Origin: Roseovarius sp.
GTDB lineage: Bacteria; Pseudomonadota; Alphaproteobacteria; Rhodobacterales; Rhodobacteraceae
Length of the DNA: 64,000 nucleotides
Assembly (NCBI GenBank): GCA_040222155.1
Contig: JAVKDQ010000074.1
Span: forward strand, 1,946 to 65,945
Direction: 5' to 3'
Notes under the pieces: model-generated
Database searches by the model: none
Told to the model about the DNA's origin: nothing
What the model saw: the letters and a program-made list of their open reading frames with translations, nothing else
Program-made: the position numbers and the translations under genes
In this document: piece by piece, positions 1-64,000 of the stretch
Numbering within the stretch: the stretch's first letter is position 1
How the letters are laid out: every line of letters starts with the position of its first letter

Positions 1-549
1 CACATGCGGCGCGGTTTGCGGGCCGCAACGAATGGGGTAGCGGCTGGTGGAGTTGATATATTGCGTCGAGAGCGGCGTGGCGCCCTGACAGGGGCCCGCG
101 CTCTTCACCGGCTCCTGCACCACCTTGGGCAGGGGCGTCGGCGCGGCGGGCGCGGCCACGGGCGTGGGCGCCGAGCGGTAGCTCGCCGGCGCCATCGCGG
201 GCGGCGCGCTGCGCACCGGCTGCGGCGGCGGCGCGCTGGCCACGACACGCGGCGCCGGGGCGCTCGCGGTCACCGGGGCGGGCTCCGGCTGGCGGGCCTG
301 CGCCGAAAGCGTCGGCTGGAAGCCGCACACCTGCTGACGCCCGCGCGTCATGCGCGGTATCCATGACACCGCGCCATCCACACCGGCCCTGATGAACACG
401 CATCCCTTGCTGTCCACATATTGCCGGCCGTCGAAAGAGGCCGGCGGAAACTCCGCCGGTACGATCTTGTTGGATGTCTGGGCCATAACGGCACCAGACC
501 CGCAAGACACGGCTATGGCAGCAGCCGCGACTATACTCGCAAATCTCAT
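1..549 (-). CDS. SPOR-domain-type exported protein, N-terminal part (3' end outside window)
   Basis: Manual translation from ATG at 549: MRFASIVAAAAIAVSCGSGAVMAQTSNKIVPAEFPPASFDGRQYVDSKGCVFIRAGVDGAVSWIPRMTRGRQQVCGFQP, then a Pro/Ala-rich linker. Signal peptide present; the PAEFPP...QYVDSxGCVFIRAG motif is the one I recall from Rhodobacterales SPOR proteins next to upp. Absent from the ORF track because the stop lies outside the window. Confidence 0.7.
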   Translation of the reverse strand, partial: MRFASIVAAAAIAVSCGSGAVMAQTSNKIVPAEFPPASFDGRQYVDSKGCVFIRAGVDGAVSWIPRMTRGRQQVCGFQPTLSAQARQPEPAPVTASAPAPRVVASAPPPQPVRSAPPAMAPASYRSAPTPVAAPAAPTPLPKVVQEPVKSAGPCQGATPLSTQYINSTSRYPIRCGPQTAPHV

Positions 550-613
550 TTTATCCCCACAGGTTGGTGGGTTGAGACTGCATGATAATCCAAAACGAGT
601 AAACAGGTTTTCC

Positions 614-1246
614 TTACTGGGTGCCGAACATGCGGTCTCCCGCATCGCCGAGCCCCGGCAGGATGTAGCCCTTGTCATTGAGGCATTCGTCAACCGCCGC
701 CGTCACGATCGGCACATCCGGGTGCGCTTCCTTCATGTGCGCCACGCCCTCGGGTGCGGCCAGCAGGCAGAGAAACCGGATATCCTTCGCGCCCGCTTTC
801 TTCAGCAGGTCCACCGCCGCCGCAGAGGAATTGCCCGTGGCAAGCATCGGGTCCACCACGATGGTAAGCCGCTCGCCCAGCAACTCGGGCACCTTGAAGT
901 AATATTGCACCGGCTGCAGCGTCTTCTCGTCGCGATAAAGCCCCACGAAGCCCACCCGCGCCGAGGGGATCAGCTCGAGCATCCCGTCGAGCAGCCCGTT
1001 GCCCGCCCGCAGGATCGAGACGAGCGCCAGCTTGCGGCCATCCAGCACCGGCGCATCCATCTCCTTCAGCGGCGTCTCGATGCGCCGCGTGGTCATCGGC
1101 AATTCGTAGGTCACCTCGTAGGCCAGAAGCTGGCTGATCTCGCGCAGAAGCTGGCGGAACACCGCGGTGGAGGTGGTCTTCTCGCGCATCAGCGTCAGCT
1201 TGTGCTGCACGAGCGGATGGGTGACGATTGTGAGGTGGTCTTTCAT
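614..1246 (-). CDS. upp: uracil phosphoribosyltransferase
   Basis: [20 protein letters not shown]-binding [23 protein letters not shown] motifs. Confidence 0.97.
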
Positions 1247-1345
1247 GCTGTCCGCTCCGGCCCGGTCTGTATTCTAGGTCTCTTAGCCAGAAACCGGGCC
1301 CGAGGGCAACGCCACAGCGCCCCACCCCGGGCGGCCGACCCGCCC

Positions 1346-2533
1346 TCAGGGCAGGAAACTGCGCCCCGGCCCGCGCCAGCCAAGCCCCAGATGCGCCGCG
1401 ACCGTGGCGGCGACATCGACGAAATCCACCAGCCCCGCGGCCACGTTGCCCACGCCCGCCCCCAGCACCGGCACCCGCTCGCGGGTGTGGTCGGTGCCCG
1501 GCCAGGTCGGGTCGTTGCCGTGATCCGCGGTTATGAGCATCAGGTCTCCCGGCCCGAGCTTGGGCAAGACCTCGCCCAACCCCGCATCGAACCGCTCCAG
1601 CGCCGCGGCATAGCCTTCCGGGTCGCGCCTGTGGCCGTAGAGCGAATCGAACTCCACGAAATTGGCGAAGGTCAGGCTCCCCGGCCCGGCCTCCTCCACC
1701 GCCCGCGCCAGATGCTCCATGAGCTGCGCATCGCTGCCCTTGCGCACATCGTCGATGCCCTGCATGGCGAAGATGTCGCCGATCTTGCCGATGCCATGCA
1801 CCGCGCGGCCCTCCGCCTGCGCGCGGTCGCACAGCGTGGGCCCGGGCGGCGGCAGCGCATAGTCGCGCCGGTTGCCGGTGCGCGCGAAGGTCTGCGGCGT
1901 CTCGCCCACGAAAGGCCGTGCGATCACCCGGCCCACGCGCATGCCATGCAGCATCGGCGCCACCGCCTCGCAAAGCGCCAAAAGCCGCTCCAGCCCGAAA
2001 TGCGCCTCATGCGCGGCAATCTGGAAGACGCTGTCGGCGGAGGTGTAGCAGATGGGCCAGCCCGTCTCGATATGCGCCTGCCCCAGCTCGGTCACAATCT
2101 CGGTGCCCGAGGCATGGCAATTGCCGAGGATGCCGCCCGTGCCCGCCGCCTCCGTCACCGCCGCCACCACCTCGTCTGGAAAGGCAGGCCGCGTGTCGGG
2201 GAAATAGTGCCACTCGAACGGCAGCTCGAGCCCCGCCAGCTCCCAATGCCCCGTTGTCGTATCCTTGCCCCGCGCCCGCGCCGTGGCCGCGCCCCAGAGC
2301 CCGCGCGGCGCGGCGCCCAGCCCCTCGGCCACCTCGCCCGAGGCCAGCCGAAGCGCGGCACCCAACCCCAGCGCATCGAGGGTCGGCACCCGCAATCCCC
2401 CGCTGCGTGCCTGCGCGACATGCGCCAGCGTGTTGGCCCCGGTATCCGGCAGATCGCCGTTGAAGAACGTGCCCGCATCCGGCGCACCGCCGATGCCCAC
2501 CGAATCCATCACCACCAGAAAGGCGCGCGCCAT
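1346..2533 (-). CDS. deoB: phosphopentomutase
   Basis: Start trimmed to MARAFLVVMDSVGIG (ATG overlaps the deoA stop); GKDTTTGHWE, DSLYGHRRD, ADHGNDPT, DHTRE motifs. Confidence 0.95.
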   Translation of the reverse strand: MARAFLVVMDSVGIGGAPDAGTFFNGDLPDTGANTLAHVAQARSGGLRVPTLDALGLGAALRLASGEVAEGLGAAPRGLWGAATARARGKDTTTGHWELAGLELPFEWHYFPDTRPAFPDEVVAAVTEAAGTGGILGNCHASGTEIVTELGQAHIETGWPICYTSADSVFQIAAHEAHFGLERLLALCEAVAPMLHGMRVGRVIARPFVGETPQTFARTGNRRDYALPPPGPTLCDRAQAEGRAVHGIGKIGDIFAMQGIDDVRKGSDAQLMEHLARAVEEAGPGSLTFANFVEFDSLYGHRRDPEGYAAALERFDAGLGEVLPKLGPGDLMLITADHGNDPTWPGTDHTRERVPVLGAGVGNVAAGLVDFVDVAATVAAHLGLGWRGPGRSFLP

Positions 2534-3837
2534 CACCCCACCCTTTCGTGAATGAGCGGCGGCAGTTCCGGCGGCTCGGCCCCTATGGTGATGGCCTCCC
2601 GCAGCATCGCCTCGGCCCGGTCGGCATGCTCGCCCCGCGCCGCGTGGATGCGCAGAAGCGGCTGGCCCGCGCTTACCTTCGCCCCGAGCGGCAGCACGTC
2701 CGAGAGCCCCACCGAGGGCTCCACCACATCCGTCTCCACCTGCCGCCCGCCGCCAAGGGCAATCACCGCGAGCCCCATCGCCTCGCCATCCATCGCCGCG
2801 ACATAGCCCGCCTCGCGCGCGCCCATCTCGCGGATCACCGTCGCCTCCGGCAGAAAGCGCGGCCACATCTCGACAAACTGCACCGGCCCGCCCATCGCCC
2901 GCACCATCCGCCCGAAATGCTCCGCCGCGCGGCCCTCGCTTATCGCCGCCACCATCGCCTCGGCCCCCGCCTCCAGCGTCTCGGCCAGCCCCGCGTTCCA
3001 GAGCGCCAGCCCGCCCAGCGCCGCGCTCAGATCATGGAGCGGGCCGGTGGCCTGCCCGGTGAGCACACGCATCGCCTCCGCCACTTCCAGCCCGTTGCCG
3101 AGCGCAGGCGCCAGCGGCTGGTTCATGTCTGAAATCACCGCCCCCGTCCGGCAGCCCGCCGCATTCGCCGTCTCCACCAGCGCCTGCGCCAGCGCCCGCG
3201 CCTCGCCCTGAGATTTCATGAAAGCGCCCGAGCCGAGCTTCACATCCAGCACCAGCCCCTCGAGCCCCGCCGCGAGCTTCTTGGAGAGAATCGAGGCGGT
3301 GATCAGGTCGAAGCTCTCCACCGTCGCCGTCACGTCGCGGATCGCATAGAGCCGCTTGTCGGCCGGCGCCACCTGCCCCGTGGCCGAGACGATGGCGCAG
3401 CCCGCCACCTCCACCACGCGGCGCATATGCGCTTCCGAAAGCTGGGTCGTAAGCCCCGGGATCGCCTCGAGCTTGTCCAGCGTGCCGCCGGTATGGCCCA
3501 GCCCCCGCCCCGAGATCATCGGCACATAGGCCCCGCAGGCCGCCAGCGCCGGCGCCAGCACGAGGCTCACGCAATCGCCCACGCCCCCGGTGGAGTGCTT
3601 GTCGATCACCGGGCCAGCAAGGCTCCACCGCAGCGTCTCGCCGCTGTCGCGCATCGCCAGCGTGAGCGCCGTGCGCGCCTCCGGCGAGAGCCCCTTGAGC
3701 AGCACCGCCATGGCGAAGGCCCCGGCCTGCGCATCGCTCACCGCGCCATCGGCCAGCCCCTTGGCGAACCATTCGAGCGCCTCCGCCGAGGCCCCCCGGC
3801 CATCCCTCAGCCCCGCGATGATCGCGCGCGCATCCAC
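2533..3837 (-). CDS. deoA: thymidine phosphorylase
   Basis: DKHSTGGVGD, SGRGLGHTGGTLDKLE, ASILSKKLAAG motifs. Confidence 0.95.
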   Translation of the reverse strand: MDARAIIAGLRDGRGASAEALEWFAKGLADGAVSDAQAGAFAMAVLLKGLSPEARTALTLAMRDSGETLRWSLAGPVIDKHSTGGVGDCVSLVLAPALAACGAYVPMISGRGLGHTGGTLDKLEAIPGLTTQLSEAHMRRVVEVAGCAIVSATGQVAPADKRLYAIRDVTATVESFDLITASILSKKLAAGLEGLVLDVKLGSGAFMKSQGEARALAQALVETANAAGCRTGAVISDMNQPLAPALGNGLEVAEAMRVLTGQATGPLHDLSAALGGLALWNAGLAETLEAGAEAMVAAISEGRAAEHFGRMVRAMGGPVQFVEMWPRFLPEATVIREMGAREAGYVAAMDGEAMGLAVIALGGGRQVETDVVEPSVGLSDVLPLGAKVSAGQPLLRIHAARGEHADRAEAMLREAITIGAEPPELPPLIHERVG

Positions 3838-3841
3838 GGGC

Positions 3842-4246
3842 TCAGCCTTTCTCCATGTGATCCACGCCGAAGGCGCCGGGCAGAAGCTCGGCGAGCGTCA
3901 TCACCAGCCTCTCGCCGCCCGTCGTGGCCATCGTCACCCGCACGTCGCCCGCGCCGAACTCGGCGAGCTTCTGGCGGCAGCCGCCGCACGGCGTCACCGG
4001 CTTGGGGCTCTCGGCGATCACCGCCACTTCGGCAATGCGCGTCTCGCCCGCCGCCACCATCGCGGCAATCGCGCCGGCTTCCGCGCAGGTGCCCTCGGGG
4101 TAGGCCACGTTCTCCACGTTGCAACCCAGGTGCACCGCGCCCGAGGCCCCCCGAATCGCCGCCCCCACCTTGAAACCCGAATAGGGCGCATAGGCCTTCT
4201 CCCGGATGTCCCGGGCGTTCCGAACAAGGCTTTCAGGGTCTGTCAT
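3842..4246 (-). CDS. cdd: cytidine deaminase
   Basis: AYAPYSGFKVGAA, GCNVEN, CAEAGAI and PCGGCRQ Zn motifs. Confidence 0.95.
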   Translation of the reverse strand: MTDPESLVRNARDIREKAYAPYSGFKVGAAIRGASGAVHLGCNVENVAYPEGTCAEAGAIAAMVAAGETRIAEVAVIAESPKPVTPCGGCRQKLAEFGAGDVRVTMATTGGERLVMTLAELLPGAFGVDHMEKG

Positions 4247-4401
4247 GGGCGTTTGGCTCCTTCCGGCATGGCGCGGCGCAGGGAGGCGCGCCGCGAGTTA
4301 GAGATTGCGCGCGCCGGGTCGCAGATGCAAGCTGCGCCCAGCGGTGCCGCGCCGGATGCCTTGCTGCGCATATCGGGGGCGGTTGCGCATCGAGTTGGAT
4401 A

Positions 4402-4415
4402 GTTTAATATTAAAC
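4402..4415. promoter_or_regulatory. perfect 14-bp AT-rich palindrome GTTTAATATTAAAC, candidate operator between divergent cdd and maeB
   Basis: Exact palindrome in a GC-rich background, 22 bp upstream of the maeB ATG. Confidence 0.4.
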
Positions 4416-4437
4416 AAAATCCGCGGGGAGGCATTCG

Positions 4438-6717
4438 ATGACCGACAGCCACAAGGAAAACCTGCGCCAGGCGGCGCTGGCCTACCACGAATATCCCAAG
4501 CCCGGAAAGCTCGAGATCCGCGCCACCAAGCCGCTCGCCAACGGCCGCGACCTCTCGCGCGCCTATTCTCCCGGCGTGGCCGAGGCCTGCCTCGAAATCA
4601 AGGAAGACGAGCGCAACGCCAGCCGCTACACCGCGCGCGGCAACCTCGTGGCGGTGGTCACGAACGGCACCGCCGTGCTGGGCCTCGGCAATATCGGCGC
4701 GCTGGCCTCCAAGCCCGTGATGGAGGGCAAGGCGGTGCTCTTCAAGAAATTCGCCAATATCGACTGTTTCGACATCGAGGTGAACGAGCCCGACCCCGAG
4801 AAACTGGCCGAGATCGTCTGCGCGCTCGAGCCCACCTTCGGCGCGATCAACCTCGAGGACATCAAGGCGCCCGACTGCTTCATCGTCGAGAAGATCTGCC
4901 GCGAACGGATGAACATCCCCGTCTTCCACGACGATCAGCACGGCACCGCCATCGTCGTGGGCGCCGCCGCCACCAACGCGCTCCATGTGGCCAAGAAGGC
5001 CTTCGGCGACATCAAGATCGTCTCCACCGGCGGGGGTGCTGCGGGCATCGCCTGCCTCAACCTCCTGCTGAAGCTCGGCGTGAAGCGCGAGAATGTCTGG
5101 CTCTGCGACATTCACGGCCTCGTCTACGAGGGCCGCGAGGAGGATATGAACCCGCAGAAAGCCGCCTTCGCGCAAAAGACCGAGAAGCGCACGCTCGACG
5201 AGGTGATCGACGGGGCCGATCTCTTCCTCGGCCTCTCCGGGCCCAATGTGCTCAAGCCCGAGCATGTGGCGAAGATGGCCGCCCGGCCCATCATCTTCGC
5301 ACTCGCCAACCCCAACCCCGAGATCATGCCCGACCTCGCCCGCGAGGTCGCGCCCAATGCCATCATCGCCACGGGGCGCAGCGATTTCCCAAATCAGGTC
5401 AATAACGTGCTCTGCTTCCCCTTCATCTTCCGGGGCGCGCTCGACGTGGGCGCGAGCGAGATCAACGACGCCATGCAGATCGCCTGCGTCGAGGGCATCG
5501 CGGCCTTGGCCCGCGCCACCACCTCCGCCGAGGCCGCCGCCGCCTACAAGGGCGAGCAGCTCACCTTCGGGGCCGATTACCTGATCCCCAAGCCCTTCGA
5601 TCCGCGCCTATCCGGCGTCGTCTCCACCGCCGTGGCCAAGGCCGCGATGGAAACCGGCGTCGCCGCCCGCCCGCTGGAAGATCTCGCCGCCTACAAACAG
5701 CGCCTCGATGCCTCGGTCTACAAATCCGCGCTGCTCATGCGCCCCGTCTTCGAGGCCGCCGCCACCGCCGCGCGCCGCATCGTCTTCGCCGAGGGAGAAG
5801 ACGAGCGCGTGCTCCGCGCCGCGCAGGCGATCCTCGAGGAGACCACCGAGCAGCCCATCCTCATCGGGCGCCCCGAAGTGATCCAGCAGCGCTGCGAGCG
5901 GCTGGGCCTCGAAATCCGCCCCGATCGCGATTTCAACATCGTGAACCCCGAGAACGACCCCCGCTACCGCGACTACTGGGGCAGCTACCACGAGCTGATG
6001 AAGCGGCGCGGCGTCACGCCTGACCTCGCCAAGGCGATCATGCGCACCAACACCACCGCCATCGGCGCGGTCATGGTCCACAGGGGCGAGGCCGACAGCC
6101 TGATCTGCGGCACCTTCGGCGAGTATCACTGGCATCTCAACTACATCAGCCAGGTGCTCGGCGACGGCAGCTACCACCCGCAGGGCGCGCTCTCGCTGAT
6201 GATCCTCGAGGATGGCCCGCTCTTCATCGCCGACACCCATGTGCATGTCTTCCCCACGCCCGAGCAGCTGGCCGAGGTCGCCATCGGCGCCGCCCGCCAT
6301 GTGCGCCGCTTCGGCGTGGAGCCCAAGATCGCCTTCTGCTCGCAATCGCAATTCGGCAACCAGGGCAGCGATTCCGGCAAGCGCCTGCGCGCCGCGCTCG
6401 AGATCCTCGACAGCAAGGAGCGCGACTTCTGCTACGAGGGCGAGATGAACGTCGATGCCGCGCTCGACGAGGACATGCGCGCGCGGCTCCTGCCCGACAA
6501 CCGGATGGAGGGCGCGGCCAACATCCTCGTCTTCTCCAACGCCGATGCCGCCTCGGGCGTGCGCAACATCCTCAAGATGAAATCGGGCGGGCTCGAGGTG
6601 GGCCCGATCCTCATGGGCATGGGCAACCGCGCCCATATCGTCACCGCCGGCGTCACCGCGCGCGGCCTGCTCAACATGGCGGCCATCGCGGGCACGCCTG
6701 TCACGCATTACGGGTGA
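4438..6717 (+). CDS. maeB: NADP-dependent malic enzyme with PTA-like C-terminal domain
   Basis: 759 aa; [45 protein letters not shown] motifs; C-terminal [12 protein letters not shown]. Confidence 0.96.
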
Positions 6718-6722
6718 CCCAA

Positions 6723-6766
6723 GCGCAATCCGAAAAGTGGGCACCGGTTTTCGGGTTGAATTGCGC
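6723..6766. repeat. palindromic intergenic element GCGCAAT-CCGAAAA-GTGGGCACCGG-TTTTCGG-N5-ATTGCGC
   Basis: Nested inverted repeats right after the maeB stop; resembles the CCGAAAAGTGG-N-ACCGGTTTTCGG intergenic repeats I recall from alphaproteobacteria. Confidence 0.55.
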
Positions 6767-6771
6767 GCAAA

Positions 6772-6811
6772 CGAAAATAAACGCCCCGCCGGAGGCAGGC
6801 CCCCGGCGGGG
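6772..6811 (-). terminator. intrinsic terminator for the minus-strand small ORF
   Basis: Stem CCCCGCCGG/CCGGCGGGG (6784-6792/6803-6811) followed on the minus strand by GCGTTTATTTTCG. Confidence 0.65.
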
Positions 6812-6828
6812 ACGATCCGCTTCAGAGC

Positions 6829-6885
6829 TTACTTCTTGACGGGTTTCGCGCCGGGTTTCGACGGCTTCTGTTTCTTGTCGCCCAT
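6829..6885 (-). CDS. small Lys-rich peptide MGDKKQKPSKPGAKPVKK (18 aa)
   Basis: ATG at 6885, TAA at 6829-6831; AAGGTG SD-like sequence upstream; own terminator downstream; lysines mostly encoded by AAG, as in the host genes. Confidence 0.5.
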   Translation of the reverse strand: MGDKKQKPSKPGAKPVKK

Positions 6886-7070
6886 GGCAACAGCACCTTG
6901 AATGAAGGGGCGGCACAATGCCGTCCCTCACGCACTGGATACCCCCGTCCGGCCCCGCCGTCTGGATGGATTTCGACATGCCCGATGTCGAAAATCTTCT
7001 TTCCCACGCCTTGCGCCAAATCGCGCCGGCCCGGCCCCCGCCTCCCGGCACATGATTCGCCCTCACGCAT

Positions 7071-7168
7071 TCTGCAAACTTTGCAAACCCGGCGTCTGAC
7101 TTCGTCAAAATTGGCAGCCCAGCGCGATTTGCAAAACTTTGCAATGCAATTCTTGCAGGATCTGCAAA
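7071..7168. promoter_or_regulatory. cluster of TTTGCAAA-type boxes (ScfR/PccR/RamB-family operator) upstream of prpE
   Basis: TCTGCAAACTTTGCAAA (7071-7087), TTTGCAAAACTTTGCAAT (7128-7145), TCTGCAAA (7161-7168); matches the RamB core AAACTTTGCAAA and the PccR half-site TTTGCAAA. Confidence 0.6.
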
Positions 7169-7266
7169 TCGCCTGCGGTAATCTGTCCCGCGTCTCTCCA
7201 GCGCGCTTGCCTCCTTGACATGCGCTCCCGTAACAGAATGCTCAAAGGGACGGAGGAGAGAGACAC

Positions 7267-9159
7267 ATGGCATATCAAGACGTTTACGCCGCCTGGAAGA
7301 CAGACCCCGAGGGCTACTGGATGGCGCAGGCCGAGGCGATCGACTGGGAGGAGAAGCCCAGCCGCGCGCTCTTCGATGAAAACGCCCCCATCTACGAATG
7401 GTTCAGCGATGCGAAGGTCAACACCTGCTACAACGCGGTCGACCGCCATGTGAAGGCCGGCCGCGGCGCGCAAACCGCGATCATCTACGACAGCCCGATC
7501 ACCGGCCGGAAGGAAGAGATCACCTATGCCGATCTGCAAACCCGCGTGGCGGCGCTTGCGGGCGGGCTCAAGGCCAAGGGCGTCGAGAAGGGCGACCGGG
7601 TGATCATCTACATGCCGATGGTGCCCGAGGCGCTCGAGGCGATGCTGGCCTGCGCGCGGCTGGGCGCGATCCACTCGGTGGTCTTCGGCGGGTTCGCCGC
7701 CCATGAGCTCGCCGTCCGCATCGACGATGCCACCCCCAAGGCCATCATCGCCGCCTCCTGCGGGCTCGAGCCGGGCCGCGTGGTGCAATACAAACCCCTG
7801 CTCGACGGCGCGATCTCGCAGTCGAAGCACAAGCCCGAATTCTGCGTGATCCTCCAGCGCGACGAACACGCCGTAGAGCTCGAGCCGGGCCGCGACCACG
7901 ATTGGCACATGCTCAAGGAGGGCACCGAGCCCGCCGAGTGCGTGCCCGTCGAGGGCAACCACCCCGCCTATATCCTCTACACCTCCGGCACCACCGGCGC
8001 GCCCAAGGGCGTGGTGCGGCCCACGGCGGGCCATCTCGTCGCGCTCAACTGGTCGATGAAGAACATCTACAACGTCGATCCGGGCGAGGTCTTCTGGGCC
8101 GCCTCGGATGTGGGCTGGGTCGTGGGCCACAGCTACATCTGCTACGCCCCCCTCATCCACGGCAACACCACCGTGGTCTTCGAGGGCAAGCCCGTGGGCA
8201 CCCCCGATGCAGGCACCTTCTGGCGGGTGATCTCCGAGCACAACGTGAAGAGCTTCTTCACCGCCCCCACCGCCTTCCGCGCCATCAAGCGCGAAGACCC
8301 CAAGGGCGAATACGTCAAGAAATACGATCTGAGCTGCCTCCGCGTCCTCTACCTCGCGGGCGAGCGGGCCGACCCCGATACGCTCAACTGGGCGGGCGCG
8401 CAGCTCGGCGTGCCGGTGGTCGATCACTGGTGGCAAACCGAAACCGGCTGGACAATCACCGGCATCCCCATGGGCCTCGAGAAGATGCCCATCAAGATCG
8501 GCTCCTCCGGCGTGCCCATGCCCGGCTACGAGATCCACATTCTGGATGAGGCCGGCCACCCGCAGGGCCCGCGCACGCTGGGCGCCGTGGCGGTCAAGCT
8601 GCCCCTGCCCCCCGGCACGCTGCCCACGCTCTGGAACGCCGAAGATCGCTTCCGCAAGAGCTACCTCAACCACTTCCCCGGCTACTACGAAACCGGCGAT
8701 GCCGGGATGATCGACGAGGATGGCTATCTCTACATCATGGCGCGCACCGATGACGTGATCAACGTGGCGGGTCACCGGCTCTCCACCGGCGCGATGGAAG
8801 AGGTGCTGGCCGCCCACCCGGACGTGGCCGAATGCGCCGTGATCGGCGTGGCCGACGAGCTGAAAGGCCAGCTGCCGATGGGCTTCGTCTGCCTCACCAA
8901 GGGAGTGAACCGCCCGCATGAGGAGATCACCAAGGAATGCGTGAAGCTCGTGCGCGAAGAGATCGGCCCCGTGGCCGCCTTCAAGCTCGCGCTGGTGGTC
9001 GACAGGCTTCCAAAAACGCGCTCCGGCAAGATCCTCCGCGCCACGATGGTCAAGATCGCCGATGGCGAGGAGTTCAAGATGCCCGCCACCATCGACGACC
9101 CCGCGATTCTCGACGAGATCCGCGAGGCCCTGCAAACGCTCGGTTACGCGAAGGCATGA
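7267..9159 (+). CDS. prpE: propionyl-CoA synthetase
   Basis: AMP-binding YTSGTTGAPKG, ASDVGWVVGHSY, DHWWQTETG, LPKTRSGKILR motifs. Confidence 0.9.
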   Translation: MAYQDVYAAWKTDPEGYWMAQAEAIDWEEKPSRALFDENAPIYEWFSDAKVNTCYNAVDRHVKAGRGAQTAIIYDSPITGRKEEITYADLQTRVAALAGGLKAKGVEKGDRVIIYMPMVPEALEAMLACARLGAIHSVVFGGFAAHELAVRIDDATPKAIIAASCGLEPGRVVQYKPLLDGAISQSKHKPEFCVILQRDEHAVELEPGRDHDWHMLKEGTEPAECVPVEGNHPAYILYTSGTTGAPKGVVRPTAGHLVALNWSMKNIYNVDPGEVFWAASDVGWVVGHSYICYAPLIHGNTTVVFEGKPVGTPDAGTFWRVISEHNVKSFFTAPTAFRAIKREDPKGEYVKKYDLSCLRVLYLAGERADPDTLNWAGAQLGVPVVDHWWQTETGWTITGIPMGLEKMPIKIGSSGVPMPGYEIHILDEAGHPQGPRTLGAVAVKLPLPPGTLPTLWNAEDRFRKSYLNHFPGYYETGDAGMIDEDGYLYIMARTDDVINVAGHRLSTGAMEEVLAAHPDVAECAVIGVADELKGQLPMGFVCLTKGVNRPHEEITKECVKLVREEIGPVAAFKLALVVDRLPKTRSGKILRATMVKIADGEEFKMPATIDDPAILDEIREALQTLGYAKA

Positions 9160-9165
9160 CAGGTC

Positions 9166-9195
9166 GGGCGCCCGCCGGTTCCGGCACGGGCGCCC
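9166..9195. terminator. GC hairpin between convergent prpE and the curli-like cassette
   Basis: GGGCGCCCG/CGGGCGCCC stem, with no long U-tract. Confidence 0.4.
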
Positions 9196-9202
9196 TTCCC
9201 GC

Positions 9203-9646
9203 TCACCACGCCCAGACGATTACGCCGCCCGGCTTCTTGCCGCGCTGCTTGATGCGCACCACCGTGCCGTCGCCCGCCTGCACGATCACCGCGTTCTTGT
9301 TGCCGCCGCGCTGGCGCAAATAGGCCTGGTTGTTGTTGCCCGGCTGCAGGATCACGGCGTTGTTACCCCGGCCCGACTGGTGCAGCGCGGCCGTGTTGCG
9401 CTGCCCCGACTGGCCCACATAGGCGCTGTTCTCGGCCGAATAGGGCTGCGCCAGGTTGGCGCCGGTTCCCTGCCGGGTGATGCCATAGGTGGCGTTCTCG
9501 CCCCCCGCGTAGGTCTGAACACCTTGCCCGATATAGGCGCGGTTCTCCCCGCCGCCCGACCATCCGGCGTTTTCGGCAGTGGCGAGGTTGGCGGCCATGC
9601 AGAGGCCGGCGGCAAGGGCAATGGGGCGGAAGGCGAAACGGGTCAT
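9203..9646 (-). CDS. curlin-repeat protein, CsgB-like (putative nucleator/minor subunit)
   Basis: AAGGA SD; signal peptide MTRFAFRPIALAAGLCMAANLATA; N-x5-Q-x-G repeats (NSAYVGQSG, NTAALHQSG, NNAVILQPG, NQAYLRQRG); basic C-terminus RIKQRGKKPGGVIVWAW. Confidence 0.75.
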   Translation of the reverse strand: MTRFAFRPIALAAGLCMAANLATAENAGWSGGGENRAYIGQGVQTYAGGENATYGITRQGTGANLAQPYSAENSAYVGQSGQRNTAALHQSGRGNNAVILQPGNNNQAYLRQRGGNKNAVIVQAGDGTVVRIKQRGKKPGGVIVWAW

Positions 9647-9677
9647 GGGCTTGGTCCTTTCAGGTATCACTTGAGGG

Positions 9678-10094
9678 TCAGATTTCATTGGGGTTCTGCA
9701 GATCGGTGCAGCGATATGTCCGGCCGCCGACCGTCACGGTCAGATCGGCATGGTAGGCGCCCGGCGTGCCGCCGAGGCTGGTCTGCCCGAGCGTCACGGT
9801 GCGGCCTTCGCCCACGCTGAACTCGCCCGACTGGTCGATCAGCGCCTGCCCGGCCGCGCTCCGCTGGCGGATGGTGAGGGCATATTCCCCGTAGGCTGCC
9901 TGCCGCGCGCTCACCTTGCCGGAGATCTCCACCGTGCCCCCGAGGTCGCGGGTGACGATGGCGCAGCTGAAGCCGGCCTCCGCCGCGCCCGCCCCGGCCT
10001 CATGCGCGCCGCCCTGGGAGACGGCCCCGAGGCCCGCGAGCGCGGCGCTGGCGGCGAGGATGAGAGGGATTGTCTTGCGTGCTGTGGCGGTCAT
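9678..10094 (-). CDS. csgH: CsgH-family curli assembly/chaperone protein
   Basis: AGGAG SD; signal peptide; one Cys near each end of the mature chain (FSCAI, YRCTD); Ig-like beta-rich core with ALIDQSGEF; lies between two curlin genes, as known for alphaproteobacterial csgH. Confidence 0.75.
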   Translation of the reverse strand: MTATARKTIPLILAASAALAGLGAVSQGGAHEAGAGAAEAGFSCAIVTRDLGGTVEISGKVSARQAAYGEYALTIRQRSAAGQALIDQSGEFSVGEGRTVTLGQTSLGGTPGAYHADLTVTVGGRTYRCTDLQNPNEI

Positions 10095-10168
10095 GGTGTG
10101 GCTCCTTTCGAGAGAGGGGGGCGGCAGGCCCGCGCCCCGCAGGGCGCGCGCCCGAAGGCAGGCTCGGC

Positions 10169-10675
10169 TCAGTCCTGCACGATCACGGCCACGTTGCCGC
10201 GCCCGGTCTGGGTGGTGGTGGCGCGGTTGCCGTTCCCGGCCTGGATCACGCCGATCGCGTTGCAATGGCCGTTCTGGGCGACGCTCGCGCCGTTGTTGCG
10301 GCCGAACTGCGCCACGCCCGCCACGTTGCAATGGCCGTTCTGCGAGGTGACGGCGGCATTGCCCCGGCCCTGCTGGCCCACCACGGTGCGGTTGCGGGTG
10401 CCGTTCTGGCCGGTGAAGATGTCGTTGCGGTGGCCCGATTGCGTGGCGGTCACCGAGTTGCGCCGCCCGTCCTGCGTATGGATCTGCAGGTTGCCGCGCC
10501 CGTTCTGGATGATGTCGAGCCGGTTCAGGCGGCCCCCCTGCTGCGCGCCGATGCTGTGGTTGAAGCCCCACTGCTTGATCGAGACGCGGTTGCTGTCGGC
10601 AAGCGCGGTGGAGGCGGCGCCAACGACGATGAGCAGCGAGAGGGCGGCGGTGCGGAACGTGTAGGTCTTGGTCAT
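10169..10675 (-). CDS. curlin-repeat protein, CsgA-like (putative major amyloid subunit)
   Basis: AAGGA SD; signal peptide ending STALA; 13 consecutive 11-aa N-x5-Q-x-G-x-x half-repeats from SNRVSIKQWGF to GNVAVIVQD. Confidence 0.85.
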   Translation of the reverse strand: MTKTYTFRTAALSLLIVVGAASTALADSNRVSIKQWGFNHSIGAQQGGRLNRLDIIQNGRGNLQIHTQDGRRNSVTATQSGHRNDIFTGQNGTRNRTVVGQQGRGNAAVTSQNGHCNVAGVAQFGRNNGASVAQNGHCNAIGVIQAGNGNRATTTQTGRGNVAVIVQD

Positions 10676-10810
10676 GGCATTGATCCTTCTGAGGTCAGTC
10701 TCGTCTCTGGTGTCGCCAGCGCCGGGGCCCTTTCGAGCGGGGTGCCGCGCTGGCTTGAGAGGAGATTGGGAGCGATGCCGCGAGACAGGCAATAACGCCG
10801 CCCCGTCATG

Positions 10811-10833
10811 CGATAACCGGCGGTGTGTTATCG
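10811..10833. promoter_or_regulatory. inverted repeat CGATAAC-N9-GTTATCG upstream of the curli-like cassette
   Basis: Perfect 7-bp arms, about 135 bp upstream of the csgA-like ATG. Confidence 0.35.
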
Positions 10834-10902
10834 GATATCAAGCGTGAAAATCGTTTTGCGTCAGATGCTTGGAGAAATCCGGAACCACGCGCGCCACATC
10901 CC

Positions 10903-10929
10903 GTAGGGTGGGTTTCAAACCCACCCTAC
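10903..10929. repeat. REP element GTAGGGTGGGTTTCAAACCCACCCTAC
   Basis: GTAG tetranucleotide plus palindrome; same core at 35725-35779; related to the REPs inside the RAYT gene. Confidence 0.85.
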
Positions 10930-10939
10930 CCGGCGGCCT

Positions 10940-11707
10940 TCACTCGAACTGTTCGCGAATGAGCCGTTCCTCGAGCCCGTGGCCCGGATCGAAGAGGATG
11001 CGATGCGCGATCGCCGGCTCCGAGCGGATCTCCACCCAGAGCACGTTCTCCACCCAGCGGCTGTCGGCATCGGCCATCACCGGGCGCTTCTCGGCGTCGA
11101 GCACGTCGAAGCGCACCTCCGCGCTCTTCGGCAGCACCGCGCCCCGCCAGCGCCGGGGGCGGAAGGCCGCCACGGCGGTGAGCGCCAGCACGTCCGAGCC
11201 GATGGGCAGAATGGGCCCGTGCGCCGAGTAGTTATAGGCGGTGGAGCCCGCGGGCGTGGCCAGCAACGCCCCGTCGCAAACCAGCTCCGCCAGCCTTATC
11301 CGCCCGTCCACCGTGATCTTCAGCTTCGCCGCCTGCGGCCCGCCCCGCAGGAGCGAGACCTCGTTGATGGCCAGCGCATGATGCACCTTGCCATCCACCG
11401 TCTGCGCCTTCATCGAGAGCGGGTTCAGCACCTCTTCCACCGCCGCATCGAGCCGGTCGGGCAGGTCGTCCTCGGCATAGTCGTTCATCAGGAAGCCCAC
11501 GGTGCCGCGATGCATGCCGTAAACCGGAATGTCGCGCTCCTGCATCCGGTGGAGCGTCTGCAGCATGAACCCGTCGCCGCCCAGCGCCACGATCACGTCG
11601 GCCTCGTCCTTTGGCACCTGCCCGAAGAGCTCCACCAGCCGCGCGAGCGAGGCCTGGGCTGCGGGCGCATCGCTTGCGGCGAAGGCGATCCTGCGATGGG
11701 CGGCCAT
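10940..11707 (-). CDS. nadK: NAD kinase
   Basis: ALGGDGFML, GTVGFLMN, AINEVSL, DGALLATPAGSTAYNYSAHGP motifs. Confidence 0.95.
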   Translation of the reverse strand: MAAHRRIAFAASDAPAAQASLARLVELFGQVPKDEADVIVALGGDGFMLQTLHRMQERDIPVYGMHRGTVGFLMNDYAEDDLPDRLDAAVEEVLNPLSMKAQTVDGKVHHALAINEVSLLRGGPQAAKLKITVDGRIRLAELVCDGALLATPAGSTAYNYSAHGPILPIGSDVLALTAVAAFRPRRWRGAVLPKSAEVRFDVLDAEKRPVMADADSRWVENVLWVEIRSEPAIAHRILFDPGHGLEERLIREQFE

Positions 11708-11883
11708 GAGCGTTTCCGATCGTCCGTCTTCCGGGCGCATGGGTCACGCCCCGTTCCGTCCTGCGCGAGATATGCCGTTCCTGCAAGGGCTTTTGTCGCT
11801 TTACCCGCTTTCAATGAGCCCTAGTTTCCGATAGGAAATCCCGCCAAAGGTCCACGCATATCTCATTCAGAGGAGCGCTCACC

Positions 11884-13191
11884 ATGCCGCACGACGGAAA
11901 CCAGCCCTTTGAGGGCAAAGACTTTTTCACCCAGTCCCTCGCCGAGCGCGACCCGGAGATCGCCGCCGCCATCGAATCGGAGCTGGGCCGCCAGCGCGAC
12001 GAGATCGAGCTCATCGCCTCCGAGAACATCGTCTCCGCCGCCGTGATGGAGGCGCAAGGCTCGGTGATGACCAACAAATATGCCGAGGGCTACCCCGGCC
12101 GGCGCTACTATGGCGGCTGCCAATATGTCGACATCGCCGAGAACCTCGCCATCGAGCGCGCCAAGCAGCTCTTCGATTGCGGCTTCGCCAACGTCCAGCC
12201 CAACTCGGGCAGCCAGGCCAACCAGGGCGTCTTTACCGCGCTCCTGAAGCCGGGCGACACCATCCTCGGCATGTCGCTCGACGCGGGCGGCCACCTCACC
12301 CACGGCGCCGCGCCCAACCAGTCGGGCAAGTGGTTCAACGCGGTGCAATACGGCGTGCGCAAGCAGGACAACCTCATCGACTACGACCAGGTCGAAGCAC
12401 TGGCGAAAGAGCATAACCCCAAGCTCATCATCGCCGGCGGCTCCGCCATCCCCCGCCAGATCGACTTCGCTAAGATGCGCGAGATCGCCGACATGGTCGG
12501 CGCGTGGCTGCATGTCGACATGGCCCATTTCGCCGGCCTCGTGGCGGCGGGCGAGCACCCCTCGCCCTTCCCCCATGCGCATGTGGCCACCACCACCACG
12601 CACAAAACCCTGCGCGGCCCCCGCGGCGGCATGATCCTCACCAATGACGAGGACATCGCCAAGAAGGTCAACTCCGCCATCTTCCCCGGCATCCAGGGCG
12701 GCCCGCTCATGCACGTGATCGCCGCCAAGGCCGTGGCCTTCGGCGAGGCGCTGCGCCCCGAGTTCAAGGGCTACATCAAGGACGTGATCAGGAACGCGCA
12801 GGCCATGTCCGACCAGCTCATCAAGGGCGGGCTCGACACCGTGACCCACGGCACCGACACCCATGTGCTGCTGGTCGACCTGCGGCCCAAGGGCGTGAAG
12901 GGCAACGACACCGAGAAGGCCCTCGGCCGCGCCCATATCACCTGCAACAAGAACGGCGTGCCCTTCGACCCCGAGAAGCCCACCGTCACCTCCGGCATCC
13001 GCCTCGGCTCGCCCGCCGGCACCACGCGCGGCTTCAAGGAGGCCGAGTTCCGCCAGATCGCCGACTGGATCGTGGAAGTGGTCGATGGCCTCGCCGCGAA
13101 CGGGCCGGATGGCAACTCCGCCGTCGAGGAAAAGGTGAAGGCCGAAGTGGCCGCGCTCTGCGCCCGCTTCCCGCTCTACCCGAACCACTGA
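11884..13191 (+). CDS. glyA: serine hydroxymethyltransferase
   Basis: [43 protein letters not shown] motifs. Confidence 0.98.
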
Positions 13192-13211
13192 TCGCTCGAA
13201 AGCGCGTGAAG

Positions 13212-13248
13212 GCGCCGGGGCCCATGCGTGGCCCCGGCGTTTTTTTTT
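13212..13248 (+). terminator. intrinsic terminator of glyA
   Basis: Stem GCGCCGGGGCC/GGCCCCGGCGT followed by a T run. Confidence 0.85.
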
Positions 13249-13297
13249 GTGCCTCGGGGCACTAACCTGATGCGACCCTTGATCCCCCAAGGAACAA

Positions 13298-13441
13298 GCC
13301 GCGCCATCGCTGGGCCGCGGCGCGGCGATCCGACAGGTCTTCAGCAGGGCTTTATGCCAGCCAAATCCGCGAATGATCGGAGCGATGCGCTGCCATCACC
13401 CAATCGCCGGGCCGGGGGGGGCGGCCCAGCGATGGCGCGGC
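13298..13441. mobile_element. 144-bp MITE-like element with perfect 21-bp terminal inverted repeats
   Basis: GCCGCGCCATCGCTGGGCCGC (13298-13318) and its exact reverse complement (13421-13441); no coding capacity; no target-site duplication seen. Confidence 0.5.
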
Positions 13442-13722
13442 GGGGCTGACGCCCCTTGATTCCGCGCCGTGCGCCAAGGGTCACCCTCCTCACACCCCCC
13501 TTTCAACATCTCGTGGCGTTGCGCAGCGCGCGCCACAATAACACCCCGACCCGTGCCAAACGTTACCGACGCAATACCGATGTGATACCGACCCTTTGCA
13601 GACACTCCATTCCCAGCAAAACAAGGCCGTTAACCAACGAATCGCGATAATCGCCCCCGCTCCCGCCCCGGAGCGGCACCTCGCGCTGGACAGCCCCGCC
13701 AATCGCCCCTTTTATACCTCCC

Positions 13723-14613
13723 ATGAGCACGACCCGCCGCCTCGAACGCCGCCTCGGCGACTGGATGCGCGCCCGCCTCCCCTACTGGGCGGCGGAGCTT
13801 GTCATGTTCCTGCTCAAGATGGGCTGGTCGGCGCTCTTCGGCCTCTCGCTGCTCGTGGCCATCATCGCCACCAAGCTGCTCTGGTCGGAGGACATGCCTC
13901 TGCACCGCTACGACCTTCTGGTCATCATCGCCGTGGGGCTGCAGGTGCTCTTTCTCGCCTTCAAGCTCGAGACATGGGCCGAGGCGCGGGTGATCCTCGT
14001 ATTCCACCTCACCGGCACCGCGATGGAGATCTTCAAGGTGCAGGCCGGCTCATGGAGCTACCCCGAGCCCGGCGTGCTCAAACTCTTTGGAATCCCTCTC
14101 TTTTCCGGCTTCATGTATGCCAGCGTCGGCAGCTTCATGGCCCGCACCATCCGCGTCTTCGACATGCGTTTCGCCCCCTACCCGCCCTACTGGGTGACGC
14201 TGCTGCTCGCGGTCGCGATCTATGTGAATTTCTTTGCCCATCACTTCCTGCCCGACATCCGCGTGGCGCTCTTCGCCGCCACGGTCCTGCTCTTCGCCCG
14301 CACCCGAATCTGGTTCCGCACCGGCGATACGCATTACTGGATGCCCCTGCCGCTCTCGGCGCTCCTTTCCGCGCTCTTCCTCTGGGTGGCGGAAAATATC
14401 GGAACGATGACAGGCACTTGGGTCTATTCCGGGCAGGCCCGGCTCGAGCTCGTGAGCCTCGGCAAGCTCGGCTCGTGGTATCTGCTGCTCTACGTGGCCT
14501 TCGTCACCGTCACGCTCGTGGTGCGCAAGCCGCTCAGCCGGGCACCGCTTGTCAGAGAAGACCTGACCACCACAGGAAGAGCAGCACCCCCGCGCCCAGC
14601 AGAAGCAGGTTGA
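13723..14613 (+). CDS. DUF817-family membrane protein
   Basis: Multiple TM segments; RYDLL, FHLTGTAMEIFK, GSWSYPE, PLFSGFMYASVGS, WVAENIGT, KLGSWYLL motifs. Confidence 0.85.
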   Translation: MSTTRRLERRLGDWMRARLPYWAAELVMFLLKMGWSALFGLSLLVAIIATKLLWSEDMPLHRYDLLVIIAVGLQVLFLAFKLETWAEARVILVFHLTGTAMEIFKVQAGSWSYPEPGVLKLFGIPLFSGFMYASVGSFMARTIRVFDMRFAPYPPYWVTLLLAVAIYVNFFAHHFLPDIRVALFAATVLLFARTRIWFRTGDTHYWMPLPLSALLSALFLWVAENIGTMTGTWVYSGQARLELVSLGKLGSWYLLLYVAFVTVTLVVRKPLSRAPLVREDLTTTGRAAPPRPAEAG

Positions 14614-14926
14614 AGACCAGCGCACCGGCGGTTCCGAGGAACGCGTTGAGCCTTTCTTCCTTGCGGTTCACCTTCTTCAGATGCCCCTCCAGCGTGGCGA
14701 AGGCCTCCTCGAGCCGCGCCGCATCGGTGAACCGCGCGAGCTTCGGATGGTCGATATGCCGCCCCGCCTCCACGATCTCGCGGCCCGCGCGGCGCGCCTT
14801 CGGCGGCAGCCGTCGCCCGGCCCTGCGGAGCCGTTTCTCCAGCGTCCGTCCCCGCACGCCAAGCCGCGCCTGCAGCGTCTCGCTCAGCGCCTGCACCCTT
14901 GCGTGATACGTGGCCGGTCCGGTCAT
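14552..14926 (-). CDS. conserved hypothetical protein with C-terminal TM helix
   Basis: RLGVRGRTL...AGRRLP motif and hydrophobic C-terminus; host-like codon usage. Confidence 0.65.
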   Translation of the reverse strand: MTGPATYHARVQALSETLQARLGVRGRTLEKRLRRAGRRLPPKARRAGREIVEAGRHIDHPKLARFTDAARLEEAFATLEGHLKKVNRKEERLNAFLGTAGALVFNLLLLGAGVLLFLWWSGLL

Positions 14927-15016
14927 GCAATGTCTCCCGGCGGCAAGCTTTAGCCCGGCCCGCCGCGAAGCTCAACAGGGCTGGCCTCGCGCCCGAGGCC
15001 CGGCTATCAACGGCCC

Positions 15017-15775
15017 ATGCTGAACGTGATCGAACATGGGATCCCCACCGAGGCCCCGACCCTTCTCATCGCCCATGGTCTCTATGGCTCGGGCCGCAAC
15101 TGGGGTGTCATCGCCAAGCGCCTCTCCGATGCCCGGCAGGTGCTCGCCGTCGACATGCGCAACCACGGCCGCAGCCCCTGGGAGAAGAGCCACGCCTACC
15201 CCGATCTCGCCGCCGATCTCGCGGAGGTGATCGAGGCGCATGGCGGGCCGATGGATGTGCTCGGCCATTCGATGGGTGGCAAGGCCGCCATGGTGCTGGC
15301 GCTCACACGGCCCGAGCTCGTCAACCGCCTGATCGTCGCCGATATCGCGCCGGTGCCCTATTCCCATGACCAGAGCCAGCACATCGCGGCGATGCGGCGG
15401 CTCGACCTCTCGAAGATCGAACGGCGCTCGGACGCGCAGGAAATGCTCGCCGAGCATGTAGAAGACCCAACCCTGCAGAGCTTCTTCCTGCAATCGCTCG
15501 ACGTGAAGGAAGGGCGCTGGCTTCTGAACCTCGACGTTCTCGAAGCCGAGATGCCCAGGATCATCGGTTTCCCGCGGATGGAAGGCGCTTTCGAGGGGGA
15601 TGCGCTCTTTCTCTCCGGGGCCGGGTCGGATTACGTAAGGCGCGAAGATCGCCCTGAAATCAAAAGGCTTTTTCCGAGGGCCCGCTTCGCCAAGATCCCC
15701 GGCGCGGGGCATTGGCTGCACGCGGAGAAGCCGCGCGAATTCGAGGCGGCGGTGCGCGGCTGGTTGTCTGGCTAG
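15017..15775 (+). CDS. alpha/beta hydrolase (YbfF/ABHD11-like esterase)
   Basis: AHGLYGSGRNW, DMRNHGRS, GHSMGGK nucleophile, GAGHWLHAEKP. Confidence 0.92.
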   Translation: MLNVIEHGIPTEAPTLLIAHGLYGSGRNWGVIAKRLSDARQVLAVDMRNHGRSPWEKSHAYPDLAADLAEVIEAHGGPMDVLGHSMGGKAAMVLALTRPELVNRLIVADIAPVPYSHDQSQHIAAMRRLDLSKIERRSDAQEMLAEHVEDPTLQSFFLQSLDVKEGRWLLNLDVLEAEMPRIIGFPRMEGAFEGDALFLSGAGSDYVRREDRPEIKRLFPRARFAKIPGAGHWLHAEKPREFEAAVRGWLSG

Positions 15776-16700
15776 CCCGGGTCCCGGCCCTGTTACGGGT
15801 GACGGCGCGCCCCGCGCCGCCACCCCGCGGCCTTGCTCCGGCCCGGCGCGTAGCCCTTCCGGGATCATGCCCGGTACGCCGGCCTTTTTCCCCAAGACCG
15901 CGACAGAAGACGCCGCCCCGAACCTTCACCCCATAATCATTCCGGTTCGGGCGCCGGGCGGGGTGTCCATCGACCACCCGGCGGCAACGTCTGCCCGGCA
16001 CTGTTGCAAGGCAAGCCACCGCGCGCCTTGATTTCGATCAGGTCGCCTCACGAATGCCCATACCTCGGGCAGGCTGGGCGAATTTGCCATAGGTCTGGGC
16101 GAATTCCGCAAATCCAACGCAAGATCTAGTTGAACGGTGCGCGGCCCGCGTGTAGGAAAGCGGCACAGGTGCAGATAGACGCGGTCGCATTCCTGACGGC
16201 GGGGCTCGCAATACCGGCAAGATCCAGGTGGCGGGCCCCGCTTCGTCTGGAGAGAAATCCATTGAAGAACCCCATAAAATGGGGAAGGCGCCAGGTGCTC
16301 AGACGCGGTCCTCGCATTGCGGCCGAAGCCACTCCCCTGACGCCTTGACCGAACGAACCGCCCCTGGGGGCTCCTCGTGCAGCCTGCCGCGAACCTTTGA
16401 CAGCCCGGGCATGTTTCGCTTCCGCCGGCCTCTGGAGGCCTGCTTCCGCGCCCCGCCTCAACCTGCGTCACTGGCCCGGTGATAGCGCCGCGAAGGCTCT
16501 TTCTCCGACCGGCCAGCCACACTCCCTCGCTCTTCGCTTCCAGCTTCTCCACGTGAAGTGGCGTCGCCTTGACGTGTCGCTCGGGCTTGGGCCTCGGCGC
16601 CGGTTTGGTCTCTTTCGATCTCGCCCCGGTAATAAAACTGTTACGTGGGCCGGTGAGTCGCGCAAGAAAATAGCACTGCAGCATTGAAAATAGCTGTGGA

Positions 16701-16716
16701 TTAAACGGTTGATAAC
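16701..16716. promoter_or_regulatory. CtrA-like box TTAA-N7-ATAAC
   Basis: One mismatch to TTAA-N7-TTAAC, inside an AT-rich patch (16630-16760) that also carries a GAAAATAGC direct repeat. Confidence 0.45.
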
Positions 16717-16898
16717 TCTTCGAAAATTCTGGGGATACCTGCCGGAAAATCCTGTAATTCTGCCAGCTTGCGAGAACTATCGCGGCAGCGTCTTCGCCCC
16801 CGCCGACGATCGGCGCTTTTCTGCGCCTGCAAACGCGTTCAGGCGGCTTTCGAGGGTTTTTCACCGCACATCCGCCATCCTTCCGGCGGTTGAAACCC

Positions 16899-17075
16899 TC
16901 AGTCGCGCATCCTCCGCGCCACCGCCCAGGACAGGGGGAAGGCCACGGCGAACCCCACGACAACGGCAATCAGAAAGGCGCCGGGCGTATCCTGCCCCAA
17001 GATGAGCGCAACGATCACCGCACTACCGGCAAGGGTGGACCCGATGAAGAGATGCAGAACGAATATGAGCCACAT
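16899..17075 (-). CDS. small two-TM membrane protein
   Basis: MWLIFVLHLFIGSTLAGSAVIVALILG...GFAVAFPLSWAVARRMRD; I recall this as a conserved Rhodobacterales small-protein pattern. Confidence 0.7.
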   Translation of the reverse strand: MWLIFVLHLFIGSTLAGSAVIVALILGQDTPGAFLIAVVVGFAVAFPLSWAVARRMRD

Positions 17076-17237
17076 GGCAGGCCTCCGGTGCACGCGTCTT
17101 TGCCTCTGCGCAACCTGTTACCGCAGAGCGGCGCGGCGCGGCTTGATCTGGGTCAGCGGAGGGCAATTCGGCGGGCACCGTCTCATGATCCTTTCGGATT
17201 TAACCCCGCCTTTACCATCCTGTCGTCAGAATGGGTC

Positions 17238-17798
17238 ATGGCACGATATCTCAGGCCCCGGGTCGCCGGGGCAACCATCTTCTTCTCCGTCCATCTCGCC
17301 CGGCGCGGGTCGACCCTGCTCACCGACGAGATCGGCGCATTGCGCGCCGCTGTCCGGCAAACGCGGGCGGAGCGGCCTTTCGAGATCGACGCCTGGGTGG
17401 TCCTGCCGGATCATCTTCATGCCCTCTGGTCCCTGCCGGAGGGCGATGCGGATTACGGCACGCGATGGGGTGCGATCACGGCCCGCTTCACGCGAAGCCT
17501 GCGCGACCGATGTAGGGTGGGGTACAACCCCACCCTCGCCAAGGCCGAAGGGCACACGGTGGGGTGGAACCCCACCCTACACCGCTCGGCGAGCAAGGTC
17601 GCGAAAGGCGACGCGGGGATATGGCAAAGGCGGTTCTGGGAGCACCACATCAGAGACGAGGCGGATTACCGCGCGCACCTGCGGCATTGCTGGGAGAACC
17701 CGGTGAAACATGGGCTCGTCAAACGGCCGGAGGAGTGGCTCTATTCCAGCGTGCACCGCGATGCGCTCCTCGCGCGGGAGAGGGAACCGGCCGAGTGA
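17238..17798 (+). mobile_element. REP-associated tyrosine transposase (RAYT, IS200/Y1 HUH family), probably catalytically impaired
   Basis: MARYLRP...FFSV, PFEIDAWVVLPDHLHALW (HUH), IWQRRFWEHHIRD, NPVKHGLV, WLYSSVHRD align with E. coli TnpA-REP; the Tyr115-equivalent is His (CAT at 17685-17687). Confidence 0.9.
17512..17580. repeat. inverted REP doublet (REPIN) inside the RAYT CDS
   Basis: GTAGGGTGGGGTACAACCCCACC at 17512 and GGTGGGGTGGAACCCCACCCTAC ending at 17580; span 69 bp = 23 codons. Confidence 0.8.
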
Positions 17799-17846
17799 TA
17801 CTCCCTGGAAAGGCCGGGCAAGCCCCACCTCACAAGGCGTCTCGCC

Positions 17847-19646
17847 CTAGTTGTCCATCTTCAAGGCCGAGATGAAGGCTTCCTGCGGGATCTCCACCTT
17901 GCCGAACTGGCGCATCTTCTTCTTGCCCGCCTTCTGCTTCTCGAGCAGCTTGCGCTTCCGTGTCGCGTCGCCGCCATAGCATTTCGCTGTCACGTCCTTG
18001 CGCAGCGCGGAGAGCGTCTCCCGCGCGATCACCTTGCCGCCGATCGCCGCCTGGATCGGGATCTTGAACATGTGGCGCGGGATCAGATCCTTCAGCTTTT
18101 CGCACATCGCCCGCCCACGCATCTCGGCGCGGTCGCGATGGACCATCATCGAAAGCGCGTCCACGGGCTCGTCATTCACGAGGATCTGCATCTTCACAAG
18201 GTTGTCGGCCCGGTAGCCCTCGAGCTGGTAGTCAAAGCTTGCATAGCCCTTGGTGACGGATTTCAGCCGGTCGTAGAAATCGAACACCACCTCGTTGAGC
18301 GGCAGATCGTACACCGCCATGGCCCGCCCGCCCACATAGGTGAGATCGAGCTGGATGCCGCGCCGATCCTGGCAGAGTTTGAGCACATCGCCGAGAAACT
18401 CATCCGGCACGAGGATGGTGGCCTTGATCCGCGGCTCCTCCACGTGATCCACGTAGGTGAGGTCGGGCATGTCGGCGGGGTTGTGCAGATCGCGCTTGAC
18501 ACCGTCCTTCATGTAGATGTGGTAGATCACCGAGGGCGCGGTGGTGATGAGCTCGATATCGTATTCCCGCTCGATCCGGTCGCGCACCACTTCGAGATGA
18601 AGCAGGCCCAGAAAGCCACAGCGGAAGCCGAACCCCAGCGCTGCGGAGCTTTCCATCTCGTAGGTGAAGGAGGCATCGTTGAGCGCCAGTTTCTCGATGG
18701 CATCGCGCAGGTCTTCGAACTCGGCACTGTCGACAGGAAACAGCCCGCAGAAGACCACCGGGATGGAGGGCTTGAATCCGGGCAGCGCCTTCGCGCAGGG
18801 GCGCTTCTCATGGGTGATCGTATCGCCGACCTTGGTGTCGCGCACCTGTTTGATCGACGCGGTGATGAAGCCGATCTCGCCGGGCCCGAGTTCATCCACC
18901 ACCGTCATCTCGGGGCGGAAGACACCGATCCGGTCGATATTGTAGGTGGCGCCCGTCTGCATCATGCGGATGCGGTCGCCCTTCTTCATAACGCCGTCCA
19001 TGATGCGTACGAGCACCACGACGCCGAGATAGAGGTCATATTTGCTGTCCACCAGCATCGCCTTGAGCGGTGCGTTGGCATCGCCCTTGGGGGCGGGCAG
19101 GTGGGCAATGATCGCTTCGAGCACTTCGCGGATGCCCTGCCCCGTCTTCGCGGAAACCGGGATCGCGCCGGAGGCATCGATGCCGATCACCTCTTCGATC
19201 TGCTCGGCCACGCGGCTCACATCAGAGGCGGGAAGGTCGATCTTGTTGAGCACCGGGATGAGCTCGTGATCGGCGTCGATCGCCTGGTAGACATTGGCGA
19301 GGGTCTGCGCCTCGACCCCTTGCGTGCTGTCAACCACCAGGAGCGAGCCCTCGACCGCGCGCATGGAGCGCGAAACCTCGTAGGCAAAGTCCACATGGCC
19401 GGGAGTGTCGATGAGGTTGAGCACATATTGCTCGCCATCCTCGGCGGTGTAGACGATCCGCACCGTGTTCGCCTTGATCGTGATGCCGCGCTCGCGCTCG
19501 ATATCCATCGAGTCGAGCAACTGCTCCTTCATGTCCCGCTCGGCAACCGTGTCCGTCATCTGGATCAGCCGGTCGGCCAAGGTGGATTTGCCGTGGTCGA
19601 TATGGGCCACGATCGAGAAATTGCGGATATGCGAGAGCGGTGTCAT
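17847..19646 (-). CDS. lepA: elongation factor 4
   Basis: [44 protein letters not shown] motifs. Confidence 0.98.
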
Positions 19647-19784
19647 GACGTTGGGATATGAGGCGGAATTGGGGGGGCGTCAAGGAGAGTCGAGCGGGGG
19701 CTGGCCGGGCGGCGCAAAGGGCAGACCGAACGGCGCGTTCTATGCTATGCTGCCCGCAGAGACTCGCGCAGGGGAGGGACTGCC

Positions 19785-20063
19785 ATGCAGGAGCACAAAT
19801 CCGTTCAGGCCCGGGTACAGGGCCGCGTTCAGGGGGTATCCTTCCGCGCCTGGACGCGGCTCGAAGCGCAGGTGCGCGAACTGTCGGGCTGGGTCAAGAA
19901 CGAAGAGGATGGCTCGGTCACGGCGCTTCTTGCCGGTCGCGAGGCAGCCGTGGACGAAATGCTGAAAGAACTGCGCCACGGCCCTCCCGCGGCGGTGGTG
20001 CGCGACCTGCAGATCGAGGCGGCCGGCTGGCCCGAGAGTGAAGGCTTCCACATCCTGCGCTGA
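19785..20063 (+). CDS. acyP: acylphosphatase
   Basis: GRVQGVSFR, GWVKNEEDGSV, HGPPAAVV motifs. Confidence 0.92.
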   Translation: MQEHKSVQARVQGRVQGVSFRAWTRLEAQVRELSGWVKNEEDGSVTALLAGREAAVDEMLKELRHGPPAAVVRDLQIEAAGWPESEGFHILR

Positions 20064-20080
20064 GCGCATCGGGGCGCCTC

Positions 20081-20149
20081 GAGTATTTTTTCCATTAAGA
20101 CACGTAAGATCGGGCGGGCCTGCCCGTCTTCTTCCTGGTTCAAATACTC
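20081..20149. repeat. inverted pair of the TATTT-N4-CAAGAAGAAG repeat family (left arm degenerate)
   Basis: GAGTATTTTTTCCATTAAG (20081) and TCTTCTTCCTGGTTCAAATACTC (20127-20149); the right arm supplies the LysR stop codon. Confidence 0.6.
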
Positions 20150-21048
20150 CCGCCGGAGGCGGCCATCTCCGCCATCGCCTCGGCCAGCAGGTCATAGACC
20201 AGCCGGATGCGGCGCGAGGTGTGTAACTCGCGATGGGCGACCAGCCAGACGGGGAAGCGGATAGGCTCGGTGCCGGGCAGCAGCGGCTCGACTTCGGGGG
20301 CTCTGCGCGCCACGTCATCGGACATGATCGCCACCCCGAAGCCCCTGCGTACCAGTTCCCACGCCACCACACCGCTTTCCGAACCCACGCGAAAATTCTT
20401 TCCGGTGAGCGCGGCATAGGGTTTGAGAAAGGCGATCATCTCGTCGGTATTGCCGAAGCTCACGAAATCATGCGCGGTGAGGTCTTCCGGGCTGGCGGGG
20501 CGGCCGCGGGCCTCGAGATAGGAGGTGGCGGCATAGGGGCGGGCGAGGGCCTCCTGCACGAGGCGCGCGGTGAGGTCGGGCTGCTCGGGGCGCACGTGGC
20601 GCAGCGCGATATCCGCTTCGCGCCGCATCAGGTCGCGGATGTCGTTCGCGGCGACGAGGTCGATCTCGAGCGCGGGGGCGGCGCGCTGCAGCCGGGCCAC
20701 GATGGGCGGCAGCACGTGGGCGCACATGAGGTCTGTCGCGGTGATGCGGATCTCTCCCTCGATGGACTGAGCGGCGCCAGTGGCGGTGAGCGAGATGCGC
20801 TGCGCGGCCTCGCCCATCGCGCGGGTATGCTCGAGGAGGTCGCGCCCCGCCTGCGTCAGGTCGAGCTTGCGTCCGGCGCGCTCGAAAAGCGTTACCCCGA
20901 GGCTTTCCTCGAGCGCCGCCACCTGCCGCCCGAGCGTGGGCTGTGTGAGGCCGAGCGCCCGTGCGGCGGCCGAAAAGGAGCCCTCTTCGGCGGCTGCCCA
21001 GAAGCCGCGGATCTGGTTCCAGTCGAAGGAGACACTGCGCCAATTCAT
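20140..21048 (-). CDS. LysR-family transcriptional regulator
   Basis: HTH FDWNQIRGFWAAAEEGSFSAAARALGLTQPTLGRQVAALE; alternative start at 21060. Confidence 0.93.
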   Translation of the reverse strand: MNWRSVSFDWNQIRGFWAAAEEGSFSAAARALGLTQPTLGRQVAALEESLGVTLFERAGRKLDLTQAGRDLLEHTRAMGEAAQRISLTATGAAQSIEGEIRITATDLMCAHVLPPIVARLQRAAPALEIDLVAANDIRDLMRREADIALRHVRPEQPDLTARLVQEALARPYAATSYLEARGRPASPEDLTAHDFVSFGNTDEMIAFLKPYAALTGKNFRVGSESGVVAWELVRRGFGVAIMSDDVARRAPEVEPLLPGTEPIRFPVWLVAHRELHTSRRIRLVYDLLAEAMAEMAASGGSI

Positions 21049-21181
21049 GCGTTTTTGCATATCATAACTGCGAATTTCGACAATTCCTATTCGAGATGCG
21101 CATGGGTATCTGCGGATCATCGCATCAGGCGGGCCGCTGCATTTCACTTGCCCCGGCCCCATTTCAAGGAAAGTGCAATAG

Positions 21182-21553
21182 ATGAGAAACGAATGGAAAA
21201 TCGCAGGACTCGCCGCGCTGGTAACGCTTGGCGCCGCCTGCAGCGACACCGGGGCGCGCTATGAGCCGGTGGTCGATGGCACACGGAATGCCGTCTATCA
21301 CGACGACCTCAGCGCCTGCCAGTCACTTGCCCGACGCCAGCCGGTGATGGATGGTGAGACAGGCAATGCGGTTCTGGCCGGGGCGACGCTTGGCGCCGTT
21401 CTGGGCGCGGCGGATGACGACGGCGATGCGGGCGGTGGGGCTGTCGCGGGCGCACTGGGCGGGCTTCTCGCCAATGCCGCGCACACGCCCGACGAACGCA
21501 AGCACATGGTGATCGCCTGCATGCAGCAGCGTGGGCACCGGGTGGTGGGATAA
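21182..21553 (+). CDS. glycine-zipper lipoprotein
   Basis: Lipobox LGAAC; GATLGAVLGAA...GAVAGALGG zipper; C-terminal CMQQRGHRVVG. Confidence 0.8.
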   Translation: MRNEWKIAGLAALVTLGAACSDTGARYEPVVDGTRNAVYHDDLSACQSLARRQPVMDGETGNAVLAGATLGAVLGAADDDGDAGGGAVAGALGGLLANAAHTPDERKHMVIACMQQRGHRVVG

Positions 21554-21559
21554 GGAGAG

Positions 21560-22210
21560 ATGGAGATGATCGCATCGCAACCCTTCTGGGACAAGGTCGC
21601 AGCACGCTACGCCAAGTCGCCCGTTGCCGACCCTGAGGCCTACGAGATCACGCTCGACCGGGTACGCGCCCACCTTTCGCCTTCCGACCGGGTGCTGGAA
21701 CTGGGCTGCGGCACGGGCACCACGGCGCTCGCGCTGGCGAACGCGGCGGGGCATATCACCGCCAGCGACATCTCGGGCGAGATGTTGCGCATCGGCGCCG
21801 CCAAGGCGCAGGACGCAGGCCTTGCCAATGTGAGCTTTCTGCGCGGCGCGCCGGGCGACAGCGCGCTGGCCGAGGCGGGGCCCTATGACGTGGTGATGGC
21901 CTTCAACCTGCTGCATCTGCTGCCCGATCTCGAAGGCGCGCTGGCGCAGATCGCGCCGCTTGTGAAGCCTGGCGGGCTGTTCATTTCCAAGACGTTCTGT
22001 CGCCCCGGCGCAGGCGAGGCGAATTTCGAGTATCGCATGACCCGGCTCGCCTTGCCGGTGATGCAACTCGTGGGCAAGGCGCCCTATGTGGGCTTTCGCC
22101 CGATCCAGGCGCTCGAGAAAGCGGTCGAGGCGGCGGGCTTCCGCATCGTGGAGACGGGCAACTACCCTGCCCGCCCGCCACGCCGCTTCATCGTGGCGAA
22201 GCGCGTCTGA
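21560..22210 (+). CDS. class I SAM-dependent methyltransferase
   Basis: VLELGCGTGT motif I, YDVVMAFNLLHLL, VKPGGLFISKT. Confidence 0.9.
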   Translation: MEMIASQPFWDKVAARYAKSPVADPEAYEITLDRVRAHLSPSDRVLELGCGTGTTALALANAAGHITASDISGEMLRIGAAKAQDAGLANVSFLRGAPGDSALAEAGPYDVVMAFNLLHLLPDLEGALAQIAPLVKPGGLFISKTFCRPGAGEANFEYRMTRLALPVMQLVGKAPYVGFRPIQALEKAVEAAGFRIVETGNYPARPPRRFIVAKRV

Positions 22211-22338
22211 ACGACGGGTACGCGGCGCATTTGAAACGAATGCGCCGCGAAAGCCGGGCGCGAGGCGCAGGTGCGACAAGGTTTCGCCACGCTTCGCGCC
22301 GATCCATCGCGTGGGGGCGGCAAACCGGAGATCCCAGG

Positions 22339-22485
22339 ATGGACTTGCTCAGGAAAGCGCGGGCCAACCGCCTGCGGGCGCTCAGGATTCTGCGGGCGCA
22401 GGAGCGCAACCTCTTTCTCGGAGCCGGGAGGCCATTGCGGCCGGGGCCATTCATCCTGCCCTGCCCAGTGGAGATCGTCTCTTGA
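22339..22485 (+). CDS. small basic hypothetical protein (48 aa) MDLLRKARANRLRALRILRAQERNL...
   Basis: GGAG SD-like sequence upstream; fills the gap between a hairpin (22221-22249) and the convergent Lrp gene. Confidence 0.45.
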   Translation: MDLLRKARANRLRALRILRAQERNLFLGAGRPLRPGPFILPCPVEIVS

Positions 22486-22492
22486 GAGGGTT

Positions 22493-22948
22493 TCAGACCT
22501 GTGGCAGCGCGTTGCGGCGGATCATCGTGCGCAGCGCGAAGCTCGAGCGCATCGAACGGATATTGGCTGTCTGCATCAGCCCTTCCTCGATGAAGCGGTC
22601 GAAGGCGGCGAGATCGGCGGCGACGACGCGCAAGAGCACGTCGCGCGTGCCGGTCATCAGGTAGCATTCCATCACTTCCTCGAAGCGCCAGAGCGCCTGC
22701 TCGAACTGGTTCAACGCCTCGCGCGTCTGTTTCTCGAGCTCGACGAAGATGAAGATGTTGAGCGGCAGGCCCAGCCGCTCCTGATCGACGCGGGCGGAAT
22801 AGCCTTCGATGATGCCCTCGGCCTCGAGCCGGGCGATACGGCGCGCGAGCGGAGTGGCGGAGAGGCCGATGCGCTCGGAGAGATCGGCAAGACGGGCGCG
22901 GCCATCCTTCTGCAGCGCTGCGATGATCTGACGGTCTGTGCGGTCCAT
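22493..22948 (-). CDS. Lrp/AsnC-family regulator
   Basis: MDRTDRQIIAALQKDGRARLADLSERIGLS HTH; ECYLMTGTRD; divergent from the amino-acid dehydrogenase. Confidence 0.92.
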   Translation of the reverse strand: MDRTDRQIIAALQKDGRARLADLSERIGLSATPLARRIARLEAEGIIEGYSARVDQERLGLPLNIFIFVELEKQTREALNQFEQALWRFEEVMECYLMTGTRDVLLRVVAADLAAFDRFIEEGLMQTANIRSMRSSFALRTMIRRNALPQV

Positions 22949-23078
22949 TCCGTTTTTCCAAATATTGGCGCGTTCTTGGTGATTTCCTTCAAGACTATCA
23001 GGATCAGCGGCGATTTTCGCTGATTTTTCGCGCGAGGCTTCAAGTATCCGTGGCGGCGACCAGAATGGAGACATCACC

Positions 23079-24125
23079 ATGCTCACTCGTCTTGCCTGCG
23101 ACACACATGAGGCGCTCTACAGCGTGGAGGCGCCCGAGTGCAGCCTCAGGGGATTCATCGCGCTTCACTCCACCGCGCTTGGCCCGGCGGCGGGCGGATT
23201 GCGGATGCGCCCCTATGCGAACGAGGACGAGGCGATTGCCGATGTGCTGAACCTCTCGGAAGGCATGAGCCACAAGAACGCGGCGGCGGGGCTGCCCCTT
23301 GGCGGTGGCAAGGCGGTGATCATCGGCGACCCGGCGACGGAAAAGACACCGGATCTGCTGCGCGCCATGGGCCGTGCCGTGGATGCGCTCACGGGGCGCT
23401 ACTGGACGGCAGAGGATATGGGCATGACCCCTTCGGACATGGCCGAGATTGCGAGGGAAACGCGTTTCGTGGCCGGCCGCGACGACGGTGCCCATGCCAG
23501 CGGCGACCCCTCGCCGGTGACGGCGGCGGGCGTTTTCAGGACGATCGGCCTCGGTGCGGAGCGCGTCTTCGGCACAGATGACCTGCACGGCGCACGCGTG
23601 GCGGTTCAGGGTCTGGGCCACGTGGGCTGGCATCTTTGCCGGATGCTGCACGAGGCGGGCGCGCGGCTGAGCGTTGCCGATACCGACCCTGTTCGGTTGG
23701 CCGAGGCCGAGCGCGCCTTCGCCGCCGATGCGGTGGCGCCGGCAGATGTGCATAGCGTTTTTGCCGATATATTCGCGCCTTGCGCCGTGGGCGGGGTGCT
23801 CAACGCCCGCACCATTCCCGAGCTCAAGGTGCGGCTCGTGGCGGGCGCGGCCAACAATCAGCTCGCCACGCCGGGAGATGCCGGGCGACTGCACGCGCGC
23901 GGCATTCTCTACGCACCGGATTTCGTGGCAAATGGCGGCGGGATCGTCAACGTGGCCGCAGAGATCCTCGGCGTGGAGAACCGCGATGCCTGGGTGCGGG
24001 AACGGTTGGGTCAGCTCGAGGCCACGCTTCGGCATATCTTCCAGCGGGCGGCGGCAGAGGATGTCTCGCCCGCCGTGCTCGCCACGCGGATCACCAGCGA
24101 GCGGCTGCTGAGTCGGGCGGGCTGA
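23079..24125 (+). CDS. Leu/Phe/Val dehydrogenase
   Basis: GPAAGGLRMRPY, LSEGMSHKNA, GGGKAVI, TAEDMG, QGLGHVG, AGAANNQL, PDFVANGGG. Confidence 0.92.
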   Translation: MLTRLACDTHEALYSVEAPECSLRGFIALHSTALGPAAGGLRMRPYANEDEAIADVLNLSEGMSHKNAAAGLPLGGGKAVIIGDPATEKTPDLLRAMGRAVDALTGRYWTAEDMGMTPSDMAEIARETRFVAGRDDGAHASGDPSPVTAAGVFRTIGLGAERVFGTDDLHGARVAVQGLGHVGWHLCRMLHEAGARLSVADTDPVRLAEAERAFAADAVAPADVHSVFADIFAPCAVGGVLNARTIPELKVRLVAGAANNQLATPGDAGRLHARGILYAPDFVANGGGIVNVAAEILGVENRDAWVRERLGQLEATLRHIFQRAAAEDVSPAVLATRITSERLLSRAG

Positions 24126-24218
24126 GGCTCCGGCCTCCGCTGCGGGCCGTTGCGCGAAGCGCGCGCGAGGCGTAGTCTGGCGGCGAAGCCAGCCATGCCC
24201 CCCGAAAGGAGGCCGACG

Positions 24219-24803
24219 ATGACCGCGCGACGCCTGCCCTACCTGATTGCCTCCGCCCTGATTGCATTTGGCGTGTCGCAGGGTCATGCAAAGGCCGCGA
24301 CTCTCGGGCCCACGCCGGTGTTGGGCGGCGGCGAATATTCCACCGGCGGAGGCATCACGGTGGCGGTGGAGTTGCGCCGCGCCGAGGGCGGCGGGCTCGC
24401 GCTGTGCGGCGCATGGGCCGAAAGCCGGCGCCTGCCGATCTACCTGCGCGACAAGGGGCGCGCGGTGCTCGCGCGCGGCAGCGTGTCGCAAGGCGGGCGG
24501 GTGATCCTGCAAGGGCTCGAATTCCTTCCCGAGGTGGAACCGGGTGAAAGCTATGGCGGCGCAGAGGCGGTTTGCATACGCGCTCCCGACGGGGCACGGC
24601 AGGGCGAGGCACTCGAAATCGTGATACCCGCGCATGAAGTGGAGCGCACCCAAGGTGGCTACGACGAGGGCGTCGGCATGATCATCCGCTTCGGCCCGAG
24701 CCTCGCAGCCAATCCGGCGCTCAAGGCGGGCTCGCTGCTGCCCGAAAGCCTCTCGCGCATGCTCGGAACGCCGGAAGAGCAGCGCAACGGCACCCCCCGC
24801 TAG
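24219..24803 (+). CDS. exported hypothetical protein
   Basis: Strong AAGGAGG SD; signal peptide MTARRLPYLIASALIAFGVSQGHA; two Cys. Confidence 0.7.
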   Translation: MTARRLPYLIASALIAFGVSQGHAKAATLGPTPVLGGGEYSTGGGITVAVELRRAEGGGLALCGAWAESRRLPIYLRDKGRAVLARGSVSQGGRVILQGLEFLPEVEPGESYGGAEAVCIRAPDGARQGEALEIVIPAHEVERTQGGYDEGVGMIIRFGPSLAANPALKAGSLLPESLSRMLGTPEEQRNGTPR

Positions 24804-24961
24804 TTGACGATTGAAAAAATCGGCCGGATCGGGCATTGATCTGCGGAACCGTGCGACGCGGCGATGCAGAGGGCCTAAGAATGCCCCGGCCGCGCGCAAT
24901 GGGCATGAGAGCAAGGGCGGTAACGGCCCGGTAACGGTATTGGGCGAGACGGGCAGGACGG

Positions 24962-25321
24962 ATGAGACACTTCCTTTGGCTGGCGATGATCGTGTTGCTT
25001 GCGGGCTGCGGCGGGCCGAAACGCGTTCCCGATAGCGGCTCGAACAGCGTGGTGGTGGCGCAGGGCATGCCGATCGCCTACGGCCCAATCGCGAAGGCCT
25101 GCATGGCTTCTGGCCGCAAGGGAGCCAATGCAAGGCTCTGTGGCTGCATACAGGCGGCCGCCGACCAGAGCCTTAGCCGATCCGACCAACGGCGCTCGCT
25201 CGAATTCTACAACGATCCGCACAAGGCACAGGTTGTCCGACAATCCGACAGGGCCGCCGACGAGCAGTTCTGGAAGGCCTATTCGGCATATGCCGACCGC
25301 GCCGAGAAGATGTGCGGCTGA
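24962..25321 (+). CDS. lipoprotein with CGCIQ motif, hypothetical
   Basis: Lipobox LAGC; GPIAKACM...LCGCIQAAAD; C-terminal KMCG. Confidence 0.75.
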   Translation: MRHFLWLAMIVLLAGCGGPKRVPDSGSNSVVVAQGMPIAYGPIAKACMASGRKGANARLCGCIQAAADQSLSRSDQRRSLEFYNDPHKAQVVRQSDRAADEQFWKAYSAYADRAEKMCG

Positions 25322-25340
25322 ACCGGGAGGGCGTTTCGAG

Positions 25341-26045
25341 ATGAGCGGTTTCTTCGACTTCCTGGCCGAGATGCCTCCCTACGAGGAAAACGCCACCAGC
25401 GTGATCCGGCTGGCGCAGCGCCACAGGCTGATCATCGAGCCTTTCGCGCCGCAGATCGTGGGGGCCAGAGTGCTCGATATCGCCGCGCATGACGGCCGGT
25501 GGTCTTATGCGCTGGCTCATGCGGGCGCGGCCGAGGTGGTGGGCGTGGAGGCCCGACGGGAGCTGATCGACCGCTTCGCGCAGTTCCCCGAAACGGAGTT
25601 CAAGGCCCGCGTGAAGCTGGTGCAGAACGACCTCTTCGACGAGATCGAGGCCCGTGCGGCGGCAGACGAGCGGTTTGACGTGGTGGCGCTCTACGGCATC
25701 TTCTACCACGTTATGGATCATTTTCGCCTGCTCCGGATGATCCGCCGGCTGGGGCCGAAGCTCATCATCATCGACAGCGAGTTCATCAAGGCCGACAACG
25801 CCATAGTTCAGGTGCTGAAGGAGGAGGTGTCCAACCCGCTCAACGCGGTGGGCGACGTCGAGGGAATCACGCACACTGTGGTGGGCGTGCCTTCGCAACG
25901 CGCCACCGAATTCATGGCCGAGGCGCTCGGCTACACGCTCGACTGGGTCGATCATGCGATGATCCTCGGGGCGAACCGGGACGGCATGAAGGATTACTTC
26001 CGCGAGGGCCGGAAAGTGCGCTCGACCTGCGCTCTCACCACCTGA
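25341..26045 (+). CDS. class I SAM-dependent methyltransferase
   Basis: GGGAGG SD; VLDIAAHDGRWS, GVEARRE, FDVVALYGIFYH. Confidence 0.8.
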   Translation: MSGFFDFLAEMPPYEENATSVIRLAQRHRLIIEPFAPQIVGARVLDIAAHDGRWSYALAHAGAAEVVGVEARRELIDRFAQFPETEFKARVKLVQNDLFDEIEARAAADERFDVVALYGIFYHVMDHFRLLRMIRRLGPKLIIIDSEFIKADNAIVQVLKEEVSNPLNAVGDVEGITHTVVGVPSQRATEFMAEALGYTLDWVDHAMILGANRDGMKDYFREGRKVRSTCALTT

Positions 26046-26054
26046 GGCGCGGCC

Positions 26055-26462
26055 TCACTCCTGGATCGAGCGGAGATAGGCCAGCACATCCGCGAGCGGC
26101 ACCGGCATCATCATCTGCTGATTGTCCGGCAGGCGCATGGCGATGAACGCGTCACTCTCGAGGTAGGGGCCGTAAACCGGCATATCGCCATGGGCCATCA
26201 CCGGCGCGCGCCCGTCGATCCGCATCGCCACCTCCCCCAGCGGAAATGTGCCGCCATTGCGCGCGGCGATCCCGGTGAGATCGGGCGGGGGCGTTTCAAG
26301 CGCGGGGGCCACCGGGCCACCGCCCTTGGCCTCCTTGCCGTGGCATTCGGCACAGAAATAGAGAAAGAGATCGCGGCCGTTTTCCGGGTCGGGCTCCTGC
26401 GCCGTGGCAGTGGCCGCGAAGATGGCGAGCGATGCGAGGGTCATGGATGCCGCGCGGATCAT
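26055..26462 (-). CDS. periplasmic monoheme c-type cytochrome
   Basis: Signal peptide; CAECHG; PPDLTGIAARNGGTFP; HGDMPVYG. Confidence 0.88.
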   Translation of the reverse strand: MIRAASMTLASLAIFAATATAQEPDPENGRDLFLYFCAECHGKEAKGGGPVAPALETPPPDLTGIAARNGGTFPLGEVAMRIDGRAPVMAHGDMPVYGPYLESDAFIAMRLPDNQQMMMPVPLADVLAYLRSIQE

Positions 26463-26572
26463 GGTGGCGCTCCCCTGTTTCAGCGACGTCAAAGAGTATA
26501 CCACGCCGGGCCGGGGCCTGTCATCGGCCGCGCGCCCTTCTTCAAGCGCCCGCCGAGTGCGCGCACCCAAGA

Positions 26573-27403
26573 TCAGGCCTTGAGCCGTGTGCCCCGCGCG
26601 AAGAGCCACCAGGCGAGCAGCGATACCGCCAGCGTGCTGCATAGCGCCACCGGAAGCCCAAGCCAGGGAGAGCTGTCGGAAATGCCGATCATGCCGTGGC
26701 GCAAACCGTCTATCAGGTAAAAGACCGGGTTCAGGTGCGTGATCTCCCACAGCACCGGCGGTAGCGCCTCGACCGAATAGAAGGTGCCCGAAAGAAAGGC
26801 GAGCGGCGTCACGATGAAATTGGTGATCGCGGCCATCTGGTCGAACTTGTTGGCGAAGATCGCGGCCACGATACCGAGCGCGCCGAGAAAGGCCGAGCCC
26901 AGAAGCACGAAGGCCAGAGCCCAGAGCGGATGGGCCGGCCACAGCCCCAGCACAAGCCCCAGAGCCAGCGCGATCACCACCCCCACCACCAGCCCGCGCA
27001 CGACGGCTCCGGCGAGATAGCCCGTGACCAGCTCGGCGGCGGAAAGCGGCGGCATCAGCGTGTCGACGATATTGCCCTGCACCTTAGAGATCATGATCGA
27101 GGAGGAGGTGTTGGCGAAGGCATTCTGGATCACCGTCATCATCAGGATGCCGGGGCCGATGAAGGTGGTGAAGGGCACGCCCATCACGTCTCCCCGGCGC
27201 GGCCCGATGGCGATGGAGAAGATCAGCATGAAGAGTCCCGCCGTAACGAGCGGGGCCGCCACGGTCTGTGTCCAGACACCCATGAACCGCTGGATTTCCC
27301 GCGCGCAGAGCGTGGCGAGCCCCAGCCAGTTGACGCGGCCGAAGCGGCGCGTGCCCATCGCGGGGCGTCCGGAGGCAGGCACTGTGGCAGGTCGATTGGT
27401 CAT
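26573..27403 (-). CDS. ABC-2 transporter permease (YadH-like)
   Basis: REIQRF, QNAFANTSSS, TPLAFLSGTFYSV, NPVFYLIDGLRHG. Confidence 0.9.
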   Translation of the reverse strand: MTNRPATVPASGRPAMGTRRFGRVNWLGLATLCAREIQRFMGVWTQTVAAPLVTAGLFMLIFSIAIGPRRGDVMGVPFTTFIGPGILMMTVIQNAFANTSSSIMISKVQGNIVDTLMPPLSAAELVTGYLAGAVVRGLVVGVVIALALGLVLGLWPAHPLWALAFVLLGSAFLGALGIVAAIFANKFDQMAAITNFIVTPLAFLSGTFYSVEALPPVLWEITHLNPVFYLIDGLRHGMIGISDSSPWLGLPVALCSTLAVSLLAWWLFARGTRLKA

Positions 27404-27567
27404 AAGGCGGTTCTACCCCGGGCACACGGCAGGCTCAACGCCCGATCCGCCCCCGAATCGCACCTTGTAACTCGCCTGTCAGTGACTAGAATAGGGACTT
27501 CCGGAGAGACATCAGGTGGCCCCCCGCAAAGTCGGGCGTGGCCGCCTTTCGATACAAGGGGTAGCTC

Positions 27568-28182
27568 ATGTCGTGGAGCGACGAGCGCGTTGAGAAGCTG
27601 AAGAAGATGTGGGGCGAAGGCCAGTCGGCCAGCCAGATCGCCAAGGAGCTGGGTGGAGTGACCCGCAACGCGGTCATCGGCAAGGTGCATCGCCTCGGCC
27701 TCTCGAACCGTAACGGCTCGGGCGGCGCCGCCGCCAATGCTGCCGAGAGCAGCGCGCCCAAGGCCAAGCCCGCCGCCCCCAAGGCGCGCGGCAAGGCCAA
27801 GCCCGGCGCCAAGCCCGCGGCGAAGGAGGAGCCCGCAGAGGCCGCCCCCGCCCCCGAGGAGGCACCCGCCGCAAAGGCCCCCGCAGCCCCTGCGAGCCGC
27901 GCCAAACAGATCATCCCGGCAGGCCAGCCGCTGCCGCCGCAGCCTTCGGCCAACGAGATTGACCCCGAGGCGCTCGCGAAGGTGAGCGAGATCGAGAAGA
28001 AAGCCAAGAAGCTCACCCTGATGGAACTGACGGAGCGCACCTGCAAATGGCCCGTGGGCGACCCGGCCACCGAGGATTTCTGGTTCTGTGGCCTTCCCGT
28101 GCAATCGGGCAAGCCCTATTGCGAGGCGCATGTGGGCGTGGCCTTCCAGCCGATGAGTTCGCGACGCGACCGCAAGCGCTGA
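27568..28182 (+). CDS. gcrA: GcrA cell-cycle regulator
   Basis: MSWSDERVEKLKKMWGEGQSASQIAKELGGVTRNAVIGKVHRLGL; C-terminal CKWPVGDP...FWFCG...YCEAH. Confidence 0.96.
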   Translation: MSWSDERVEKLKKMWGEGQSASQIAKELGGVTRNAVIGKVHRLGLSNRNGSGGAAANAAESSAPKAKPAAPKARGKAKPGAKPAAKEEPAEAAPAPEEAPAAKAPAAPASRAKQIIPAGQPLPPQPSANEIDPEALAKVSEIEKKAKKLTLMELTERTCKWPVGDPATEDFWFCGLPVQSGKPYCEAHVGVAFQPMSSRRDRKR

Positions 28183-28192
28183 GGCCAGCCGC

Positions 28193-29047
28193 TCATTCGT
28201 CTTCGGTCAGGTAACGTGGCTCAAGCTGGATGATCGTGGGCCTTGCCGGCAAGGTCTCCAGCGAGAGCGTGATCTCGCTCTGGTCGGTGCGCACCACGTC
28301 AAAATCGCTCTCCATCCCTGCGAGGAAGGCGTCGAGCGTGCCGCGCCCGAACCAGTGCATGGGGATCACCACGGATGCCTTGAGCCGGCGCAGCACCGTC
28401 ATCATCGTCGCAAGGTCGAGCGTCATGCCGCCATCGACCGGCGCCATCACCACGTCCATCCGCCCCAGCGCCACGTATTGCTCGTCGGAAGGCTCGTGAT
28501 GAAGATGCCCGAGATGCCCCACGCAAAGCCCCGCCACCTCGAAAACGAAGATCGAGTTGCCCTTGGGCTCCACCCCTGTGCCAAAAGCCGAGCGGATATC
28601 GGTGGAGACATTGCGCACCAGCATCTCGCCGAGGTCGAGATGATGTTCGATCCCCTGCCCGAACTCCTCACCCCAGCCGCGCAGCACATGCGGAATGGCG
28701 GGGTCGGGGTTTGCCGTCCAATGGGTCGAATGGGCATGGTTCATCGTCACCACGTCGGGGATGAAATCCACGTTGCCCACGTAGCCGGTGAAATCGGTCA
28801 CCGCCGAGAGCCCGCCCGGTGTCTGGATCAGGAAGCTGGCATGGGTCACATAGCGTATCCGCACCGACTGGTCCGGCACCGGCGCGCGAAAAGAGGCCTT
28901 GTGAAGATACTCCACCCCCGGCGTGCTTTCCGCCACAGCGATGCAATGCGAGGGCCGCCGCTCCTGCGCGGTGGCGGGCAAAGGCCCTAGCCCCAACACC
29001 AGCGAAGCGAGGATGGTGACAAAGAAAGCCGTCCGGATCATGTGCAT
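28193..29047 (-). CDS. exported MBL-fold metallo-hydrolase
   Basis: HASFLI, VTMNHAHSTH, HLGHLHH, IPMHWF; start uncertain (29041 or 29047). Confidence 0.85.
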   Translation of the reverse strand: MHMIRTAFFVTILASLVLGLGPLPATAQERRPSHCIAVAESTPGVEYLHKASFRAPVPDQSVRIRYVTHASFLIQTPGGLSAVTDFTGYVGNVDFIPDVVTMNHAHSTHWTANPDPAIPHVLRGWGEEFGQGIEHHLDLGEMLVRNVSTDIRSAFGTGVEPKGNSIFVFEVAGLCVGHLGHLHHEPSDEQYVALGRMDVVMAPVDGGMTLDLATMMTVLRRLKASVVIPMHWFGRGTLDAFLAGMESDFDVVRTDQSEITLSLETLPARPTIIQLEPRYLTEDE

Positions 29048-29130
29048 CTCCCCTGTTTCCCAGAGGTATAGGTCGAATTTCCGCAACGTCACCCCGAGGC
29101 ATCATTTGGCGGCGGGCTGGCCCTCACCTC

Positions 29131-29715
29131 TCACCCGGTCTCCGCCCGCCCGCGCCTGTCGGAGCGCAGCGCTGCATATAGCACATGGGTGCGCCAGCGC
29201 CCGTTGATCTGCAGATAACTCTGCGCCACGCCCTCGTATTTGAATCCGCAAGTCTCCAGCAGCCGCCGCGAGGCCTCGTTCTCCGGCAGGCAGGCGGCCT
29301 CGAGCCGCGATAGATCGAGCCGCTCGAAGGCGTGATGCACCACACCCGCGATGGCCTCGCGCATGTAACCGCGCCGGGCATAGGGCTGGCCGATCCAGTA
29401 GCCCAGCGTCCCGGCCTGCGCCGGCCCGCGGCGGATATTGTCGAGCGTGATCGCGCCGAGCAGCCTGTCGCCCTCACGCCGGAAGAGGAAAAGTGGCACT
29501 GCCGAACCGTTGGCGATGGAGCGCTGCGCCCATGTCACGCGATTGGTGAAGCCCTTGCGCGAAAGATGGTCTGCGGCCCATTGCGGCTCCCACGGCGTAA
29601 GAAAATCGGCGCTTTCCTCGCGCAGGGCACACCACGCGCGGTAATCGGCAAGTTGCGGCGGGCGCAAGGAGAGGCGTTCCGTCTCGATGCGAATCTTCCG
29701 CCGAGGCAGGAACAT
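29131..29715 (-). CDS. RimJ-like GNAT N-acetyltransferase
   Basis: ETERLSLRPP, LTPWEP, GTLGYWIG, GFKYEG, INGRWRTH. Confidence 0.9.
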   Translation of the reverse strand: MFLPRRKIRIETERLSLRPPQLADYRAWCALREESADFLTPWEPQWAADHLSRKGFTNRVTWAQRSIANGSAVPLFLFRREGDRLLGAITLDNIRRGPAQAGTLGYWIGQPYARRGYMREAIAGVVHHAFERLDLSRLEAACLPENEASRRLLETCGFKYEGVAQSYLQINGRWRTHVLYAALRSDRRGRAETG

Positions 29716-30977
29716 CAGGCGGCGCGCCTCGCGTCGAGCACCTCGAGAGTCGGGGCGTCTTCCACCGGGCCGTAGAGCGCGAGCGCCGATGGGGCGCGCG
29801 CCACGGTGTCTTCCGCGACGGCGCGCAGATCCGCGAGCGTCACAGCGTCGATTTTCTCCACCACTTCCTCGAGCCCGGGAACCCGGCCCCAGATCTGAAG
29901 CATCCGCGCCAGCCGTTCGGCGCGGTTCGAGGGGCTTTCGAGCCCCATAAGGAGCCCCGCCTTCATCTGCGCTCGCGCCCTTTCGAGTTCGGCCGGGCTC
30001 AGATCTTCCGCGGCGCGCTTCATCTCGTCGATCGTGATCCCGGCAAGGTCAGCCATCTGCGCGCCCGAGGTGCCCGCATAGATCGTCATCATCCCGGTGT
30101 CGGAATAGGCCCCGGCCTGCGCGAAGATCGTGTAGCAGAGCCCGCGCCGCTCGCGGATCTCCTGAAAGAGGCGCGACGACATCGAACCGCCGAGCGCGGT
30201 GGCATAGATCTGCGCGGCATGAATGCGCGGGTCGGTATAGTCCGGACCTTCGAAAGCCAGCGCCAGATGCGCCTGCTCCAGCGTCTTCACCCGGCGCATC
30301 TCGCCGCCGGAAAAGCGCGCGGTGGAAGCCGGCGCGGCATTCTCCCCCGAGAGATCGCCAAAGAAGGCCTCCGCGTCCCGCACGAGAGCATCGTGATCTA
30401 CCGCGCCAGCCGCCGAGAGAATCATCTGCCCGGGGCGGTAATGCTGATCCACGAAGCCGGTGAGGTCTTCCCTTGAGAAGCCGCGCACCCGCTCCTCGGC
30501 ACCGAGGATGGTGCGGCCCAACGGGTGGTCGGGGTAGGCCTGCTCCTGCAGCCAGTCGAAAATGATGTCATCAGGCGTGTCGAGCGCCTGCCCGATCTCC
30601 TGCAGGATCACGCCACGCTCCACCTCGATCTCCTTAGGGTCGAAGACCGGGTGGCGCAGGATGTCGGCCACCACGTCGAGCGCCAACGGCACATCATCTC
30701 CGAGCACGCGCGCATAGAAGGCCGTGACCTCGCGCGAGGTATAGGCGTTGATGTAGCCGCCGACATCCTCGATCGCCTCGGCAATCTCCAGCGCGCTGCG
30801 CCGTTTCGTGCCCTTGAAGGCCATATGCTCAAGGAAATGCGCGATGCCGTTCTGTCGCGCCTCCTCATGGCGGGCACCCGCAAGCACCCAGACCCCGATG
30901 GCGGCAGATTGAAGCCCCGGCATATGCTCGGAGACGATGCGGAACCCGTTGGGCAGTGTCGTGAGGTTGACGGTCAA
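29715..30977 (-). CDS. M16 (pitrilysin-family) zinc peptidase
   Basis: GIAHFLEHMAFKGT inverted HxxEH; INAYTSRE; SSRLFQEIRERRGLCY. Confidence 0.93.
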   Translation of the reverse strand: MTVNLTTLPNGFRIVSEHMPGLQSAAIGVWVLAGARHEEARQNGIAHFLEHMAFKGTKRRSALEIAEAIEDVGGYINAYTSREVTAFYARVLGDDVPLALDVVADILRHPVFDPKEIEVERGVILQEIGQALDTPDDIIFDWLQEQAYPDHPLGRTILGAEERVRGFSREDLTGFVDQHYRPGQMILSAAGAVDHDALVRDAEAFFGDLSGENAAPASTARFSGGEMRRVKTLEQAHLALAFEGPDYTDPRIHAAQIYATALGGSMSSRLFQEIRERRGLCYTIFAQAGAYSDTGMMTIYAGTSGAQMADLAGITIDEMKRAAEDLSPAELERARAQMKAGLLMGLESPSNRAERLARMLQIWGRVPGLEEVVEKIDAVTLADLRAVAEDTVARAPSALALYGPVEDAPTLEVLDARRAA

Positions 30978-32362
30978 TTCGCGATCCGGCTCCTGATGAA
31001 ATCCTGCAGGGCGCCAAGGTCGTTCGCCACCCGGCTCACCCGTTCCGAACGCTCATACAGGTCCGACATATGCGGAGGCAAGGGGGGGCGAATGCCGCTG
31101 GCCTTTTCCACTGCGTCGGGGAACTTCGCGGGATGTGCCGTGGCGAGCGTAATCATCGGCGTGCCCGGCTGGTGATGCTCCTCGGCCACCTTCACGCCCA
31201 CGGCCGAGTGGGGGCAAAGCAGTTCGCCCGTTTCCGCTTGGAGCCGTGCGATCGTGGCGAGCGTCTCCTCCTCCGAGGCGCGCCCGCTCTCGAAACTCTC
31301 GCGCAAAGCCTGCAGCGCGCCCTGGCTTACGTGGAAGCCGCCACCCTTGAGCTCTTCCATGAGCTGCGCGACCGCCGCGCCGTCTTCTTCATAGGCGTAG
31401 TAGAGCGCCCGCTCGAAATTCGAGCTCACCTGGATATCCATCGAGGGGCTGATCGAGGGCACAACGCCTTCCGGCCGGTATTCGGAGCTGGAGAGGCAGC
31501 GATGCAGAATGTCGTTCTGGTTGGTGGCGACCACGAGCTTCTCGATGGGCAGGCCCATCCGCTTCGCGATGTAACCCGCGAAGATATCCCCGAAATTGCC
31601 GGTCGGAACGGTGAAACTCACCGGCCGATGCGGAGCCCCCAGAGAGACGGCAGAGGAGAAGTAATAGACCACCTGCGCCAGCACCCGCGCCCAGTTGATC
31701 GAGTTGACCCCCGCAAGCCCCACCGCATCGCGGAAGGCAAAATCGTTGAACATGTCCTTGAGCCGCGCCTGCGCGTCGTCGAAATAGCCGTCGATCGCCA
31801 CGGCATGCACGTTGCTCTCGGTGGGCGTCGTCATCTGCCGGCGCTGCACCTCCGAAACCCGGCCATGCGGGTATAGTATGAACACATCCACCGCCTCGAG
31901 CCCCCGGAATGCCTCGATCGCCGCCGAGCCGGTATCGCCCGAGGTCGCGCCCACGATGCACACCCGCCGCCCCGAGCGCGTGAGCGAGGCCTCGAAGAGC
32001 TGGCCTATGAGCTGCATCGCGAAATCCTTGAAGGCCAGCGTCGGCCCGTGGAAAAGCTCCAAAAGGAAATGCCCCGGCGCAAGCTGCTTGAGCGGCGCGC
32101 GGGCCGCATGCGCAAAGCCCGCATAGGCGCGCGAGATGATCGCGTGAAATTCGTCTTCGGTGAAGGCACCGCCGACGAAAGGCCACATCACCCGGAAGGC
32201 CACTTCCTCGTAGGCCAGCCCCTCGAGCGCGGCGATCTCGGCGGCGCTCATCTGCGGAATGCGTTCCGGCAGGTAGAGCCCGCCATCGCGCGCAAGCCCC
32301 GTCAGCATCGCCTCTTCGAAGCTCAGAACCGGGGCCTGCCCGCGGGTTGAGATGTATTGCAT
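30974..32362 (-). CDS. thrC: threonine synthase
   Basis: YISTRG, LELFHGPTLAFKD, ATSGDTGSAA, NSINWAR, PTGNFG, ATAHPAKF. Confidence 0.97.
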   Translation of the reverse strand: MQYISTRGQAPVLSFEEAMLTGLARDGGLYLPERIPQMSAAEIAALEGLAYEEVAFRVMWPFVGGAFTEDEFHAIISRAYAGFAHAARAPLKQLAPGHFLLELFHGPTLAFKDFAMQLIGQLFEASLTRSGRRVCIVGATSGDTGSAAIEAFRGLEAVDVFILYPHGRVSEVQRRQMTTPTESNVHAVAIDGYFDDAQARLKDMFNDFAFRDAVGLAGVNSINWARVLAQVVYYFSSAVSLGAPHRPVSFTVPTGNFGDIFAGYIAKRMGLPIEKLVVATNQNDILHRCLSSSEYRPEGVVPSISPSMDIQVSSNFERALYYAYEEDGAAVAQLMEELKGGGFHVSQGALQALRESFESGRASEEETLATIARLQAETGELLCPHSAVGVKVAEEHHQPGTPMITLATAHPAKFPDAVEKASGIRPPLPPHMSDLYERSERVSRVANDLGALQDFIRSRIAN

Positions 32363-32363
32363 G

Positions 32364-33047
32364 TCAATCGCCTTTCGCAGGGTTGCGGCCGCGCCAGAGG
32401 AAGAAGCCGGTCATCGCTGCCCAGATCGCGGCGAGCGAGAACCATGTAATAGCGTATTCGAGGTGATCGTTGGGAATCGCGCTCGTGTCGACGGGCAGCG
32501 GCGTCATCGCCGGGTCGTTTTCCGACACCTCGCGCACGACGACCAGCAGAGGCTCCGTGCCCAGCACCTCCGCCATGGGTACGATATCGCGCGCGAACCA
32601 CGTGTTGCCCTCGATGTCGTTCTCGGGTGTCGAACTCAGGCGGTCGTCGGGCCAGTGCAGGTTGCCAAGGATGCGAACCCGCCCCGTGGGCGGCGGCAGA
32701 AGCTGGCCCGCGACGCGGATAAAGCCGCGATCGACCAGCACACGCCGGCTCTCCACCGTCTCGAAGGGCGAGATGATGCGATAGCCCGCCCCCACCTGCT
32801 TGCGGCTCACCAGCACGCGCAGCACACCATCGCCGAAACGGCCCTCGAGCGCCACGGGCAGATACTTGGCCGCCGCCCTGTCGATTGCCTCTGGAAGTGC
32901 CACGGGTTCGGCCGCGATCCGTGCCTCGATCTCCGCCAGCACGCCCTCCTTCCACGCGAGCCGCTGCATCTGCCAAACCCCGAGGCTCACCAGCACGGCC
33001 ACGCCGGCCAACCCGAAGACAAGCGGAAGGATCACCCGTTTCAGCAT
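32364..33047 (-). CDS. surf1: SURF1/Shy1 cytochrome oxidase assembly protein
   Basis: LGVWQMQRLAWK, LVDRGF, NDHLEYAITWFSLA. Confidence 0.92.
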   Translation of the reverse strand: MLKRVILPLVFGLAGVAVLVSLGVWQMQRLAWKEGVLAEIEARIAAEPVALPEAIDRAAAKYLPVALEGRFGDGVLRVLVSRKQVGAGYRIISPFETVESRRVLVDRGFIRVAGQLLPPPTGRVRILGNLHWPDDRLSSTPENDIEGNTWFARDIVPMAEVLGTEPLLVVVREVSENDPAMTPLPVDTSAIPNDHLEYAITWFSLAAIWAAMTGFFLWRGRNPAKGD

Positions 33048-33091
33048 GATTACCCCTTCAAAGCAAAATGCGGGAAGCGCCCTCCCCGCAT

Positions 33092-33112
33092 TTCTTCTTG
33101 TTTCAAGTACCT
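33092..33112 (-). repeat. copy of the TATTT-N4-CAAGAAGAAG repeat family
   Basis: Reverse complement AGGTACTTGAAACAAGAAGAA, adjacent to a hairpin at 33066-33093. Confidence 0.55.
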
Positions 33113-33143
33113 TCGCCGAAGGCGAAAAAGTCTTTCAGACCCC

Positions 33144-33950
33144 TCAGCCGCCCCAGATGTAGACTGCTGCAAAGAGGAAGAGCCACACCACGTCGACGAA
33201 GTGCCAGTACCAAGCCGCGGCTTCGAAGCCCACGTGGTTCTCGGGTGTGAAATGGCCCCTCAGCACCCGCATCAGGCAGACGAAGAGGAAGATCGTGCCG
33301 ATCACCACATGCGCACCGTGGAAGCCCGTCGCCATGAAGAAGTTGGCGCCGTAGATGTTGCCGGAGAAGCCAAAGGCCGCGTGGCTGTACTCGTAGATCT
33401 GGAAAACGGTGAAGAGCGCACCCAGTGCGATGGCGAGGATGAGGCCCCACTTCATGTCCTGCCGGTTGTTCTCATGCACCAGAGCATGGTGTGCCCAGGT
33501 CGCCGCAGCGCCCGAGCAGAGCAGGATCAGCGTGTTGATCAGCGGCAGGTGCCACGGGTCGAACGTCTCGATCCCCGCGGGCGGCCAGACGCCATCCACC
33601 GCCGGGCTCATGCCAGACGGATCCATCGGGTAGATCGCGTGTTTGAAGAAGCTCCAGAACCACGCCGCGAAGAACATGACCTCGGACATGATGAACATGA
33701 TGAAGCCGTAACGCAGGCCGATACGCACCACGGGCGTGTGATCGCCCATGTGGTTCTCCTTGATGGTGTCGCCCCACCAGCCGAACATCACGTAGGCCAC
33801 GCCCACGAACCCCATCAGCAGCACCCACGGGCCGTGATCGTGGAAGAACAGCACCGCTCCGAAGAGCATCACGAACCCGGCGACCGCGCCGAGGAACGGC
33901 CAGATCGAGGGGTTCAGAATGTGGTAGTCGTGGTTTTTCTCGTGTGCCAT
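33144..33950 (-). CDS. coxC: cytochrome c oxidase subunit III
   Basis: [47 protein letters not shown]. Confidence 0.97.
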
Positions 33951-33976
33951 AAGCGTGTCCCTCGCCAGAGCGTCTT

Positions 33977-34570
33977 CTAGTATGCTGTATTATCGGTTTC
34001 GGTGCCATCCGCAAGCGCGGCCTGCTCGGTCTCGTAGCCTTCGGGCACGTCGCTCTCGTAGAAGGTGTAGCCAAGCGTGATGGTGTGCACGTATTTCGCG
34101 TCGCGGTCGGTTACGATCTCGGGATCGACATAGAAGGTAACGGGCATTTCCACCCGCTGTCCGGGTTGGAGAACCTGCTCCTGGAAGCAGAAACAGTCGA
34201 TCTTGGTGAAGAAACCGCCGGCCTCATAGGGCGCGACATTATAACTGGCAGAGCCCGCCACCACACGATCGGTCGGGTTGTAGGCTTCGTAAAAAGCCAG
34301 CCCCGTCTCACCGATACGCAACTCAACCTCGCGCTGGAGCGGGCGGAACTCCCACGGGAAATCGCGCTCCTCGGAAGCGACAAACCGCACAGTGATGGTT
34401 TCATCGAGAATCTCGTCGGAGCCAGCGGCTGCCTGACCTGTGGTGCCGCCGAACCCTGTCACGCGGCAGAACCAGTCGTAGAACGGCACCGATGCCCATG
34501 CGAGCGCGCCCATGGTGAAGACGACGCCCACGAGTTTCACAACCGTCTTGCCCTTCTCGTCCATCGCCAT
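33977..34570 (-). CDS. ctaG: cytochrome c oxidase assembly protein CtaG/Cox11
   Basis: [32 protein letters not shown]. Confidence 0.95.
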
Positions 34571-34571
34571 G

Positions 34572-34733
34572 TCAGTTATTCTCCTGCAGAAGCGGCTTGG
34601 TGAATTCATCGGTCGAAACCTTCACCACCGTCAGCCCGAAGATAAGCCCCACGAAGCCGGCAAGCACCAGCCCGAGCCCGAGATTGCGGGAGAAGCGGCG
34701 CTTGTGAAGGTCATGCTGGCGAGAGAGGGCCAT
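34572..34733 (-). CDS. small membrane protein of the cox operon (53 aa)
   Basis: Manual translation MALSRQHDLHKRRFSRNLGLGLVLAGFVGLIFGLTVVKVSTDEFTKPLLQENN; packed tightly between ctaB and ctaG; below the ORF-track cutoff. Confidence 0.8.
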   Translation of the reverse strand: MALSRQHDLHKRRFSRNLGLGLVLAGFVGLIFGLTVVKVSTDEFTKPLLQENN

Positions 34734-34736
34734 CGC

Positions 34737-35687
34737 TTACCAGCCTCCAAGTCCGAAGGGCGCGAGCGCCGCCTCGAGCGCGATGGCACCGAAATGCGCG
34801 AAGAGGTAGTAGAGCGAAAGCTTGAAGACGGATTTCTCCACCTTGTAATTGTCGGCCTCCGCCATCTCCTCGGAGCGCCGCCAGATTTCCCACGCGCCCT
34901 TGAGGAAGAGCGCGTTGAGTACCAGCGCCACGGCAAGGTAGACCGGCCCGCCCACGGCGGTGAAGCCCGTGCCAACCGCAAGCGCGGCCAGCAGTAGCGT
35001 GTATGCGAGGATATGCGCGCGTGTGGCGCGGCGCCCGTGGGTCACTGTGAGCATCGGAACGCCAGCATCGTCGTAATCAGAGCGCATGAACAGCGCCAGC
35101 GCCCAGAAATGCGGTGGCGTCCACATGAAGATGAGCGCGAACATCAGCGCCGATTCGAGGCTCACGGTGCCGGTGACGGCGGCCCAGCCGATCATCGGAG
35201 GAAAAGCTCCCGCTGCCCCGCCGATCACGATGTTCTGCGGCGTCCAGCGCTTGAGCCACATAGAGTAGATCACGACATAGAAGAAGATGGTGAAAGCCAG
35301 AAGCGCCGCGGCCACCCAGTTGGTGGCGAGCCAGAGCATCACCACCGAGAAGCCCGCCAGAGCCATTCCGAAACCGAAGGCCTCGCTGCCGGAGATGACG
35401 CCGGCCGGGATGGGCCGCTTGCGGGTGCGCTTCATCACCGCGTCGATATCGGCATCCCACCACATGTTGAGTGCGCCCGAGGCACCACCGCCGATTGCGA
35501 TGAAGAGAATGGCCGCGAAGGCCTCCACAGGGTGCAGCCCGCCGGGCGCCGACACCAGACCCACGAAGGCGGTGAAGACGACCAGCGTCATGACGCGCGG
35601 CTTCAGGAGCGCGAAGTAATCGCCAAAGCCTGCCTCTCCCTCCGCGGGGGCGGCTTGCGCTGTGGTGTTGAGGCTTGCGTCGCTCAT
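34737..35687 (-). CDS. ctaB: protoheme IX farnesyltransferase (heme o synthase)
   Basis: LLKPRVM, NMWWDADIDAVMKRTRKRPIP, LKRWTPQNIVIGG, WTPPHFWALAL. Confidence 0.95.
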   Translation of the reverse strand: MSDASLNTTAQAAPAEGEAGFGDYFALLKPRVMTLVVFTAFVGLVSAPGGLHPVEAFAAILFIAIGGGASGALNMWWDADIDAVMKRTRKRPIPAGVISGSEAFGFGMALAGFSVVMLWLATNWVAAALLAFTIFFYVVIYSMWLKRWTPQNIVIGGAAGAFPPMIGWAAVTGTVSLESALMFALIFMWTPPHFWALALFMRSDYDDAGVPMLTVTHGRRATRAHILAYTLLLAALAVGTGFTAVGGPVYLAVALVLNALFLKGAWEIWRRSEEMAEADNYKVEKSVFKLSLYYLFAHFGAIALEAALAPFGLGGW

Positions 35688-35724
35688 GGATCGGCTGCGC
35701 TTTCAGGTTCGATCAGGCTGGCAA

Positions 35725-35779
35725 GGTGGGTTTGAAACCCACCCTACAGGCGGTTCGTAGGGTGGGTTTCAAACCCACC
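35725..35779. repeat. REP doublet inside the cox operon (GTAG ends facing inward)
   Basis: GGTGGGTTTGAAACCCACCCTAC (35725-35747) and GTAGGGTGGGTTTCAAACCCACC (35757-35779). Confidence 0.85.
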
Positions 35780-35788
35780 CACAGGGCG

Positions 35789-36634
35789 TCATTCGACGGC
35801 GGAAGCCACCTCGACCGAGCGCGGCGTGCCGGCATATTGCTCGATCGCACCGTCGAGCCATTGGTCGTATTCCTCCTGGCTCACCACTTTCACGGTGATC
35901 GGCATGTAGGCGTGGTCCTTGCCGCAGAGTTCGGAGCACTGGCCGAAATAGATGCCTTCCTTCTCGGGCTTGAACCACAACTGGGCGATGCGGCCCGGCA
36001 CGGCATCCTGCTTCACGCCGAAGGCTGGGATCGTCCAGGAATGGATCACGTCGGCACCGGTCACGTTCATCACGACGGTCTTGCCCACGGGCACCACGAT
36101 GGCCGTGTCGGTGGCGAGCAGATACTCGTCTTCCGCGTAGCCATATTCAGCGAGGTCTTCACGCGCCAGCATGAAGCTCTCGAAGGAGAAGTCGTGATCC
36201 TGGTACTCGTAGCCCCAGAACCACTGGTAGCCTGTGACCTTGATGTTGATGTCACCCTCGGGGATCTCCTGCTGCTTGAAAAGCACCGGAAGGGAGAAGG
36301 CGCCAATGAACACGAGGATCACGATGGGCACCACCGTCCACGCCACTTCGAGCGGCGAGTTGTGGGTAAACTTCGCAGGCTCGGGGTTGGCGCGGCGGTT
36401 GTAGCGCACCATGCAGATCACCAGCAGGGCGCAGACGAAGATCACGATGGCGGTGATGATCACGTTGATCATCCCGTCGAGCCATTGGATATCGCGTGCA
36501 AGCTCGGTGGCCGCCGGCTGAAAGCCCATAGCTCCGTCGACGGGCTTGCCCACGGACTGCAGCCCCTCCTGCGCGGCGGCGGGAAGGGCGGTGAGGGCGG
36601 CCATGGCGGCCATGAGGCTGGATGAAAGTCGCAT
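35789..36634 (-). CDS. coxB: cytochrome c oxidase subunit II
   Basis: [16 protein letters not shown], CuA motif [14 protein letters not shown]. Confidence 0.96.
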
Positions 36635-36831
36635 TTTGCACCCTGATCGGTTGAAGCGTTCGTATTGTCTGTTAACTCTTGGGCACCGGCGCTGGTGCCC
36701 TCCCGTTGTTCGCACACGGTAAAACCACATTCTGCCGGCGCAGACAAGAATGACGCTTGCGGCAAACGGACGCTTTTCTTGATTCAGATCAAGATTCCGC
36801 GCTCTCTTGGCGCCAATGCGAGGAGAACCCC

Positions 36832-38256
36832 ATGAACGACACGGCTTTCCGCCCCTTCGAGACGACGCTCGACCGCGAGGCGGCGCTGAGGCGCCTGCGC
36901 GACGCCACGGCCGGCGCCGACGACGGCGAACTCTTTCTCGAACGGCGCCGCTCAGAGGCGCTCGTCTTCGATGACGGCAAGGTCAAGTCGGCTTCTTACG
37001 ACGCGTCCGAGGGATTCGGTCTGCGCGCCGTCCGGGGCGAGGTGGCGGGCTATGCGCACAGCTCCGACGTGAGCGAGGCCGCGCTCGCCCGCGCGGTTGA
37101 AACGGCCCGCCTTGCGGTGGGCGAGGGCGGCGGCACCATGGCCCCGCCGCCCGTGCGCACCAATCGCAAGCTTTACACAGAAGACGACCCGATCGCCGGC
37201 GCGACCTTCCCGGTGAAGCTCGAAACGCTCCGCGAGATCGATGCCTTCGCCCGCGAACTCGACCCGCGCGTGGTGCAGGTGACGGCCACTATCGCCGCCT
37301 CGCACCAGGAGGTGGTGATCCTGCGCCCCGACGGCAGCGAGACACGCGACACGCGGCCCATGACCCGTGTGAACGTAGCGGTGATCGTGGAAGAGAACGG
37401 GCGGCGCGAGTCGGGTCACGCCGGCGGCGGCGGGCGTGTGGGGCTAGATGGCCTCATAGACCCGGCGGACTGGCAGCGAAAGGCGCACGAGGCGCTGCGG
37501 ATCGCGCTGGTCAACCTCAAGGCCGAGGCCGCGCCGGCTGGGGTGATGGATGTGGTTCTCGGCCCGGGTTGGCCCGGGATCCTCTTGCACGAGGCCATCG
37601 GCCACGGGCTCGAGGGCGATTTCAACCGCAAGGGCAGTTCCGCCTTTTCCGGGCTGATGGGCCAGCGCATCGCAGCGCCGGGGGTTACGGTGCTCGACGA
37701 CGGCACGATCCCCGACCGGCGCGGCTCGATCACCGTGGATGATGAAGGCACGCCATCGGCCAAGAACGTGCTGATCGAGGACGGAATTCTCGTGGGCTTC
37801 ATGCAGGACCGCCAGAATGCGCGGCTCATGGGCGTAGCGCCCACCGGTAACGGACGCCGCGAGAGCTATGCCCATGCGCCCATGCCACGCATGACCAACA
37901 CCTACATGCTGGGCGGCGATGCCGACCCTTCCGATATCGTGGCCGACCTAAAGGACGGCATCTATGCCGTGGGCTTCGGCGGCGGGCAGGTGGACATTAC
38001 CAACGGCAAGTTCGTCTTCTCCTGCACCGAGGCCTACCGGGTGAAGAACGGCAAGGTGGGCGCGCCGGTGAAGGGCGCCACGCTCATCGGAGACGGGGCG
38101 ACCGCGCTCCAGCAGATCCGCGCGCTGGGCAACGACATGGCGCTCGACCCTGGCATGGGCAATTGCGGCAAGGCGGGCCAATGGGTGCCGGTGGGCGTGG
38201 GCCAGCCCACGGTGATGATCGGCGGGCTGACGGTGGGCGGCTCGGCGGCAGGCTGA
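36832..38256 (+). CDS. tldD: metalloprotease TldD
   Basis: AGGAG SD; [55 protein letters not shown]. Confidence 0.96.
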
Positions 38257-38298
38257 GGCGCGATTTTTCGGCGTGCGGCGCTTATCCGGGCCGTCGGA

Positions 38299-38321
38299 GA
38301 GGTATTTCCGACAAGAAGAAG
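38299..38321 (+). repeat. copy of the TATTT-N4-CAAGAAGAAG repeat family
   Basis: GAGGTATTTCCGACAAGAAGAAG between convergent tldD and LysR. Confidence 0.65.
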
Positions 38322-38351
38322 GTGGGCGTGCGGGGTGGCCAGACCAGCGCG

Positions 38352-39224
38352 CTATCCGGCCTCGACCAGCGCGGCAAAGCGGCGGGCGGCCGGGGAAGGG
38401 AGTGCATCGCGCATCACCACACTCGCCCGCACGACCCCGAACTCGAGCGCGGGGCAAAGACGCAGGAGCGCGCCTTGGGCGATGTCGTCGCGCACCGATG
38501 GCTCCAGCAGGAGCGCCGCGCCAAGGCCCGCGAGCGCCATGCGCCTCGCCACGACGAAACTGTTCGTCTCGATGATTTCGCGAAACCGGAGAGCAACCGG
38601 CGCGTCGTTTTCGCGCGGGCTCAGCACGGCGCCGACATAGCGCGGTGCAATCAGCGGGATGTCGAGCGTGAAGCCCTCCGCCCTCCGTTGCGGCTCGAAG
38701 GGCGTGCTCGCCACGAGCGCGGTCTTCAGCACGGTGCCGCCCGCGATATCCCCATGAAGCGGTCCCTCGACGCGAATCGCCATGTCGAATCGGCTGCTGG
38801 CGAGCGGAACCCTGCCGTCATTGGCGTCGATCTCCAGTGCAACGTCGGGCGCTTCGGCCCGGAAGCGCGCAAGGAGCGGCGGTAGCCAGTGCGCGGCCAT
38901 CTCCGAAGGGAGCGTGAGCGCGAGACGGCCGGTGAGGGGGGCCTTGCCACTGCCCGCCGCGAGAGCCATCGCCCGGCCCGCCGCCGCGAGCGTGTCGCGT
39001 GCCGCCTCCATCACCGCCTCGCCCGCGGCTGTCAGCGTGAAGCTGCGGGTGCTGCGAAGGGCGAGGGTTACACCCAGCTCCGCCTCGAGTTCGGAGAGCG
39101 CGGTGGAGACCACGGGCACGGAAAGGCCGAGCCGCTCCGCCGCGCCACGAATCGAGCCCGCCTCGGCGATGGCCGCGAAGTAGGTGAGCCGGCGAATTGT
39201 CTGGTGCGAGGGAGCGCGGGCCAT
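38352..39224 (-). CDS. LysR-family transcriptional regulator
   Basis: YFAAIAEAGSIRGAAERLGLSVPVVSTALSELEAELGVTLALRSTR HTH. Confidence 0.88.
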   Translation of the reverse strand: MARAPSHQTIRRLTYFAAIAEAGSIRGAAERLGLSVPVVSTALSELEAELGVTLALRSTRSFTLTAAGEAVMEAARDTLAAAGRAMALAAGSGKAPLTGRLALTLPSEMAAHWLPPLLARFRAEAPDVALEIDANDGRVPLASSRFDMAIRVEGPLHGDIAGGTVLKTALVASTPFEPQRRAEGFTLDIPLIAPRYVGAVLSPRENDAPVALRFREIIETNSFVVARRMALAGLGAALLLEPSVRDDIAQGALLRLCPALEFGVVRASVVMRDALPSPAARRFAALVEAG

Positions 39225-39331
39225 ATTTGTTTTGTAATAGCGAAGAGTGGATTTTGTATTTCCTACCTACAGAACAATCGAGCCGAGCGGCAAGGTTTTC
39301 TTACTCGCATCGCATCCAAGGAGATCCCGAG

Positions 39332-39805
39332 ATGACCAAGACGCTTTCCACCCTTGTTGCCGCGGCTGCCCTTGCGGCGACACCGCTTGCCGCGCTGGCC
39401 GATGACCTCGATGTCATCCGAAGCTTCTATGCCGATCTGCTCACAACCCCCGCGGATGCCACCGGAGAAATGGTGCGCAGCGTCGTTGCGGAAGATTGGG
39501 TGTCGATCCCTACCCCGCGCGGAGGCGAGGGAGCCGAAGGGCTGGTGAAGACGCTGGCGGCATTCGGCGAAGTCGTGCCCGACCTGACATGGGAGCCGCA
39601 GGAGATCCTGCAGGACGGGAACCGTTACATCGTGCGCGGCAAGGCCACCGGCACGCCCGCGGTGCCCTTTCTCGGGATAGACCCCTCGGGCAAGAGCTTC
39701 GAGATCATGTCGATCGACATTCACACCGTCGAAAATGGCCGGATCGTGCAGAGCTACCACGTCGAAGAATGGCTCACGGCGAAATACCAGCTTCAGGCGG
39801 AGTGA
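39332..39805 (+). CDS. exported SnoaL-like/ester cyclase (NTF2-like) protein
   Basis: AAGGAG SD; signal peptide; VPDLTWEPQEIL, TGTPAVPFLG, SGKSFEIMSIDIHTVENGRIVQSYHVEEW. Confidence 0.85.
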   Translation: MTKTLSTLVAAAALAATPLAALADDLDVIRSFYADLLTTPADATGEMVRSVVAEDWVSIPTPRGGEGAEGLVKTLAAFGEVVPDLTWEPQEILQDGNRYIVRGKATGTPAVPFLGIDPSGKSFEIMSIDIHTVENGRIVQSYHVEEWLTAKYQLQAE

Positions 39806-39964
39806 GCTCGAGGCGATTCGCCGAATGACATCGGGATGGGGCCGTACAAGAGAGTGCGGCCCTTTCCCTTTCGGGCGCAAATGCGGCCGGAGCGAAAGAA
39901 ACACATCGGGCGAATCGCTGGTGAAACCTGCATTTTTTGGAGGTGCTGATTTTTTCCGGCGTGG

Positions 39965-39980
39965 TTTACCGGCGATTAAC
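39965..39980 (+). promoter_or_regulatory. CtrA-like box TTTA-N7-TTAAC upstream of dprA
   Basis: One mismatch to TTAA-N7-TTAAC, about 42 bp before the dprA ATG. Confidence 0.6.
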
Positions 39981-40022
39981 CACCCGTGCGGTAGCAAGAT
40001 GGGGCAAGCAGGCGGAGCCACG

Positions 40023-41345
40023 ATGTTCGAGGACAAACATCCTTCCACTCACCCCCCACACCCACCCACCACGGAAGATGATCGGATATCGTGGCTGCGC
40101 CTGCTTCGCTCCCGTCGAGTCGGGCCGCAGACCTTTCACAGGCTGATGGCCGAGCATGGCAGCGCCGCAAGATCTCTCGAGGCGCTGCCCGAGGTCGCCA
40201 GGGCCGCAGGCGTCACAAGCTACAGCCCTGCCCCGCCAGAATTGGCCATTGCCGAACTCCAAACCGCCCGCGCCATCGGCGCGCACATGCTCTGCATCGG
40301 TGCGCCCGGCTACCCTGCCCTGCTGGCCCAAACCGAGGATGCGCCGCCCGTGCTCTGGGCGTTGGGCTGCCTCTCGGTGCTGGATAAACCGCGCGTGAGC
40401 TTCGTGGGTGCGCGCAACGCCTCTTCACTCGGCATGCGGATGACCCGGATGCTGGCCGGAGATCTGGCCGAGCAAGGCTTCGCCATCGTGTCCGGCCTTG
40501 CCCGTGGGATCGACACCGCCGCACATCTGGCAAGTCTCGAGGAAGGCACCATCGCCGTGATGGCCGGCGGGGTAGACGTGATTTACCCGGCAGAAAACGT
40601 GCGGCTCGGGGAAGATATCCTGCGCCATGGGCTCAGAGTGTCGGAACACCCCTTCGGCGTTGTGCCGCAGGCCCGCCATTTCCCGTCGCGCAACCGTATC
40701 ATCAGCGCGCTCTCGCCCGCCACCGTTGTGGTGGAAGCCGCAGCGAAATCCGGCTCGCTCATCACCGCCCGCGCCGCGCTCGACCAGGGGCGGGAGGTTA
40801 TGGCAGTGCCCGGTCACCCGTTCGAGCCGCGCGCGGCCGGCTGCAACATGCTCCTGCGCGATGGCGGCATCCTCGTGCGCTCGGCGCAGGATGTGATCGA
40901 GGCGCTGCCCACGCGGACTCACGCGCAAGCAGCGGCACCGGAAGAGGCGGCGGCACCAGCAGAAGACGGAGCCTACCACGCGTCATCCGATGCTCCGCCT
41001 CCAAGTGGTACGGCCGCCATGACCGCCGCGGGAGGTGCGAATTCGGCGCCGCAGGCCCCAGCTCCCTCCCGCAGCCTGCGCGACACCGCCGCGCTGCATG
41101 ACGAGATTCTGCGCCGGCTCAGCGCAACGCCGCTCGCGGAAGATCAGCTCATTCGCGACATGGGCACGCCCGCCGCGCGGCTCACCCCTTCGATTTCGGA
41201 ACTCGAGCTCTCCGGGCTGATCACGCGACATCCGGGCGGGCTGATTTCGCGCGCCGATCTCGGGCCGGACAGGGCGACGCGAGCACCGCGCCGCGCCGCA
41301 ACTCAAACCCGCCGGACCGGTGCGCAAAAGGCTCCCGCAAGCTGA
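40023..41345 (+). CDS. dprA: DNA-processing protein DprA
   Basis: WLRLLRSRRVGP, VGARNAS, VSGLARGIDTAAH, HFPSRNRIISAL, VEAAAKSGSLITA, VPGHP; C-terminal winged helix; alternative start at 39999. Confidence 0.93.
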   Translation: MFEDKHPSTHPPHPPTTEDDRISWLRLLRSRRVGPQTFHRLMAEHGSAARSLEALPEVARAAGVTSYSPAPPELAIAELQTARAIGAHMLCIGAPGYPALLAQTEDAPPVLWALGCLSVLDKPRVSFVGARNASSLGMRMTRMLAGDLAEQGFAIVSGLARGIDTAAHLASLEEGTIAVMAGGVDVIYPAENVRLGEDILRHGLRVSEHPFGVVPQARHFPSRNRIISALSPATVVVEAAAKSGSLITARAALDQGREVMAVPGHPFEPRAAGCNMLLRDGGILVRSAQDVIEALPTRTHAQAAAPEEAAAPAEDGAYHASSDAPPPSGTAAMTAAGGANSAPQAPAPSRSLRDTAALHDEILRRLSATPLAEDQLIRDMGTPAARLTPSISELELSGLITRHPGGLISRADLGPDRATRAPRRAATQTRRTGAQKAPAS

Positions 41346-41537
41346 ACCACTCGATGCCACAGGGCGCGGCCGGTCGGGCCCGGAGACCCGCAAGCGCCCG
41401 ACCCTGAGCACCTGCGGAGGTTCTATCCTCTACCCGAGGCCACTGCCACGCGCATTGACATTCCCACTTGCAAGCCCACATCTTGCCCCGCCATAACCGC
41501 CGCCTGAGTCGGGCCGTGTGAGCCGGAAGGAGTTTCC

Positions 41538-44051
41538 ATGCCAGTTGTCGTTGTCGAGTCCCCGGCCAAAGCGAAGACAATCAACAAGTACCTGGGATCC
41601 GATTACACGGTTCTGGCCTCCTACGGCCACGTCCGCGACCTGCCCCCGAAGGATGGCTCCGTCGACCCAGAGAACGGCTTCGAGATGACGTGGGAGGTGG
41701 GCGCCGACAGCCGAAAGCACGTCAAGGCGATCGCCGACGCGCTGAAGGACGACAATGCCCTCATCCTCGCCACCGACCCCGACCGCGAGGGCGAGGCGAT
41801 CAGCTGGCACCTCGAGGAGACCCTGCGCAAGCGCAAGGCGATCAGGAAAGATACCCCTGTCAGCCGGGTGGTCTTCAACGCGATCACCAAGTCCGCTGTG
41901 ACCGAGGCGATGAAGAACCCGCGCGATGTGGATGACAGCCTCGTGGAGGCCTATCTCGCCCGCCGCGCGCTCGACTATCTCGTGGGCTTCAACCTCTCGC
42001 CCGTGCTCTGGCGAAAGCTGCCCGGCGCGCGCTCGGCGGGCCGCGTGCAATCCGTCTGCCTGCGCCTGATCGTCGAGCGCGAGATGGAGATCGAGGCGTT
42101 TCAGGCGCGCGAATACTGGTCGGTCAAGGCGCTGATGGCCACACCGCGCGGGCAGGAATACGAGGCGCGGCTCGTAAGCTACGCCGGCAAGAAGCTCGAC
42201 AAGTACGATCTGGCGACAGAGCATCAGGCGTCACTCGCCGTGAAGGCGGTTGAAAGCCGCGATCTGACGGTGAAGGCGGTGGAGGCCAAGCCCACGAGCC
42301 GCAACCCCTCCGCGCCCTTCATGACATCGACGCTCCAGCAGGAGGCCTCCCGCAAGTTCGGCATGGGCGCGCGCCAGACGATGAGCGCGGCGCAACGGCT
42401 CTACGAGGCTGGCCTCATCACCTACATGCGGACCGACGGGATCGACATGGCCCCCGAGGCCGTGATGGCCGCGCGCGACGCCATCAAGGATCGCTACGGC
42501 GAGGAATACATCCCGAGCTCTCCGCGCATGTACAAGAACAAGGCGAAGAACGCGCAGGAGGCGCATGAGTGCATCCGCCCTACAGACATGACGCGCGACG
42601 CCGCCAAGATCCGCGTCTCCGACCCTGACCAGCGCAAGCTCTACGATCTCATCTGGAAGCGCACGCTCGCCTGCCAGATGGCCGCGGCCCGGCTCGAGCG
42701 TACCACGGTCGATATCGAAAGCGCCGACGGACAGGTCGACCTGCGCGCCACGGGCCAGGTCGTGCTCTTCGACGGATTTCTCAAGGTCTACGAGGAAGGC
42801 CGCGATGATGTGGAGAGCGAAGACGACAAGCGCCTGCCGCAGATCATGGAGGGCGAGAAGGCAGAGAAGCGCGGCGTGATGTCCGAGCAGCATTTCACCC
42901 AGCCTCCGCCGCGCTACACCGAGGCGACACTGGTGAAGAAGATGGAAGAGCTGGGCATCGGGCGCCCCTCGACCTATGCCTCGATCGTGACCACGATCCA
43001 GGATCGCGAATATGTGCGGAAGGAAAAGAACCGGCTCATCCCGGAAGACAAGGGCCGGATCGTCACCATCTTCCTGCTGAACTTCTTCCGCAAATACGTC
43101 GGCTACGAGTTCACCGCCAACCTCGAGGAAGAACTCGACGTGATCAGCGCGGGCGAGGCCGATTACAAGAAGGTGCTGGCCGAGTTCTGGCGCGATTTCT
43201 CCGCCGCCATCGCCGAAACCTCCGAGTTGCGCATCTCCGAGGTGCTCGACAAGCTCGACGCCGCCCTCGCCCCCCAGCTTTACCCGCCCCGCGAGGACGG
43301 CTCCGACCCGCGCTCCTGCCCGCTCTGCGGCGAGGGCTCGCTCCATCTCAAGACCTCGCGCACCGGCGGCTTCGTAGGCTGCTCGCGTTACCCCGAATGC
43401 CGCTACACCCGCCCCATCGGCGGCGAGGAGCAGGGCGGCGACCGCGTACTGGGCGAGGACAATGGCGAGGAGATCAGCCTGCGCACGGGTCGCTTCGGCC
43501 CTTACGTGCAGCGCGGCGAGGTGACCGAAGACGTGAAGAAACCGCCCCGCGCCAGCTTGCCCAAGGGCTGGGCGCCCGATGACATGGATCTCGAGAAGGC
43601 GCTGTTGCTCCTGAGCCTGCCGCGCGAAGTGGGCCCGCATCCCGAAGACGGCGAGATGGTCGAAGCGGGCATCGGTCGCTACGGGCCCTATGTCAAGCAC
43701 GGTCGGCTCTATGCCAACCTCAAGGAGGCCGACGAGGTTTTCACCATCGGCATGAACCGCGCGGTGGAGGAGCTTGCCAAGAAGGCCGCGTCCCGCGGCA
43801 AGGGTCGCGGTGCCGCCGCCAAGCCGCTCAGGGAGCTGGGCGAGCATCCCGAAAGCGGTGGCGCGGTCAACGTGATGGATGGCCGCTACGGCCCTTACGT
43901 GAAATGGGAGAAGGTCAACGCCACTCTGCCCAAGGGCACCGAGCCGGGCGATGTGACGATGGAAATGGCTGTCGCGCTGATCGCCGAGAAAGCCGCCAAG
44001 GGTGGCAAGAAAGCGCCTGCACGCAAGAAGAAGGCCTCCGCCGGAAAATGA
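41538..44051 (+). CDS. topA: DNA topoisomerase I
   Basis: VVVESPAKAKTI, ATDPDREGEAI, SAGRVQS, LITYMRTD, GIGRPSTYA; C-terminal repeats. Confidence 0.97.
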   Translation: MPVVVVESPAKAKTINKYLGSDYTVLASYGHVRDLPPKDGSVDPENGFEMTWEVGADSRKHVKAIADALKDDNALILATDPDREGEAISWHLEETLRKRKAIRKDTPVSRVVFNAITKSAVTEAMKNPRDVDDSLVEAYLARRALDYLVGFNLSPVLWRKLPGARSAGRVQSVCLRLIVEREMEIEAFQAREYWSVKALMATPRGQEYEARLVSYAGKKLDKYDLATEHQASLAVKAVESRDLTVKAVEAKPTSRNPSAPFMTSTLQQEASRKFGMGARQTMSAAQRLYEAGLITYMRTDGIDMAPEAVMAARDAIKDRYGEEYIPSSPRMYKNKAKNAQEAHECIRPTDMTRDAAKIRVSDPDQRKLYDLIWKRTLACQMAAARLERTTVDIESADGQVDLRATGQVVLFDGFLKVYEEGRDDVESEDDKRLPQIMEGEKAEKRGVMSEQHFTQPPPRYTEATLVKKMEELGIGRPSTYASIVTTIQDREYVRKEKNRLIPEDKGRIVTIFLLNFFRKYVGYEFTANLEEELDVISAGEADYKKVLAEFWRDFSAAIAETSELRISEVLDKLDAALAPQLYPPREDGSDPRSCPLCGEGSLHLKTSRTGGFVGCSRYPECRYTRPIGGEEQGGDRVLGEDNGEEISLRTGRFGPYVQRGEVTEDVKKPPRASLPKGWAPDDMDLEKALLLLSLPREVGPHPEDGEMVEAGIGRYGPYVKHGRLYANLKEADEVFTIGMNRAVEELAKKAASRGKGRGAAAKPLRELGEHPESGGAVNVMDGRYGPYVKWEKVNATLPKGTEPGDVTMEMAVALIAEKAAKGGKKAPARKKKASAGK

Positions 44052-44072
44052 GTCTTCCTGCGCTCCGCGCGG

Positions 44073-44136
44073 GAGGTATTTGAACCAAGAAGAAGAGCCG
44101 GGCGCGCGCCCCTGCTTCTTCTTGGCTGAAATACTC
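44073..44136. repeat. inverted pair of the TATTT-N4-CAAGAAGAAG repeat family
   Basis: GAGGTATTTGAACCAAGAAGAAG (44073-44095) and CTTCTTCTTGGCTGAAATACTC (44115-44136). Confidence 0.75.
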
Positions 44137-44243
44137 ACGGCATAGGTAGAAACCCGTAATTCCGTTCGATCCTTCGGGACCGGGCGTTGACAGGCATGCA
44201 AGCGGGGCATCATATCGGGGCAAAATTCAGGAGGGTTACTCAG

Positions 44244-44939
44244 ATGAGCAAGATCTACGGGTCCGCCGCGGAAGCGCTGGACGGGCTTCTGGAGGACGGC
44301 ATGCTGATCGCCTCGGGGGGCTTTGGCCTCTGTGGCATCCCAGAGCTGCTGCTCAAGGCCATTCAGGACTCGGGTGTGAAGAATCTCACCTTCGCCTCGA
44401 ACAATGCGGGCGTCGACGATTTCGGCATCGGTATCCTGTTGCAGACGAAGCAGGTGAAGAAGATGATGAGCTCCTACGTAGGCGAGAATGCCGAGTTCAT
44501 GCGGCAATATCTCTCGGGCGAACTCGAGATCGAGTTCAACCCGCAAGGAACCCTCGCCGAGCGGATGCGCGCGGGTGGTGCGGGCATTCCGGGCTTCTAT
44601 ACCAAGACAGGCGTGGGCACCCAGGTGGCCGAGGGCAAGGAACACAAGGAGTTCGACGGCGAGACCTACGTGCTCGAGCGTGGCATCTTCGCCGATCTGT
44701 CCATCGTCAAGGCGTGGAAGGCCGACGAGACCGGCAACGCGATCTTCCGCAAGACCGCGCGCAACTTCAACCCGCCTGCGGCGATGTGCGGGCGCACCTG
44801 TGTGATGGAGGTGGAGGAGATCGTACCTGTGGGTAGCCTCGACCCCGACCATATCCATCTGCCCGGCGTCTACGTGCATCGCCTGATCCAGGGCGAGCAC
44901 GAGAAGCGCATCGAGCAACGCACCGTTAGGGAGGCCTGA
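44244..44939 (+). CDS. scoA: 3-oxoacid CoA-transferase subunit A
   Basis: [44 protein letters not shown]. Confidence 0.93.
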
Positions 44940-44942
44940 GAC

Positions 44943-45569
44943 ATGCCGTGGGATCGTAACCAAATGGCGGCGCGCGCCGCGCAGGAGCTGGAAGACGGCA
45001 CCTATGTGAACCTCGGTATCGGCATCCCGACGCTGGTGCCCAACTACATCCCCGAGGGCGTGCATGTGACGCTGCAATCGGAGAACGGGATGCTGGGCAT
45101 GGGCCCCTTCCCGATCGCGGGCGAGGAAGACCCCGACCTGATCAATGCCGGCAAGCAGACGATCACGGAGTTGCCTCACACCTCCTATTTCGACAGCGCC
45201 ACGAGCTTCGGCATGATCCGGGGAGGCAAGATCGCAATGGCGATTCTCGGCGCAATGGAAGTGGCGGAGAACGGCGACCTCGCGAACTGGATGATTCCCG
45301 GCAAGCTGGTGAAGGGCATGGGCGGCGCGATGGATCTTGTTGCCGGCGTGCGCCGCGTGGTGGTGGTGATGGACCACACCAACAAAGCGGGCGAAAGCAA
45401 GCTGCTGAAGGAATGCACCCTGCCGTTGACCGGCGCGGGCGTGGTCAACCGGATCATCACCAATCTCGGCGTGCTCGATGTGGTCGAAGGCGGGCTGAAG
45501 ATCGTGGAGACGGCGCCGGACGTGACCGAAGCTGAACTACGCGAGAAGACCGAGGCGACCATCGTCTGA
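44943..45569 (+). CDS. scoB: 3-oxoacid CoA-transferase subunit B
   Basis: [28 protein letters not shown]. Confidence 0.93.
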
Positions 45570-45615
45570 AGGCGCGAGCCGCCCCGGGGCTGCTCCCGGG
45601 GCGTGCCATTGCAGC

Positions 45616-46470
45616 TCAGTTCGCGGCGAGGTTCAGCGCGCAGGCATCGGTGACGAGTTCGGGCCGCGTCTTGCAAAGGCCGCGCGCCACGTCGAAGGCG
45701 GCGAGCACCTTGGGCACGTAATCGCGGGTTTCGGCGAAGGGAGGCACGCCCTCGTGCTTTTTCACGGAGCCCTCGCCCGCATTGTAGCCCGCCAGCGCCA
45801 GAACCGCGTCGCCTTTGAACTCGCCCAGAAGCCAGTCGAGATATTTCACGCCGCCCGCGATGTTCTGGGCGGGGGACAGGCTGTCGGTAACGCCGAAGCG
45901 GGTTGCGGTATCCGGCATGAGCTGCATGAGCCCCTGCGCGCCCTTGTGGCTTTCGGCCTCCACGCGCCCGCCCGACTCGACGGCGATCACCGCCAGCACC
46001 AGCGCGGGCGAAACGCGCGTGCCCACCGTGGCGCGCAATATGTTGGCGCCCTGCGCGCTGGCAATGGTCTGCAGGGTCTGCAGCCGCGGCCCACCCACCC
46101 TTGCACCGCCGGGGCCCTTGTCGAGGCTGTCGAAGGCCGCGAGCATACGCGCGGCAGGGTCGGCGCCAAGTGCGGGGGGCACCTTGTTCCAATACCAGCC
46201 ATAGGCGCCGAGCGGCGCGAGCGCGGCGGTTGCGGCGCCGGTTGTAGACTGGCCCGCCTGCGGTTTCGCGGGCAACTCAGGCACGGCAGGATTCGCCCGA
46301 GGGGCGATCTGCACGGTGATCAGCTTGCGCTGTCCGGCCTTGGGCGGCTTTTCCATCTTGAAGGTGAAATCGGGATAGGCGGGAGGATCGGCGAGGCCCG
46401 GCACGGGCGCCAGCAGCCCCGCAAGGGCCGCCGCGACGAACGCGGGGGTTCGGATGATCTGCAACAACAC
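45616..46470 (-). CDS. lytic transglycosylase (SLT family), divergent from the Tad locus
   Basis: AVESGG (catalytic Glu), GAQGLMQLMP, AGYNAGEG, PFAETRDYV; GTG start. Confidence 0.9.
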   Translation of the reverse strand: MLLQIIRTPAFVAAALAGLLAPVPGLADPPAYPDFTFKMEKPPKAGQRKLITVQIAPRANPAVPELPAKPQAGQSTTGAATAALAPLGAYGWYWNKVPPALGADPAARMLAAFDSLDKGPGGARVGGPRLQTLQTIASAQGANILRATVGTRVSPALVLAVIAVESGGRVEAESHKGAQGLMQLMPDTATRFGVTDSLSPAQNIAGGVKYLDWLLGEFKGDAVLALAGYNAGEGSVKKHEGVPPFAETRDYVPKVLAAFDVARGLCKTRPELVTDACALNLAAN

Positions 46471-46820
46471 TGCTCTGCCTCGAAGTATTTTTTCCGAGGC
46501 TACCTGAAAAATCCCTTGCTTTCACGGTTTTTGTTCGAACGCGGGAAACGCATTCCCTTCAAAAGCGTTACCGATTTTGCCGCAAAGACCTCCTAAAAAG
46601 CAAAAAATGAAATTTCTTTTTCAACTATATCAATGACTTAATTGTGCATTTGGGTAAAATACGCGGATTCACAAAATGCCTCCAATGATGCCCAAATCCT
46701 GCCCGAATCCACTGGCTATATCTGCTCATACCGCAAGGGACGAGGGCCTAAGAGAGAGGCGGCCCGGTGAGCCCCAAGCGGTTGGCAACTGAAGCTAATG
46801 ATCCTTTGGAGGGACCTAAA

Positions 46821-47009
46821 ATGATCAAGTTCATCAAAAAATTCCGCAACGAAGAAGAAGGCGCAGTGACGGTTGACTGGGTCGTGCTGACCGCAGCAGT
46901 CGTGGGCCTCGGCGTGGCCGGCGTTTCCACCGTTCAGTCGGGCGTGAACACGCTGTCCAGCACCATCCAGACCGGCGTGTCGGGCAAAACCGTTTCGAAC
47001 GGCGACTAA
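46821..47009 (+). CDS. flp: Flp/type IVc pilin 1
   Basis: GGAGGG SD; leader ending EEEG followed by AVTVDWVVLTAAVVGLG hydrophobic helix. Confidence 0.88.
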   Translation: MIKFIKKFRNEEEGAVTVDWVVLTAAVVGLGVAGVSTVQSGVNTLSSTIQTGVSGKTVSNGD

Positions 47010-47221
47010 TCTGGATAAGGCGATACGCCTTCGAAAGCTTGCAGTGGCCGCGGAACCTCAGGTTCGCGGCCATTTGCCCATCAGGATTGGCACGATCCAT
47101 GTGCGATTTGGGGCACTCGACCCGCCGGAAATTCAAGACAACGGCCAAGGCCAGGGTTGTTTGAACCGCTTTATCATGTGTGACGGTCGGCCTTTCGGTC
47201 TGACGTAGAGTGGTGACCCCA

Positions 47222-47431
47222 ATGAAAAACCGCATCAAGTTTCTGAGCCGCAGCATCAAGGCCCGCCTCGAAGACGAGGAGGGCGCCGTTTCGGTCGATT
47301 GGGTGGTGCTCACGGCAGCCATCGTCGGCGTGGCGGCTGGCACGGCCTCGACGATCTCCGGCGCGATCTCGACGCTGGGTGGCAGCGTCGGCACCGAGCT
47401 CACCGACAAGACGGTGGAAAACGGCGACTGA
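47222..47431 (+). CDS. flp: Flp/type IVc pilin 2
   Basis: Leader ending DEEG followed by AVSVDWVVLTAAIVG; shares the C-terminal NGD with pilin 1. Confidence 0.85.
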   Translation: MKNRIKFLSRSIKARLEDEEGAVSVDWVVLTAAIVGVAAGTASTISGAISTLGGSVGTELTDKTVENGD

Positions 47432-47587
47432 CGATTGGCGCTCCGCGCCGGCCACCGGCACGCGGCTAAGAGACGCCAAACAGTCATTCCCCTTCCACCA
47501 TTTCGCCATATTGGCAGGGCATGACTCCCTGTGGAAATTCGGGGCATCCCCTGCCCCGAAAAGAGAGCAGTTGAAGAGGTAAAGGCG

Positions 47588-48460
47588 ATGCGTTTGGTTT
47601 TCGGACTCGTACTTGTGCTCGGGCTCGGCCTTGCCGGGTTCGCCGTGTACATGGCCAAGACATATATCGAAGCCTATCAAACCGAACTTGCCAAGGAACG
47701 CGAGAACCGCGATCCGGGCATCGACACGGTAGATGTCTTCGTGGCGAAGAAATCGCTCGAATACGGGCAGAAGCTCAAACCCGAGGACGTGGCGCTCAAG
47801 CCCTTCCCGCGGATGTCTCTGCCCGAGGGCGTGTTCAAGGCCGAGGCGGAACTCTTCCCCGAGGGAGAGGCGCGCCCGCGTTACATGCTGCGTTCGGTGG
47901 AGCGTAACGAGGCGATTCTCGCCGTGAAGGTGACCGAGCCGGGCGAGGAGGCGGGAATCACATCGCAACTCGAGCGCGGCATGCGCGCCTTTGCCATCAA
48001 CGTGGATGTCTCGAGCGGCGTGTCTGGCTTTTTGCGCCCCGGTGACCGCGTGGATATCTACTGGTCGGGTCAGGCCGCGCGTACGGGCGGCGAACGTGTG
48101 GAAGTGGGCCAGGCCGGCGGCGTGACGAAGCTCATCGAAACAAACATCCGGCTCATCGCCGTGGATCAGGTGGCCAATACAGACACCGCCGAGGCGATCA
48201 TCGCACGCACCGTGACGGTGGCGGTCAAGCCGCAGCAGGTGGCCGCGCTGGCGCAGGCACAATCGACGGGCCGGCTCTCGCTGGCGCTTGTGGGCGCGGA
48301 TGACGACTCGGTCGCGGAAGTGATCCAGGTGGATCAGCGCAGCCTTCTGGGCATCGAGGAGCAGGTGGTAGAAGCCGCACCCGAGCGCGAAAAGGTCTGC
48401 ACGATCCGCACCCGCCGCGGCGCGGAAGTGATCGAAACACCGATCCCCTGCACCAACTGA
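47588..48460 (+). CDS. cpaB: Flp pilus assembly protein CpaB/RcpC
   Basis: N-terminal TM; SAF domain; GMRAFAINVDVSSGVSGFLRPGDRVDI. Confidence 0.92.
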   Translation: MRLVFGLVLVLGLGLAGFAVYMAKTYIEAYQTELAKERENRDPGIDTVDVFVAKKSLEYGQKLKPEDVALKPFPRMSLPEGVFKAEAELFPEGEARPRYMLRSVERNEAILAVKVTEPGEEAGITSQLERGMRAFAINVDVSSGVSGFLRPGDRVDIYWSGQAARTGGERVEVGQAGGVTKLIETNIRLIAVDQVANTDTAEAIIARTVTVAVKPQQVAALAQAQSTGRLSLALVGADDDSVAEVIQVDQRSLLGIEEQVVEAAPEREKVCTIRTRRGAEVIETPIPCTN

Positions 48461-48679
48461 GCGCATGCTCGAAGAGCCAAGGCGCCGGTTCACCCTGGCG
48501 CCTTTTGCCGTTTCAACAGGCTAAAACGGGTCTCTTTCTGGCAACGCATGCCGGAAAACACCGTGGAAGAAAGCGCTCAGGCCATTGATTCTTGCAAAAA
48601 ATTCCAAATTGCCCCATGTTTGCGACAAATGCGGGCAAAAAGACCCGCGAGATGAGGCGTGATCGGAAAGGCAGGTCAC

Positions 48680-50101
48680 ATGTACAATTTGCGTTTCTTG
48701 GGGGCCGCCCTTCTGGGGGTGGTCGTCGCGATTGGCCCTGTCGTACGCGAGGCGGCGGCCGAGTCGCTGCAGGTGGTGCGCAAGGGCACAGGGCGCGATC
48801 TGAGCATAACCATGAACCAGGCGGTGGTGGTTGAGAGCGACGTGCCCTTCGCCGAGCTCAGCATCGCCAACCCCGCGATTGCCGATTTCTCCACCCTGTC
48901 GGACCGCACGATTTACGTGCTTGGCAAGGCGCCGGGGCGCACCACGCTCACGCTGCTCGACGCCACGGGGCGGCTGATCACCAATGTCGAGGTGCGGGTG
49001 AGCGCCGACATCTCCGAGTTCAAGGAACGGCTGCGGCAGATTCTGCCCAACGAGAATATCGAGGTGCGCACCGCGAATGACGGCATCGTACTCTCGGGCA
49101 CCGTAAGCTCGACCACGGGGATGGACCGGGCGCTGGAACTGGCGCAGCGCTATGCTCCCGAGCGGGTGTCGAACCTGATGAGCGTATCGGGCAAACAGCA
49201 GGTGATGCTGAAGGTGCGCTTCGCCGAGATGCAGCGCAGCGTGTCGAAGGCGCTCGGCACGTCGCTTGCCATCGACGGCACCAATGCCGGCGGGCTCGGC
49301 GTGATCGGCGGCACGAACACAACAAACACCAATGCCGGAGTCACCTCGCTGCTCACCGGTGCCATCCCGGATGTGCAGGCCAATAACGGCGCCATCGCCT
49401 TTGGCTTCGACGTGGGCTCGGTGGAAGTGGGTATACTTCTCGAAGCCCTTGAAACCAAAGGAGTTGTTCGGACGCTCGCCGAGCCGAACCTTACCGCGCT
49501 CTCCGGTCAGGAGGCAAAATTCCTCGCGGGTGGCGAATATCCGATCCCTGTGGCGCAGGATAACGGCGTGACCACGATCGAGTTCAAACCCTTCGGCGTC
49601 GAGCTCAACTTCACGCCCCGCGTGTTGGAAGACGGGATCATCAACCTCGAGCTGGCCGCCGCAGTCTCTTCGATCGATGCTGCGAATTCGATCACCGCGA
49701 ACGGCCTCACCGTCAATGGCTTCCGCCGTCGCGACACCTCCACGACGGTCGCCATGCGCGACGGGCAGAGCTTTGCCATCGCGGGGCTGCTGCAGGACGA
49801 TTTCCGCGACAATTCAGGGCAGGTTCCGTGGGTGGGCGATGTGCCCGTGCTGGGCGCCCTTTTCCGAAGCGCCGATTATCAGCGCGCGCAAACCGAACTC
49901 GTGATCATCGTCTCGGCGCATCTCGTCACGCCCACGCAGGGCGAGGCGCTGGCGCTGCCCACCGACCGCGTCAAGATCCCCTCCGAGCGGCAACTCTTTC
50001 TCAATGGTCGCGTGGCCGTGGACGAAAGCACCAAGGGAACGCCTGCGGGCGAGGTCGCCCGGCAGGACTTCAGCGGTTCCTACGGCTACGTGATGGATTG
50101 A
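48680..50101 (+). CDS. cpaC: pilus secretin CpaC/RcpA
   Basis: IANPAIAD, GRTTLTL, BON-like LSGTV, QVMLKVRFAEM, LAEPNLTALSGQEAKFLAGGEYPIP, PVLGALFRS; alternative GTG start at 48659. Confidence 0.94.
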   Translation: MYNLRFLGAALLGVVVAIGPVVREAAAESLQVVRKGTGRDLSITMNQAVVVESDVPFAELSIANPAIADFSTLSDRTIYVLGKAPGRTTLTLLDATGRLITNVEVRVSADISEFKERLRQILPNENIEVRTANDGIVLSGTVSSTTGMDRALELAQRYAPERVSNLMSVSGKQQVMLKVRFAEMQRSVSKALGTSLAIDGTNAGGLGVIGGTNTTNTNAGVTSLLTGAIPDVQANNGAIAFGFDVGSVEVGILLEALETKGVVRTLAEPNLTALSGQEAKFLAGGEYPIPVAQDNGVTTIEFKPFGVELNFTPRVLEDGIINLELAAAVSSIDAANSITANGLTVNGFRRRDTSTTVAMRDGQSFAIAGLLQDDFRDNSGQVPWVGDVPVLGALFRSADYQRAQTELVIIVSAHLVTPTQGEALALPTDRVKIPSERQLFLNGRVAVDESTKGTPAGEVARQDFSGSYGYVMD

Positions 50102-50112
50102 GGAGAGGCGCG

Positions 50113-50769
50113 ATGATGAAACGGTTTCTTCTTCTGGGCGCGGCGGGGCTGGGGCTCGCGGCCTGCTCCAACAATCCGCTGGTGAGCACCTATTCCGAAG
50201 CCGGCGCGGCGGTGGATGGCGGCAGCTTCGGCAACGCCACGATGAACAACACCCAGATTCATTCCGGCGAAAAGCAATTCGTGATCGACCTCGCCAACAA
50301 ATTCGCCGCCAAGGTGCCGACCACGGTCAACTTCGAGTTCAACTCCACCCAGCTCGATGGCGCCGCCCGCGCCACGCTTGACCAGCAGGCCGCTTTCATT
50401 CGGCATTATCCCGAGGTGCGCTTCCGCGTCTACGGCCATACCGATGCGGTGGGTTCGGATGCCTACAACCAGCAACTTGGCCTGCGACGCGCACATATGG
50501 TGGTGAACTACCTGGTGAGCCGCGGCATCTCGCGCTCACGCCTCGAGGCGATGGTCTCTTATGGCGAGCGCCAGCCGCTGATCGTGAGTCAGGGCCGAGA
50601 GCGTCGCAACCGGCGCACCGTCACCGAGGTTTCGGGCTTCGTGCAATCGCATCCGATCATCATGGACGGCAAGTATGCCGAGGTGGTCTACCGCGAATAT
50701 ATCGCCAGCGCCGAGCCCGCCTCGACCCTCGTGATGACCCAGCAGGCCACCACCCTGCAGCAGGAATGA
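50113..50769 (+). CDS. OmpA-family peptidoglycan-binding lipoprotein of the Tad locus
   Basis: Lipobox LAAC; VNFEFNS, GHTDAVGSDAYNQQLGLRRA, NRRTV. Confidence 0.88.
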   Translation: MMKRFLLLGAAGLGLAACSNNPLVSTYSEAGAAVDGGSFGNATMNNTQIHSGEKQFVIDLANKFAAKVPTTVNFEFNSTQLDGAARATLDQQAAFIRHYPEVRFRVYGHTDAVGSDAYNQQLGLRRAHMVVNYLVSRGISRSRLEAMVSYGERQPLIVSQGRERRNRRTVTEVSGFVQSHPIIMDGKYAEVVYREYIASAEPASTLVMTQQATTLQQE

Positions 50770-50810
50770 GAGATCTCCCTGCCCGGCGCGTGCCGGGCCA
50801 ACTGGACCAC

Positions 50811-50838
50811 GGCCCGCCTTTCACGGCGGGCCTTTTTT
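50811..50838 (+). terminator. intrinsic terminator after the OmpA lipoprotein gene
   Basis: Stem GGCCCGCC/GGCGGGCC followed by T6. Confidence 0.8.
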
Positions 50839-51006
50839 GTCTATTTCTTCCGTACAATTACGGTTTTTTGGCCCAAATGTTGCCCATATTATCCGGCAAT
50901 TTTCCCCGGTGAATAACGTGACTCCGGGGAGTCTCCGGAGAAGCGGCGCAGGGGGCCAAAAGCAATGGGCGTTCAAGCGCTGCGTAAAATACGAATGGGA
51001 TCGAGT

Positions 51007-52245
51007 ATGACGAGTAGTGACAGCAACCATCCCGATGAGGCCCCGATCATCGCGTGCACGGTGAGCCGGGACGTTCAGAATTTCGACCTTCTGATCGAGG
51101 ATATGGAAGCTGCGCTGGGCGAGGCATGGGGCGACCTCAACATCAACGAGGCGCTGGCCTTCTTCAGCCAGCCCGAAGCCGACAGCATCGAGTTTGCCGC
51201 CGTCGCGATCGACGACACCGACGAGGAGGATCTGCCGCTCCTGCTGGAGATCATCGCGCTTGCAGCTTCGCGCAAGATCCGGGTGATCCTGATCGCCGAG
51301 GATGTGAGCCCCGCCGTGCTGCATCAACTCCTGCGCAAGGGGGCCGACGAATTCGTGCCCTATCCGCTGCCCGAGGGCGAGCTGGAAGCGGCGATCGAGC
51401 GTATCCGCCGCCGCGACGAACAGGCCGCCCTGCCTGCCGCGCCCTTCGTGAAGACGAGCACGCCGGGCGACGGCGTTCTGCTCGCGGTGCAGGCGCTCGC
51501 CGGCGGCACGGGGGCCACCACGCTGGCCACCAACCTCGCCTGGGAACTGGCCAACGTGGAGAAGGACGACCCGCCGCGCGTCTGCCTGATGGATTTCGGC
51601 CTGCAGACCGGGTCGACGGCCACCTATCTCGACCTGCCCCGCCGCGAAGCGGTTTTCGAGATGTGGTCGGATACCGAGGCGATGGATGACGACATCTTCA
51701 AGCAATCGCTGGTGAGCTTCGAGGAGAAGCTCTGGGTGCTCACCGCACCCTCCGAGATGCTGCCGCTCGACATGATCACGCCCGAGGACGTGGAGCGTGT
51801 GCTGGAGCGCGCCCGCTCCAAATTCGACTACGTGATAGTCGACATGCCCGGCACGCTGGTGCAATGGACGGAGACAGTGCTCACCTCCGCGCAGATCTAC
51901 TTCGTGACGCTCGAGCTCGACATGCGCTCGGCACAGAACGCGCTGCGTTTCAAACGGGCGCTCCGCTCGGAGGATCTGCCGGTGGAGAAGCTGCGCTTCT
52001 GCCTCAACCGCGCGCCCAAATTCACCGACCTGAACGGCAAGAGCCGCGTGAAGCGGCTGGCCGAAAGCCTCGAGATCCGTATCGAGGTGCAGCTGCCGGA
52101 TGGCGGGCGGGTCGTCACACAGGCAGGCGATCACGGGACGCCGCTTGCCACCAGCGCGGCGAAGAACCCGCTGCGCAAGGAAATCGCCAAACTGGCGGCA
52201 TCGCTGCATGAGATCGGCAAGGCAAAGACCGATGAAGCGGCCTGA
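51007..52245 (+). CDS. cpaE: CpaE/TadZ pilus assembly protein (receiver-like plus MinD-like)
   Basis: Degenerate receiver N-terminus; GGTGATTLATNLAW, MDFGLQTG, DYVIVDMP; alternative start at 50965. Confidence 0.9.
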   Translation: MTSSDSNHPDEAPIIACTVSRDVQNFDLLIEDMEAALGEAWGDLNINEALAFFSQPEADSIEFAAVAIDDTDEEDLPLLLEIIALAASRKIRVILIAEDVSPAVLHQLLRKGADEFVPYPLPEGELEAAIERIRRRDEQAALPAAPFVKTSTPGDGVLLAVQALAGGTGATTLATNLAWELANVEKDDPPRVCLMDFGLQTGSTATYLDLPRREAVFEMWSDTEAMDDDIFKQSLVSFEEKLWVLTAPSEMLPLDMITPEDVERVLERARSKFDYVIVDMPGTLVQWTETVLTSAQIYFVTLELDMRSAQNALRFKRALRSEDLPVEKLRFCLNRAPKFTDLNGKSRVKRLAESLEIRIEVQLPDGGRVVTQAGDHGTPLATSAAKNPLRKEIAKLAASLHEIGKAKTDEAA

Positions 52246-52258
52246 GAGGTAAGGTAAG

Positions 52259-53713
<1,455 letters not shown>

Positions 53714-53718
53714 GAGAT

Positions 53719-54687
53719 ATGGGTATCAGCATCGAACCAATCATCTACGGGCTCATCTTCTTCGGCGTTCTGGCGCTGGTCGAGGGCATCTACCTTACCG
53801 TCTTCGGCAAGTCGATCAGCCTCAACAGCCGGGTCAATCGCCGGCTCGACATGCTCGACAAAGGCGGCAACCGCGAGGAGGTGATGGAGAAGCTCCGCAA
53901 GGAGATGACCCAGCACCTCAAGGCGCGCAACATTCCGATCTACGCGATCCTGTCGTCGAAGGCGCAGAAAGCGGCCATTGCCTTCACGCCCAAGCAGCTC
54001 GTGATGCTGATGATGGGCGTGGCGGTTATGGCCTTCGCGGCGCTCACCGTCTTCACCGAAACGGAAGTGCCCATCCGCGCCATCGCCTCCGTCGGCATCG
54101 GCGTGGGCGGCGTCTTCGTCTGGATCAACGCGAAAGCGTCGAAGCGGATGAAGATGATGGAGGAGCAATTGCCCGACGCCATCGAGCTGATGGTGCGGAG
54201 CCTGCGCGTGGGCCATCCTTTCTCATCCGCCATCTCCATCGTCGCCGAGGAGGTCTCCGACCCGCTGGCGACCGAGTTCGGCATCATCGCAGATGAAAGC
54301 GCCTATGGCCGCGACGTGGGCGAGGCACTGAAGGACATGGCCGAGCGGCTCGACATGCAGGATTTGCGCTTCCTTGCCGTGGCGGTCACGATCCAGCAGC
54401 AATCTGGCGGCAACCTTGCCGAGATCCTCGACGGTCTGGCCAAGGTGATCCGTGCGCGCTTCAGGCTCTTCCGCCGCGTGAAGGCGATCACGGCCGAGGC
54501 GCAGTGGTCTGGCAACTTCCTGTCGGCCTTCCCGGTGCTGGCGCTCATTGGCATCCAGATGGTGAAGCCCGACTATTACGACGAGGCGATGACTCACCCG
54601 ATGTTCATTCCGGCGTGTATCGCGGTGGGCGGCTTTCTGGTGACGAACATCATCGTCATGCGCCAACTCGTGAATATCAAGGTGTGA
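53719..54687 (+). CDS. tadB: TadB inner-membrane platform protein
   Basis: QLPDAIELMVRSLRVGH, QQQSGGNLAEIL, ITAEAQWS. Confidence 0.92.
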   Translation: MGISIEPIIYGLIFFGVLALVEGIYLTVFGKSISLNSRVNRRLDMLDKGGNREEVMEKLRKEMTQHLKARNIPIYAILSSKAQKAAIAFTPKQLVMLMMGVAVMAFAALTVFTETEVPIRAIASVGIGVGGVFVWINAKASKRMKMMEEQLPDAIELMVRSLRVGHPFSSAISIVAEEVSDPLATEFGIIADESAYGRDVGEALKDMAERLDMQDLRFLAVAVTIQQQSGGNLAEILDGLAKVIRARFRLFRRVKAITAEAQWSGNFLSAFPVLALIGIQMVKPDYYDEAMTHPMFIPACIAVGGFLVTNIIVMRQLVNIKV

Positions 54688-54694
54688 GGCGGAG

Positions 54695-55678
54695 ATGGGA
54701 TATTTCAGCCAGATCACCGGCTTCCTAACGGATAGCCTCGGCCCCTTCGGCCCGCTCATCGCGGTGGGCACGCTCGGCGTGCTGCTCGTGCTCATCACCA
54801 TCCCGATCCTGATCAACCAGGCGAAGGACCCGCTCGAGAAGCTCAAGAAATCCTCGCATAGCGAAAAGAGCGACGACGGCAAGAAGCAGAAACTGCGCGC
54901 AGGCTCGCGCAACGAGAAGCTCGAACGCTATGCCACCTTCCTCGAGCCGCAGGATGAGAAGCAGTTCAGCCAGATCAAGCTGACGCTGATGCAGGCGGGC
55001 TATCGCGACCGCGACGCGGTGCGCTACTTCCACTTCGCGCAGTTTGCGCTCGGGCTGGGCGGACTCTTTCTCGGTGTCGTCTACTTCCTGCTCTTCAAGT
55101 CCGGCGAAGAGACAACCACCCAGCAGACGCTGATGTATATCCTCGGCCCCGGCGGCGTGGGGTACATGATTCCCAAATACTGGGTCACCAAGCGCCAGCA
55201 GAAGCGGCAGGAGGAGATCGAACAGGGTTTTCCCGACAGTCTCGACATGATGCTTACCTGCGTGGAGGCCGGCCAGTCGCTCGACCAGTCGATCGTGCGG
55301 GTGGCGCGTGAGACTCGCGCCTCCTACCCGGCGCTGGCCGAGGAATTCGAGATCGTCTCGCACCAGATGAAGGCGGGACGCGACAAACCCTCGGTGCTGG
55401 GCGACATGGCCGAGCGCTGCGGTGTGCAGGACATCTCGAGCTTCGTCACCGTGCTGATCCAGTCGCAGACCTTCGGCACCACGATCGGCGAGGCGCTGCG
55501 CGTCTATGCCGGCGAAATGCGTGACAAACGGGTCATGCGCGCCGAGGAAAAGGCCAACAAGCTGCCAACGAAGATGACATTGGCAACGATGATGCTTACA
55601 GTGCCCCCACTACTGATCATTCTGGTCGGTCCATCGGTGCTGGGGATCATGGAACTCTTCTCGATGGCCGGCCAGTAG
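54695..55678 (+). CDS. tadC: TadC inner-membrane platform protein
   Basis: FPDSLDMMLTCVEAGQSLD, QSQTFGT, RAEEKANKLPTKM. Confidence 0.92.
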   Translation: MGYFSQITGFLTDSLGPFGPLIAVGTLGVLLVLITIPILINQAKDPLEKLKKSSHSEKSDDGKKQKLRAGSRNEKLERYATFLEPQDEKQFSQIKLTLMQAGYRDRDAVRYFHFAQFALGLGGLFLGVVYFLLFKSGEETTTQQTLMYILGPGGVGYMIPKYWVTKRQQKRQEEIEQGFPDSLDMMLTCVEAGQSLDQSIVRVARETRASYPALAEEFEIVSHQMKAGRDKPSVLGDMAERCGVQDISSFVTVLIQSQTFGTTIGEALRVYAGEMRDKRVMRAEEKANKLPTKMTLATMMLTVPPLLIILVGPSVLGIMELFSMAGQ

Positions 55679-55739
55679 GCATGTAACCCGCCAGCCGGCC
55701 ACAAAGAGCCGGCGGCACTGGCAGAGCAGGACCATCGGA

Positions 55740-56288
55740 ATGCGGGCAATGGCCGCGATCCTCTTTTCGTGTCTGGCGTTGGCTGCCTGCAGCGAAGGCG
55801 TGAGCCGTGACAGCCCGTTCGCTCCTGGCGTGGCCAAGGAAGGCGAGGCTGTGGATGGCATCGTCGTGGGCAACCGCCTGATCGACGCGGGCGAGTACGA
55901 CCTTGCGATAGATGCCTTCACCCGCGCCGCACTCACCCGCGGCATGGATGCCGAGGTGCTCGCGGGTATCGGCACGGCAAGCATCGGGCTGGGCCGCCTC
56001 CACACCGCCGAAGACCTTTTGCGCCGCGCCATCGATCTCGACGAGGACGAGCCGGAATACTGGAACAACCTCGGCGTCGTGCTTATCGAGCGCGGGCAGG
56101 CCGCCGAGGCCGAGCAGGTCTTTCGCCGCGCCTATGCCTTTTCCAATGGCGAAAGTGACTCAATCCGGGATAATTTGCGGTTGGCAATGGAAAAAATCGA
56201 AAACCCGGGTTATGATGCGGAACAAGAGCAAGATTATAACTTGGTACGGCGGGGCACGAGCGACTACGTGATCCGCAAGATACCTTGA
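55740..56288 (+). CDS. TPR lipoprotein (TadD/pilotin-like)
   Basis: Lipobox LAAC; TPR repeats; YWNNLGVVL, IRDNLRLA. Confidence 0.85.
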   Translation: MRAMAAILFSCLALAACSEGVSRDSPFAPGVAKEGEAVDGIVVGNRLIDAGEYDLAIDAFTRAALTRGMDAEVLAGIGTASIGLGRLHTAEDLLRRAIDLDEDEPEYWNNLGVVLIERGQAAEAEQVFRRAYAFSNGESDSIRDNLRLAMEKIENPGYDAEQEQDYNLVRRGTSDYVIRKIP

Positions 56289-56317
56289 CGAGGCAAGGGC
56301 AGTAAAAGGACGCAAAA

Positions 56318-57178
56318 ATGCGCCGTTTTTTTCCATTGAGCTTGTGCGCCATGGGGGCATTGGCCCTTTCGGCATGTGGCGAAAGTCAGAGCGCCGCGGA
56401 TGTCGACCGCGCCTTTCAGGGCGTCAACGTGGTGGATGAAACCAACCTGAACGACGTGATGCTCACAGTGGCCGATGCCGACGAGGCCGTGGCCTATTTC
56501 CAGCGCACCTCTCGCGAGAAACCCGACAGGATCGACCTGCAGCGCGGGCTGGCGCAATCGCTGGTGCGCGCCAAGCGCAACACCGAGGCCGTCTCGGCAT
56601 GGGCCAAGGTGGTAGAGCATCCCGAGGCAACCGCCGAAGACCGGGTGGATTTCGCAGATGCGCTCATCCGCAACAACGAGTGGGAGCGCGCCGACCAGAT
56701 GCTCGACAGCGTGCCACCCACCCACGAGACCTTCAAACGCTACCGGCTCGAGGCGATGGTGGCCGACAGCAACGAGGAATGGAAGAAGGCCGACAGTTTC
56801 TACGAAACCGCCATCGGGCTTACCACGCGCCCTGCAGGCGTAATGAACAACTGGGGTTATTCCAAGCTCACCCGCGGCGATTTCGCCGCCGCCGAGCGGC
56901 TCTTCTCCGACGCGATCCGGCAGGACAACTCGCTCTTCACCGCCAAGAACAACCTGATCCTCGCACGGGGCGCGCAAAAGAAATACTCGCTCCCCGTGGT
57001 GCCCGCCACCCAGACCGAGCGCGCCCAGCTGCTCTACACACTGGCGCTTTCGGCCATCAAGCAGGGCGACACGGCCATAGGCCAGGGCCTGCTGCGCGAC
57101 GCGATCGACACTCATCCGCAGCATTTCGAGGCCGCCGTGCGCTCGCTCGACGCGCTGGAAAGCAACGTGGCGAACTGA
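56318..57178 (+). CDS. TPR lipoprotein (TadD-like)
   Basis: Lipobox LSAC; TPRs; MNNWGYSKLTRGD, AKNNLILA. Confidence 0.85.
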   Translation: MRRFFPLSLCAMGALALSACGESQSAADVDRAFQGVNVVDETNLNDVMLTVADADEAVAYFQRTSREKPDRIDLQRGLAQSLVRAKRNTEAVSAWAKVVEHPEATAEDRVDFADALIRNNEWERADQMLDSVPPTHETFKRYRLEAMVADSNEEWKKADSFYETAIGLTTRPAGVMNNWGYSKLTRGDFAAAERLFSDAIRQDNSLFTAKNNLILARGAQKKYSLPVVPATQTERAQLLYTLALSAIKQGDTAIGQGLLRDAIDTHPQHFEAAVRSLDALESNVAN

Positions 57179-57187
57179 CCGGTGGGG

Positions 57188-57682
57188 ATGCAGATCGCCT
57201 CGTCCACGGCATTGTGGTTCCTGCCCTTCGCCCTGCCCATCTGCCTCTGGGTCATGTGGTCGGACCTCCGGGCCATGCGCATTCCCAACCCCGCAGTTCT
57301 GGCGCTCTTCGGGGTGTTTCTCCTCGTAGGGCTCGTGGCTCTGCCTCTGGCCGAAATCCCGTGGCGGCTCGGGATAGCGGCGGTGGTTCTGGTGCTCATG
57401 TTCTTCGCCAACATGGTGGGGCTCATGGGGGCGGGTGACAGCAAGTTCATCGCCGCCGCAGCCCCCTTCATCGACCCGGGCGATGCCGGGTTGCTCTGCC
57501 TCATCTTCGCGGCCTGCCTTCTGGCCTGTTTCACCACCCACCGCGTGGCGAAACATACAGGCCTGCGCCAGCTCGCGCCCACATGGGAAAGCTGGGACAG
57601 GGGGCGAAAGTTCCCCATGGGCTTCGCGCTGGGAGCAACACTGATCCTTTATCTCGCGCTCGGTGTGGCCCACGGAGCCTGA
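57188..57682 (+). CDS. cpaA: A24 prepilin peptidase CpaA/TadV
   Basis: SDLRAMRIPN and MGAGDSK catalytic Asp motifs; FPMGFAL. Confidence 0.9.
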   Translation: MQIASSTALWFLPFALPICLWVMWSDLRAMRIPNPAVLALFGVFLLVGLVALPLAEIPWRLGIAAVVLVLMFFANMVGLMGAGDSKFIAAAAPFIDPGDAGLLCLIFAACLLACFTTHRVAKHTGLRQLAPTWESWDRGRKFPMGFALGATLILYLALGVAHGA

Positions 57683-57795
57683 AGCTTCTCCCGTCTTGCC
57701 CGCATGACGCCTGCGCACTTCCATAATTTCGGCGGATTTCGTCGCCATGTTCCGCCGAAGCGCATCCGCAGATAACCGCAGGAAGGGCCCCCGCG

Positions 57796-59109
57796 ATGAA
57801 CATGCACCCCACCACCACAGGTGTTCAGCCCCCGCCGCCGCCAAGCCGGCTGGAGGAGATGAAGCTCCCGGTGGTGATGATGCGCGACATTCTCATCAAG
57901 ACGATGTTTCGCAAGAACATCACGCTGGTGAGCGAGCTTGCGGAAGCGATCTGCCTGCCCCGCGCGGTGACGCAGGAGCTTGTCGACATGGCGCGCAGCC
58001 AGTCGATGGTGGAGGCGACCGGCACCCTCAACGCGAACTCCGGGAGCGAGATGGGCTACCAGCTCACCGATGCAGGCAAGGCCCGGGCGCTCGACGCGCT
58101 CTCGCAATCGGAATATTTCGGCGCCATGCCAGTGCCGCTCGACGTCTACCGCGAGCAGGTCAAGCGCCAGTCGATCCGCAACATCCAGATCACCCGCGAA
58201 GAACTGACGAGCGCAATGGGCCACCTCGTGCTACCCGACAGCCTGCTCGACTATCTCGGCCCGGCCGTCTCTTCGGGGCGGTCAATCCTCATGTATGGCC
58301 CTCCCGGCAACGGCAAGAGCTCTATCTCCAACGGCATTCGCGACGCGATGGGTGACAAGATCTTCGTGCCGCGCGCCATAGAGTATTCCGGGCAGGTCAT
58401 CACCGTCTACGACCCGATCGTGCATTCCAAGGCTGAAGTGGAACAGGACGACCCCAATTCGCTGCGCCGCAAACGCACATGGGATACACGCTACGTGCGC
58501 TGCGAGCGTCCCACGGTCATTACCGGGGGTGAGCTTTCGCTTTCGATGCTTGATCTCGTCTACAATCCCACGGCGCGCACCTACCAGGCGCCTCTGCAGC
58601 TCAAATCCTCGGGCGGCATCTTCATCGTCGACGACCTCGGCCGCCAGGCTGAACCGCCGCAATCGCTCGTCAACCGCTGGATCGTGCCGCTGGAAGAGGC
58701 GAAGGACATCCTCGCCCTGCAATCGGGTGAGAAATTCGAGGTGCCCTTCGACACGCTGGTGATTTTCTCCACCAACTTCCACCCCAACGAGATCTTCGAC
58801 CAGGCCGCGCTGCGCCGGATCTTCTTCAAGATCAAGATCGACGGGCCGAGCCAGAAGGACTTCCTGAAAATCTTCGCACTCGTGGCGAAGAAAAAAGGCG
58901 TGCCACTCGACGAGGCGGCGCTGGTGCATCTGCTGAAGAAGAAATACCCGACGATCAACAATGTCTACGCGAATTACCAGCCGGTCTTCCTCATCGACCA
59001 GATGATCGCCATCTGTGAGTTCGAGGGCATCCCTTACCAGATGTCCCCCGAGTTGATCGACCGTGCCTGGGCCAACATGTTCGTCAAGGACGAGAAGATC
59101 GTGAAGTAA
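57796..59109 (+). CDS. AAA+ ATPase of unknown function at the end of the Tad locus
   Basis: Walker A GPPGNGKS, Walker B IFIVDD, FSTNF sensor, ALRRI Arg finger; N-terminal HTH-like region. Confidence 0.88.
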   Translation: MNMHPTTTGVQPPPPPSRLEEMKLPVVMMRDILIKTMFRKNITLVSELAEAICLPRAVTQELVDMARSQSMVEATGTLNANSGSEMGYQLTDAGKARALDALSQSEYFGAMPVPLDVYREQVKRQSIRNIQITREELTSAMGHLVLPDSLLDYLGPAVSSGRSILMYGPPGNGKSSISNGIRDAMGDKIFVPRAIEYSGQVITVYDPIVHSKAEVEQDDPNSLRRKRTWDTRYVRCERPTVITGGELSLSMLDLVYNPTARTYQAPLQLKSSGGIFIVDDLGRQAEPPQSLVNRWIVPLEEAKDILALQSGEKFEVPFDTLVIFSTNFHPNEIFDQAALRRIFFKIKIDGPSQKDFLKIFALVAKKKGVPLDEAALVHLLKKKYPTINNVYANYQPVFLIDQMIAICEFEGIPYQMSPELIDRAWANMFVKDEKIVK

Positions 59110-59168
59110 GCGCCTGGCCGCGCCGGGGGCTCCTTGTCGAGCGACATGCCTCCTGGCGTGGTTGGAAT

Positions 59169-59190
59169 GAGTATTTCTTTCAAGAAGAAG
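59169..59190 (+). repeat. copy of the TATTT-N4-CAAGAAGAAG repeat family
   Basis: GAGTATTTCTTTCAAGAAGAAG. Confidence 0.65.
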
Positions 59191-59265
59191 TCCGGTTAGG
59201 GCCAGAGGCAGCGGTGTGACGCGTGGCTCTTTGCCCCGGGCGGGTTCCAAGCTACACCCAACCGC

Positions 59266-61674
59266 ATGAGCGCCCTGCCCCCTGTCTTTACCCAATGGTT
59301 CGCCCGGCGCGGATGGCAGCCCCATCCGCACCAGCTGAAGATGCTCCAGCGCAAGGCAAGCCCCGCCCAGCTTCTCATCGCGCCGACCGGCGGCGGCAAG
59401 ACGCTCGCGGGCTTTCTGCCCTCGCTCATCGAACTAGAAGACGGTCAGCACAAGGGTCTCCACACCCTCTACATCTCGCCCCTCAAGGCGCTCGCGGCCG
59501 ATATCAAGCGCAACCTGCGCCGCCCGGTCGAAGAGATGGGCCTGCCTATCCGTATCGAAGACCGCACCGGTGACACCGCGTCGTCTGCCAAGCGCCGCCA
59601 GCGCGCTGACCCGCCGCATATCCTGCTCACCACGCCCGAAAGTCTCGCGCTCCTCACCTCCTACGAGGATGCCCACCGCATCTTCGAAGGCGTCGAGCGC
59701 GTGATCGTGGATGAAATCCACGCGCTGGCCGAAAGCAAGCGCGGCGATCAGCTCATGCTGGCGCTCTCGCGCGTTCAGGCGCTCTGTCCGGGCCTGCGCC
59801 GCGTGGGCCTCTCCGCCACGGTGGAAGACCCCAGCGCCATCGCCCGCTTTCTCGCCCGCCATCCTGACCCTTGCGAGATCCTCACCGCCGATCCCGGCCC
59901 CGACCCCGACATCGCGATGCTGGAAACCCCTGAAGCCCCGCCCTGGGCGGGCGGTGGCGCGGCCTACGCGATCCCTGCCGTGCTCGACGAGGTGCGCCGC
60001 CACAAGACCACGCTCATCTTCCACAACACCCGCGCGCAGGCGGAGATCTTCTTTCATAACCTGTGGCTTGCCAATGAAGACGGCCTTCCCATAGGCATCC
60101 ATCACGGCTCGCTCGACCGGGTGCAGCGCGAGCGTGTGGAGGCGGCGATGCAGGCGGGCAGCCTGCGCGCCGTGGTCTGCACCGGCTCGCTCGATCTCGG
60201 CATCGACTGGGGCGATGTGGACCTCGTGATCCAGGTCGGCGCGCCCAAGAACGTCAAGCGGCTCGTGCAGCGCATCGGGCGCGCGAACCACAGCTACAAC
60301 ACGCCTTCCAAGGCGCTGCTGGTGCCCGCCAACCGCTTCGAGGTGGTCGAATGCCACGCCGCGCTTGAGGCCGTCCGCGCCCACGATCTCGACGGCGAGC
60401 CGCGCGGCCCGGGCCCGCGCGACGTGCTCTGCCAGCACATCCTCATCCGAGCCTGCGCCGGTGCCTTCGACGCTGATGCGCTCTTTGAGGAGGTGGTCTC
60501 CACCGGTGCCTACGCCACCCTCACCCGCGAGGCCTTCGACGCCTGCCTCGCCTTTTGCGCCACCGGCGGCTATGCGCTCAAGGCCTACGACCAGTGGCAA
60601 AGGCTCAAGAAACGCGCGGATGGCCTCTGGCAACTCCGCGACCCGCGAGCGGCCCGGCTCATCCGCATGAATATCGGCACAATTCAGGACAGCGACTTGC
60701 TGAAGGTGCGGATGCAACGCTCGCGCGGCGGCAAGCCGCTGGGCGAGGTAGAGGAAGGCTTTGCCGCCTCTCTCACCCCCGGCGACAGCTTCCTCATCGG
60801 CGGCCAGATCGTGCGTTACGAGGGCCTGCGCGAGATGGTGGTGGAGGTGAGCCGGGAGCGCGGCCGCAATCCAAAGGTGGCCGTCTTCTCCGGCACCAAG
60901 TTCGCCACTTCCACCCAGCTCAGCCAGCGCATCCTCGCCCTGATGAATGGCGGCGACTGGGCGATGCTGCCCGCCCATACCGCCGACTGGCTGGCGCTCC
61001 AGCGCCATGTGAGCGAGCTGCCCCGCGCGGGGCGGCTGCTGATCGAAAGCTTCCCCCACGAGGGCCGCGAACACGCGGTGATCTATGGCTTTGCGGGCCG
61101 CAACGCGCAAACCACGCTGGGCCTCATCCTAACCAAGCGGATGGAGGAGCTTGGCCTTGCGCCGCTCGGCTTCGTCGCCACCGATTACGCCACGCTCATC
61201 TGGGGCCTCGAGCCACTCACCGACCCCGCGCCACTCTTCGAGATGGTCGCGCTGCGCGAGGGGCTCGAGCGCTGGCTCGCCGGTAACCAACTGATGAAAC
61301 GCACCTTTCGCGCCTCCGCCACCATCGCGGGCCTCATCCAGCGCAACGCGCCGGGCGCCAGGAAAAGCGGGCGGCAGGCCACCTTCTCATCGGACATCCT
61401 CTACGACACGCTCGCCAAATACGACCCCGGCCACTTGCTTCTCGACATCACCCGCGAGGAAGCCATGCGCGGCCTCATCGATTTCGGCCGGATCGAGGAG
61501 ATGATCGGGCGTATCGACGGGCGGATCGACCTCAGGCGCCTGCCCCGTGTCACGCCACTGGCCGCGCCGCTCTTTCTGGAACCGGGCAGGATGCCGGTGG
61601 AAGGGGCGGGGCAGGAGCGGCTTCTGGAAGAGGAAACGGCCCGACTCATGGAAGCGGCCGGGCTCTCGAGATAG
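59266..61674 (+). CDS. Lhr-like DEXH helicase (ligase-associated DNA damage response type)
   Basis: APTGGGKT, YISPLKAL, TTPESL, VDEIH, GLSAT, HHGSL, LDLGID, QRIGRA. Confidence 0.92.
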   Translation: MSALPPVFTQWFARRGWQPHPHQLKMLQRKASPAQLLIAPTGGGKTLAGFLPSLIELEDGQHKGLHTLYISPLKALAADIKRNLRRPVEEMGLPIRIEDRTGDTASSAKRRQRADPPHILLTTPESLALLTSYEDAHRIFEGVERVIVDEIHALAESKRGDQLMLALSRVQALCPGLRRVGLSATVEDPSAIARFLARHPDPCEILTADPGPDPDIAMLETPEAPPWAGGGAAYAIPAVLDEVRRHKTTLIFHNTRAQAEIFFHNLWLANEDGLPIGIHHGSLDRVQRERVEAAMQAGSLRAVVCTGSLDLGIDWGDVDLVIQVGAPKNVKRLVQRIGRANHSYNTPSKALLVPANRFEVVECHAALEAVRAHDLDGEPRGPGPRDVLCQHILIRACAGAFDADALFEEVVSTGAYATLTREAFDACLAFCATGGYALKAYDQWQRLKKRADGLWQLRDPRAARLIRMNIGTIQDSDLLKVRMQRSRGGKPLGEVEEGFAASLTPGDSFLIGGQIVRYEGLREMVVEVSRERGRNPKVAVFSGTKFATSTQLSQRILALMNGGDWAMLPAHTADWLALQRHVSELPRAGRLLIESFPHEGREHAVIYGFAGRNAQTTLGLILTKRMEELGLAPLGFVATDYATLIWGLEPLTDPAPLFEMVALREGLERWLAGNQLMKRTFRASATIAGLIQRNAPGARKSGRQATFSSDILYDTLAKYDPGHLLLDITREEAMRGLIDFGRIEEMIGRIDGRIDLRRLPRVTPLAAPLFLEPGRMPVEGAGQERLLEEETARLMEAAGLSR

Positions 61675-61712
61675 GCATCATGGCCGACGCGCCGCGAGGT
61701 CTCGAAGTTGGG

Positions 61713-61735
61713 AAGGTATTTGGAACAAGAAAAAG
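61713..61735 (+). repeat. copy of the TATTT-N4-CAAGAAGAAG repeat family
   Basis: AAGGTATTTGGAACAAGAAAAAG. Confidence 0.6.
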
Positions 61736-61793
61736 CAACGAGGCCTGACAGACGCGCGGCCTAAGAGCGCGCTTCTAGGAGGAAGGGAACGCC

Positions 61794-62183
61794 TTAGCCG
61801 CCCATCACCTTTTCGTGGATCGTCTTCAGGGTCTGGGCGAGCGACATCGGGTCGAAGGGCTTGGCCAGCACATCCGCGGCCCCCATCTCGCGCAGACGTT
61901 CTGTTTCGGCGGTGTTGAACTTGGCCGTCAGAAAGACAAAGGGGATCGCCTCAAGCCCGTCGATCTTGCGCAACTCCTGCAAGGTCATCGGGCCATCCAT
62001 GCCGGGCATCATCACGTCGAGCAGCACCAGTTGCGGCGCGAAACCGGGCGCGGCGCTCACTGCCTCTTCGCCCGAGGCGCAGCCCTTCGCTTCAAGCCCG
62101 CCCACGGTGATCAGGGCCAAGCCGATGAGTTCGAGAATTGCCGGGTCATCCTCTACATAAAGGATCCGTTTGAGTTCGTTCAT
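61794..62183 (-). CDS. single-domain response regulator
   Basis: ILYVEDD, LLDVMMPGMDG, FLTAK, AKPFDP; no output domain. Confidence 0.92.
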   Translation of the reverse strand: MNELKRILYVEDDPAILELIGLALITVGGLEAKGCASGEEAVSAAPGFAPQLVLLDVMMPGMDGPMTLQELRKIDGLEAIPFVFLTAKFNTAETERLREMGAADVLAKPFDPMSLAQTLKTIHEKVMGG

Positions 62184-62223
62184 TCCCGGCCTTTCTTCGT
62201 CACCTCATCTGGCGCTTTACACG

Positions 62224-64000
62224 CTATGCCTGCATGTAGACGGTTGATGTCTCGGCGTCACCCTCAAAGAGCGGAAACTCCACCCAGAAGGTGGCCCCCT
62301 GCCCCGCGCTCGACCAGAAACCCACATTGCCATTCATCTGAACCGCCAGCTCCTTGGTGATCGCGAGCCCGAGGCCCGAGCCGCTGCTCTTGCGGGTATC
62401 GGAGGCATCGGTTTGCGAGAATCGCTTGAAGATCAGCTCGTGGTATTTCTCGGGAATGCCGCATCCCTCGTCGCGCACCTCGATGCGCACGCAACCCTCG
62501 CCGAGGCGGGCCGAGACATGCACGGTGCCATCCTCGTCGGAGAACTTGACGGCGTTGGAGATATAGTTGGTGAGCACCTGCACGGCGCGCGACTTGTCGA
62601 CCGCGATCTCGGCCTCCGGCAACTCGCCCTCCACCGCGAGGCCGACCCCGTATTTATGGCCGAAGCTGCGGTTCACGTCGACGCAATGCCGCACGAGCCA
62701 GCCCACGTCGCAGCTGGCGATATCGAACTCCAGACGCCCGGCGGTGAGTTTCTCGAGATCCAGGATTTCGTCGATCAGACTCGAGAGGGTTTCGCAATTG
62801 TGCATCGCAGCCTCGAGCACGTTGTCGGCGCGGGCGTCGAGCGCGCCGAAGACGCCGCCCTTGATGAGCGAAAGCGTGCCGGCGATGGAAGTCATCGGCG
62901 TGCGCAACTCGTGGCTGACCGTGGCGATGAACTCGGCCTGCAGGCGCTCGACACGGCGGCGCTCGGTGATGTCGCGGATGATGCCGATATAGACCTTGGT
63001 GCCTCGGCTCTCGAGCTCCGACACGGCAAGCTCCATCGGGAAGACCTCACCATTGCGCCGTAGCGCCTCCATCTCGCGCACCACGCCGATCTCGAGCCCG
63101 CCGGCCTCCGGTTCGCCGATCCGCTCGAAGGCGCGGGACGTGCCGGTGGTCCGCGTGGGCAGCAGCATCGAGATGTTGCGCCCTATCACATCCTCGGCGG
63201 GGTAGCCGAAGATTTTCTCGGAGGTGCGGTTGAACGTCTGGATCGTGCCGCGCTTGTCGACCGTGATGATGCTGTCGACCACGTTGTCGAGCACGGCGGC
63301 GTTGCGCTTGGCCACGTAGCGCAGTGCCTCCTCGACATGCCGGTCTTCCGTCACGTCGCGGTTGACGCCGGTCATCCGCAACGGCTTGCCGTGCTCATCC
63401 CGGGTGACATTGGCGACCGAGACGAAGATGCGTTCCTCGCCCGAGGGCCTCACGATACGGAATTCGGCACTGAACGGAGTGGCGTCGGAGGCCAGGGCAA
63501 GCTCGACGCTGCGCGAGACGCGGGCCCTGTCTTCCTCGTGGAGGAACGTGTACCAGTTGATGATCTCGCCATCGAAGGCGTCTTGCTCCAGCCCGTAGAG
63601 CCTGCGGTTCTGCTCATCCCATTCGACATGCCCGCTCTCCAGATCGTAGGTCCAGACACCGATCTGGGCGATCTCGGTGGCGAGCTGGATGCGTTCGAGC
63701 GAGCTTTGCAGCATTCGCGAGGTGCGCTGGCGCTCGGTCACGTCGGTTGCGATCACGATGAAGCCCGCGTGAACGCCGCCACGCTCCCAGATCGGGCTGC
63801 AGCGGATATCCACCCAGTAGGTTTCGCCCGACTTGGTGCGGTTGCGCGCCTCCACGTTGAACGGCTCGACCGCCTTGAGCGCCGCGCCGATCCGCAGAAG
63901 GGTTTCGGGCTCGTTCTGCTCGCCGTGCAGGATCTCTCCCAGCGGTTTGCGGGCGAGATCCTGCAGGGTGTAGCCCGTCATCTTGGTGAAGGCGTCGTTC
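62224..64000 (-). CDS. multi-PAS sensor histidine kinase (5' end outside window)
   Basis: At least three PAS/PAC domains; ATVSHELRTP H-box, NYISNAVKFS, DEGCGIP, SGSGLGLAI; the frame stays open to the window edge. Confidence 0.92.
   Translation of the reverse strand, partial: NDAFTKMTGYTLQDLARKPLGEILHGEQNEPETLLRIGAALKAVEPFNVEARNRTKSGETYWVDIRCSPIWERGGVHAGFIVIATDVTERQRTSRMLQSSLERIQLATEIAQIGVWTYDLESGHVEWDEQNRRLYGLEQDAFDGEIINWYTFLHEEDRARVSRSVELALASDATPFSAEFRIVRPSGEERIFVSVANVTRDEHGKPLRMTGVNRDVTEDRHVEEALRYVAKRNAAVLDNVVDSIITVDKRGTIQTFNRTSEKIFGYPAEDVIGRNISMLLPTRTTGTSRAFERIGEPEAGGLEIGVVREMEALRRNGEVFPMELAVSELESRGTKVYIGIIRDITERRRVERLQAEFIATVSHELRTPMTSIAGTLSLIKGGVFGALDARADNVLEAAMHNCETLSSLIDEILDLEKLTAGRLEFDIASCDVGWLVRHCVDVNRSFGHKYGVGLAVEGELPEAEIAVDKSRAVQVLTNYISNAVKFSDEDGTVHVSARLGEGCVRIEVRDEGCGIPEKYHELIFKRFSQTDASDTRKSSGSGLGLAITKELAVQMNGNVGFWSSAGQGATFWVEFPLFEGDAETSTVYMQA

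Follow-up and report, generated by a model that had tools for sequence, protein, structure and literature searches.

The stretch of DNA analyzed here (the window, 64 kb) contains a real and intact curlin-csgH-curlin operon, which encodes two curli-type amyloid subunits and the chaperone CsgH. The best explanation, to which we give a probability of about 0.6, is that the locus is a minimal curli-like operon of the CsgH type, that is, the alphaproteobacterial curlin-csgH-curlin module without a channel of its own. The annotation is ordinary; the locus is an example of the alphaproteobacterial minimal cassette known since 2012. The three reading frames are whole and in the same orientation, running on the minus strand from 10675 to 9203 in the order curlin168, csgH, curlin147:

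10169..10675, minus strand: curlin168, a Sec-exported curlin of 168 aa with 13 strand units (6.5 curlin repeats), candidate major subunit
9678..10094, minus strand: CsgH, a periplasmic CsgC-like chaperone with an immunoglobulin fold and two Cys
9203..9646, minus strand: curlin147, a Sec-exported curlin of 147 aa, candidate minor, nucleator or anchor subunit

Each gene has a Shine-Dalgarno sequence (AAGGA or AAGGAG) located 7-10 nt 5' of the ATG. By heuristic only, each product begins with a Sec-type signal made up of two K/R residues, a hydrophobic core and an AXA site (ALA↓DS and ATA↓EN in the curlins, and several possible sites in CsgH). The cassette is bounded in the window by nadK, identified with the NAD kinase model NF003406 (383 bits) and with its stop at 10940, and by prpE, a propionate-CoA-ligase-like gene (733 bits, under the equivalog cutoff of 955) that is convergent with curlin147. 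An earlier first-pass annotation of this DNA had described three co-oriented genes, each with a Shine-Dalgarno sequence and a Sec signal, located between prpE and nadK, and this description was accurate. Its account of two curlin-repeat proteins around a two-Cys CsgH also agrees with the Pfam and NCBIfam scores and the structural alignment given below. Recent horizontal acquisition of the cassette was rejected based on its GC content (0.68-0.72, versus 0.65 for the window), a GC3 equal to that of its neighbours, and the synteny in relatives. A search of sequencing runs with words from the locus recovered part of the words in two metagenomes only, and no RNA run.

The curlin family is defined by tandem PF07012 repeats with strand-turn units of the form N/S-x5-Q-x-G-x-x-N, and both flanking proteins have them. 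Matches to the Pfam model Curlin_rpt (PF07012; cutoff 20.7 bits) were found in seven stretches of curlin168 (E = 7.8e-19, 67.8 bits) and in curlin147 (E = 5.9e-10, 39.4 bits). The 13 strand units of curlin168 follow a strict 11-residue period with the pattern N-x5-Q-x-G, and its Cys pair (C116/C138) is exactly one rung apart. curlin147 consists of a variable Gly/aromatic N-terminal part of ~48 aa, followed by ~7 strand units and then a basic last repeat; its C-terminal strand, GGVIVWAW, is hydrophobic. Such a hydrophobic strand, often aromatic at its end, is conserved in kind in the second curlin across the Roseovarius-like, Sediminimonas, JGI and Rhizobium cassettes. Both curlins are Arg-rich and strongly basic, with a pI of 10-12 (11.8 for mature curlin168). 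The high pI is not general to minimal cassettes, as those of loci L010 and L012 have values of 6.6-9.6.

Sequence comparison with the PDB matched curlin168 to curli fibre subunits (8C50, 4e-21; 8ENQ, 7e-9), and curlin147 likewise (8C50, 4.5e-27). The AF2 model of curlin168 had 13 periodic strands and was of moderate quality (pLDDT 65); a Foldseek search of the PDB with this model gave generic beta-helix matches only, none at E ≤ 0.001. The model of curlin147 was of poor quality (pLDDT 49). Word-indexed protein searches with the two curlins were nearly empty (two matches and one match), probably because of the repetitive composition of these proteins. The labels csgA-like and csgB-like in the first-pass annotation did not hold up, as both curlins scored higher with the CsgB model than with the CsgA model (71.6 versus 59.4 bits and 45.1 versus 33.0 bits) and below the equivalog cutoffs (165 and 160). 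The designation of curlin168 and curlin147 as candidate major and minor subunits comes from indirect features, with both proteins scoring as CsgB-like.

The product of the middle gene matched the CsgH models NF041112 of NCBIfam (88.1 bits, cutoff 35) and PF21112 (57 bits, cutoff 27). When it was aligned with the solved R. palustris CsgH (2N59), C44 corresponded to C4 and C129 to C90, and this conserved disulfide pair is invariant in eight relatives. The protein, which is mildly acidic (pI about 5), has both features that define the family, a match to the CsgH models and the Cys pair, one N-terminal and one C-terminal, of the Ig-like fold. The only inhibition of amyloid formation in vitro shown for a CsgH is that of E. 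coli CsgA and FapC by the R. palustris protein (PMC4838910).

The first-pass annotation had also proposed that the cassette was a novel system, but the layout is present in Table S1 of Dueholm et al. 2012 (PMC3521004). That table lists genomes having CsgH and two flanking curlins only: A. tumefaciens C58 (NP_355897-9) and Agrobacterium H13-3, and also Chelativorans BNC1, Pelagibacterium (P. halotolerans) and R. etli CFN42, these being complete genomes without csgEFG. The same authors already inferred "different pathways to amyloid biogenesis". Their minimal cassette is the arrangement that we found, with curlin-csgH-curlin, csgH next to csgA/B, and no linked csgEFG. On Rhizobium plasmids (p1), RefSeq has automatically named such genes [quoted passage not shown]. 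According to Sleutel et al. 2023, CsgG is absent from 1033 of the 43279 genomes that have CsgA; the supplements of that study have no taxon list for the 1033. The Agrobacterium homologues, atu4766-8, are expressed in a strongly FeuPQ-dependent manner (bioRxiv 10.64898/2026.01.20.700542).

The window cassette resembles the csgH-only loci (atu4766-4768, R. etli CFN42, Chelativorans BNC1, Pelagibacterium halotolerans) in gene order, gene sizes and the lack of linked csgC/D/E/F/G. It differs from those of the 2012 table in its host lineage, Roseovarius-like Roseobacteraceae, which is absent from the table, in its fixed chromosomal site between nadK and prpE, and in having two strongly basic curlins and a GTTATC-type upstream array. 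With enterobacterial curli (csgBAC / csgDEFG) it shares curlin repeats, a sequence match to CsgA fibres (8ENQ/8C50), Sec export, and a gene for a small Ig-fold anti-amyloid chaperone adjoining the subunit genes. Unlike enterobacterial curli, the cassette has CsgH rather than CsgC as its chaperone, with the gene between those of the two subunits, a curlin168 without an N22-like Gly-rich leader, and basic subunits where canonical CsgA is acidic; the window also lacks a CsgG channel, CsgE, CsgF and CsgD. Full alphaproteobacterial loci (R. palustris; Limimaricola and Sulfitobacter plasmids; Rhizobium sp. AB2/73, L021) likewise have curlin-csgH-curlin as their 5' half. In contrast to the window, they continue with csgF-csgG-ialB, have a response regulator or LuxR-type gene nearby, and encode acidic major curlins of ~300 aa (pI 4.1-4.4) and a distinct subtype of CsgH. 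The window CsgH is nearer to the minimal-type CsgH of Rhizobium (E = 1e-11 to 1e-12) than to the full-type CsgH of Rhodobacterales.

We found the same three-gene order with nadK/prpE synteny in seven Roseovarius-like genome loci and five metagenome loci. Among the relatives recovered in this analysis are JAVKFX01, JAVJTX01, JAUCYU01, CBDDIG01, JBCBVL01, JBCCDT01, CAKZYL01 and the Sediminimonas assembly GCA_009711895.1. The cassette is fixed at this site in Roseovarius-like genomes and, judging by dN/dS between close pairs, is under purifying selection (0.05-0.17 for curlin168, 0.04-0.39 for CsgH and 0.04-0.34 for curlin147). All three frames were intact in every locus examined, and the gene order is unchanged from Rhizobiales to Rhodobacterales. 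curlin147 diverges fast, with 24-39% identity to its orthologues. The cassette is also a mobile module: it is found alone in unrelated contexts (beside a transposase in a Sediminimonas MAG, on a JGI contig and on Rhizobium plasmids), and there is no neighbour common to these other contexts.

Several noncoding elements are associated with the cassette, including a conserved upstream block that is a candidate operator array or promoter:

10783..10841, minus strand: conserved upstream block, three 13-bp sites 21-22 bp apart, 108-166 nt before the first ATG
10827-10839, 10805-10817 and 10783-10796, minus strand: the sites of this block, GATATCCGATAAC, GTTATCGCATGAC and GTTATTGCCTGTCT, respectively
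10904..10928, no strand assigned: REP palindrome TAGGGTGGGTTTCAAACCCACCCTA, in the spacer that separates the nadK stop (10940) from the cassette promoter region
10125..10154, minus strand: intercistronic hairpin, GC-rich, 3' of the first curlin gene
9166..9195, no strand assigned: 3' hairpin with a 9-bp GC stem and a 12-nt loop, between the convergent curlin147 and prpE

A 14-mer of the upstream block is invariant in the window and in L003-L009, and the DNA around it diverges. A short ORF starting at a conserved CATG in this block (M-x-x-x-x-Y-C-L-S...) was rejected: not even synonymous positions of the 14-mer vary, the codons before it change non-synonymously, and the frame stops after nine codons in L009. 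The constraint acts on the nucleotides. The inverted repeat GTTATC-N-GATA(A/G)C is also present 5' of the cassette in an unrelated context (L011) and is degenerate in L010; a GTTATC-type array was not seen 5' of the Rhizobium cassette. From these comparisons, a conserved operator-like array accompanies the cassette into unrelated genomic settings. Rfam gave no match in the leader at gathering or E-value thresholds, and a riboswitch or sRNA there was rejected on this basis. Scans for the sigma-70 and intrinsic-terminator consensus sequences found nothing, and the sigma-54 and EcfG consensus sequences fitted poorly by eye.

The first-pass annotation placed a REP at the upstream edge of the cassette; we found it there, upstream in the direction of transcription. 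It has the structure TAGGGTGGG-N7-CCCACCCTA, with five copies in the window compared to 0.01 expected by chance, and there is a REP-associated tyrosine transposase (RAYT) at 16890-17798. The REP is specific to the source genome, with relatives lacking one at the same spot, and is probably the terminator of nadK or else an insulator. The intercistronic hairpin may set the stoichiometry of the subunits, either by attenuation or by stabilising the mRNA. A hairpin is present at this spot in L003, L007 and L009 as well, different in sequence in each; that of the window was no better than shuffled sequences (z = 0.07). The 3' hairpin (z = -3.2 on the minus strand and -2.4 on the plus strand, without a U tract) resembles a bidirectional terminator. 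It has no second copy in the window and was therefore rejected as a REP.

No export genes are linked to the cassette. Searches of the 64-kb window with E. coli seeds (phmmer --max) detected no CsgE, CsgF, CsgG or CsgD, as the first-pass annotation had stated, and Rhodobacterales CsgF, CsgG and IalB seeds had no match there. Pfam scans of 50 window proteins contained no PF03783 (CsgG), PF10614 (CsgF) or PF10627 (CsgE), and no GerE/LuxR-type regulator. As a positive control, the same seeds recovered CsgF (6.6e-10) and CsgG (2.5e-50) from the full locus of Rhizobium sp. AB2/73 (L021). No homologues of CsgE, CsgF, CsgG or CsgD were found within 10 kb of 16 related loci. A single CsgG-seed match (L014, 18582-18815, E = 8e-4) was rejected because it consisted of 38 residues in an off-frame Arg-rich ORF. 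In the holdfast anchor of Caulobacter (HfaA/HfaB/HfaD), there is a small curlin-like protein at an alphaproteobacterial cell envelope, and HfaB is CsgG-like. Unlike that system, which was compared through the CsgG searches only, the window has no CsgG-like (HfaB-type) gene, and no gene resembling HfaD was noted. There is a CpaC-type secretin (48659-50101), which the first-pass annotation described as nearby and suggested as an exit. It is inside an ordinary Tad pilus locus ~38 kb away, and we rejected it as the exit route because nothing other than co-residence in 64 kb supports it and no such linkage or shared neighbour is found in other cassette contexts. To our knowledge, subunits in established curli biology are always routed through the CsgG channel, and the literature that we found reports no fibre from a CsgG-less cassette.

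The two alternatives originally posed for this locus, unlinked export genes or a stripped-down system, were the right ones. In an ordinary split curli system, csgF and csgG located elsewhere in the genome, possibly on a plasmid, would export both curlins. We consider this unlikely, even though there are several parallels: csgBA and csgEFG are unlinked in Pseudomonas and Shewanella (Table S1, PMC3521004), complete curlin-csgH-curlin-csgF-csgG-ialB loci are found on Rhodobacterales plasmids (Limimaricola, Sulfitobacter), in Rhizobium sp. AB2/73 a minimal cassette is located 530 kb from a full locus on the same replicon, and CsgH and CsgG matches (matches only) are ~400 kb apart on a replicon of Rhizobium sp. 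11515TR. However, the full loci have their own curlins and a distinct, weakly related type of CsgH, and are therefore self-contained paralogous systems rather than the missing half of the cassette. In addition, csgFG is within 10 kb of no cassette context, and in the RefSeq survey of Dueholm et al. (PMC3521004) genomes such as that of A. tumefaciens C58 combine the cassette with a complete lack of CsgE, CsgF and CsgG.

It is also quite unlikely, in our estimation, that the products stay in the cell as periplasmic or outer-membrane-associated basic beta-solenoid proteins, binding, for example, anionic glycans, LPS or peptidoglycan, with CsgH tuning their assembly. The lack of a linked channel in any context, the Arg-rich curlins (pI 10-12, versus the acidic secreted CsgA), the C-terminal strand conserved in kind in the second curlin, and the control of the Agrobacterium homologues by FeuPQ, a two-component system for envelope stress to whose regulon they belong (bioRxiv 10.64898/2026.01.20.700542), are all consistent with such a role. 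Periplasmic amyloid is generally toxic, however, an anti-amyloid chaperone suggests that the periplasm is a transit stage only, and the lower pI in L010 and L012 shows that a strongly basic charge is not universal. The missing csgF and csgG and the fast divergence of the second curlin might indicate a functionless, decaying remnant of a once-complete curli operon. We regard this as very improbable given the intact frames, the low dN/dS (0.04-0.39), the conserved start signals and upstream element, the constant gene order, and the expression of the Agrobacterium homologues (bioRxiv 10.64898/2026.01.20.700542).

For the minimal curli-like operon that we favour, a promoter in the nadK-curlin spacer would give a single transcript of curlin168, csgH and curlin147, probably controlled by a dimeric regulator encoded elsewhere and acting through the three phased GTTATC-type sites. 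Sec would export all three products. In the periplasm, CsgH would prevent nucleation by the two amyloid-prone subunits, an activity demonstrated with the R. palustris protein. curlin168, whose gene comes first in the operon and whose sequence is regular and well conserved, would be the bulk beta-solenoid fibre subunit; curlin147, which evolves fast, has fewer repeats, the last of them basic, and has the hydrophobic strand at its C-terminus, would be a nucleator or cell-envelope anchor. Since the three genes move and persist together without an outer-membrane channel of their own, the subunits would leave the cell or attach to the envelope by an unlinked host function, or by none at all. A possible but more doubtful extension is a self-sufficient, CsgG-independent functional-amyloid pathway. 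Here, the second of the two basic curlins would dock at the outer membrane by its C-terminal strand, which resembles a beta-signal, giving amyloid that is attached to the envelope or released by vesicles or lysis, with no dedicated channel and with the regulator of the GTTATC sites controlling the module.

What is new here is the fixation at nadK/prpE under purifying selection, the upstream array that accompanies the cassette, the basic curlins, and the hydrophobic, often aromatic C-terminal strand of the second curlin. The cassette is a widespread three-gene module with the subunits and an anti-amyloid chaperone but without a channel; its inheritance is vertical, purifying selection acts on it, and it also occurs alone in unrelated contexts. 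A module that is channel-less, selected and mobile implies either an unrecognised way across or into the outer membrane for amyloid subunits, or a role for the curlin fold inside the envelope. The export gap for CsgG-less cassettes has stood since 2012, and the Roseovarius-like lineage provides a clean comparative set, with one fixed chromosomal site, many orthologues, a candidate operator and an unusual subunit charge. Roseobacters are major marine surface colonisers, and a matrix amyloid in these bacteria would therefore bear on biofilm formation and particle attachment.

We found three intact genes in the same orientation at 9203-10675, named here by product length or family, between nadK and prpE:

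10675 to 10169, minus strand: curlin168, first in transcription order (Pfam Curlin_rpt)
10094 to 9678, minus strand: csgH, second in transcription order (NCBIfam NF041112)
9646 to 9203, minus strand: curlin147, third in transcription order (Pfam Curlin_rpt)
upstream of the cassette, same direction as the cassette: nadK (NAD kinase model, above cutoff)
downstream of the cassette, convergent: prpE (propionate-CoA-ligase-like, 733 bits, below the equivalog cutoff)

This agrees with the first-pass annotation, which had described co-oriented genes, each with an SD and a Sec leader, encoding two curlin-repeat proteins on either side of a two-cysteine CsgH and lying between prpE and nadK. AAGGA or AAGGAG precedes each gene at the proper distance, and a simple n/h/c and AXA check found a Sec-type leader in all three products. 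CsgH scored 88 bits against NF041112 ('curli-like amyloid fiber formation chaperone CsgH'; cutoff 35), and the solved R. palustris CsgH (2N59) aligned to it with both cysteines in register. Curlin168 (7.8e-19, seven stretches) and curlin147 (5.9e-10) matched Curlin_rpt, and both had sequence matches to solved curli fibre subunits (8C50 and 8ENQ). Judged by these matches, the family assignments of all three products are firm.

Curlin168 is highly regular, with thirteen N-x5-Q-x-G units at an exact 11-residue period (6.5 curlin repeats). In its AlphaFold model, of moderate confidence (pLDDT 65), thirteen strands recur periodically; a Foldseek search of the PDB returned no significant match, so the predicted fold is consistent with a solenoid rather than proof of one. 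Two cysteines, C116 and C138, are separated by exactly 22 residues, or one solenoid rung, and occupy the turn position that precedes the conserved Asn. The window and four relatives (L003-L006) keep both, whereas three others (L007-L009) have Asn instead; the pair could form an inter-rung disulfide staple. Curlin147 starts with ~48 variable residues, continues with about seven units and has a hydrophobic C-terminus (GGVIVWAW); its AlphaFold model is poor (pLDDT 49).

The cassette belongs to a class that has already been described. Dueholm et al. (2012; PMC3521004) named csgH, and their Table S1 lists CsgH with only two flanking curlins in A. tumefaciens C58, Agrobacterium H13-3, Chelativorans BNC1, Pelagibacterium halotolerans and R. 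etli CFN42; the authors infer that amyloid biogenesis can follow different pathways. Taylor et al. (2016; PMC4838910) determined the structure of CsgH and found it to inhibit amyloid formation by CsgA and FapC. CsgH occurs in 1839 genomes, and CsgG is missing from 1033 of 43279 CsgA-bearing genomes (Sleutel et al. 2023). The Agrobacterium homologues, atu4766-4768, are reported to be among the most strongly down genes in feuPQ mutants (2026 preprint, bioRxiv 10.64898/2026.01.20.700542). RefSeq already labels the same module on Rhizobium plasmids as curlin, csgH and curlin. The window cassette is real and correctly annotated, and a further example of this class; the earlier suggestion of a novel system is not supported. 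What is new here is an upstream block, basic curlins, a C-terminal strand and the curlin168 cysteine pair.

A CsgH profile scan of species-representative genomes identified seven loci (titled Roseovarius sp. in four cases, uncultured Roseovarius sp. in one and only Pseudomonadota bacterium in two), and a metagenome scan added six contig loci, one of them the same ENA contig as L009. The gene order glyA, nadK, curlin, csgH, curlin, prpE was identical in every locus long enough to include the flanks. The flanking genes are near-identical between the window and its relatives, whereas identity is 48-52% for CsgH (full alignment) and 58-67% for curlin168. Long inheritance of the cassette between nadK and prpE follows from this. 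In close pairs dN/dS was 0.04-0.39 for all three genes (distant pairs were saturated and uninformative), values indicating that selection maintains each of them.

Away from this site, the module was found in unrelated contexts: beside a transposase in a Sediminimonas qiaohouensis MAG, on a JGI metagenome contig and on the Rhizobium plasmids. These contexts have no neighbour genes in common. On the JGI contig (3300001336; L011), a fused ABC_membrane/ABC_tran transporter gene (3121-5049) runs in the same direction as the second curlin gene and shares ~40 nt with the 3' end of the latter, an arrangement that is probably coincidental because it is absent from every other context. Full loci on Rhodobacterales and Rhizobium plasmids instead read curlin-csgH-curlin-csgF-csgG-ialB, with a regulator nearby; their major curlins are ~300 aa and acidic, and their CsgH, of another subtype, has only a marginal match to that of the window. 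Fresh truncation of a full locus was rejected as the origin of the cassette: Rhizobium sp. AB2/73 carries both types on one replicon, 530 kb apart, which argues that the minimal cassette is a lineage of its own. The IalB family gene ('invasion associated locus B') lies directly after csgG in Limimaricola and Sulfitobacter (L019 7890-8405; L020 7871-8668) and ~1 kb downstream of it in Rhizobium (L021 8926-9582), and appears to be an additional, conserved part of the full system outside the classical csg gene set.

A block in the upstream region (10783-10841) carries three GTTATC-type sites of 13 bp at a spacing of 21-22 bp. Across eight loci, a 14-mer included in the last site does not vary, although the DNA around it has diverged. 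A GTTATC-N-GATA(A/G)C inverted repeat is likewise found ahead of the cassette on the JGI contig, an unrelated context, and, in degenerate form, in Sediminimonas; the block is therefore part of the module, and we infer that it is an operator array or a promoter for a regulator encoded elsewhere.

The REP previously placed at the upstream edge is real: TAGGGTGGG-N7-CCCACCCTA, present at 10904-10928, occurs five times in the window (0.01 expected by chance). The copies are distributed over 17513-17579, 35722-35782 and 10904-10928, two of these sites being inverted pairs. The following called ORF has one of these pairs next to, or within, its 3' part, so its true end may be earlier:

16890-17798: REP-associated tyrosine transposase (RAYT; NF047646, 155 bits, cutoff 80)

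A GC hairpin at 9166-9195, between the convergent curlin147 and prpE, is a unique element distinct from the REP and looks like a terminator. Elsewhere, the window encodes the cell-cycle regulator GcrA (27568-28182) and a cluster for cytochrome c oxidase assembly (SURF1, CoxC, CtaG, CtaB, CoxB; 32364-36730), ordinary core genes that fit an alphaproteobacterial chromosome. Two ORFs with good coding GC3 had no Pfam family: 57796-59109 (437 aa), with only a faint 27-bit match to an anti-phage ATPase model, and 24150-24803 (217 aa), with no NCBIfam match.

In all eight Roseovarius-type loci the mature forms of both curlins have a strongly basic pI (10.2-12), in contrast to the acidic CsgA of E. coli and the acidic major curlins of the full Rhodobacterales loci (pI 4.1-4.5). 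CsgH has a mildly acidic pI of ~5 in seven of these eight loci and one of 8.0 in L008. In published work, a positive patch on CsgC and CsgH meets negative CsgA (Taylor et al. 2016, PMC4838910, among other sources); the pairing here may have the opposite charge polarity. Not all minimal cassettes share the high curlin pI. In every context the C-terminus of the second curlin is a hydrophobic strand, often with a terminal aromatic residue (VIVWAW, AWVVTW, VLIFGIR, LIQYGWK, FIFVYGH, TFSYGW); the strand's resemblance to the C-terminal signal of outer-membrane proteins is only a lead.

As the first-pass annotation had stated, no CsgE, CsgF, CsgG or CsgD homologue was detected in the 64 kb by exhaustive phmmer searches with E. 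coli seeds or by Pfam scans of 50 window proteins, and Rhodobacterales CsgF, CsgG and IalB seeds likewise gave no match there. None of 16 cassette loci had csgF or csgG within 10 kb. The same seeds recovered CsgF (6.6e-10) and CsgG (2.5e-50) in the AB2/73 full locus, and the E. coli CsgG seed detected Rhodobacterales plasmid CsgG at 39-42% identity, so the searches were sensitive enough to detect these genes near the cassette.

Our best reading is a known kind of module whose exit or attachment step is not encoded at the locus. The subunits would be exported by Sec and restrained in the periplasm by CsgH, with curlin168 as the bulk subunit and curlin147 as a nucleator or anchor. Exit or attachment may use an unlinked CsgG elsewhere in the genome, a possibility here since the two types coexist in AB2/73, or it may use another route or none. 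The proposal that the nearby CpaC serves as the exit found no support beyond co-residence in the 64 kb. This secretin belongs to a complete pilus locus with no sign of a tie to the cassette:

48659-50101: CpaC secretin
47210-57682: complete Tad/Flp pilus locus (candidate Flp pilin, CpaB/RcpC, CpaC, OmpA-like protein, CpaE/TadZ-like ATPase, CpaF/TadA, TadB, TadC, two TPR proteins, prepilin peptidase)

In the literature we found no paper demonstrating, for a cassette without CsgG, either fibres or a route of export. The interest of a module with its exit step encoded elsewhere, or lacking one, lies in this gap in mechanism, which dates from 2012, and in the handles for comparison offered by the upstream block, the charge, the C-terminal strand and the cysteine pair.

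Follow-up and report, generated by a model that had tools for sequence, protein, structure and literature searches.

How does a RAYT gene come to carry, in frame and within its own coding sequence, a pair of REP hairpins, and what keeps that pair in place? The question is raised by a 64,000-nt stretch of Roseovarius sp. DNA, which is called the window here. The gene and the parts that matter for the argument are as follows.

17238..17798, plus strand: RAYT (TnpAREP) gene, 186 aa plus a TGA stop; E. coli-like, subclass 2.2 (Bertels group 2)
17412..17420, plus strand: codons of the HUH motif, H59-L60-H61 (CAT CTT CAT), aligned to HMH of 4ER8
17512..17536, plus strand: internal REP1, a sense-strand GTAG foot followed by AGGGTGGGGT/ACA/ACCCCACCCT with a 10-bp stem; encodes (C)RVGYNPT(L)
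17537..17557, plus strand: REPIN spacer of 21 nt; encodes (L)AKAEGHT
17558..17580, minus strand: internal REP2, a GTAGG foot and hairpin on the antisense strand; encodes VGWNPTL(H)
17685..17687, plus strand: His150 (CAT) where the alignment to 4ER8 has the catalytic tyrosine (E. coli Y115)
17847..19646, minus strand: lepA (EF4), convergent with the RAYT gene and used as a synteny anchor

The doublet is real. It occupies 69 bp (17512-17580) within the RAYT gene (17238-17798) and consists of two head-to-head, GTAG-footed REP hairpins that are in frame with the gene. In other words, the first-pass annotation was right in describing two inverted GTAG REPs translated as part of a RAYT, and also in the loop to which it assigned them. 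Both internal units have the GTAG foot directly before a G+C-rich hairpin. On the sense strand REP2 reads GGTGGGGT/GGA/ACCCCACC followed by CTAC, and its GTAG foot thus lies on the minus strand. The two feet point outward and the whole REPIN folds into one long hairpin, with inverted arms that span 31 nt at 87% complementarity. A hairpin-pattern search of the window returned 5 matches against 0.06 expected from shuffles, and a GTAG-foot search returned 6 against 0.72 expected. The folding z-scores of the doublet were -4.1 for the DNA plus strand, -6.9 for the DNA minus strand, and -5.2 for RNA. An Rfam search of 16800-18200 gave chance-level matches only. The doublet is coding rather than extragenic, which sets it apart from the location by which a REP or REPIN is defined.

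The host gene is a RAYT by several measures. The 186-aa ORF matches the NCBIfam model REP_Tyr_transpos (NF047646) at 1.5e-46 and 157.9 bits, well beyond the curated cut-off of 80 bits for RAYT membership, and it matches the E. coli TnpAREP structure (PDB 4ER8) at 2.5e-39 with ~50% identity within aligned blocks. A Pfam search of the protein found no family at E<=0.01. The AF2 model superimposes on 4ER8 with a TM score of 0.80. Residues W94, Q95, E100, H101, and R104 of E. coli TnpAREP contact the GTAG foot (PMC6006769); the alignment to 4ER8 places W129, Q130, E135, H136, and R139 of the window RAYT in that role. Furthermore, the WLYSSVHRD segment aligns with WPFSTFHRD of 4ER8, giving the C-terminal Ser extension. 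The protein is accordingly classified as a subclass 2.2 (E. coli-type) TnpAREP, a subclass recognized by closest similarity to E. coli TnpAREP, an extra segment between alphaC and beta4, and a C-terminal extension with a conserved Ser. One residue is out of place. The catalytic position is a Tyr in 106 of the 116 close homologues and in 151 of the 156 loci, and the window copy has His150 there, while N154, the N/Q ligand four residues past the catalytic position, is retained. The catalytic mutant of the E. coli enzyme is Y115F (PMC8266576). Lacking the catalytic Tyr, the window RAYT is probably an inactive member of the family whose fold and motifs are otherwise intact. For this copy, the suggestion that the protein cuts its own gene is therefore unlikely to apply.

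The doublet lies in the alphaC/beta4 loop, between the RWxxIKxxF and WQRRFW motifs. The alignment to 4ER8 is interrupted exactly there, with query residues 88-123 facing a single E. coli residue. The two motifs are 44 residues apart in the window RAYT and 21-22 apart in insertion-free relatives, which amounts to a net insertion of 22 codons (66 bp). The 69-bp element itself runs from the second base of the C92 codon to the first base of the H115 codon. In the structural model the insertion follows alphaC (H73-90) and precedes beta4 (E134-137). The structure prediction of the loop that the first-pass annotation had called for gave a pLDDT below 50, against more than 90 in the core; these values come from a model built on a 120-sequence alignment, an earlier one from 25 sequences having been poor (pLDDT 62). 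The 22 encoded residues thus probably form a tolerated, disordered loop.

Is the doublet a recent arrival? A REPIN that had lately hopped into its own mobilizer and been tolerated was one of the origins first considered, and comparison with relatives speaks against it. The loop is at least 25 aa long in all 116 assessable homologue clusters among the best 120 (59-79% identity), and the peptide VGWNPTL is present in 106 of these 116. Contig scans of genomes and metagenomes, in which the matches listed were mostly distant relatives, showed the insertion at the same codon and in the same frame at 27 of 80 genome loci among those listed. Close relatives were fetched one by one, and the doublet insertion is present at the identical codon in ~40 fetched Rhodobacterales loci, several of which share one chromosomal site, convergent with lepA. 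Sequencing runs add nothing on excision polymorphism or transcription: the two that were found, both metagenomes of low share kept as contigs, gave fragments that left the doublet uncovered and contained no joints. Since the codon is the same in 116 of 116 assessable clusters and the locus is syntenic across genera, the doublet is judged to be ancient and orthologous and not the product of a recent hop.

The history of the insertion is nevertheless varied in detail. Among 16 loci in which the RAYT gene converges with a downstream lepA, doublet, single-REP, and insertion-free forms are all represented. Because insertion-free orthologues occupy the same locus, the insertion is taken to be dispensable for a RAYT as such. 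Six single-REP forms (loci L001, L015, L040, L060, L075, and L110) retain REP2 alone, the number of internal REP copies ranges from 1 to 3 (L036, L093), and internal REPs have decayed in L014, L043, L089 (REP1), and L095. There are two loop architectures, an RVGF...VGWNPTL type and an RAGF/RSGF type, and given their unlike boundaries the insertion may have happened more than once. A neighbor-joining (NJ) tree of the loop-less core was too short and noisy to separate one event from several. A search for REP footprints in the loops of insertion-free relatives found none.

What, then, has been conserved? If the REPIN had come by accident to lie in frame in a permissive surface loop and had merely been tolerated as a neutral passenger, it should have diverged as the spacer or as ordinary third codon positions have. 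In 8 orthologues, the mean pairwise nucleotide identity was 97.8% for REP2 and 78% for REP1, compared to 48% for third codon positions elsewhere in the RAYT gene. The spacer (59.5%) diverges as ordinary coding sequence does, and the spacer and immediate flanks together range from 59 to 69%. Likewise, the synonymous codon difference was 0.095 in REP2 and 0.53 elsewhere. Rare codons are fixed: the CTA codon of REP2 is invariant although CTA makes up 1.3% of Leu codons, and AGG is fixed although it makes up 4.3% of its codon family. In L084 a compensatory pair of synonymous changes (GGG>GGA and AAC>AAT) is found, and the pair fits a GGGAT/ATCCC variant of the flanking REP in the same genome. The arms of the hairpin co-vary: of 7 pairs, 6.04 are formed between the arms of one locus and 4.71 between arms exchanged from locus to locus (P<1/2000). 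The shuffle tests, this one and those below, and the Fisher test given further on take no account of phylogenetic relatedness. The passenger explanation can point to a poorly structured loop that varies from 21 to 71 aa among relatives, to insertion-free orthologues at the same locus, to the decayed examples named above, and to the argument that such inserts affect the protein little (PMC6006769). With the rare codons and the compensatory pair standing against it, it is given little credence.

The same comparisons separate the DNA from the peptide that it encodes. The peptide varies among orthologues (VGWNPTL, GGVNPAL, AGLKPGL, VGENPDL, and others) while the palindrome and the GTAG foot are kept. 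The DNA-level alignment of orthologues proposed as a check in the first-pass annotation thus came out in favor of the palindrome, which is preserved with compensatory changes where the peptide is not, and a role at the nucleic-acid level is favored for this reason. One could suppose instead that the REP-encoded residues form part of the surface that binds REP hairpins. The insert does lie beside alphaC and the hairpin-contacting loop residues of 4ER8, the alphaC/beta4 'extra domain' has been placed next to the REP-recognition region (PMC6006769), VGWNPTL is at least 90% conserved among the best 120 homologues, and loop type correlates with REP family. However, the chemistry of the peptide shifts between lineages (W/V/L/E, T/A/G/D) while the hairpin stays, synonymous sites are frozen, and the AF2 segment is of very low confidence, so that this protein-level role is the least probable of the explanations weighed here. 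An mRNA-level role is a further alternative. A stable REPIN hairpin could throttle translation or shape decay and so keep a genotoxic enzyme scarce. The RNA fold of the doublet has an energy of -56.8 kcal/mol besides its marked z-score, REP hairpins are known as mRNA stabilizers or attenuators, and Di Nocera et al. have raised the possibility of RAYT expression being lowered by REP hairpins (PMC3733652). An RNA hairpin has no need of a GTAG foot, however, and yet the CTAC containing the CTA codon is invariant. Moreover, the long hairpin is not conserved, as the six single-REP forms keep REP2 only and REP1 decays. An mRNA element is thus an improbable account. Taken together, the comparisons indicate that the doublet is maintained as a nucleic-acid structure, hairpin and GTAG foot, and not as a peptide, and the gene very probably contains an ancient REPIN under constraint at the DNA level.

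The internal REPs can further be compared with the REPs around them. The relevant sites in the window are the following.

10903..10929, strand not assigned: extragenic 'double-foot' REP of the sister subfamily, with the sequence GTAGGGTGGGTTTCAAACCCACCCTAC, a perfect 27-nt palindrome, intergenic
35724..35780, strand not assigned: extragenic REP pair of the GGTGGGTT subfamily with GTAG feet inward (tail-to-tail), intergenic
17812..17833, plus strand: decayed remnant of a 3' flanking REPIN (GGCCGGGCAAGCCCCACCTCAC), which is intact in lepA-adjacent orthologues
17200..17215, plus strand: TTAA-N7-TTTAC box, CtrA-box-like, 27-38 nt upstream of the ATG; not a REP

Degenerate REPs had been proposed on both sides of the gene. 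Downstream the proposal was correct, and the decayed remnant at 17812-17833 is all that is left of flanking REPs in the window, whereas orthologues have intact flanking REPINs. Upstream, the supposed degenerate REP at 17195-17215 is instead a conserved box of the TTAA-N7-TTAAC kind; TTAAC occurs at -27 or -28 in 67 of 158 RAYT loci and in 4 in a control window. As for the view that the best cognate sites are internal, the window also has perfect REPs outside the gene, at 10903-10929 and 35724-35780, albeit of sister subfamily GGTGGGTT. The sister subfamily accounts for three sites in the 64 kb, with 3 hairpins and 4 GTAG feet, and no other GGTGGGGT-type copy was found. That the extragenic REPs of the window belong to the sister subfamily and not to the internal one counts against reading the internal REP as a cognate site.

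Among relatives, internal-type stems recur in the flanking sequence and at distances of up to several kb. The internal stem equals the external REP stem of its own genome at 19 of 29 loci, against 4.7 expected and a maximum of 13 in 10,000 shuffles. Other lineages have other stem families (GGTGGGG, GGCGGGG, GTCGGGG, GCCGGGC), and the switches accompany the REPs flanking the same gene. In L083 and L091, REP1 has changed over to the GGTGGGTT subfamily. Does this tracking require a function? If copies from the genome's REP population repeatedly replaced the internal REPs or were inserted there anew, through strand transfer by the RAYT or gene conversion over short tracts, the outcome would mimic both conservation and family tracking. 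The tracking itself is what such concerted evolution predicts, as are close protein relatives with different REP families (L002 and L088 versus the 44-aa type), the copy number of 1 to 3, and the REP1 subfamily switches. The spacer, on the other hand, is orthologous and diverges normally, which argues that no whole-REPIN replacement has occurred within the 44-aa clade, and each event would have to restore the identical frame and codon. The loop of REP2 is also informative. All 12 of the internal copies have TCC, while external REPs mostly have TTC; in the REP2 frame a TTC loop would read TGA, so TCC is the coding-compatible variant that avoids a stop. The constant TCC sits poorly with conversion from the commonest external type, although selection against TGA could filter conversions. 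Concerted evolution without function is on balance unlikely.

The flanking REPs also show a regularity in their placement. In lepA-adjacent orthologues, the TAG stop of the RAYT gene lies inside the GTAG foot of the intact 3' REPIN, and a stop TAG within the GTAG foot of the downstream REP is seen at 36 of 48 insertion-bearing loci. The loci that have a REP downstream differ in whether they have one upstream as well: 7 of the 31 insertion-bearing ones do, compared with 32 of the 45 that are insertion-free (p=5e-5, Fisher). In the lepA-adjacent subset the figures are 1 of 10 and 2 of 6, which is not a significant difference. The internal REP may stand in for the upstream flanking REP of canonical REPtrons.

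The explanation that we favor, at a little better than an even chance, is that an ancient, DNA-constrained REPIN acts as a cis element recognized by the RAYT. The enzyme would recognize the internal REP as a cognate site. Within the 'REPtron' that REP would be a cis element, a home or operator site that works on single-stranded DNA and ties the activity or expression of the enzyme to its own gene. With REP2 conserved and the internal stems changing family together with the flanking REPs, the internal REP looks like a live cognate site. Taken singly, the proposal that the internal REP is a cis-site recognized by the RAYT is tentative, with a chance somewhat short of even. A more specific version is doubtful: the 3' REP would be an obligatory RAYT 'home site' in the gene's own frame, and by binding antisense single-stranded DNA the enzyme would couple its expression or activity to the replication or transcription of its gene. 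GC skew is mixed, both in the window and at the loci, and does not assign the lagging-strand template of the RAYT gene. The window copy itself appears to be on its way out, because its Tyr has been replaced by His, its TAG-in-GTAG stop has been lost, and its 3' REPIN has decayed.

How does this arrangement compare with known systems? In-frame REPs inside tnpAREP genes were described by Quentin, Siguier, Chandler, and Fichant (2018, BMC Genomics, PMC6006769), who regarded them as a feature of subclass 2.4 alone (Cyanobacteria, Bacteroidetes; Bertels group 4), where the REP insertion lies in the beta3/alphaC loop and was interpreted as peripheral and tolerated. As in subclass 2.4, cognate REPs here lie in the RAYT gene between the HUH and Tyr motifs with the frame intact, and flanking REPs occur too. 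Unlike in subclass 2.4, the host is a subclass 2.2 Rhodobacterales RAYT, the insert lies in the alphaC/beta4 loop beside the hairpin-contact region, and it shows DNA-level constraint and co-variation with flanking REPs. The window RAYT thus shares with subclass 2.4 the in-frame cognate REPs within the coding sequence, but not the beta3/alphaC insertion or the lack of a C-terminal Ser extension, its C-terminal SS motif being present. REPs inside tnpAREP genes are therefore already known, and the present sequences extend the phenomenon beyond subclass 2.4.

The E. coli REPtron (tnpAREP/yafM flanked by REP/BIME; 4ER8) has the same fold, HUH motif, and GTAG-contact residues, and GTAG-footed hairpin REPs are associated with the gene. 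It differs in having a loop of 9 residues without an internal REP, against a baseline of 21-22 aa here; insertion-bearing Rhodobacterales genes usually lack an upstream REP, and the window copy has His for the catalytic Tyr. Intragenic REPs and Rickettsia palindromic elements (RPEs) resemble the doublet in that REP singles or dimers add 20-30 in-frame residues in loops of proteins that are otherwise normal. Intragenic REPs in uvrA, recB, dnaE, and other unrelated housekeeping genes were judged fortuitous (Di Nocera et al. 2013, PMC3733652). Here, in contrast, the gene that hosts the REP encodes the enzyme to which the REP belongs, and across genera the nucleotide sequence of the insert is conserved. 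IS200/IS605 elements likewise use a Y1 HUH enzyme that recognizes hairpins with a short guide or foot on one DNA strand, but their subterminal TnpA hairpins bound a gene-containing mobile element, whereas here a gene that is single-copy, syntenic, and vertically inherited has the hairpin pair inside its coding sequence.

For annotation, the doublet explains the odd conserved VGWNPTL peptide in Rhodobacterales 'transposases'. The finding bears on what RAYTs do and on how REPIN populations and a single-copy enzyme stay matched over millions of years. A frozen internal REP that switches family with the REPs of its genome is a natural experiment on REPIN-RAYT coupling, and it pinpoints a specific 23-nt site and strand as a candidate for binding, cleavage, or regulation. 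If the home-site reading is true, the recognition sequence would be physically linked to its recognizer, so that both would co-evolve and the REP family of the genome would follow. In other words, these REPIN-RAYT systems would possess a built-in module for self-recognition or autoregulation.

The open reading frame that hosts the doublet encodes a REP-associated tyrosine transposase (RAYT, or TnpAREP). It matches NCBIfam NF047646 (1.5e-46), and its product matches the E. coli TnpAREP structure 4ER8 (2.5e-39). An AlphaFold model built on a 120-sequence alignment reached a TM of 0.80 against 4ER8. The first-pass annotation placed a REP doublet in frame within this gene, and two REP units were indeed found there, at 17512-17580, as read from the sequence:

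17238-17798, + strand: RAYT gene, 186 residues
17512-17536: REP1, GTAG then AGGGTGGGGT-ACA-ACCCCACCCT
between the two units: spacer, 21 nt
17558-17580: REP2, GGTGGGGT-GGA-ACCCCACC-CTAC; its minus-strand reading is the same kind of unit as REP1

Together, REP1 and REP2 form inverted arms of 31 nt. The hairpin pattern occurs five times in the 64-kb window compared to 0.06 expected, and the footed half-site six times compared to 0.72 expected. Relative to shuffles, the 93-nt doublet region folds strongly, with z -4.1 and -6.9 for the two DNA strands and z -5.2 for RNA (-56.8 kcal/mol).

The break in the alignment with 4ER8 coincides exactly with the doublet. The RWxxIKxxF and WQRRFW motifs are 44 residues apart in the window RAYT but only 21-22 in insertion-free RAYTs; thus, the doublet adds 22 codons. 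In the AlphaFold model, the insertion lies after alphaC (73-90) and before beta4 (134-137). Its residues 105-115 have a pLDDT of <50, compared to >90 in the core, despite a 120-sequence alignment with a near-invariant VGWNPTL.

Is the insertion conserved as peptide or as nucleic acid? The peptide differs by lineage (RVGFHPT...VGWNPTL, RAGFTPP...GGVNPAL, RAGFSPP...AGLKPGL, RSGFTPT...VGENPDL, GRPAHPTL, and GLAPTL), whereas every lineage's version is a perfect hairpin with a GTAG foot. The stems seen are GGTGGGG/CCCCACC, GGCGGGG/CCCCGCC, GCCGGGG/CCCCGGC, GTCGGGG/CCCCGAC, GGCGGGC/GCCCGCC, GGTGGGTT/AACCCACC, and GGTGGGCAG/CTGCCCACC. Across 26 distinct 3' REPs, the 5' and 3' arms of the same unit paired at 6.04 of 7 positions compared to 4.71 when arms were swapped among loci; 0 of 2000 permutations reached the 6.04 observed. 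The pattern that the first-pass annotation held to speak against its nucleic-acid-level idea, the same peptide with the palindrome lost, is therefore the reverse of what is seen. The idea itself fits these data and the frozen synonymous sites described below. DNA alignment of Rhodobacterales RAYTs found the internal REP conserved, REP2 most strongly.

Mean pairwise nucleotide identity among 8 orthologues of the 44-residue clade (RAYTs with 44 residues between the two motifs)
REP2: 97.8%
REP1: 77.9%
Spacer: 59.5%
Loop directly before the doublet: 61.4%
Loop directly after the doublet: 68.6%
Remaining RAYT gene, all positions: 67.7%
Remaining RAYT gene, third positions: 48.1%

The spacer diverges normally, which shows that within this clade the whole REPIN (the REP pair) is orthologous through common descent. 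What is frozen is the arms alone, REP2 above all. Further evidence comes from codon usage in the clade. At invariant-amino-acid columns, the pairwise synonymous codon difference was 0.095 in REP2 compared to 0.53 elsewhere. The foot codon AGG is fixed in 7/7 orthologues of the codon analysis and the foot codon CTA in every 44-residue-clade sequence read; in the window genome they make up only 4.3% of Arg and 1.3% of Leu codons, respectively. The sole variant, locus L084, carries GGG>GGA and AAC>AAT, both synonymous and at mutually pairing sites, and its GGGAT/ATCCC variant recurs in the flanking REP of the same genome. A protein-level role for the REP-encoded loop is conceivable, because the alphaC/beta4 loop (the 'extra domain' of subclass 2.2) adjoins the REP-hairpin contact residues of 4ER8 (PMC6006769). 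However, such a role leaves unexplained both the frozen synonymous sites and the change of peptide between lineages. The alignments show that the in-frame REPIN is ancient and that its arms, above all REP2 with its antisense reading, are constrained at the nucleotide level and correspond to the cognate REP family.

REP2, with its GTAG-hairpin on the antisense strand, is the constant part of the element. Perfect internal units were antisense-type in 36 cases and sense-type in 21, and the single-REP forms (L001, L015, L040, L060, L075, L110, and L119) retain REP2 only. REP1 is less stable: in L083 and L091 it has become a member of the GGTGGGTT subfamily, and the L089 and L084 copies are decayed. 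Other variants include a 'double-foot' lone hairpin, as if the doublet centre were deleted (L093), three in-frame REPs (L036), and long spacers (L004, L008, and L094). The 71-residue loop of L049 (10001-10669) has a low-complexity (G/P/E/A) expansion that precedes a footless REP.

The internal REP also follows the REPs of its own genome. In 19 of 29 loci, its 8-nt stem is identical to the stem of an external REP at that locus, compared to 4.7 expected when externals are shuffled among loci (maximum 13 in 10,000 shuffles, in a test that ignores relatedness). Where the flanking REPIN has unlike arms, GGGCGGGC and GGCCGGGC, the internal REPIN carries both too (L054, L025, L028, and L088). Within the GGTGGGGT family, the loop of the internal antisense REP is TCC in 12/12 cases (17566-17568 in the window; sense GGA, giving Trp); that of external REPs is mostly TTC, a TGA stop if placed in the internal frame. 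The TCC loop is a trace of dual constraint, and the internal copy a coding-compatible REP variant. No extragenic copies of the internal subfamily were found within the 64-kb window. Its perfect intergenic REPs, a 27-nt 'double-foot' palindrome at 10903-10929 and a pair with GTAG feet inward at 35724-35780, belong to the sister subfamily GGTGGGTT (GGTGGGTTT/AAACCCACC). Next to the lepA-adjacent RAYTs with a 21-residue loop (PxGxxRxSHxxR; L018, L027, and L047), the flanking REPs are of another family with longer stems, GTAGGGTGCGTGC...GCACGCACC; REP family thus seems to vary with loop type.

How old is the insertion? A recent hop of the REPIN into its own mobiliser, proposed earlier, is not supported, because the locus is syntenic and, among the 120 closest homologues (59-79% identity; Roseovarius, Tateyamaria, Roseicyclus, Mesobacterium, and others), all 116 clusters that could be assessed have the long loop. 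REP2 translates as VGWNPTL, a peptide present in 106 of these clusters. Among the matches listed, 27/80 genome loci (44-63% identity) carry the insertion at the same codon and frame (xGT AGG ... CTA Cxx), and 53/80, including all beta- and gammaproteobacterial ones, have the 21-22-residue baseline loop. Metagenome loci added at least 12 insertion-bearing RAYTs. The doublet is thus no private accident of this Roseovarius genome. The RAYT is convergent with lepA (17847-19646, minus strand) in the window and 15 other loci, which are doublet-bearing (L083, L084, L086, L087, L088, L090, L002, and L011), single-REP (L001), or insertion-free (L018, L027, L047, L076, L077, and L038). The RAYT is thus a vertically inherited, syntenic gene whose internal REP has been gained, lost, or remodelled in place. 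Loop boundaries differ between the RVGF and the RAGF/RSGF architectures, and the insertion may therefore have arisen more than once. Rhodobacterales RAYTs have two recurrent chromosomal homes, beside an ABC-F (double ABC_tran) gene or convergent with lepA (L081/L082, L085, and L089 contrasted with the window, L084, L086-L088, and L090).

The window copy has peculiarities of its own. By alignment, the catalytic Tyr position (E. coli Y115) is His150 (CAT, 17685-17687), and Y115F is a catalytic mutant of the E. coli enzyme (PMC8266576). Tyr is present in 106/116 close homologues and 151/156 loci; about 9% of the close homologue clusters have H, A, C, R, or E instead, which suggests repeated loss of activity or a role limited to binding. 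The window RAYT is probably unable to form the covalent intermediate, and the suggestion that it cuts its own gene is therefore unlikely to hold.

A degenerate REP 3' of the gene was correctly noted. The window RAYT ends in TGA followed by a decayed REPIN remnant (17796-17833, remnant at 17812-17833), where orthologues have a REPIN abutting lepA and their reading frames end xxG-TAG, the stop being part of its GTAG. The stop is the TAG of a downstream GTAG foot in 79/162 loci and in 36/48 insertion-bearing ones (L005, L007, L008, L015, L040, L054, L084, L086, L087, and others). The supposed degenerate REP upstream (17195-17215) was rejected; the sequence is a TTAA-N7-TTTAC box (17200-17215) that recurs upstream of other RAYTs, at a fixed distance and with the consensus TT(A/C)A-N7-TTAAC(C). 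In 67/158 RAYT loci, the TTAAC half starts at -27 or -28 relative to the ATG; a control window had 4 such loci. When no more than one mismatch is allowed, the full box occurs in 59/143 mostly Rhodobacterales loci and 0/15 named non-Rhodobacterales loci. The box is similar to the CtrA consensus of roseobacter studies, TTAA-N7-TTAAC (PMC3692519, PMC4046655), and might make the RAYT gene subject to the CtrA phosphorelay. Given the fixed spacing, the 5' leader might be very short or absent.

We infer that the RAYT would recognise the internal REP, which would make it a cis-acting part of the REPtron to which the gene itself belongs, and that the internal REP may substitute for the usual upstream REP. 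Fewer upstream REPs in insertion-bearing genes fit such a substitution: among loci with a downstream REP, 7/31 insertion-bearing and 32/45 insertion-free ones have an upstream REP (p=5e-5, confounded by phylogeny). Within the lepA subset, the contrast was not significant.

Unrelated genes are known to carry in-frame intragenic REPs (Di Nocera 2013, PMC3733652), whereas the present doublet lies in a RAYT gene. Closer is the report of in-frame REPs within tnpAREP genes as 'a unique feature of subclass 2.4' in Cyanobacteria and Bacteroidetes, where the insertion was interpreted as peripheral and tolerated (Quentin et al. 2018, PMC6006769); Rhodobacterales are absent from its manual REPtron table. 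In both cases, cognate-type REPs lie in frame inside the gene. However, the window host belongs to the E. coli-like RAYTs of subclass 2.2, and its insertion is in the alphaC/beta4 loop rather than the beta3/alphaC loop. REPs inside tnpAREP genes are already known in kind, and the Rhodobacterales subclass 2.2 case is a variation on them; what is new beyond that report is the evidence for DNA-level selection and for co-variation with the genome's REPs.

Follow-up and report, generated by a model that had tools for sequence, protein, structure and literature searches.

The window, as we call the whole 64-kb stretch (64,000 nucleotides) of a Roseovarius sp. contig analysed here, contains a gene for a homolog of the REP-associated tyrosine transposases (RAYTs, TnpA-REP), which faces lepA. 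RAYTs are the enzymes believed to spread short palindromic repeats (REPs) through bacterial genomes. The features on which the analysis draws are given below with their positions, strand and the evidence that identified them.

17238..17798, + strand: RAYT (TnpA-REP) homolog, 186 aa, intact open reading frame (ORF and sequence, NF047646, 4ER8, AlphaFold/Foldseek)
17412..17420, + strand: HUH motif H59-L60-H61, intact (sequence; aligned under H59/M60/H61 of 4ER8)
17478..17480, + strand: codon 81, ACG (Thr) in place of the family's Lys (K81 of E. coli, helix alphaC; K in 80/80 and 166/168 sequences)
17512..17580, no strand: intragenic REPIN (repeat/pattern scans, folding z-scores, rare codons, compensatory changes)
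17512-17536, GTAG tag on the + strand: left REP of the REPIN, GTAGGGTGGGGTACAACCCCACCCT (repeat/pattern scans)
17557-17580, GTAG tag on the − strand: right REP of the REPIN, CGGTGGGGTGGAACCCCACCCTAC (repeat/pattern scans)
17685..17687, + strand: codon 150, CAT (His), aligned with catalytic Y115 of E. coli (4ER8 alignment, multiple alignments)
17697..17711, + strand: N154...H158 (NPVKH), metal ligands of helix alphaD, intact (under E. coli N119/H123)
17847..19646, − strand: lepA (EF4), convergent neighbour of the RAYT gene (ORF translation)
10903..10929, no strand: extragenic REP forming a perfect palindrome of 27 nt with a tag at each end, GTAGGGTGGGTTTCAAACCCACCCTAC (repeat/pattern scans)
35724..35782, no strand: extragenic pair of REPs from that family, their GTAG heads facing each other (35724-35747 and 35757-35782; repeat/pattern scans)

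The listed ORF opens at 16890, and homology supports the ATG at 17238 ('MARYLRPRV...') as the start of the RAYT, with the stop codon at 17796-17798. The predicted protein matched the NCBIfam model NF047646 REP_Tyr_transpos ('REP-associated tyrosine transposase') with 157.9 bits over profile positions 1-146 of 146, the curated cut-off being 80 bits, and PDB entry 4ER8 (E. coli TnpA-REP, YafM) with an E of 2.5e-39; a search against Pfam-A at E 0.01 returned zero families. The AlphaFold model, built with 73 homologs as input, had a mean pLDDT of 84.1, and its best Foldseek match was again 4ER8 (E 2e-17, TM 0.71/0.80), followed by the TnpAs of IS200/IS605. The metal ligands of E. coli TnpA-REP are H59/H61 of the HUH motif, N119, H123 and E161 (Messing et al., PMC3479197). 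The HUH motif and the alphaD pair are intact in the window protein, with N154 encoded at 17697-17699 and H158 at 17709-17711, and for E161 no alignment was obtained in the C-terminal tail. The residues that contact GTAG, Q130 and W134, are intact as well. Taking as family-invariant the 37 positions that are ≥95% conserved in a broad set of RAYTs (among the matches listed), we found 34 of them kept in the window RAYT, the exceptions being Y150H, K81T and the conservative T17S.

Y115 is the catalytic tyrosine of E. coli TnpA-REP (Messing et al., PMC3479197), and Y1 HUH enzymes cleave through a 5′-phosphotyrosine intermediate (PMC3479197, PMC3333891). In the HMMER alignment to 4ER8, the window sequence DYRAHLRHCWENPVKHG lies against E. 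coli DYRHHVDYIYINPVKHG with H150 under Y115, and the catalytic Tyr of alphaD, found in a Y---NP context, is absent from the window RAYT, where the context reads RHCWENP. The sequence-only reading had placed a CAT (His) codon at the catalytic position, which both the 4ER8 and the multiple alignments bear out, the base itself being taken from the assembly; the Thr in place of a conserved Lys, with HUH motif and ORF intact, was also read correctly. With the Y115F change, E. coli TnpA-REP yields neither cleavage nor strand-transfer products (PMC8266576), and Y132F inactivates ISDra2, yet the active site is still assembled on DNA (PMC3479197). Because cutting by Y1 HUH enzymes needs the 5′-phosphotyrosine link, cleavage and transfer of REP/REPIN DNA have very probably been lost. 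The missing nucleophile and the analogy with inactive Y115F thus make loss of both transposase and nuclease activity a strong inference, and the earlier term 'nuclease-dead' appears soundly chosen. Lacking the catalytic Tyr, the window protein is, as judged from its sequence, a RAYT homolog by descent that does not qualify as a tyrosine transposase by function.

To place this substitution in the family, two sets of homologs were compared. The broad set, retrieved through the conserved WQRRFWEH pattern, comprised 80 RAYT genes from species-representative genomes of alpha-, beta- and gammaproteobacteria with 45-62% identity among the matches listed, so that relatives in it reach at most 62% identity among those matches; the clade set comprised 168 cluster representatives (at 90% identity) from the roseobacter group and other Rhodobacterales, with 55-79% identity. 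At the Tyr position the broad set showed Y 77, F 2 and I 1 (80 genes, among the matches listed), and the 168 clade representatives showed Y 154, H 7, A 2 and one each of C, G, K, R and Q. The frequency of His among homologs, a point raised by the sequence-only reading, is therefore low (0/80 broad loci listed and 7/168 in the clade), and His is at the same time the commonest replacement, accounting for 7 of the 14 Tyr-less clade representatives. Each HUH His was present in 167/168 clade representatives, and the Tyr position deviated in 13/167 compared with 1/167 for each HUH His. Among the 37 invariant positions, frequent radical replacements were found at the Tyr position only, whereas the other variable ones had conservative swaps, such as L/M, E/D, T/S and F/Y. 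Every Tyr-less sequence (14/168) had a Tyr-bearing sequence as its nearest one, and the Tyr losses are on this ground independent of one another; the same observation led us to reject a deep His clade with the window RAYT among its members.

Selection was then estimated within the Tyr-less lineages, in whose 90% clusters the replacement was common to all members and all ORFs were intact.

P0051 cluster (His): dN/dS 0.20-0.32 at dS 0.10-0.20; p(neutral) 0.027 to 1e-4; neighbour genes 0-0.13
P0090/P0122 (His): dN/dS 0.11 at dS 0.22; p(neutral) about 1e-11
P0090 or P0122 (His) versus P0137 (Arg, 86% identical): dN/dS 0.19-0.21 at dS 0.42-0.46; p(neutral) about 1e-11

The P0051-lineage genes lie at loci L086, L088 and L089, and P0090, P0122 and P0137 are intact 219-aa ORFs (L095/L096 10001-10660, L097 300-959). 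Around the P0090-lineage gene, lepA and an AI-2E transporter gene had dN/dS of about 0.01 or less, and an 89-aa ORF had 0.31; pairs of Tyr-bearing RAYTs gave 0.06-0.13, at larger divergence. Functional RAYTs were reported to have dN/dS of 0.2-0.4, and 0.74 when broken copies were included (Bertels and Rainey, bioRxiv 10.1101/2021.07.10.451892). The Tyr-less values fall within the range of functional RAYTs, a comparison that carries survivorship bias because the database consists of intact predicted proteins only. The HUH motif and metal ligands were conserved in these Tyr-less lineages, alphaD of the P0051 lineage (QREMQVLINHCHANP) is devoid of Tyr, and the His variant P0010 was seen in different samples, on at least 5 contigs in all. 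Tyr-less RAYTs can thus be maintained by selection. Two further lineages were set aside as evidence on selection: the two P0010 copies are identical in DNA, and the P0113 copies have an identical core with differences confined to the C-terminal tail. The P0113 lineage (L091-L094) departs further from the family, its HUH being QMH, its Tyr Lys and its NPVKHG SPVASG, in a full-length ORF found in several samples. For the window RAYT itself, whose closest relative has 78% identity, dS would be saturated, and a relative-rate comparison was therefore used in place of dN/dS; its branch was about 1.3-1.5 times as long as those of its neighbours.

The second substitution concerns the DNA-binding surface. 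[quoted passage not shown] Lys occupied this position in 80/80 of the broad-family loci among the matches listed and in 166 of the 168 clade representatives, the other 2 having Thr; outside the window, K81T was seen among these representatives only in P0055, which has further odd substitutions. Lys81Thr may weaken or retune hairpin binding. As far as the sequence can tell, Thr81 argues against intact REP binding and would fit relaxed constraint better than preserved binding.

Within the RAYT reading frame itself, repeat and pattern scans revealed two REPs, which the sequence-only reading had overlooked. The window protein has a 36-aa insertion after alphaC (aa 88-123) that E. coli lacks, and two GTAG-tagged REP hairpins, inverted relative to each other, make up most of its DNA and encode a loop (RVGYNPT...VGWNPTL) of low pLDDT in the AlphaFold model. 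The arms at 17504-17534 and 17558-17588 are 87% complementary, and an 85-nt stretch folds as a single long hairpin with z-scores of −4.8 as DNA and −5.6 as RNA; two REPs of the same family thus stand inverted across a short spacer and can fold as one hairpin, as in a REPIN. The codons that form the tags are rare in the window genome (AGG, 3.3% of Arg; CTA, 1.4% of Leu; GGG, 16% of Gly) and are unchanged across genera whose flanking synonymous sites differ. A GTAG...CTAC REPIN also lies within the RAYT frame at L081, L083 and L085 (10275-10343) and at L001, L002, L004, L006, L011, L014 and L017. In other Rhodobacterales RAYTs the loop holds REPINs that differ in sequence (GTAGGGCGGGG..., GTAGGTCGGGG..., GTAGGGCGGGC...), and the stem changes across relatives are compensatory (TA to CG, GC to TA, AT or CG). 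These lineage-specific REPINs usually have matching REPs just outside the gene. Judged by the rare codons and the compensatory stem changes across genera, the intragenic REPIN is held at the DNA level. It is intact in the window RAYT, P0010 and P0090, and in the P0051 lineage the left tag has changed from GTAG to GTAA, with a stem mismatch in 2/3 copies. Having the REPIN within the RAYT gene physically links enzyme and substrate, which suggests autoregulation or a protected master copy. As a separate observation, the RAYT ORF of Pararhodobacter L095 continues through the REP of its 3′ flank (10632-10660), thereby gains another 'VGWNPTL' peptide, and shares 29 nt with the end of lepA.

Outside the gene, five GTAGGGTGGG tags at three loci were found in the window, in addition to the two inside, and a related hairpin pattern matched 5 times in the window, where shuffled sequences gave an expectation of 0.06. 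The window RAYT is thus associated with GTAG-tagged REP hairpins of one family. The near-identical extragenic REPs of the sequence-only reading do exist in the sense that REPs of this family lie outside the gene, but they amount to three loci in 64 kb and are similar, none of them identical, to the intragenic pair. Directly beside the window RAYT (17799-17846 and 17100-17237) no REP was found, and relatives with a REP within about 100 nt of the RAYT gene include L081, L083, L085, L001, L004, L014 and L017. At 17823-17834, CCCCACCTCACA may be the decayed remains of half a REP.

The chromosomal setting of the gene is also shared. The adjacency of RAYT and lepA recurs in P0010 (a Tateyamaria-like lineage) and P0090 (Pararhodobacter), which suggests vertical inheritance, and RAYTs of P0003 and of the P0051 lineage have a YkuD gene on one side and an ABC-F gene on the other, the latter adjoined by P0113 as well. 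The clade RAYTs accordingly occupy at least two conserved positions, convergent with lepA (the window, L083, L084, L095, L096) or with an ABC-F gene (L081, L088, L089, L091), the YkuD gene standing upstream in most loci of the second kind. No second RAYT was found within the 64-kb window, and the conserved positions, as read from these sequences, fit single-copy, vertically inherited RAYTs.

The sequence-only reading had left it between a decaying gene and one kept as a REP-binding protein, and the results lend indirect support to the latter. We tentatively prefer it, as a reading whose probability falls a little short of even: the window RAYT would be the genome's vertically inherited TnpA-REP ortholog, adjoining lepA, in which one T-to-C transition would have turned the nucleophilic Tyr of alphaD into His. 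The product is predicted to be a pseudo-enzyme that has retained its fold and its ability to bind REP hairpins with a GTAG tag, among them the REPIN of its own gene or transcript, and that may serve, by analogy, a cleavage-free role in REP-site occupancy or regulation, or in autoregulation. A binding-competent pseudo-enzyme seems the most likely product because the fold, the HUH motif, the other metal ligands and Q130/W134 are intact, and the cleavage-free role is proposed because other Tyr-less RAYTs of the clade are under purifying selection. The 34/37 invariant residues, the modest branch length and the perfect REPIN of the window copy speak for its retention, whereas Thr81 in the DNA-binding helix and the lack of an adjacent REP point to relaxed constraint. 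The loss of Tyr looks recent, since neither the intragenic REPIN nor the remainder of the protein shows damage. An early-stage pseudogene is a substantial though lesser possibility: a recent missense change of the nucleophile together with K81T would have switched off the RAYT and left an intact ORF that drifts and will decay with the REP population. Two changes at near-invariant functional residues, one catalytic and one in the DNA-binding helix, a modestly longer branch, and the absence of flanking REPs, with a possible decayed half-REP at 17823-17834 where the adjacent REPs of relatives are intact, all favour such decay; loss of RAYT function moreover recurs, as in Neisseria frameshifts and RAYT-less E. 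coli (bioRxiv 10.1101/2021.07.10.451892), and its elimination is an outcome described by models of REPIN-RAYT conflict. The gene nevertheless has zero frameshifts or stops, its sole deviation at an invariant position beyond Y150H and K81T is the conservative T17S, its REPIN is intact, and the other Tyr-less lineages have stayed under purifying selection instead of decaying.

That the protein still cuts DNA, with His150 as a nucleophile (phosphohistidine) or as the general base for metal-activated water in what would be a plain nuclease, or with another Tyr such as Y144, is improbable. His is the commonest replacement in the clade (7/14), and the conservation of the HUH motif and metal ligands in Tyr-less lineages is what would be expected if the metal site were used; however, TAY to CAY is one of two single transitions from Tyr, and the excess of His may be mutational. 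Arg replaces His in P0137, a member of a constrained Tyr-less clade; the residue that took the place of Tyr is thus not itself conserved, which argues against catalysis by His. We know of no HUH enzyme with a His nucleophile. Y144, the tyrosine of 'DY', is an unlikely substitute because it varies among Tyr-bearing relatives (F, W, L, M) and the constrained P0051 lineage lacks any Tyr in alphaD. A sequencing or assembly error at 17685, with TAT as the true codon, is very improbable. Among the indexed public runs queried with the RAYT gene alone, none carries the gene of the window organism; a 10-kb query found two metagenome runs, which hold relatives only and read T (Tyr) at 17685. These T reads, the one observation that favours an error, come from other organisms of 80-95% identity. 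One of the metagenomes also holds an organism about 98% identical, at about 2.5x depth, whose contigs end at 17232, before the gene, and two metagenome pattern scans for the window's own codons gave zero matches. K81T, a second rare substitution in the same gene, and the natural occurrence of Y-to-H in several independent lineages and samples speak against an error, and a random consensus error on exactly that base would be very unlikely.

The window RAYT can be set against known systems. E. coli TnpA-REP (4ER8) and the window RAYT share 40% identity over the core, a TM of 0.80, the HUH motif, the N/H ligands, the alphaC helix and the GTAG-sequestering Q and W, and both are associated with GTAG-tagged REP hairpins; in contrast to E. 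coli, the window has His for Y115, Thr for K81 and the 36-aa REPIN-encoded loop after alphaC, and is without directly flanking REP/BIME arrays. The RAYTs of Pseudomonas and Enterobacteria REPINs (Bertels and Rainey) are likewise single copy (for the window, in the available sequence), stand at a conserved position, belong to systems with paired inverted REPs and have a similar dN/dS range, but theirs have flanking REPINs and the Tyr, whereas the window has its REPIN inside the ORF and no Tyr. As in frameshift alleles of N. gonorrhoeae and in RAYT-less E. coli, RAYT catalytic function would have been lost within a lineage; there the loss came by frameshift or deletion, followed by REPIN decay, while in the window it is a missense change in an intact ORF, and purifying selection continues in its sister Tyr-less cases. 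In the engineered TnpA-REP Y115F and ISDra2 Y132F, likewise, the nucleophile is removed and the HUH metal site is intact. Mutants of this type are cleavage-inactive and still assemble on their DNA (PMC3479197, PMC8266576), the window differing in being a natural allele with His rather than Phe.

REP dimers with GTAG tags inside genes are known: Di Nocera et al. 2013 (PMC3733652) describe them as lying in frame and adding 20-30 residues to otherwise normal proteins, and the passages searched present RAYT genes as flanked by REPs or TIRs and not as containing them. In contrast to those dimers, the host gene in the window is the RAYT itself, and the insert is conserved across genera with compensatory changes. 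A literature search outside subscription journals found neither a description of REPs within RAYT genes nor a paper on RAYTs in Rhodobacterales or the Roseobacter group. Of the two findings, the in-frame REPIN may be more novel than the loss of Tyr. That the two belong together, as a Rhodobacterales form of the RAYT-REPIN system in which a cognate in-frame REPIN is kept as a hairpin and Tyr is lost recurrently under purifying selection, seems doubtful at present. If it holds, the in-frame REPIN, which changes with the REP family of its lineage, could serve as a master copy or an autoregulatory site, RAYTs would have a selectable role free of cleavage, and the His150 protein would be a fresh instance of a second domestication step. 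The benefit of RAYTs and REPINs to the cell, and the persistence of single-copy RAYTs over millions of years, are a standing question. Recurrent Tyr loss together with constraint suggests, from comparison of sequences, that RAYTs have a role for which DNA need not be cut, and natural Tyr-less RAYTs under purifying selection would mean that part of the value of a RAYT is independent of moving REPs. For annotation, activity should not be taken for granted in genes labelled 'REP-associated tyrosine transposase', as about 8% of the clade is without Tyr.

Some minor observations concern the region upstream of the RAYT gene. No convincing ORF was found at 15900-16900, a segment of about 1 kb upstream of a small membrane-protein ORF (16899-17093, − strand), and Rfam, tRNA and Pfam scans around 14000-20000, this segment included, gave nothing relevant. 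A 34-nt contig of a related metagenome, of unusually high depth, maps to 16285-16317. Closer to the gene, three genera (L081, L083 and L085, about 9955-9990) share a short motif ATTAACCA(T), placed 15-45 nt before the start of the RAYT, which may be a promoter or operator element; at the matching site of the window, about 17205-17226, TTTAACC...TTTACCATCC is found.
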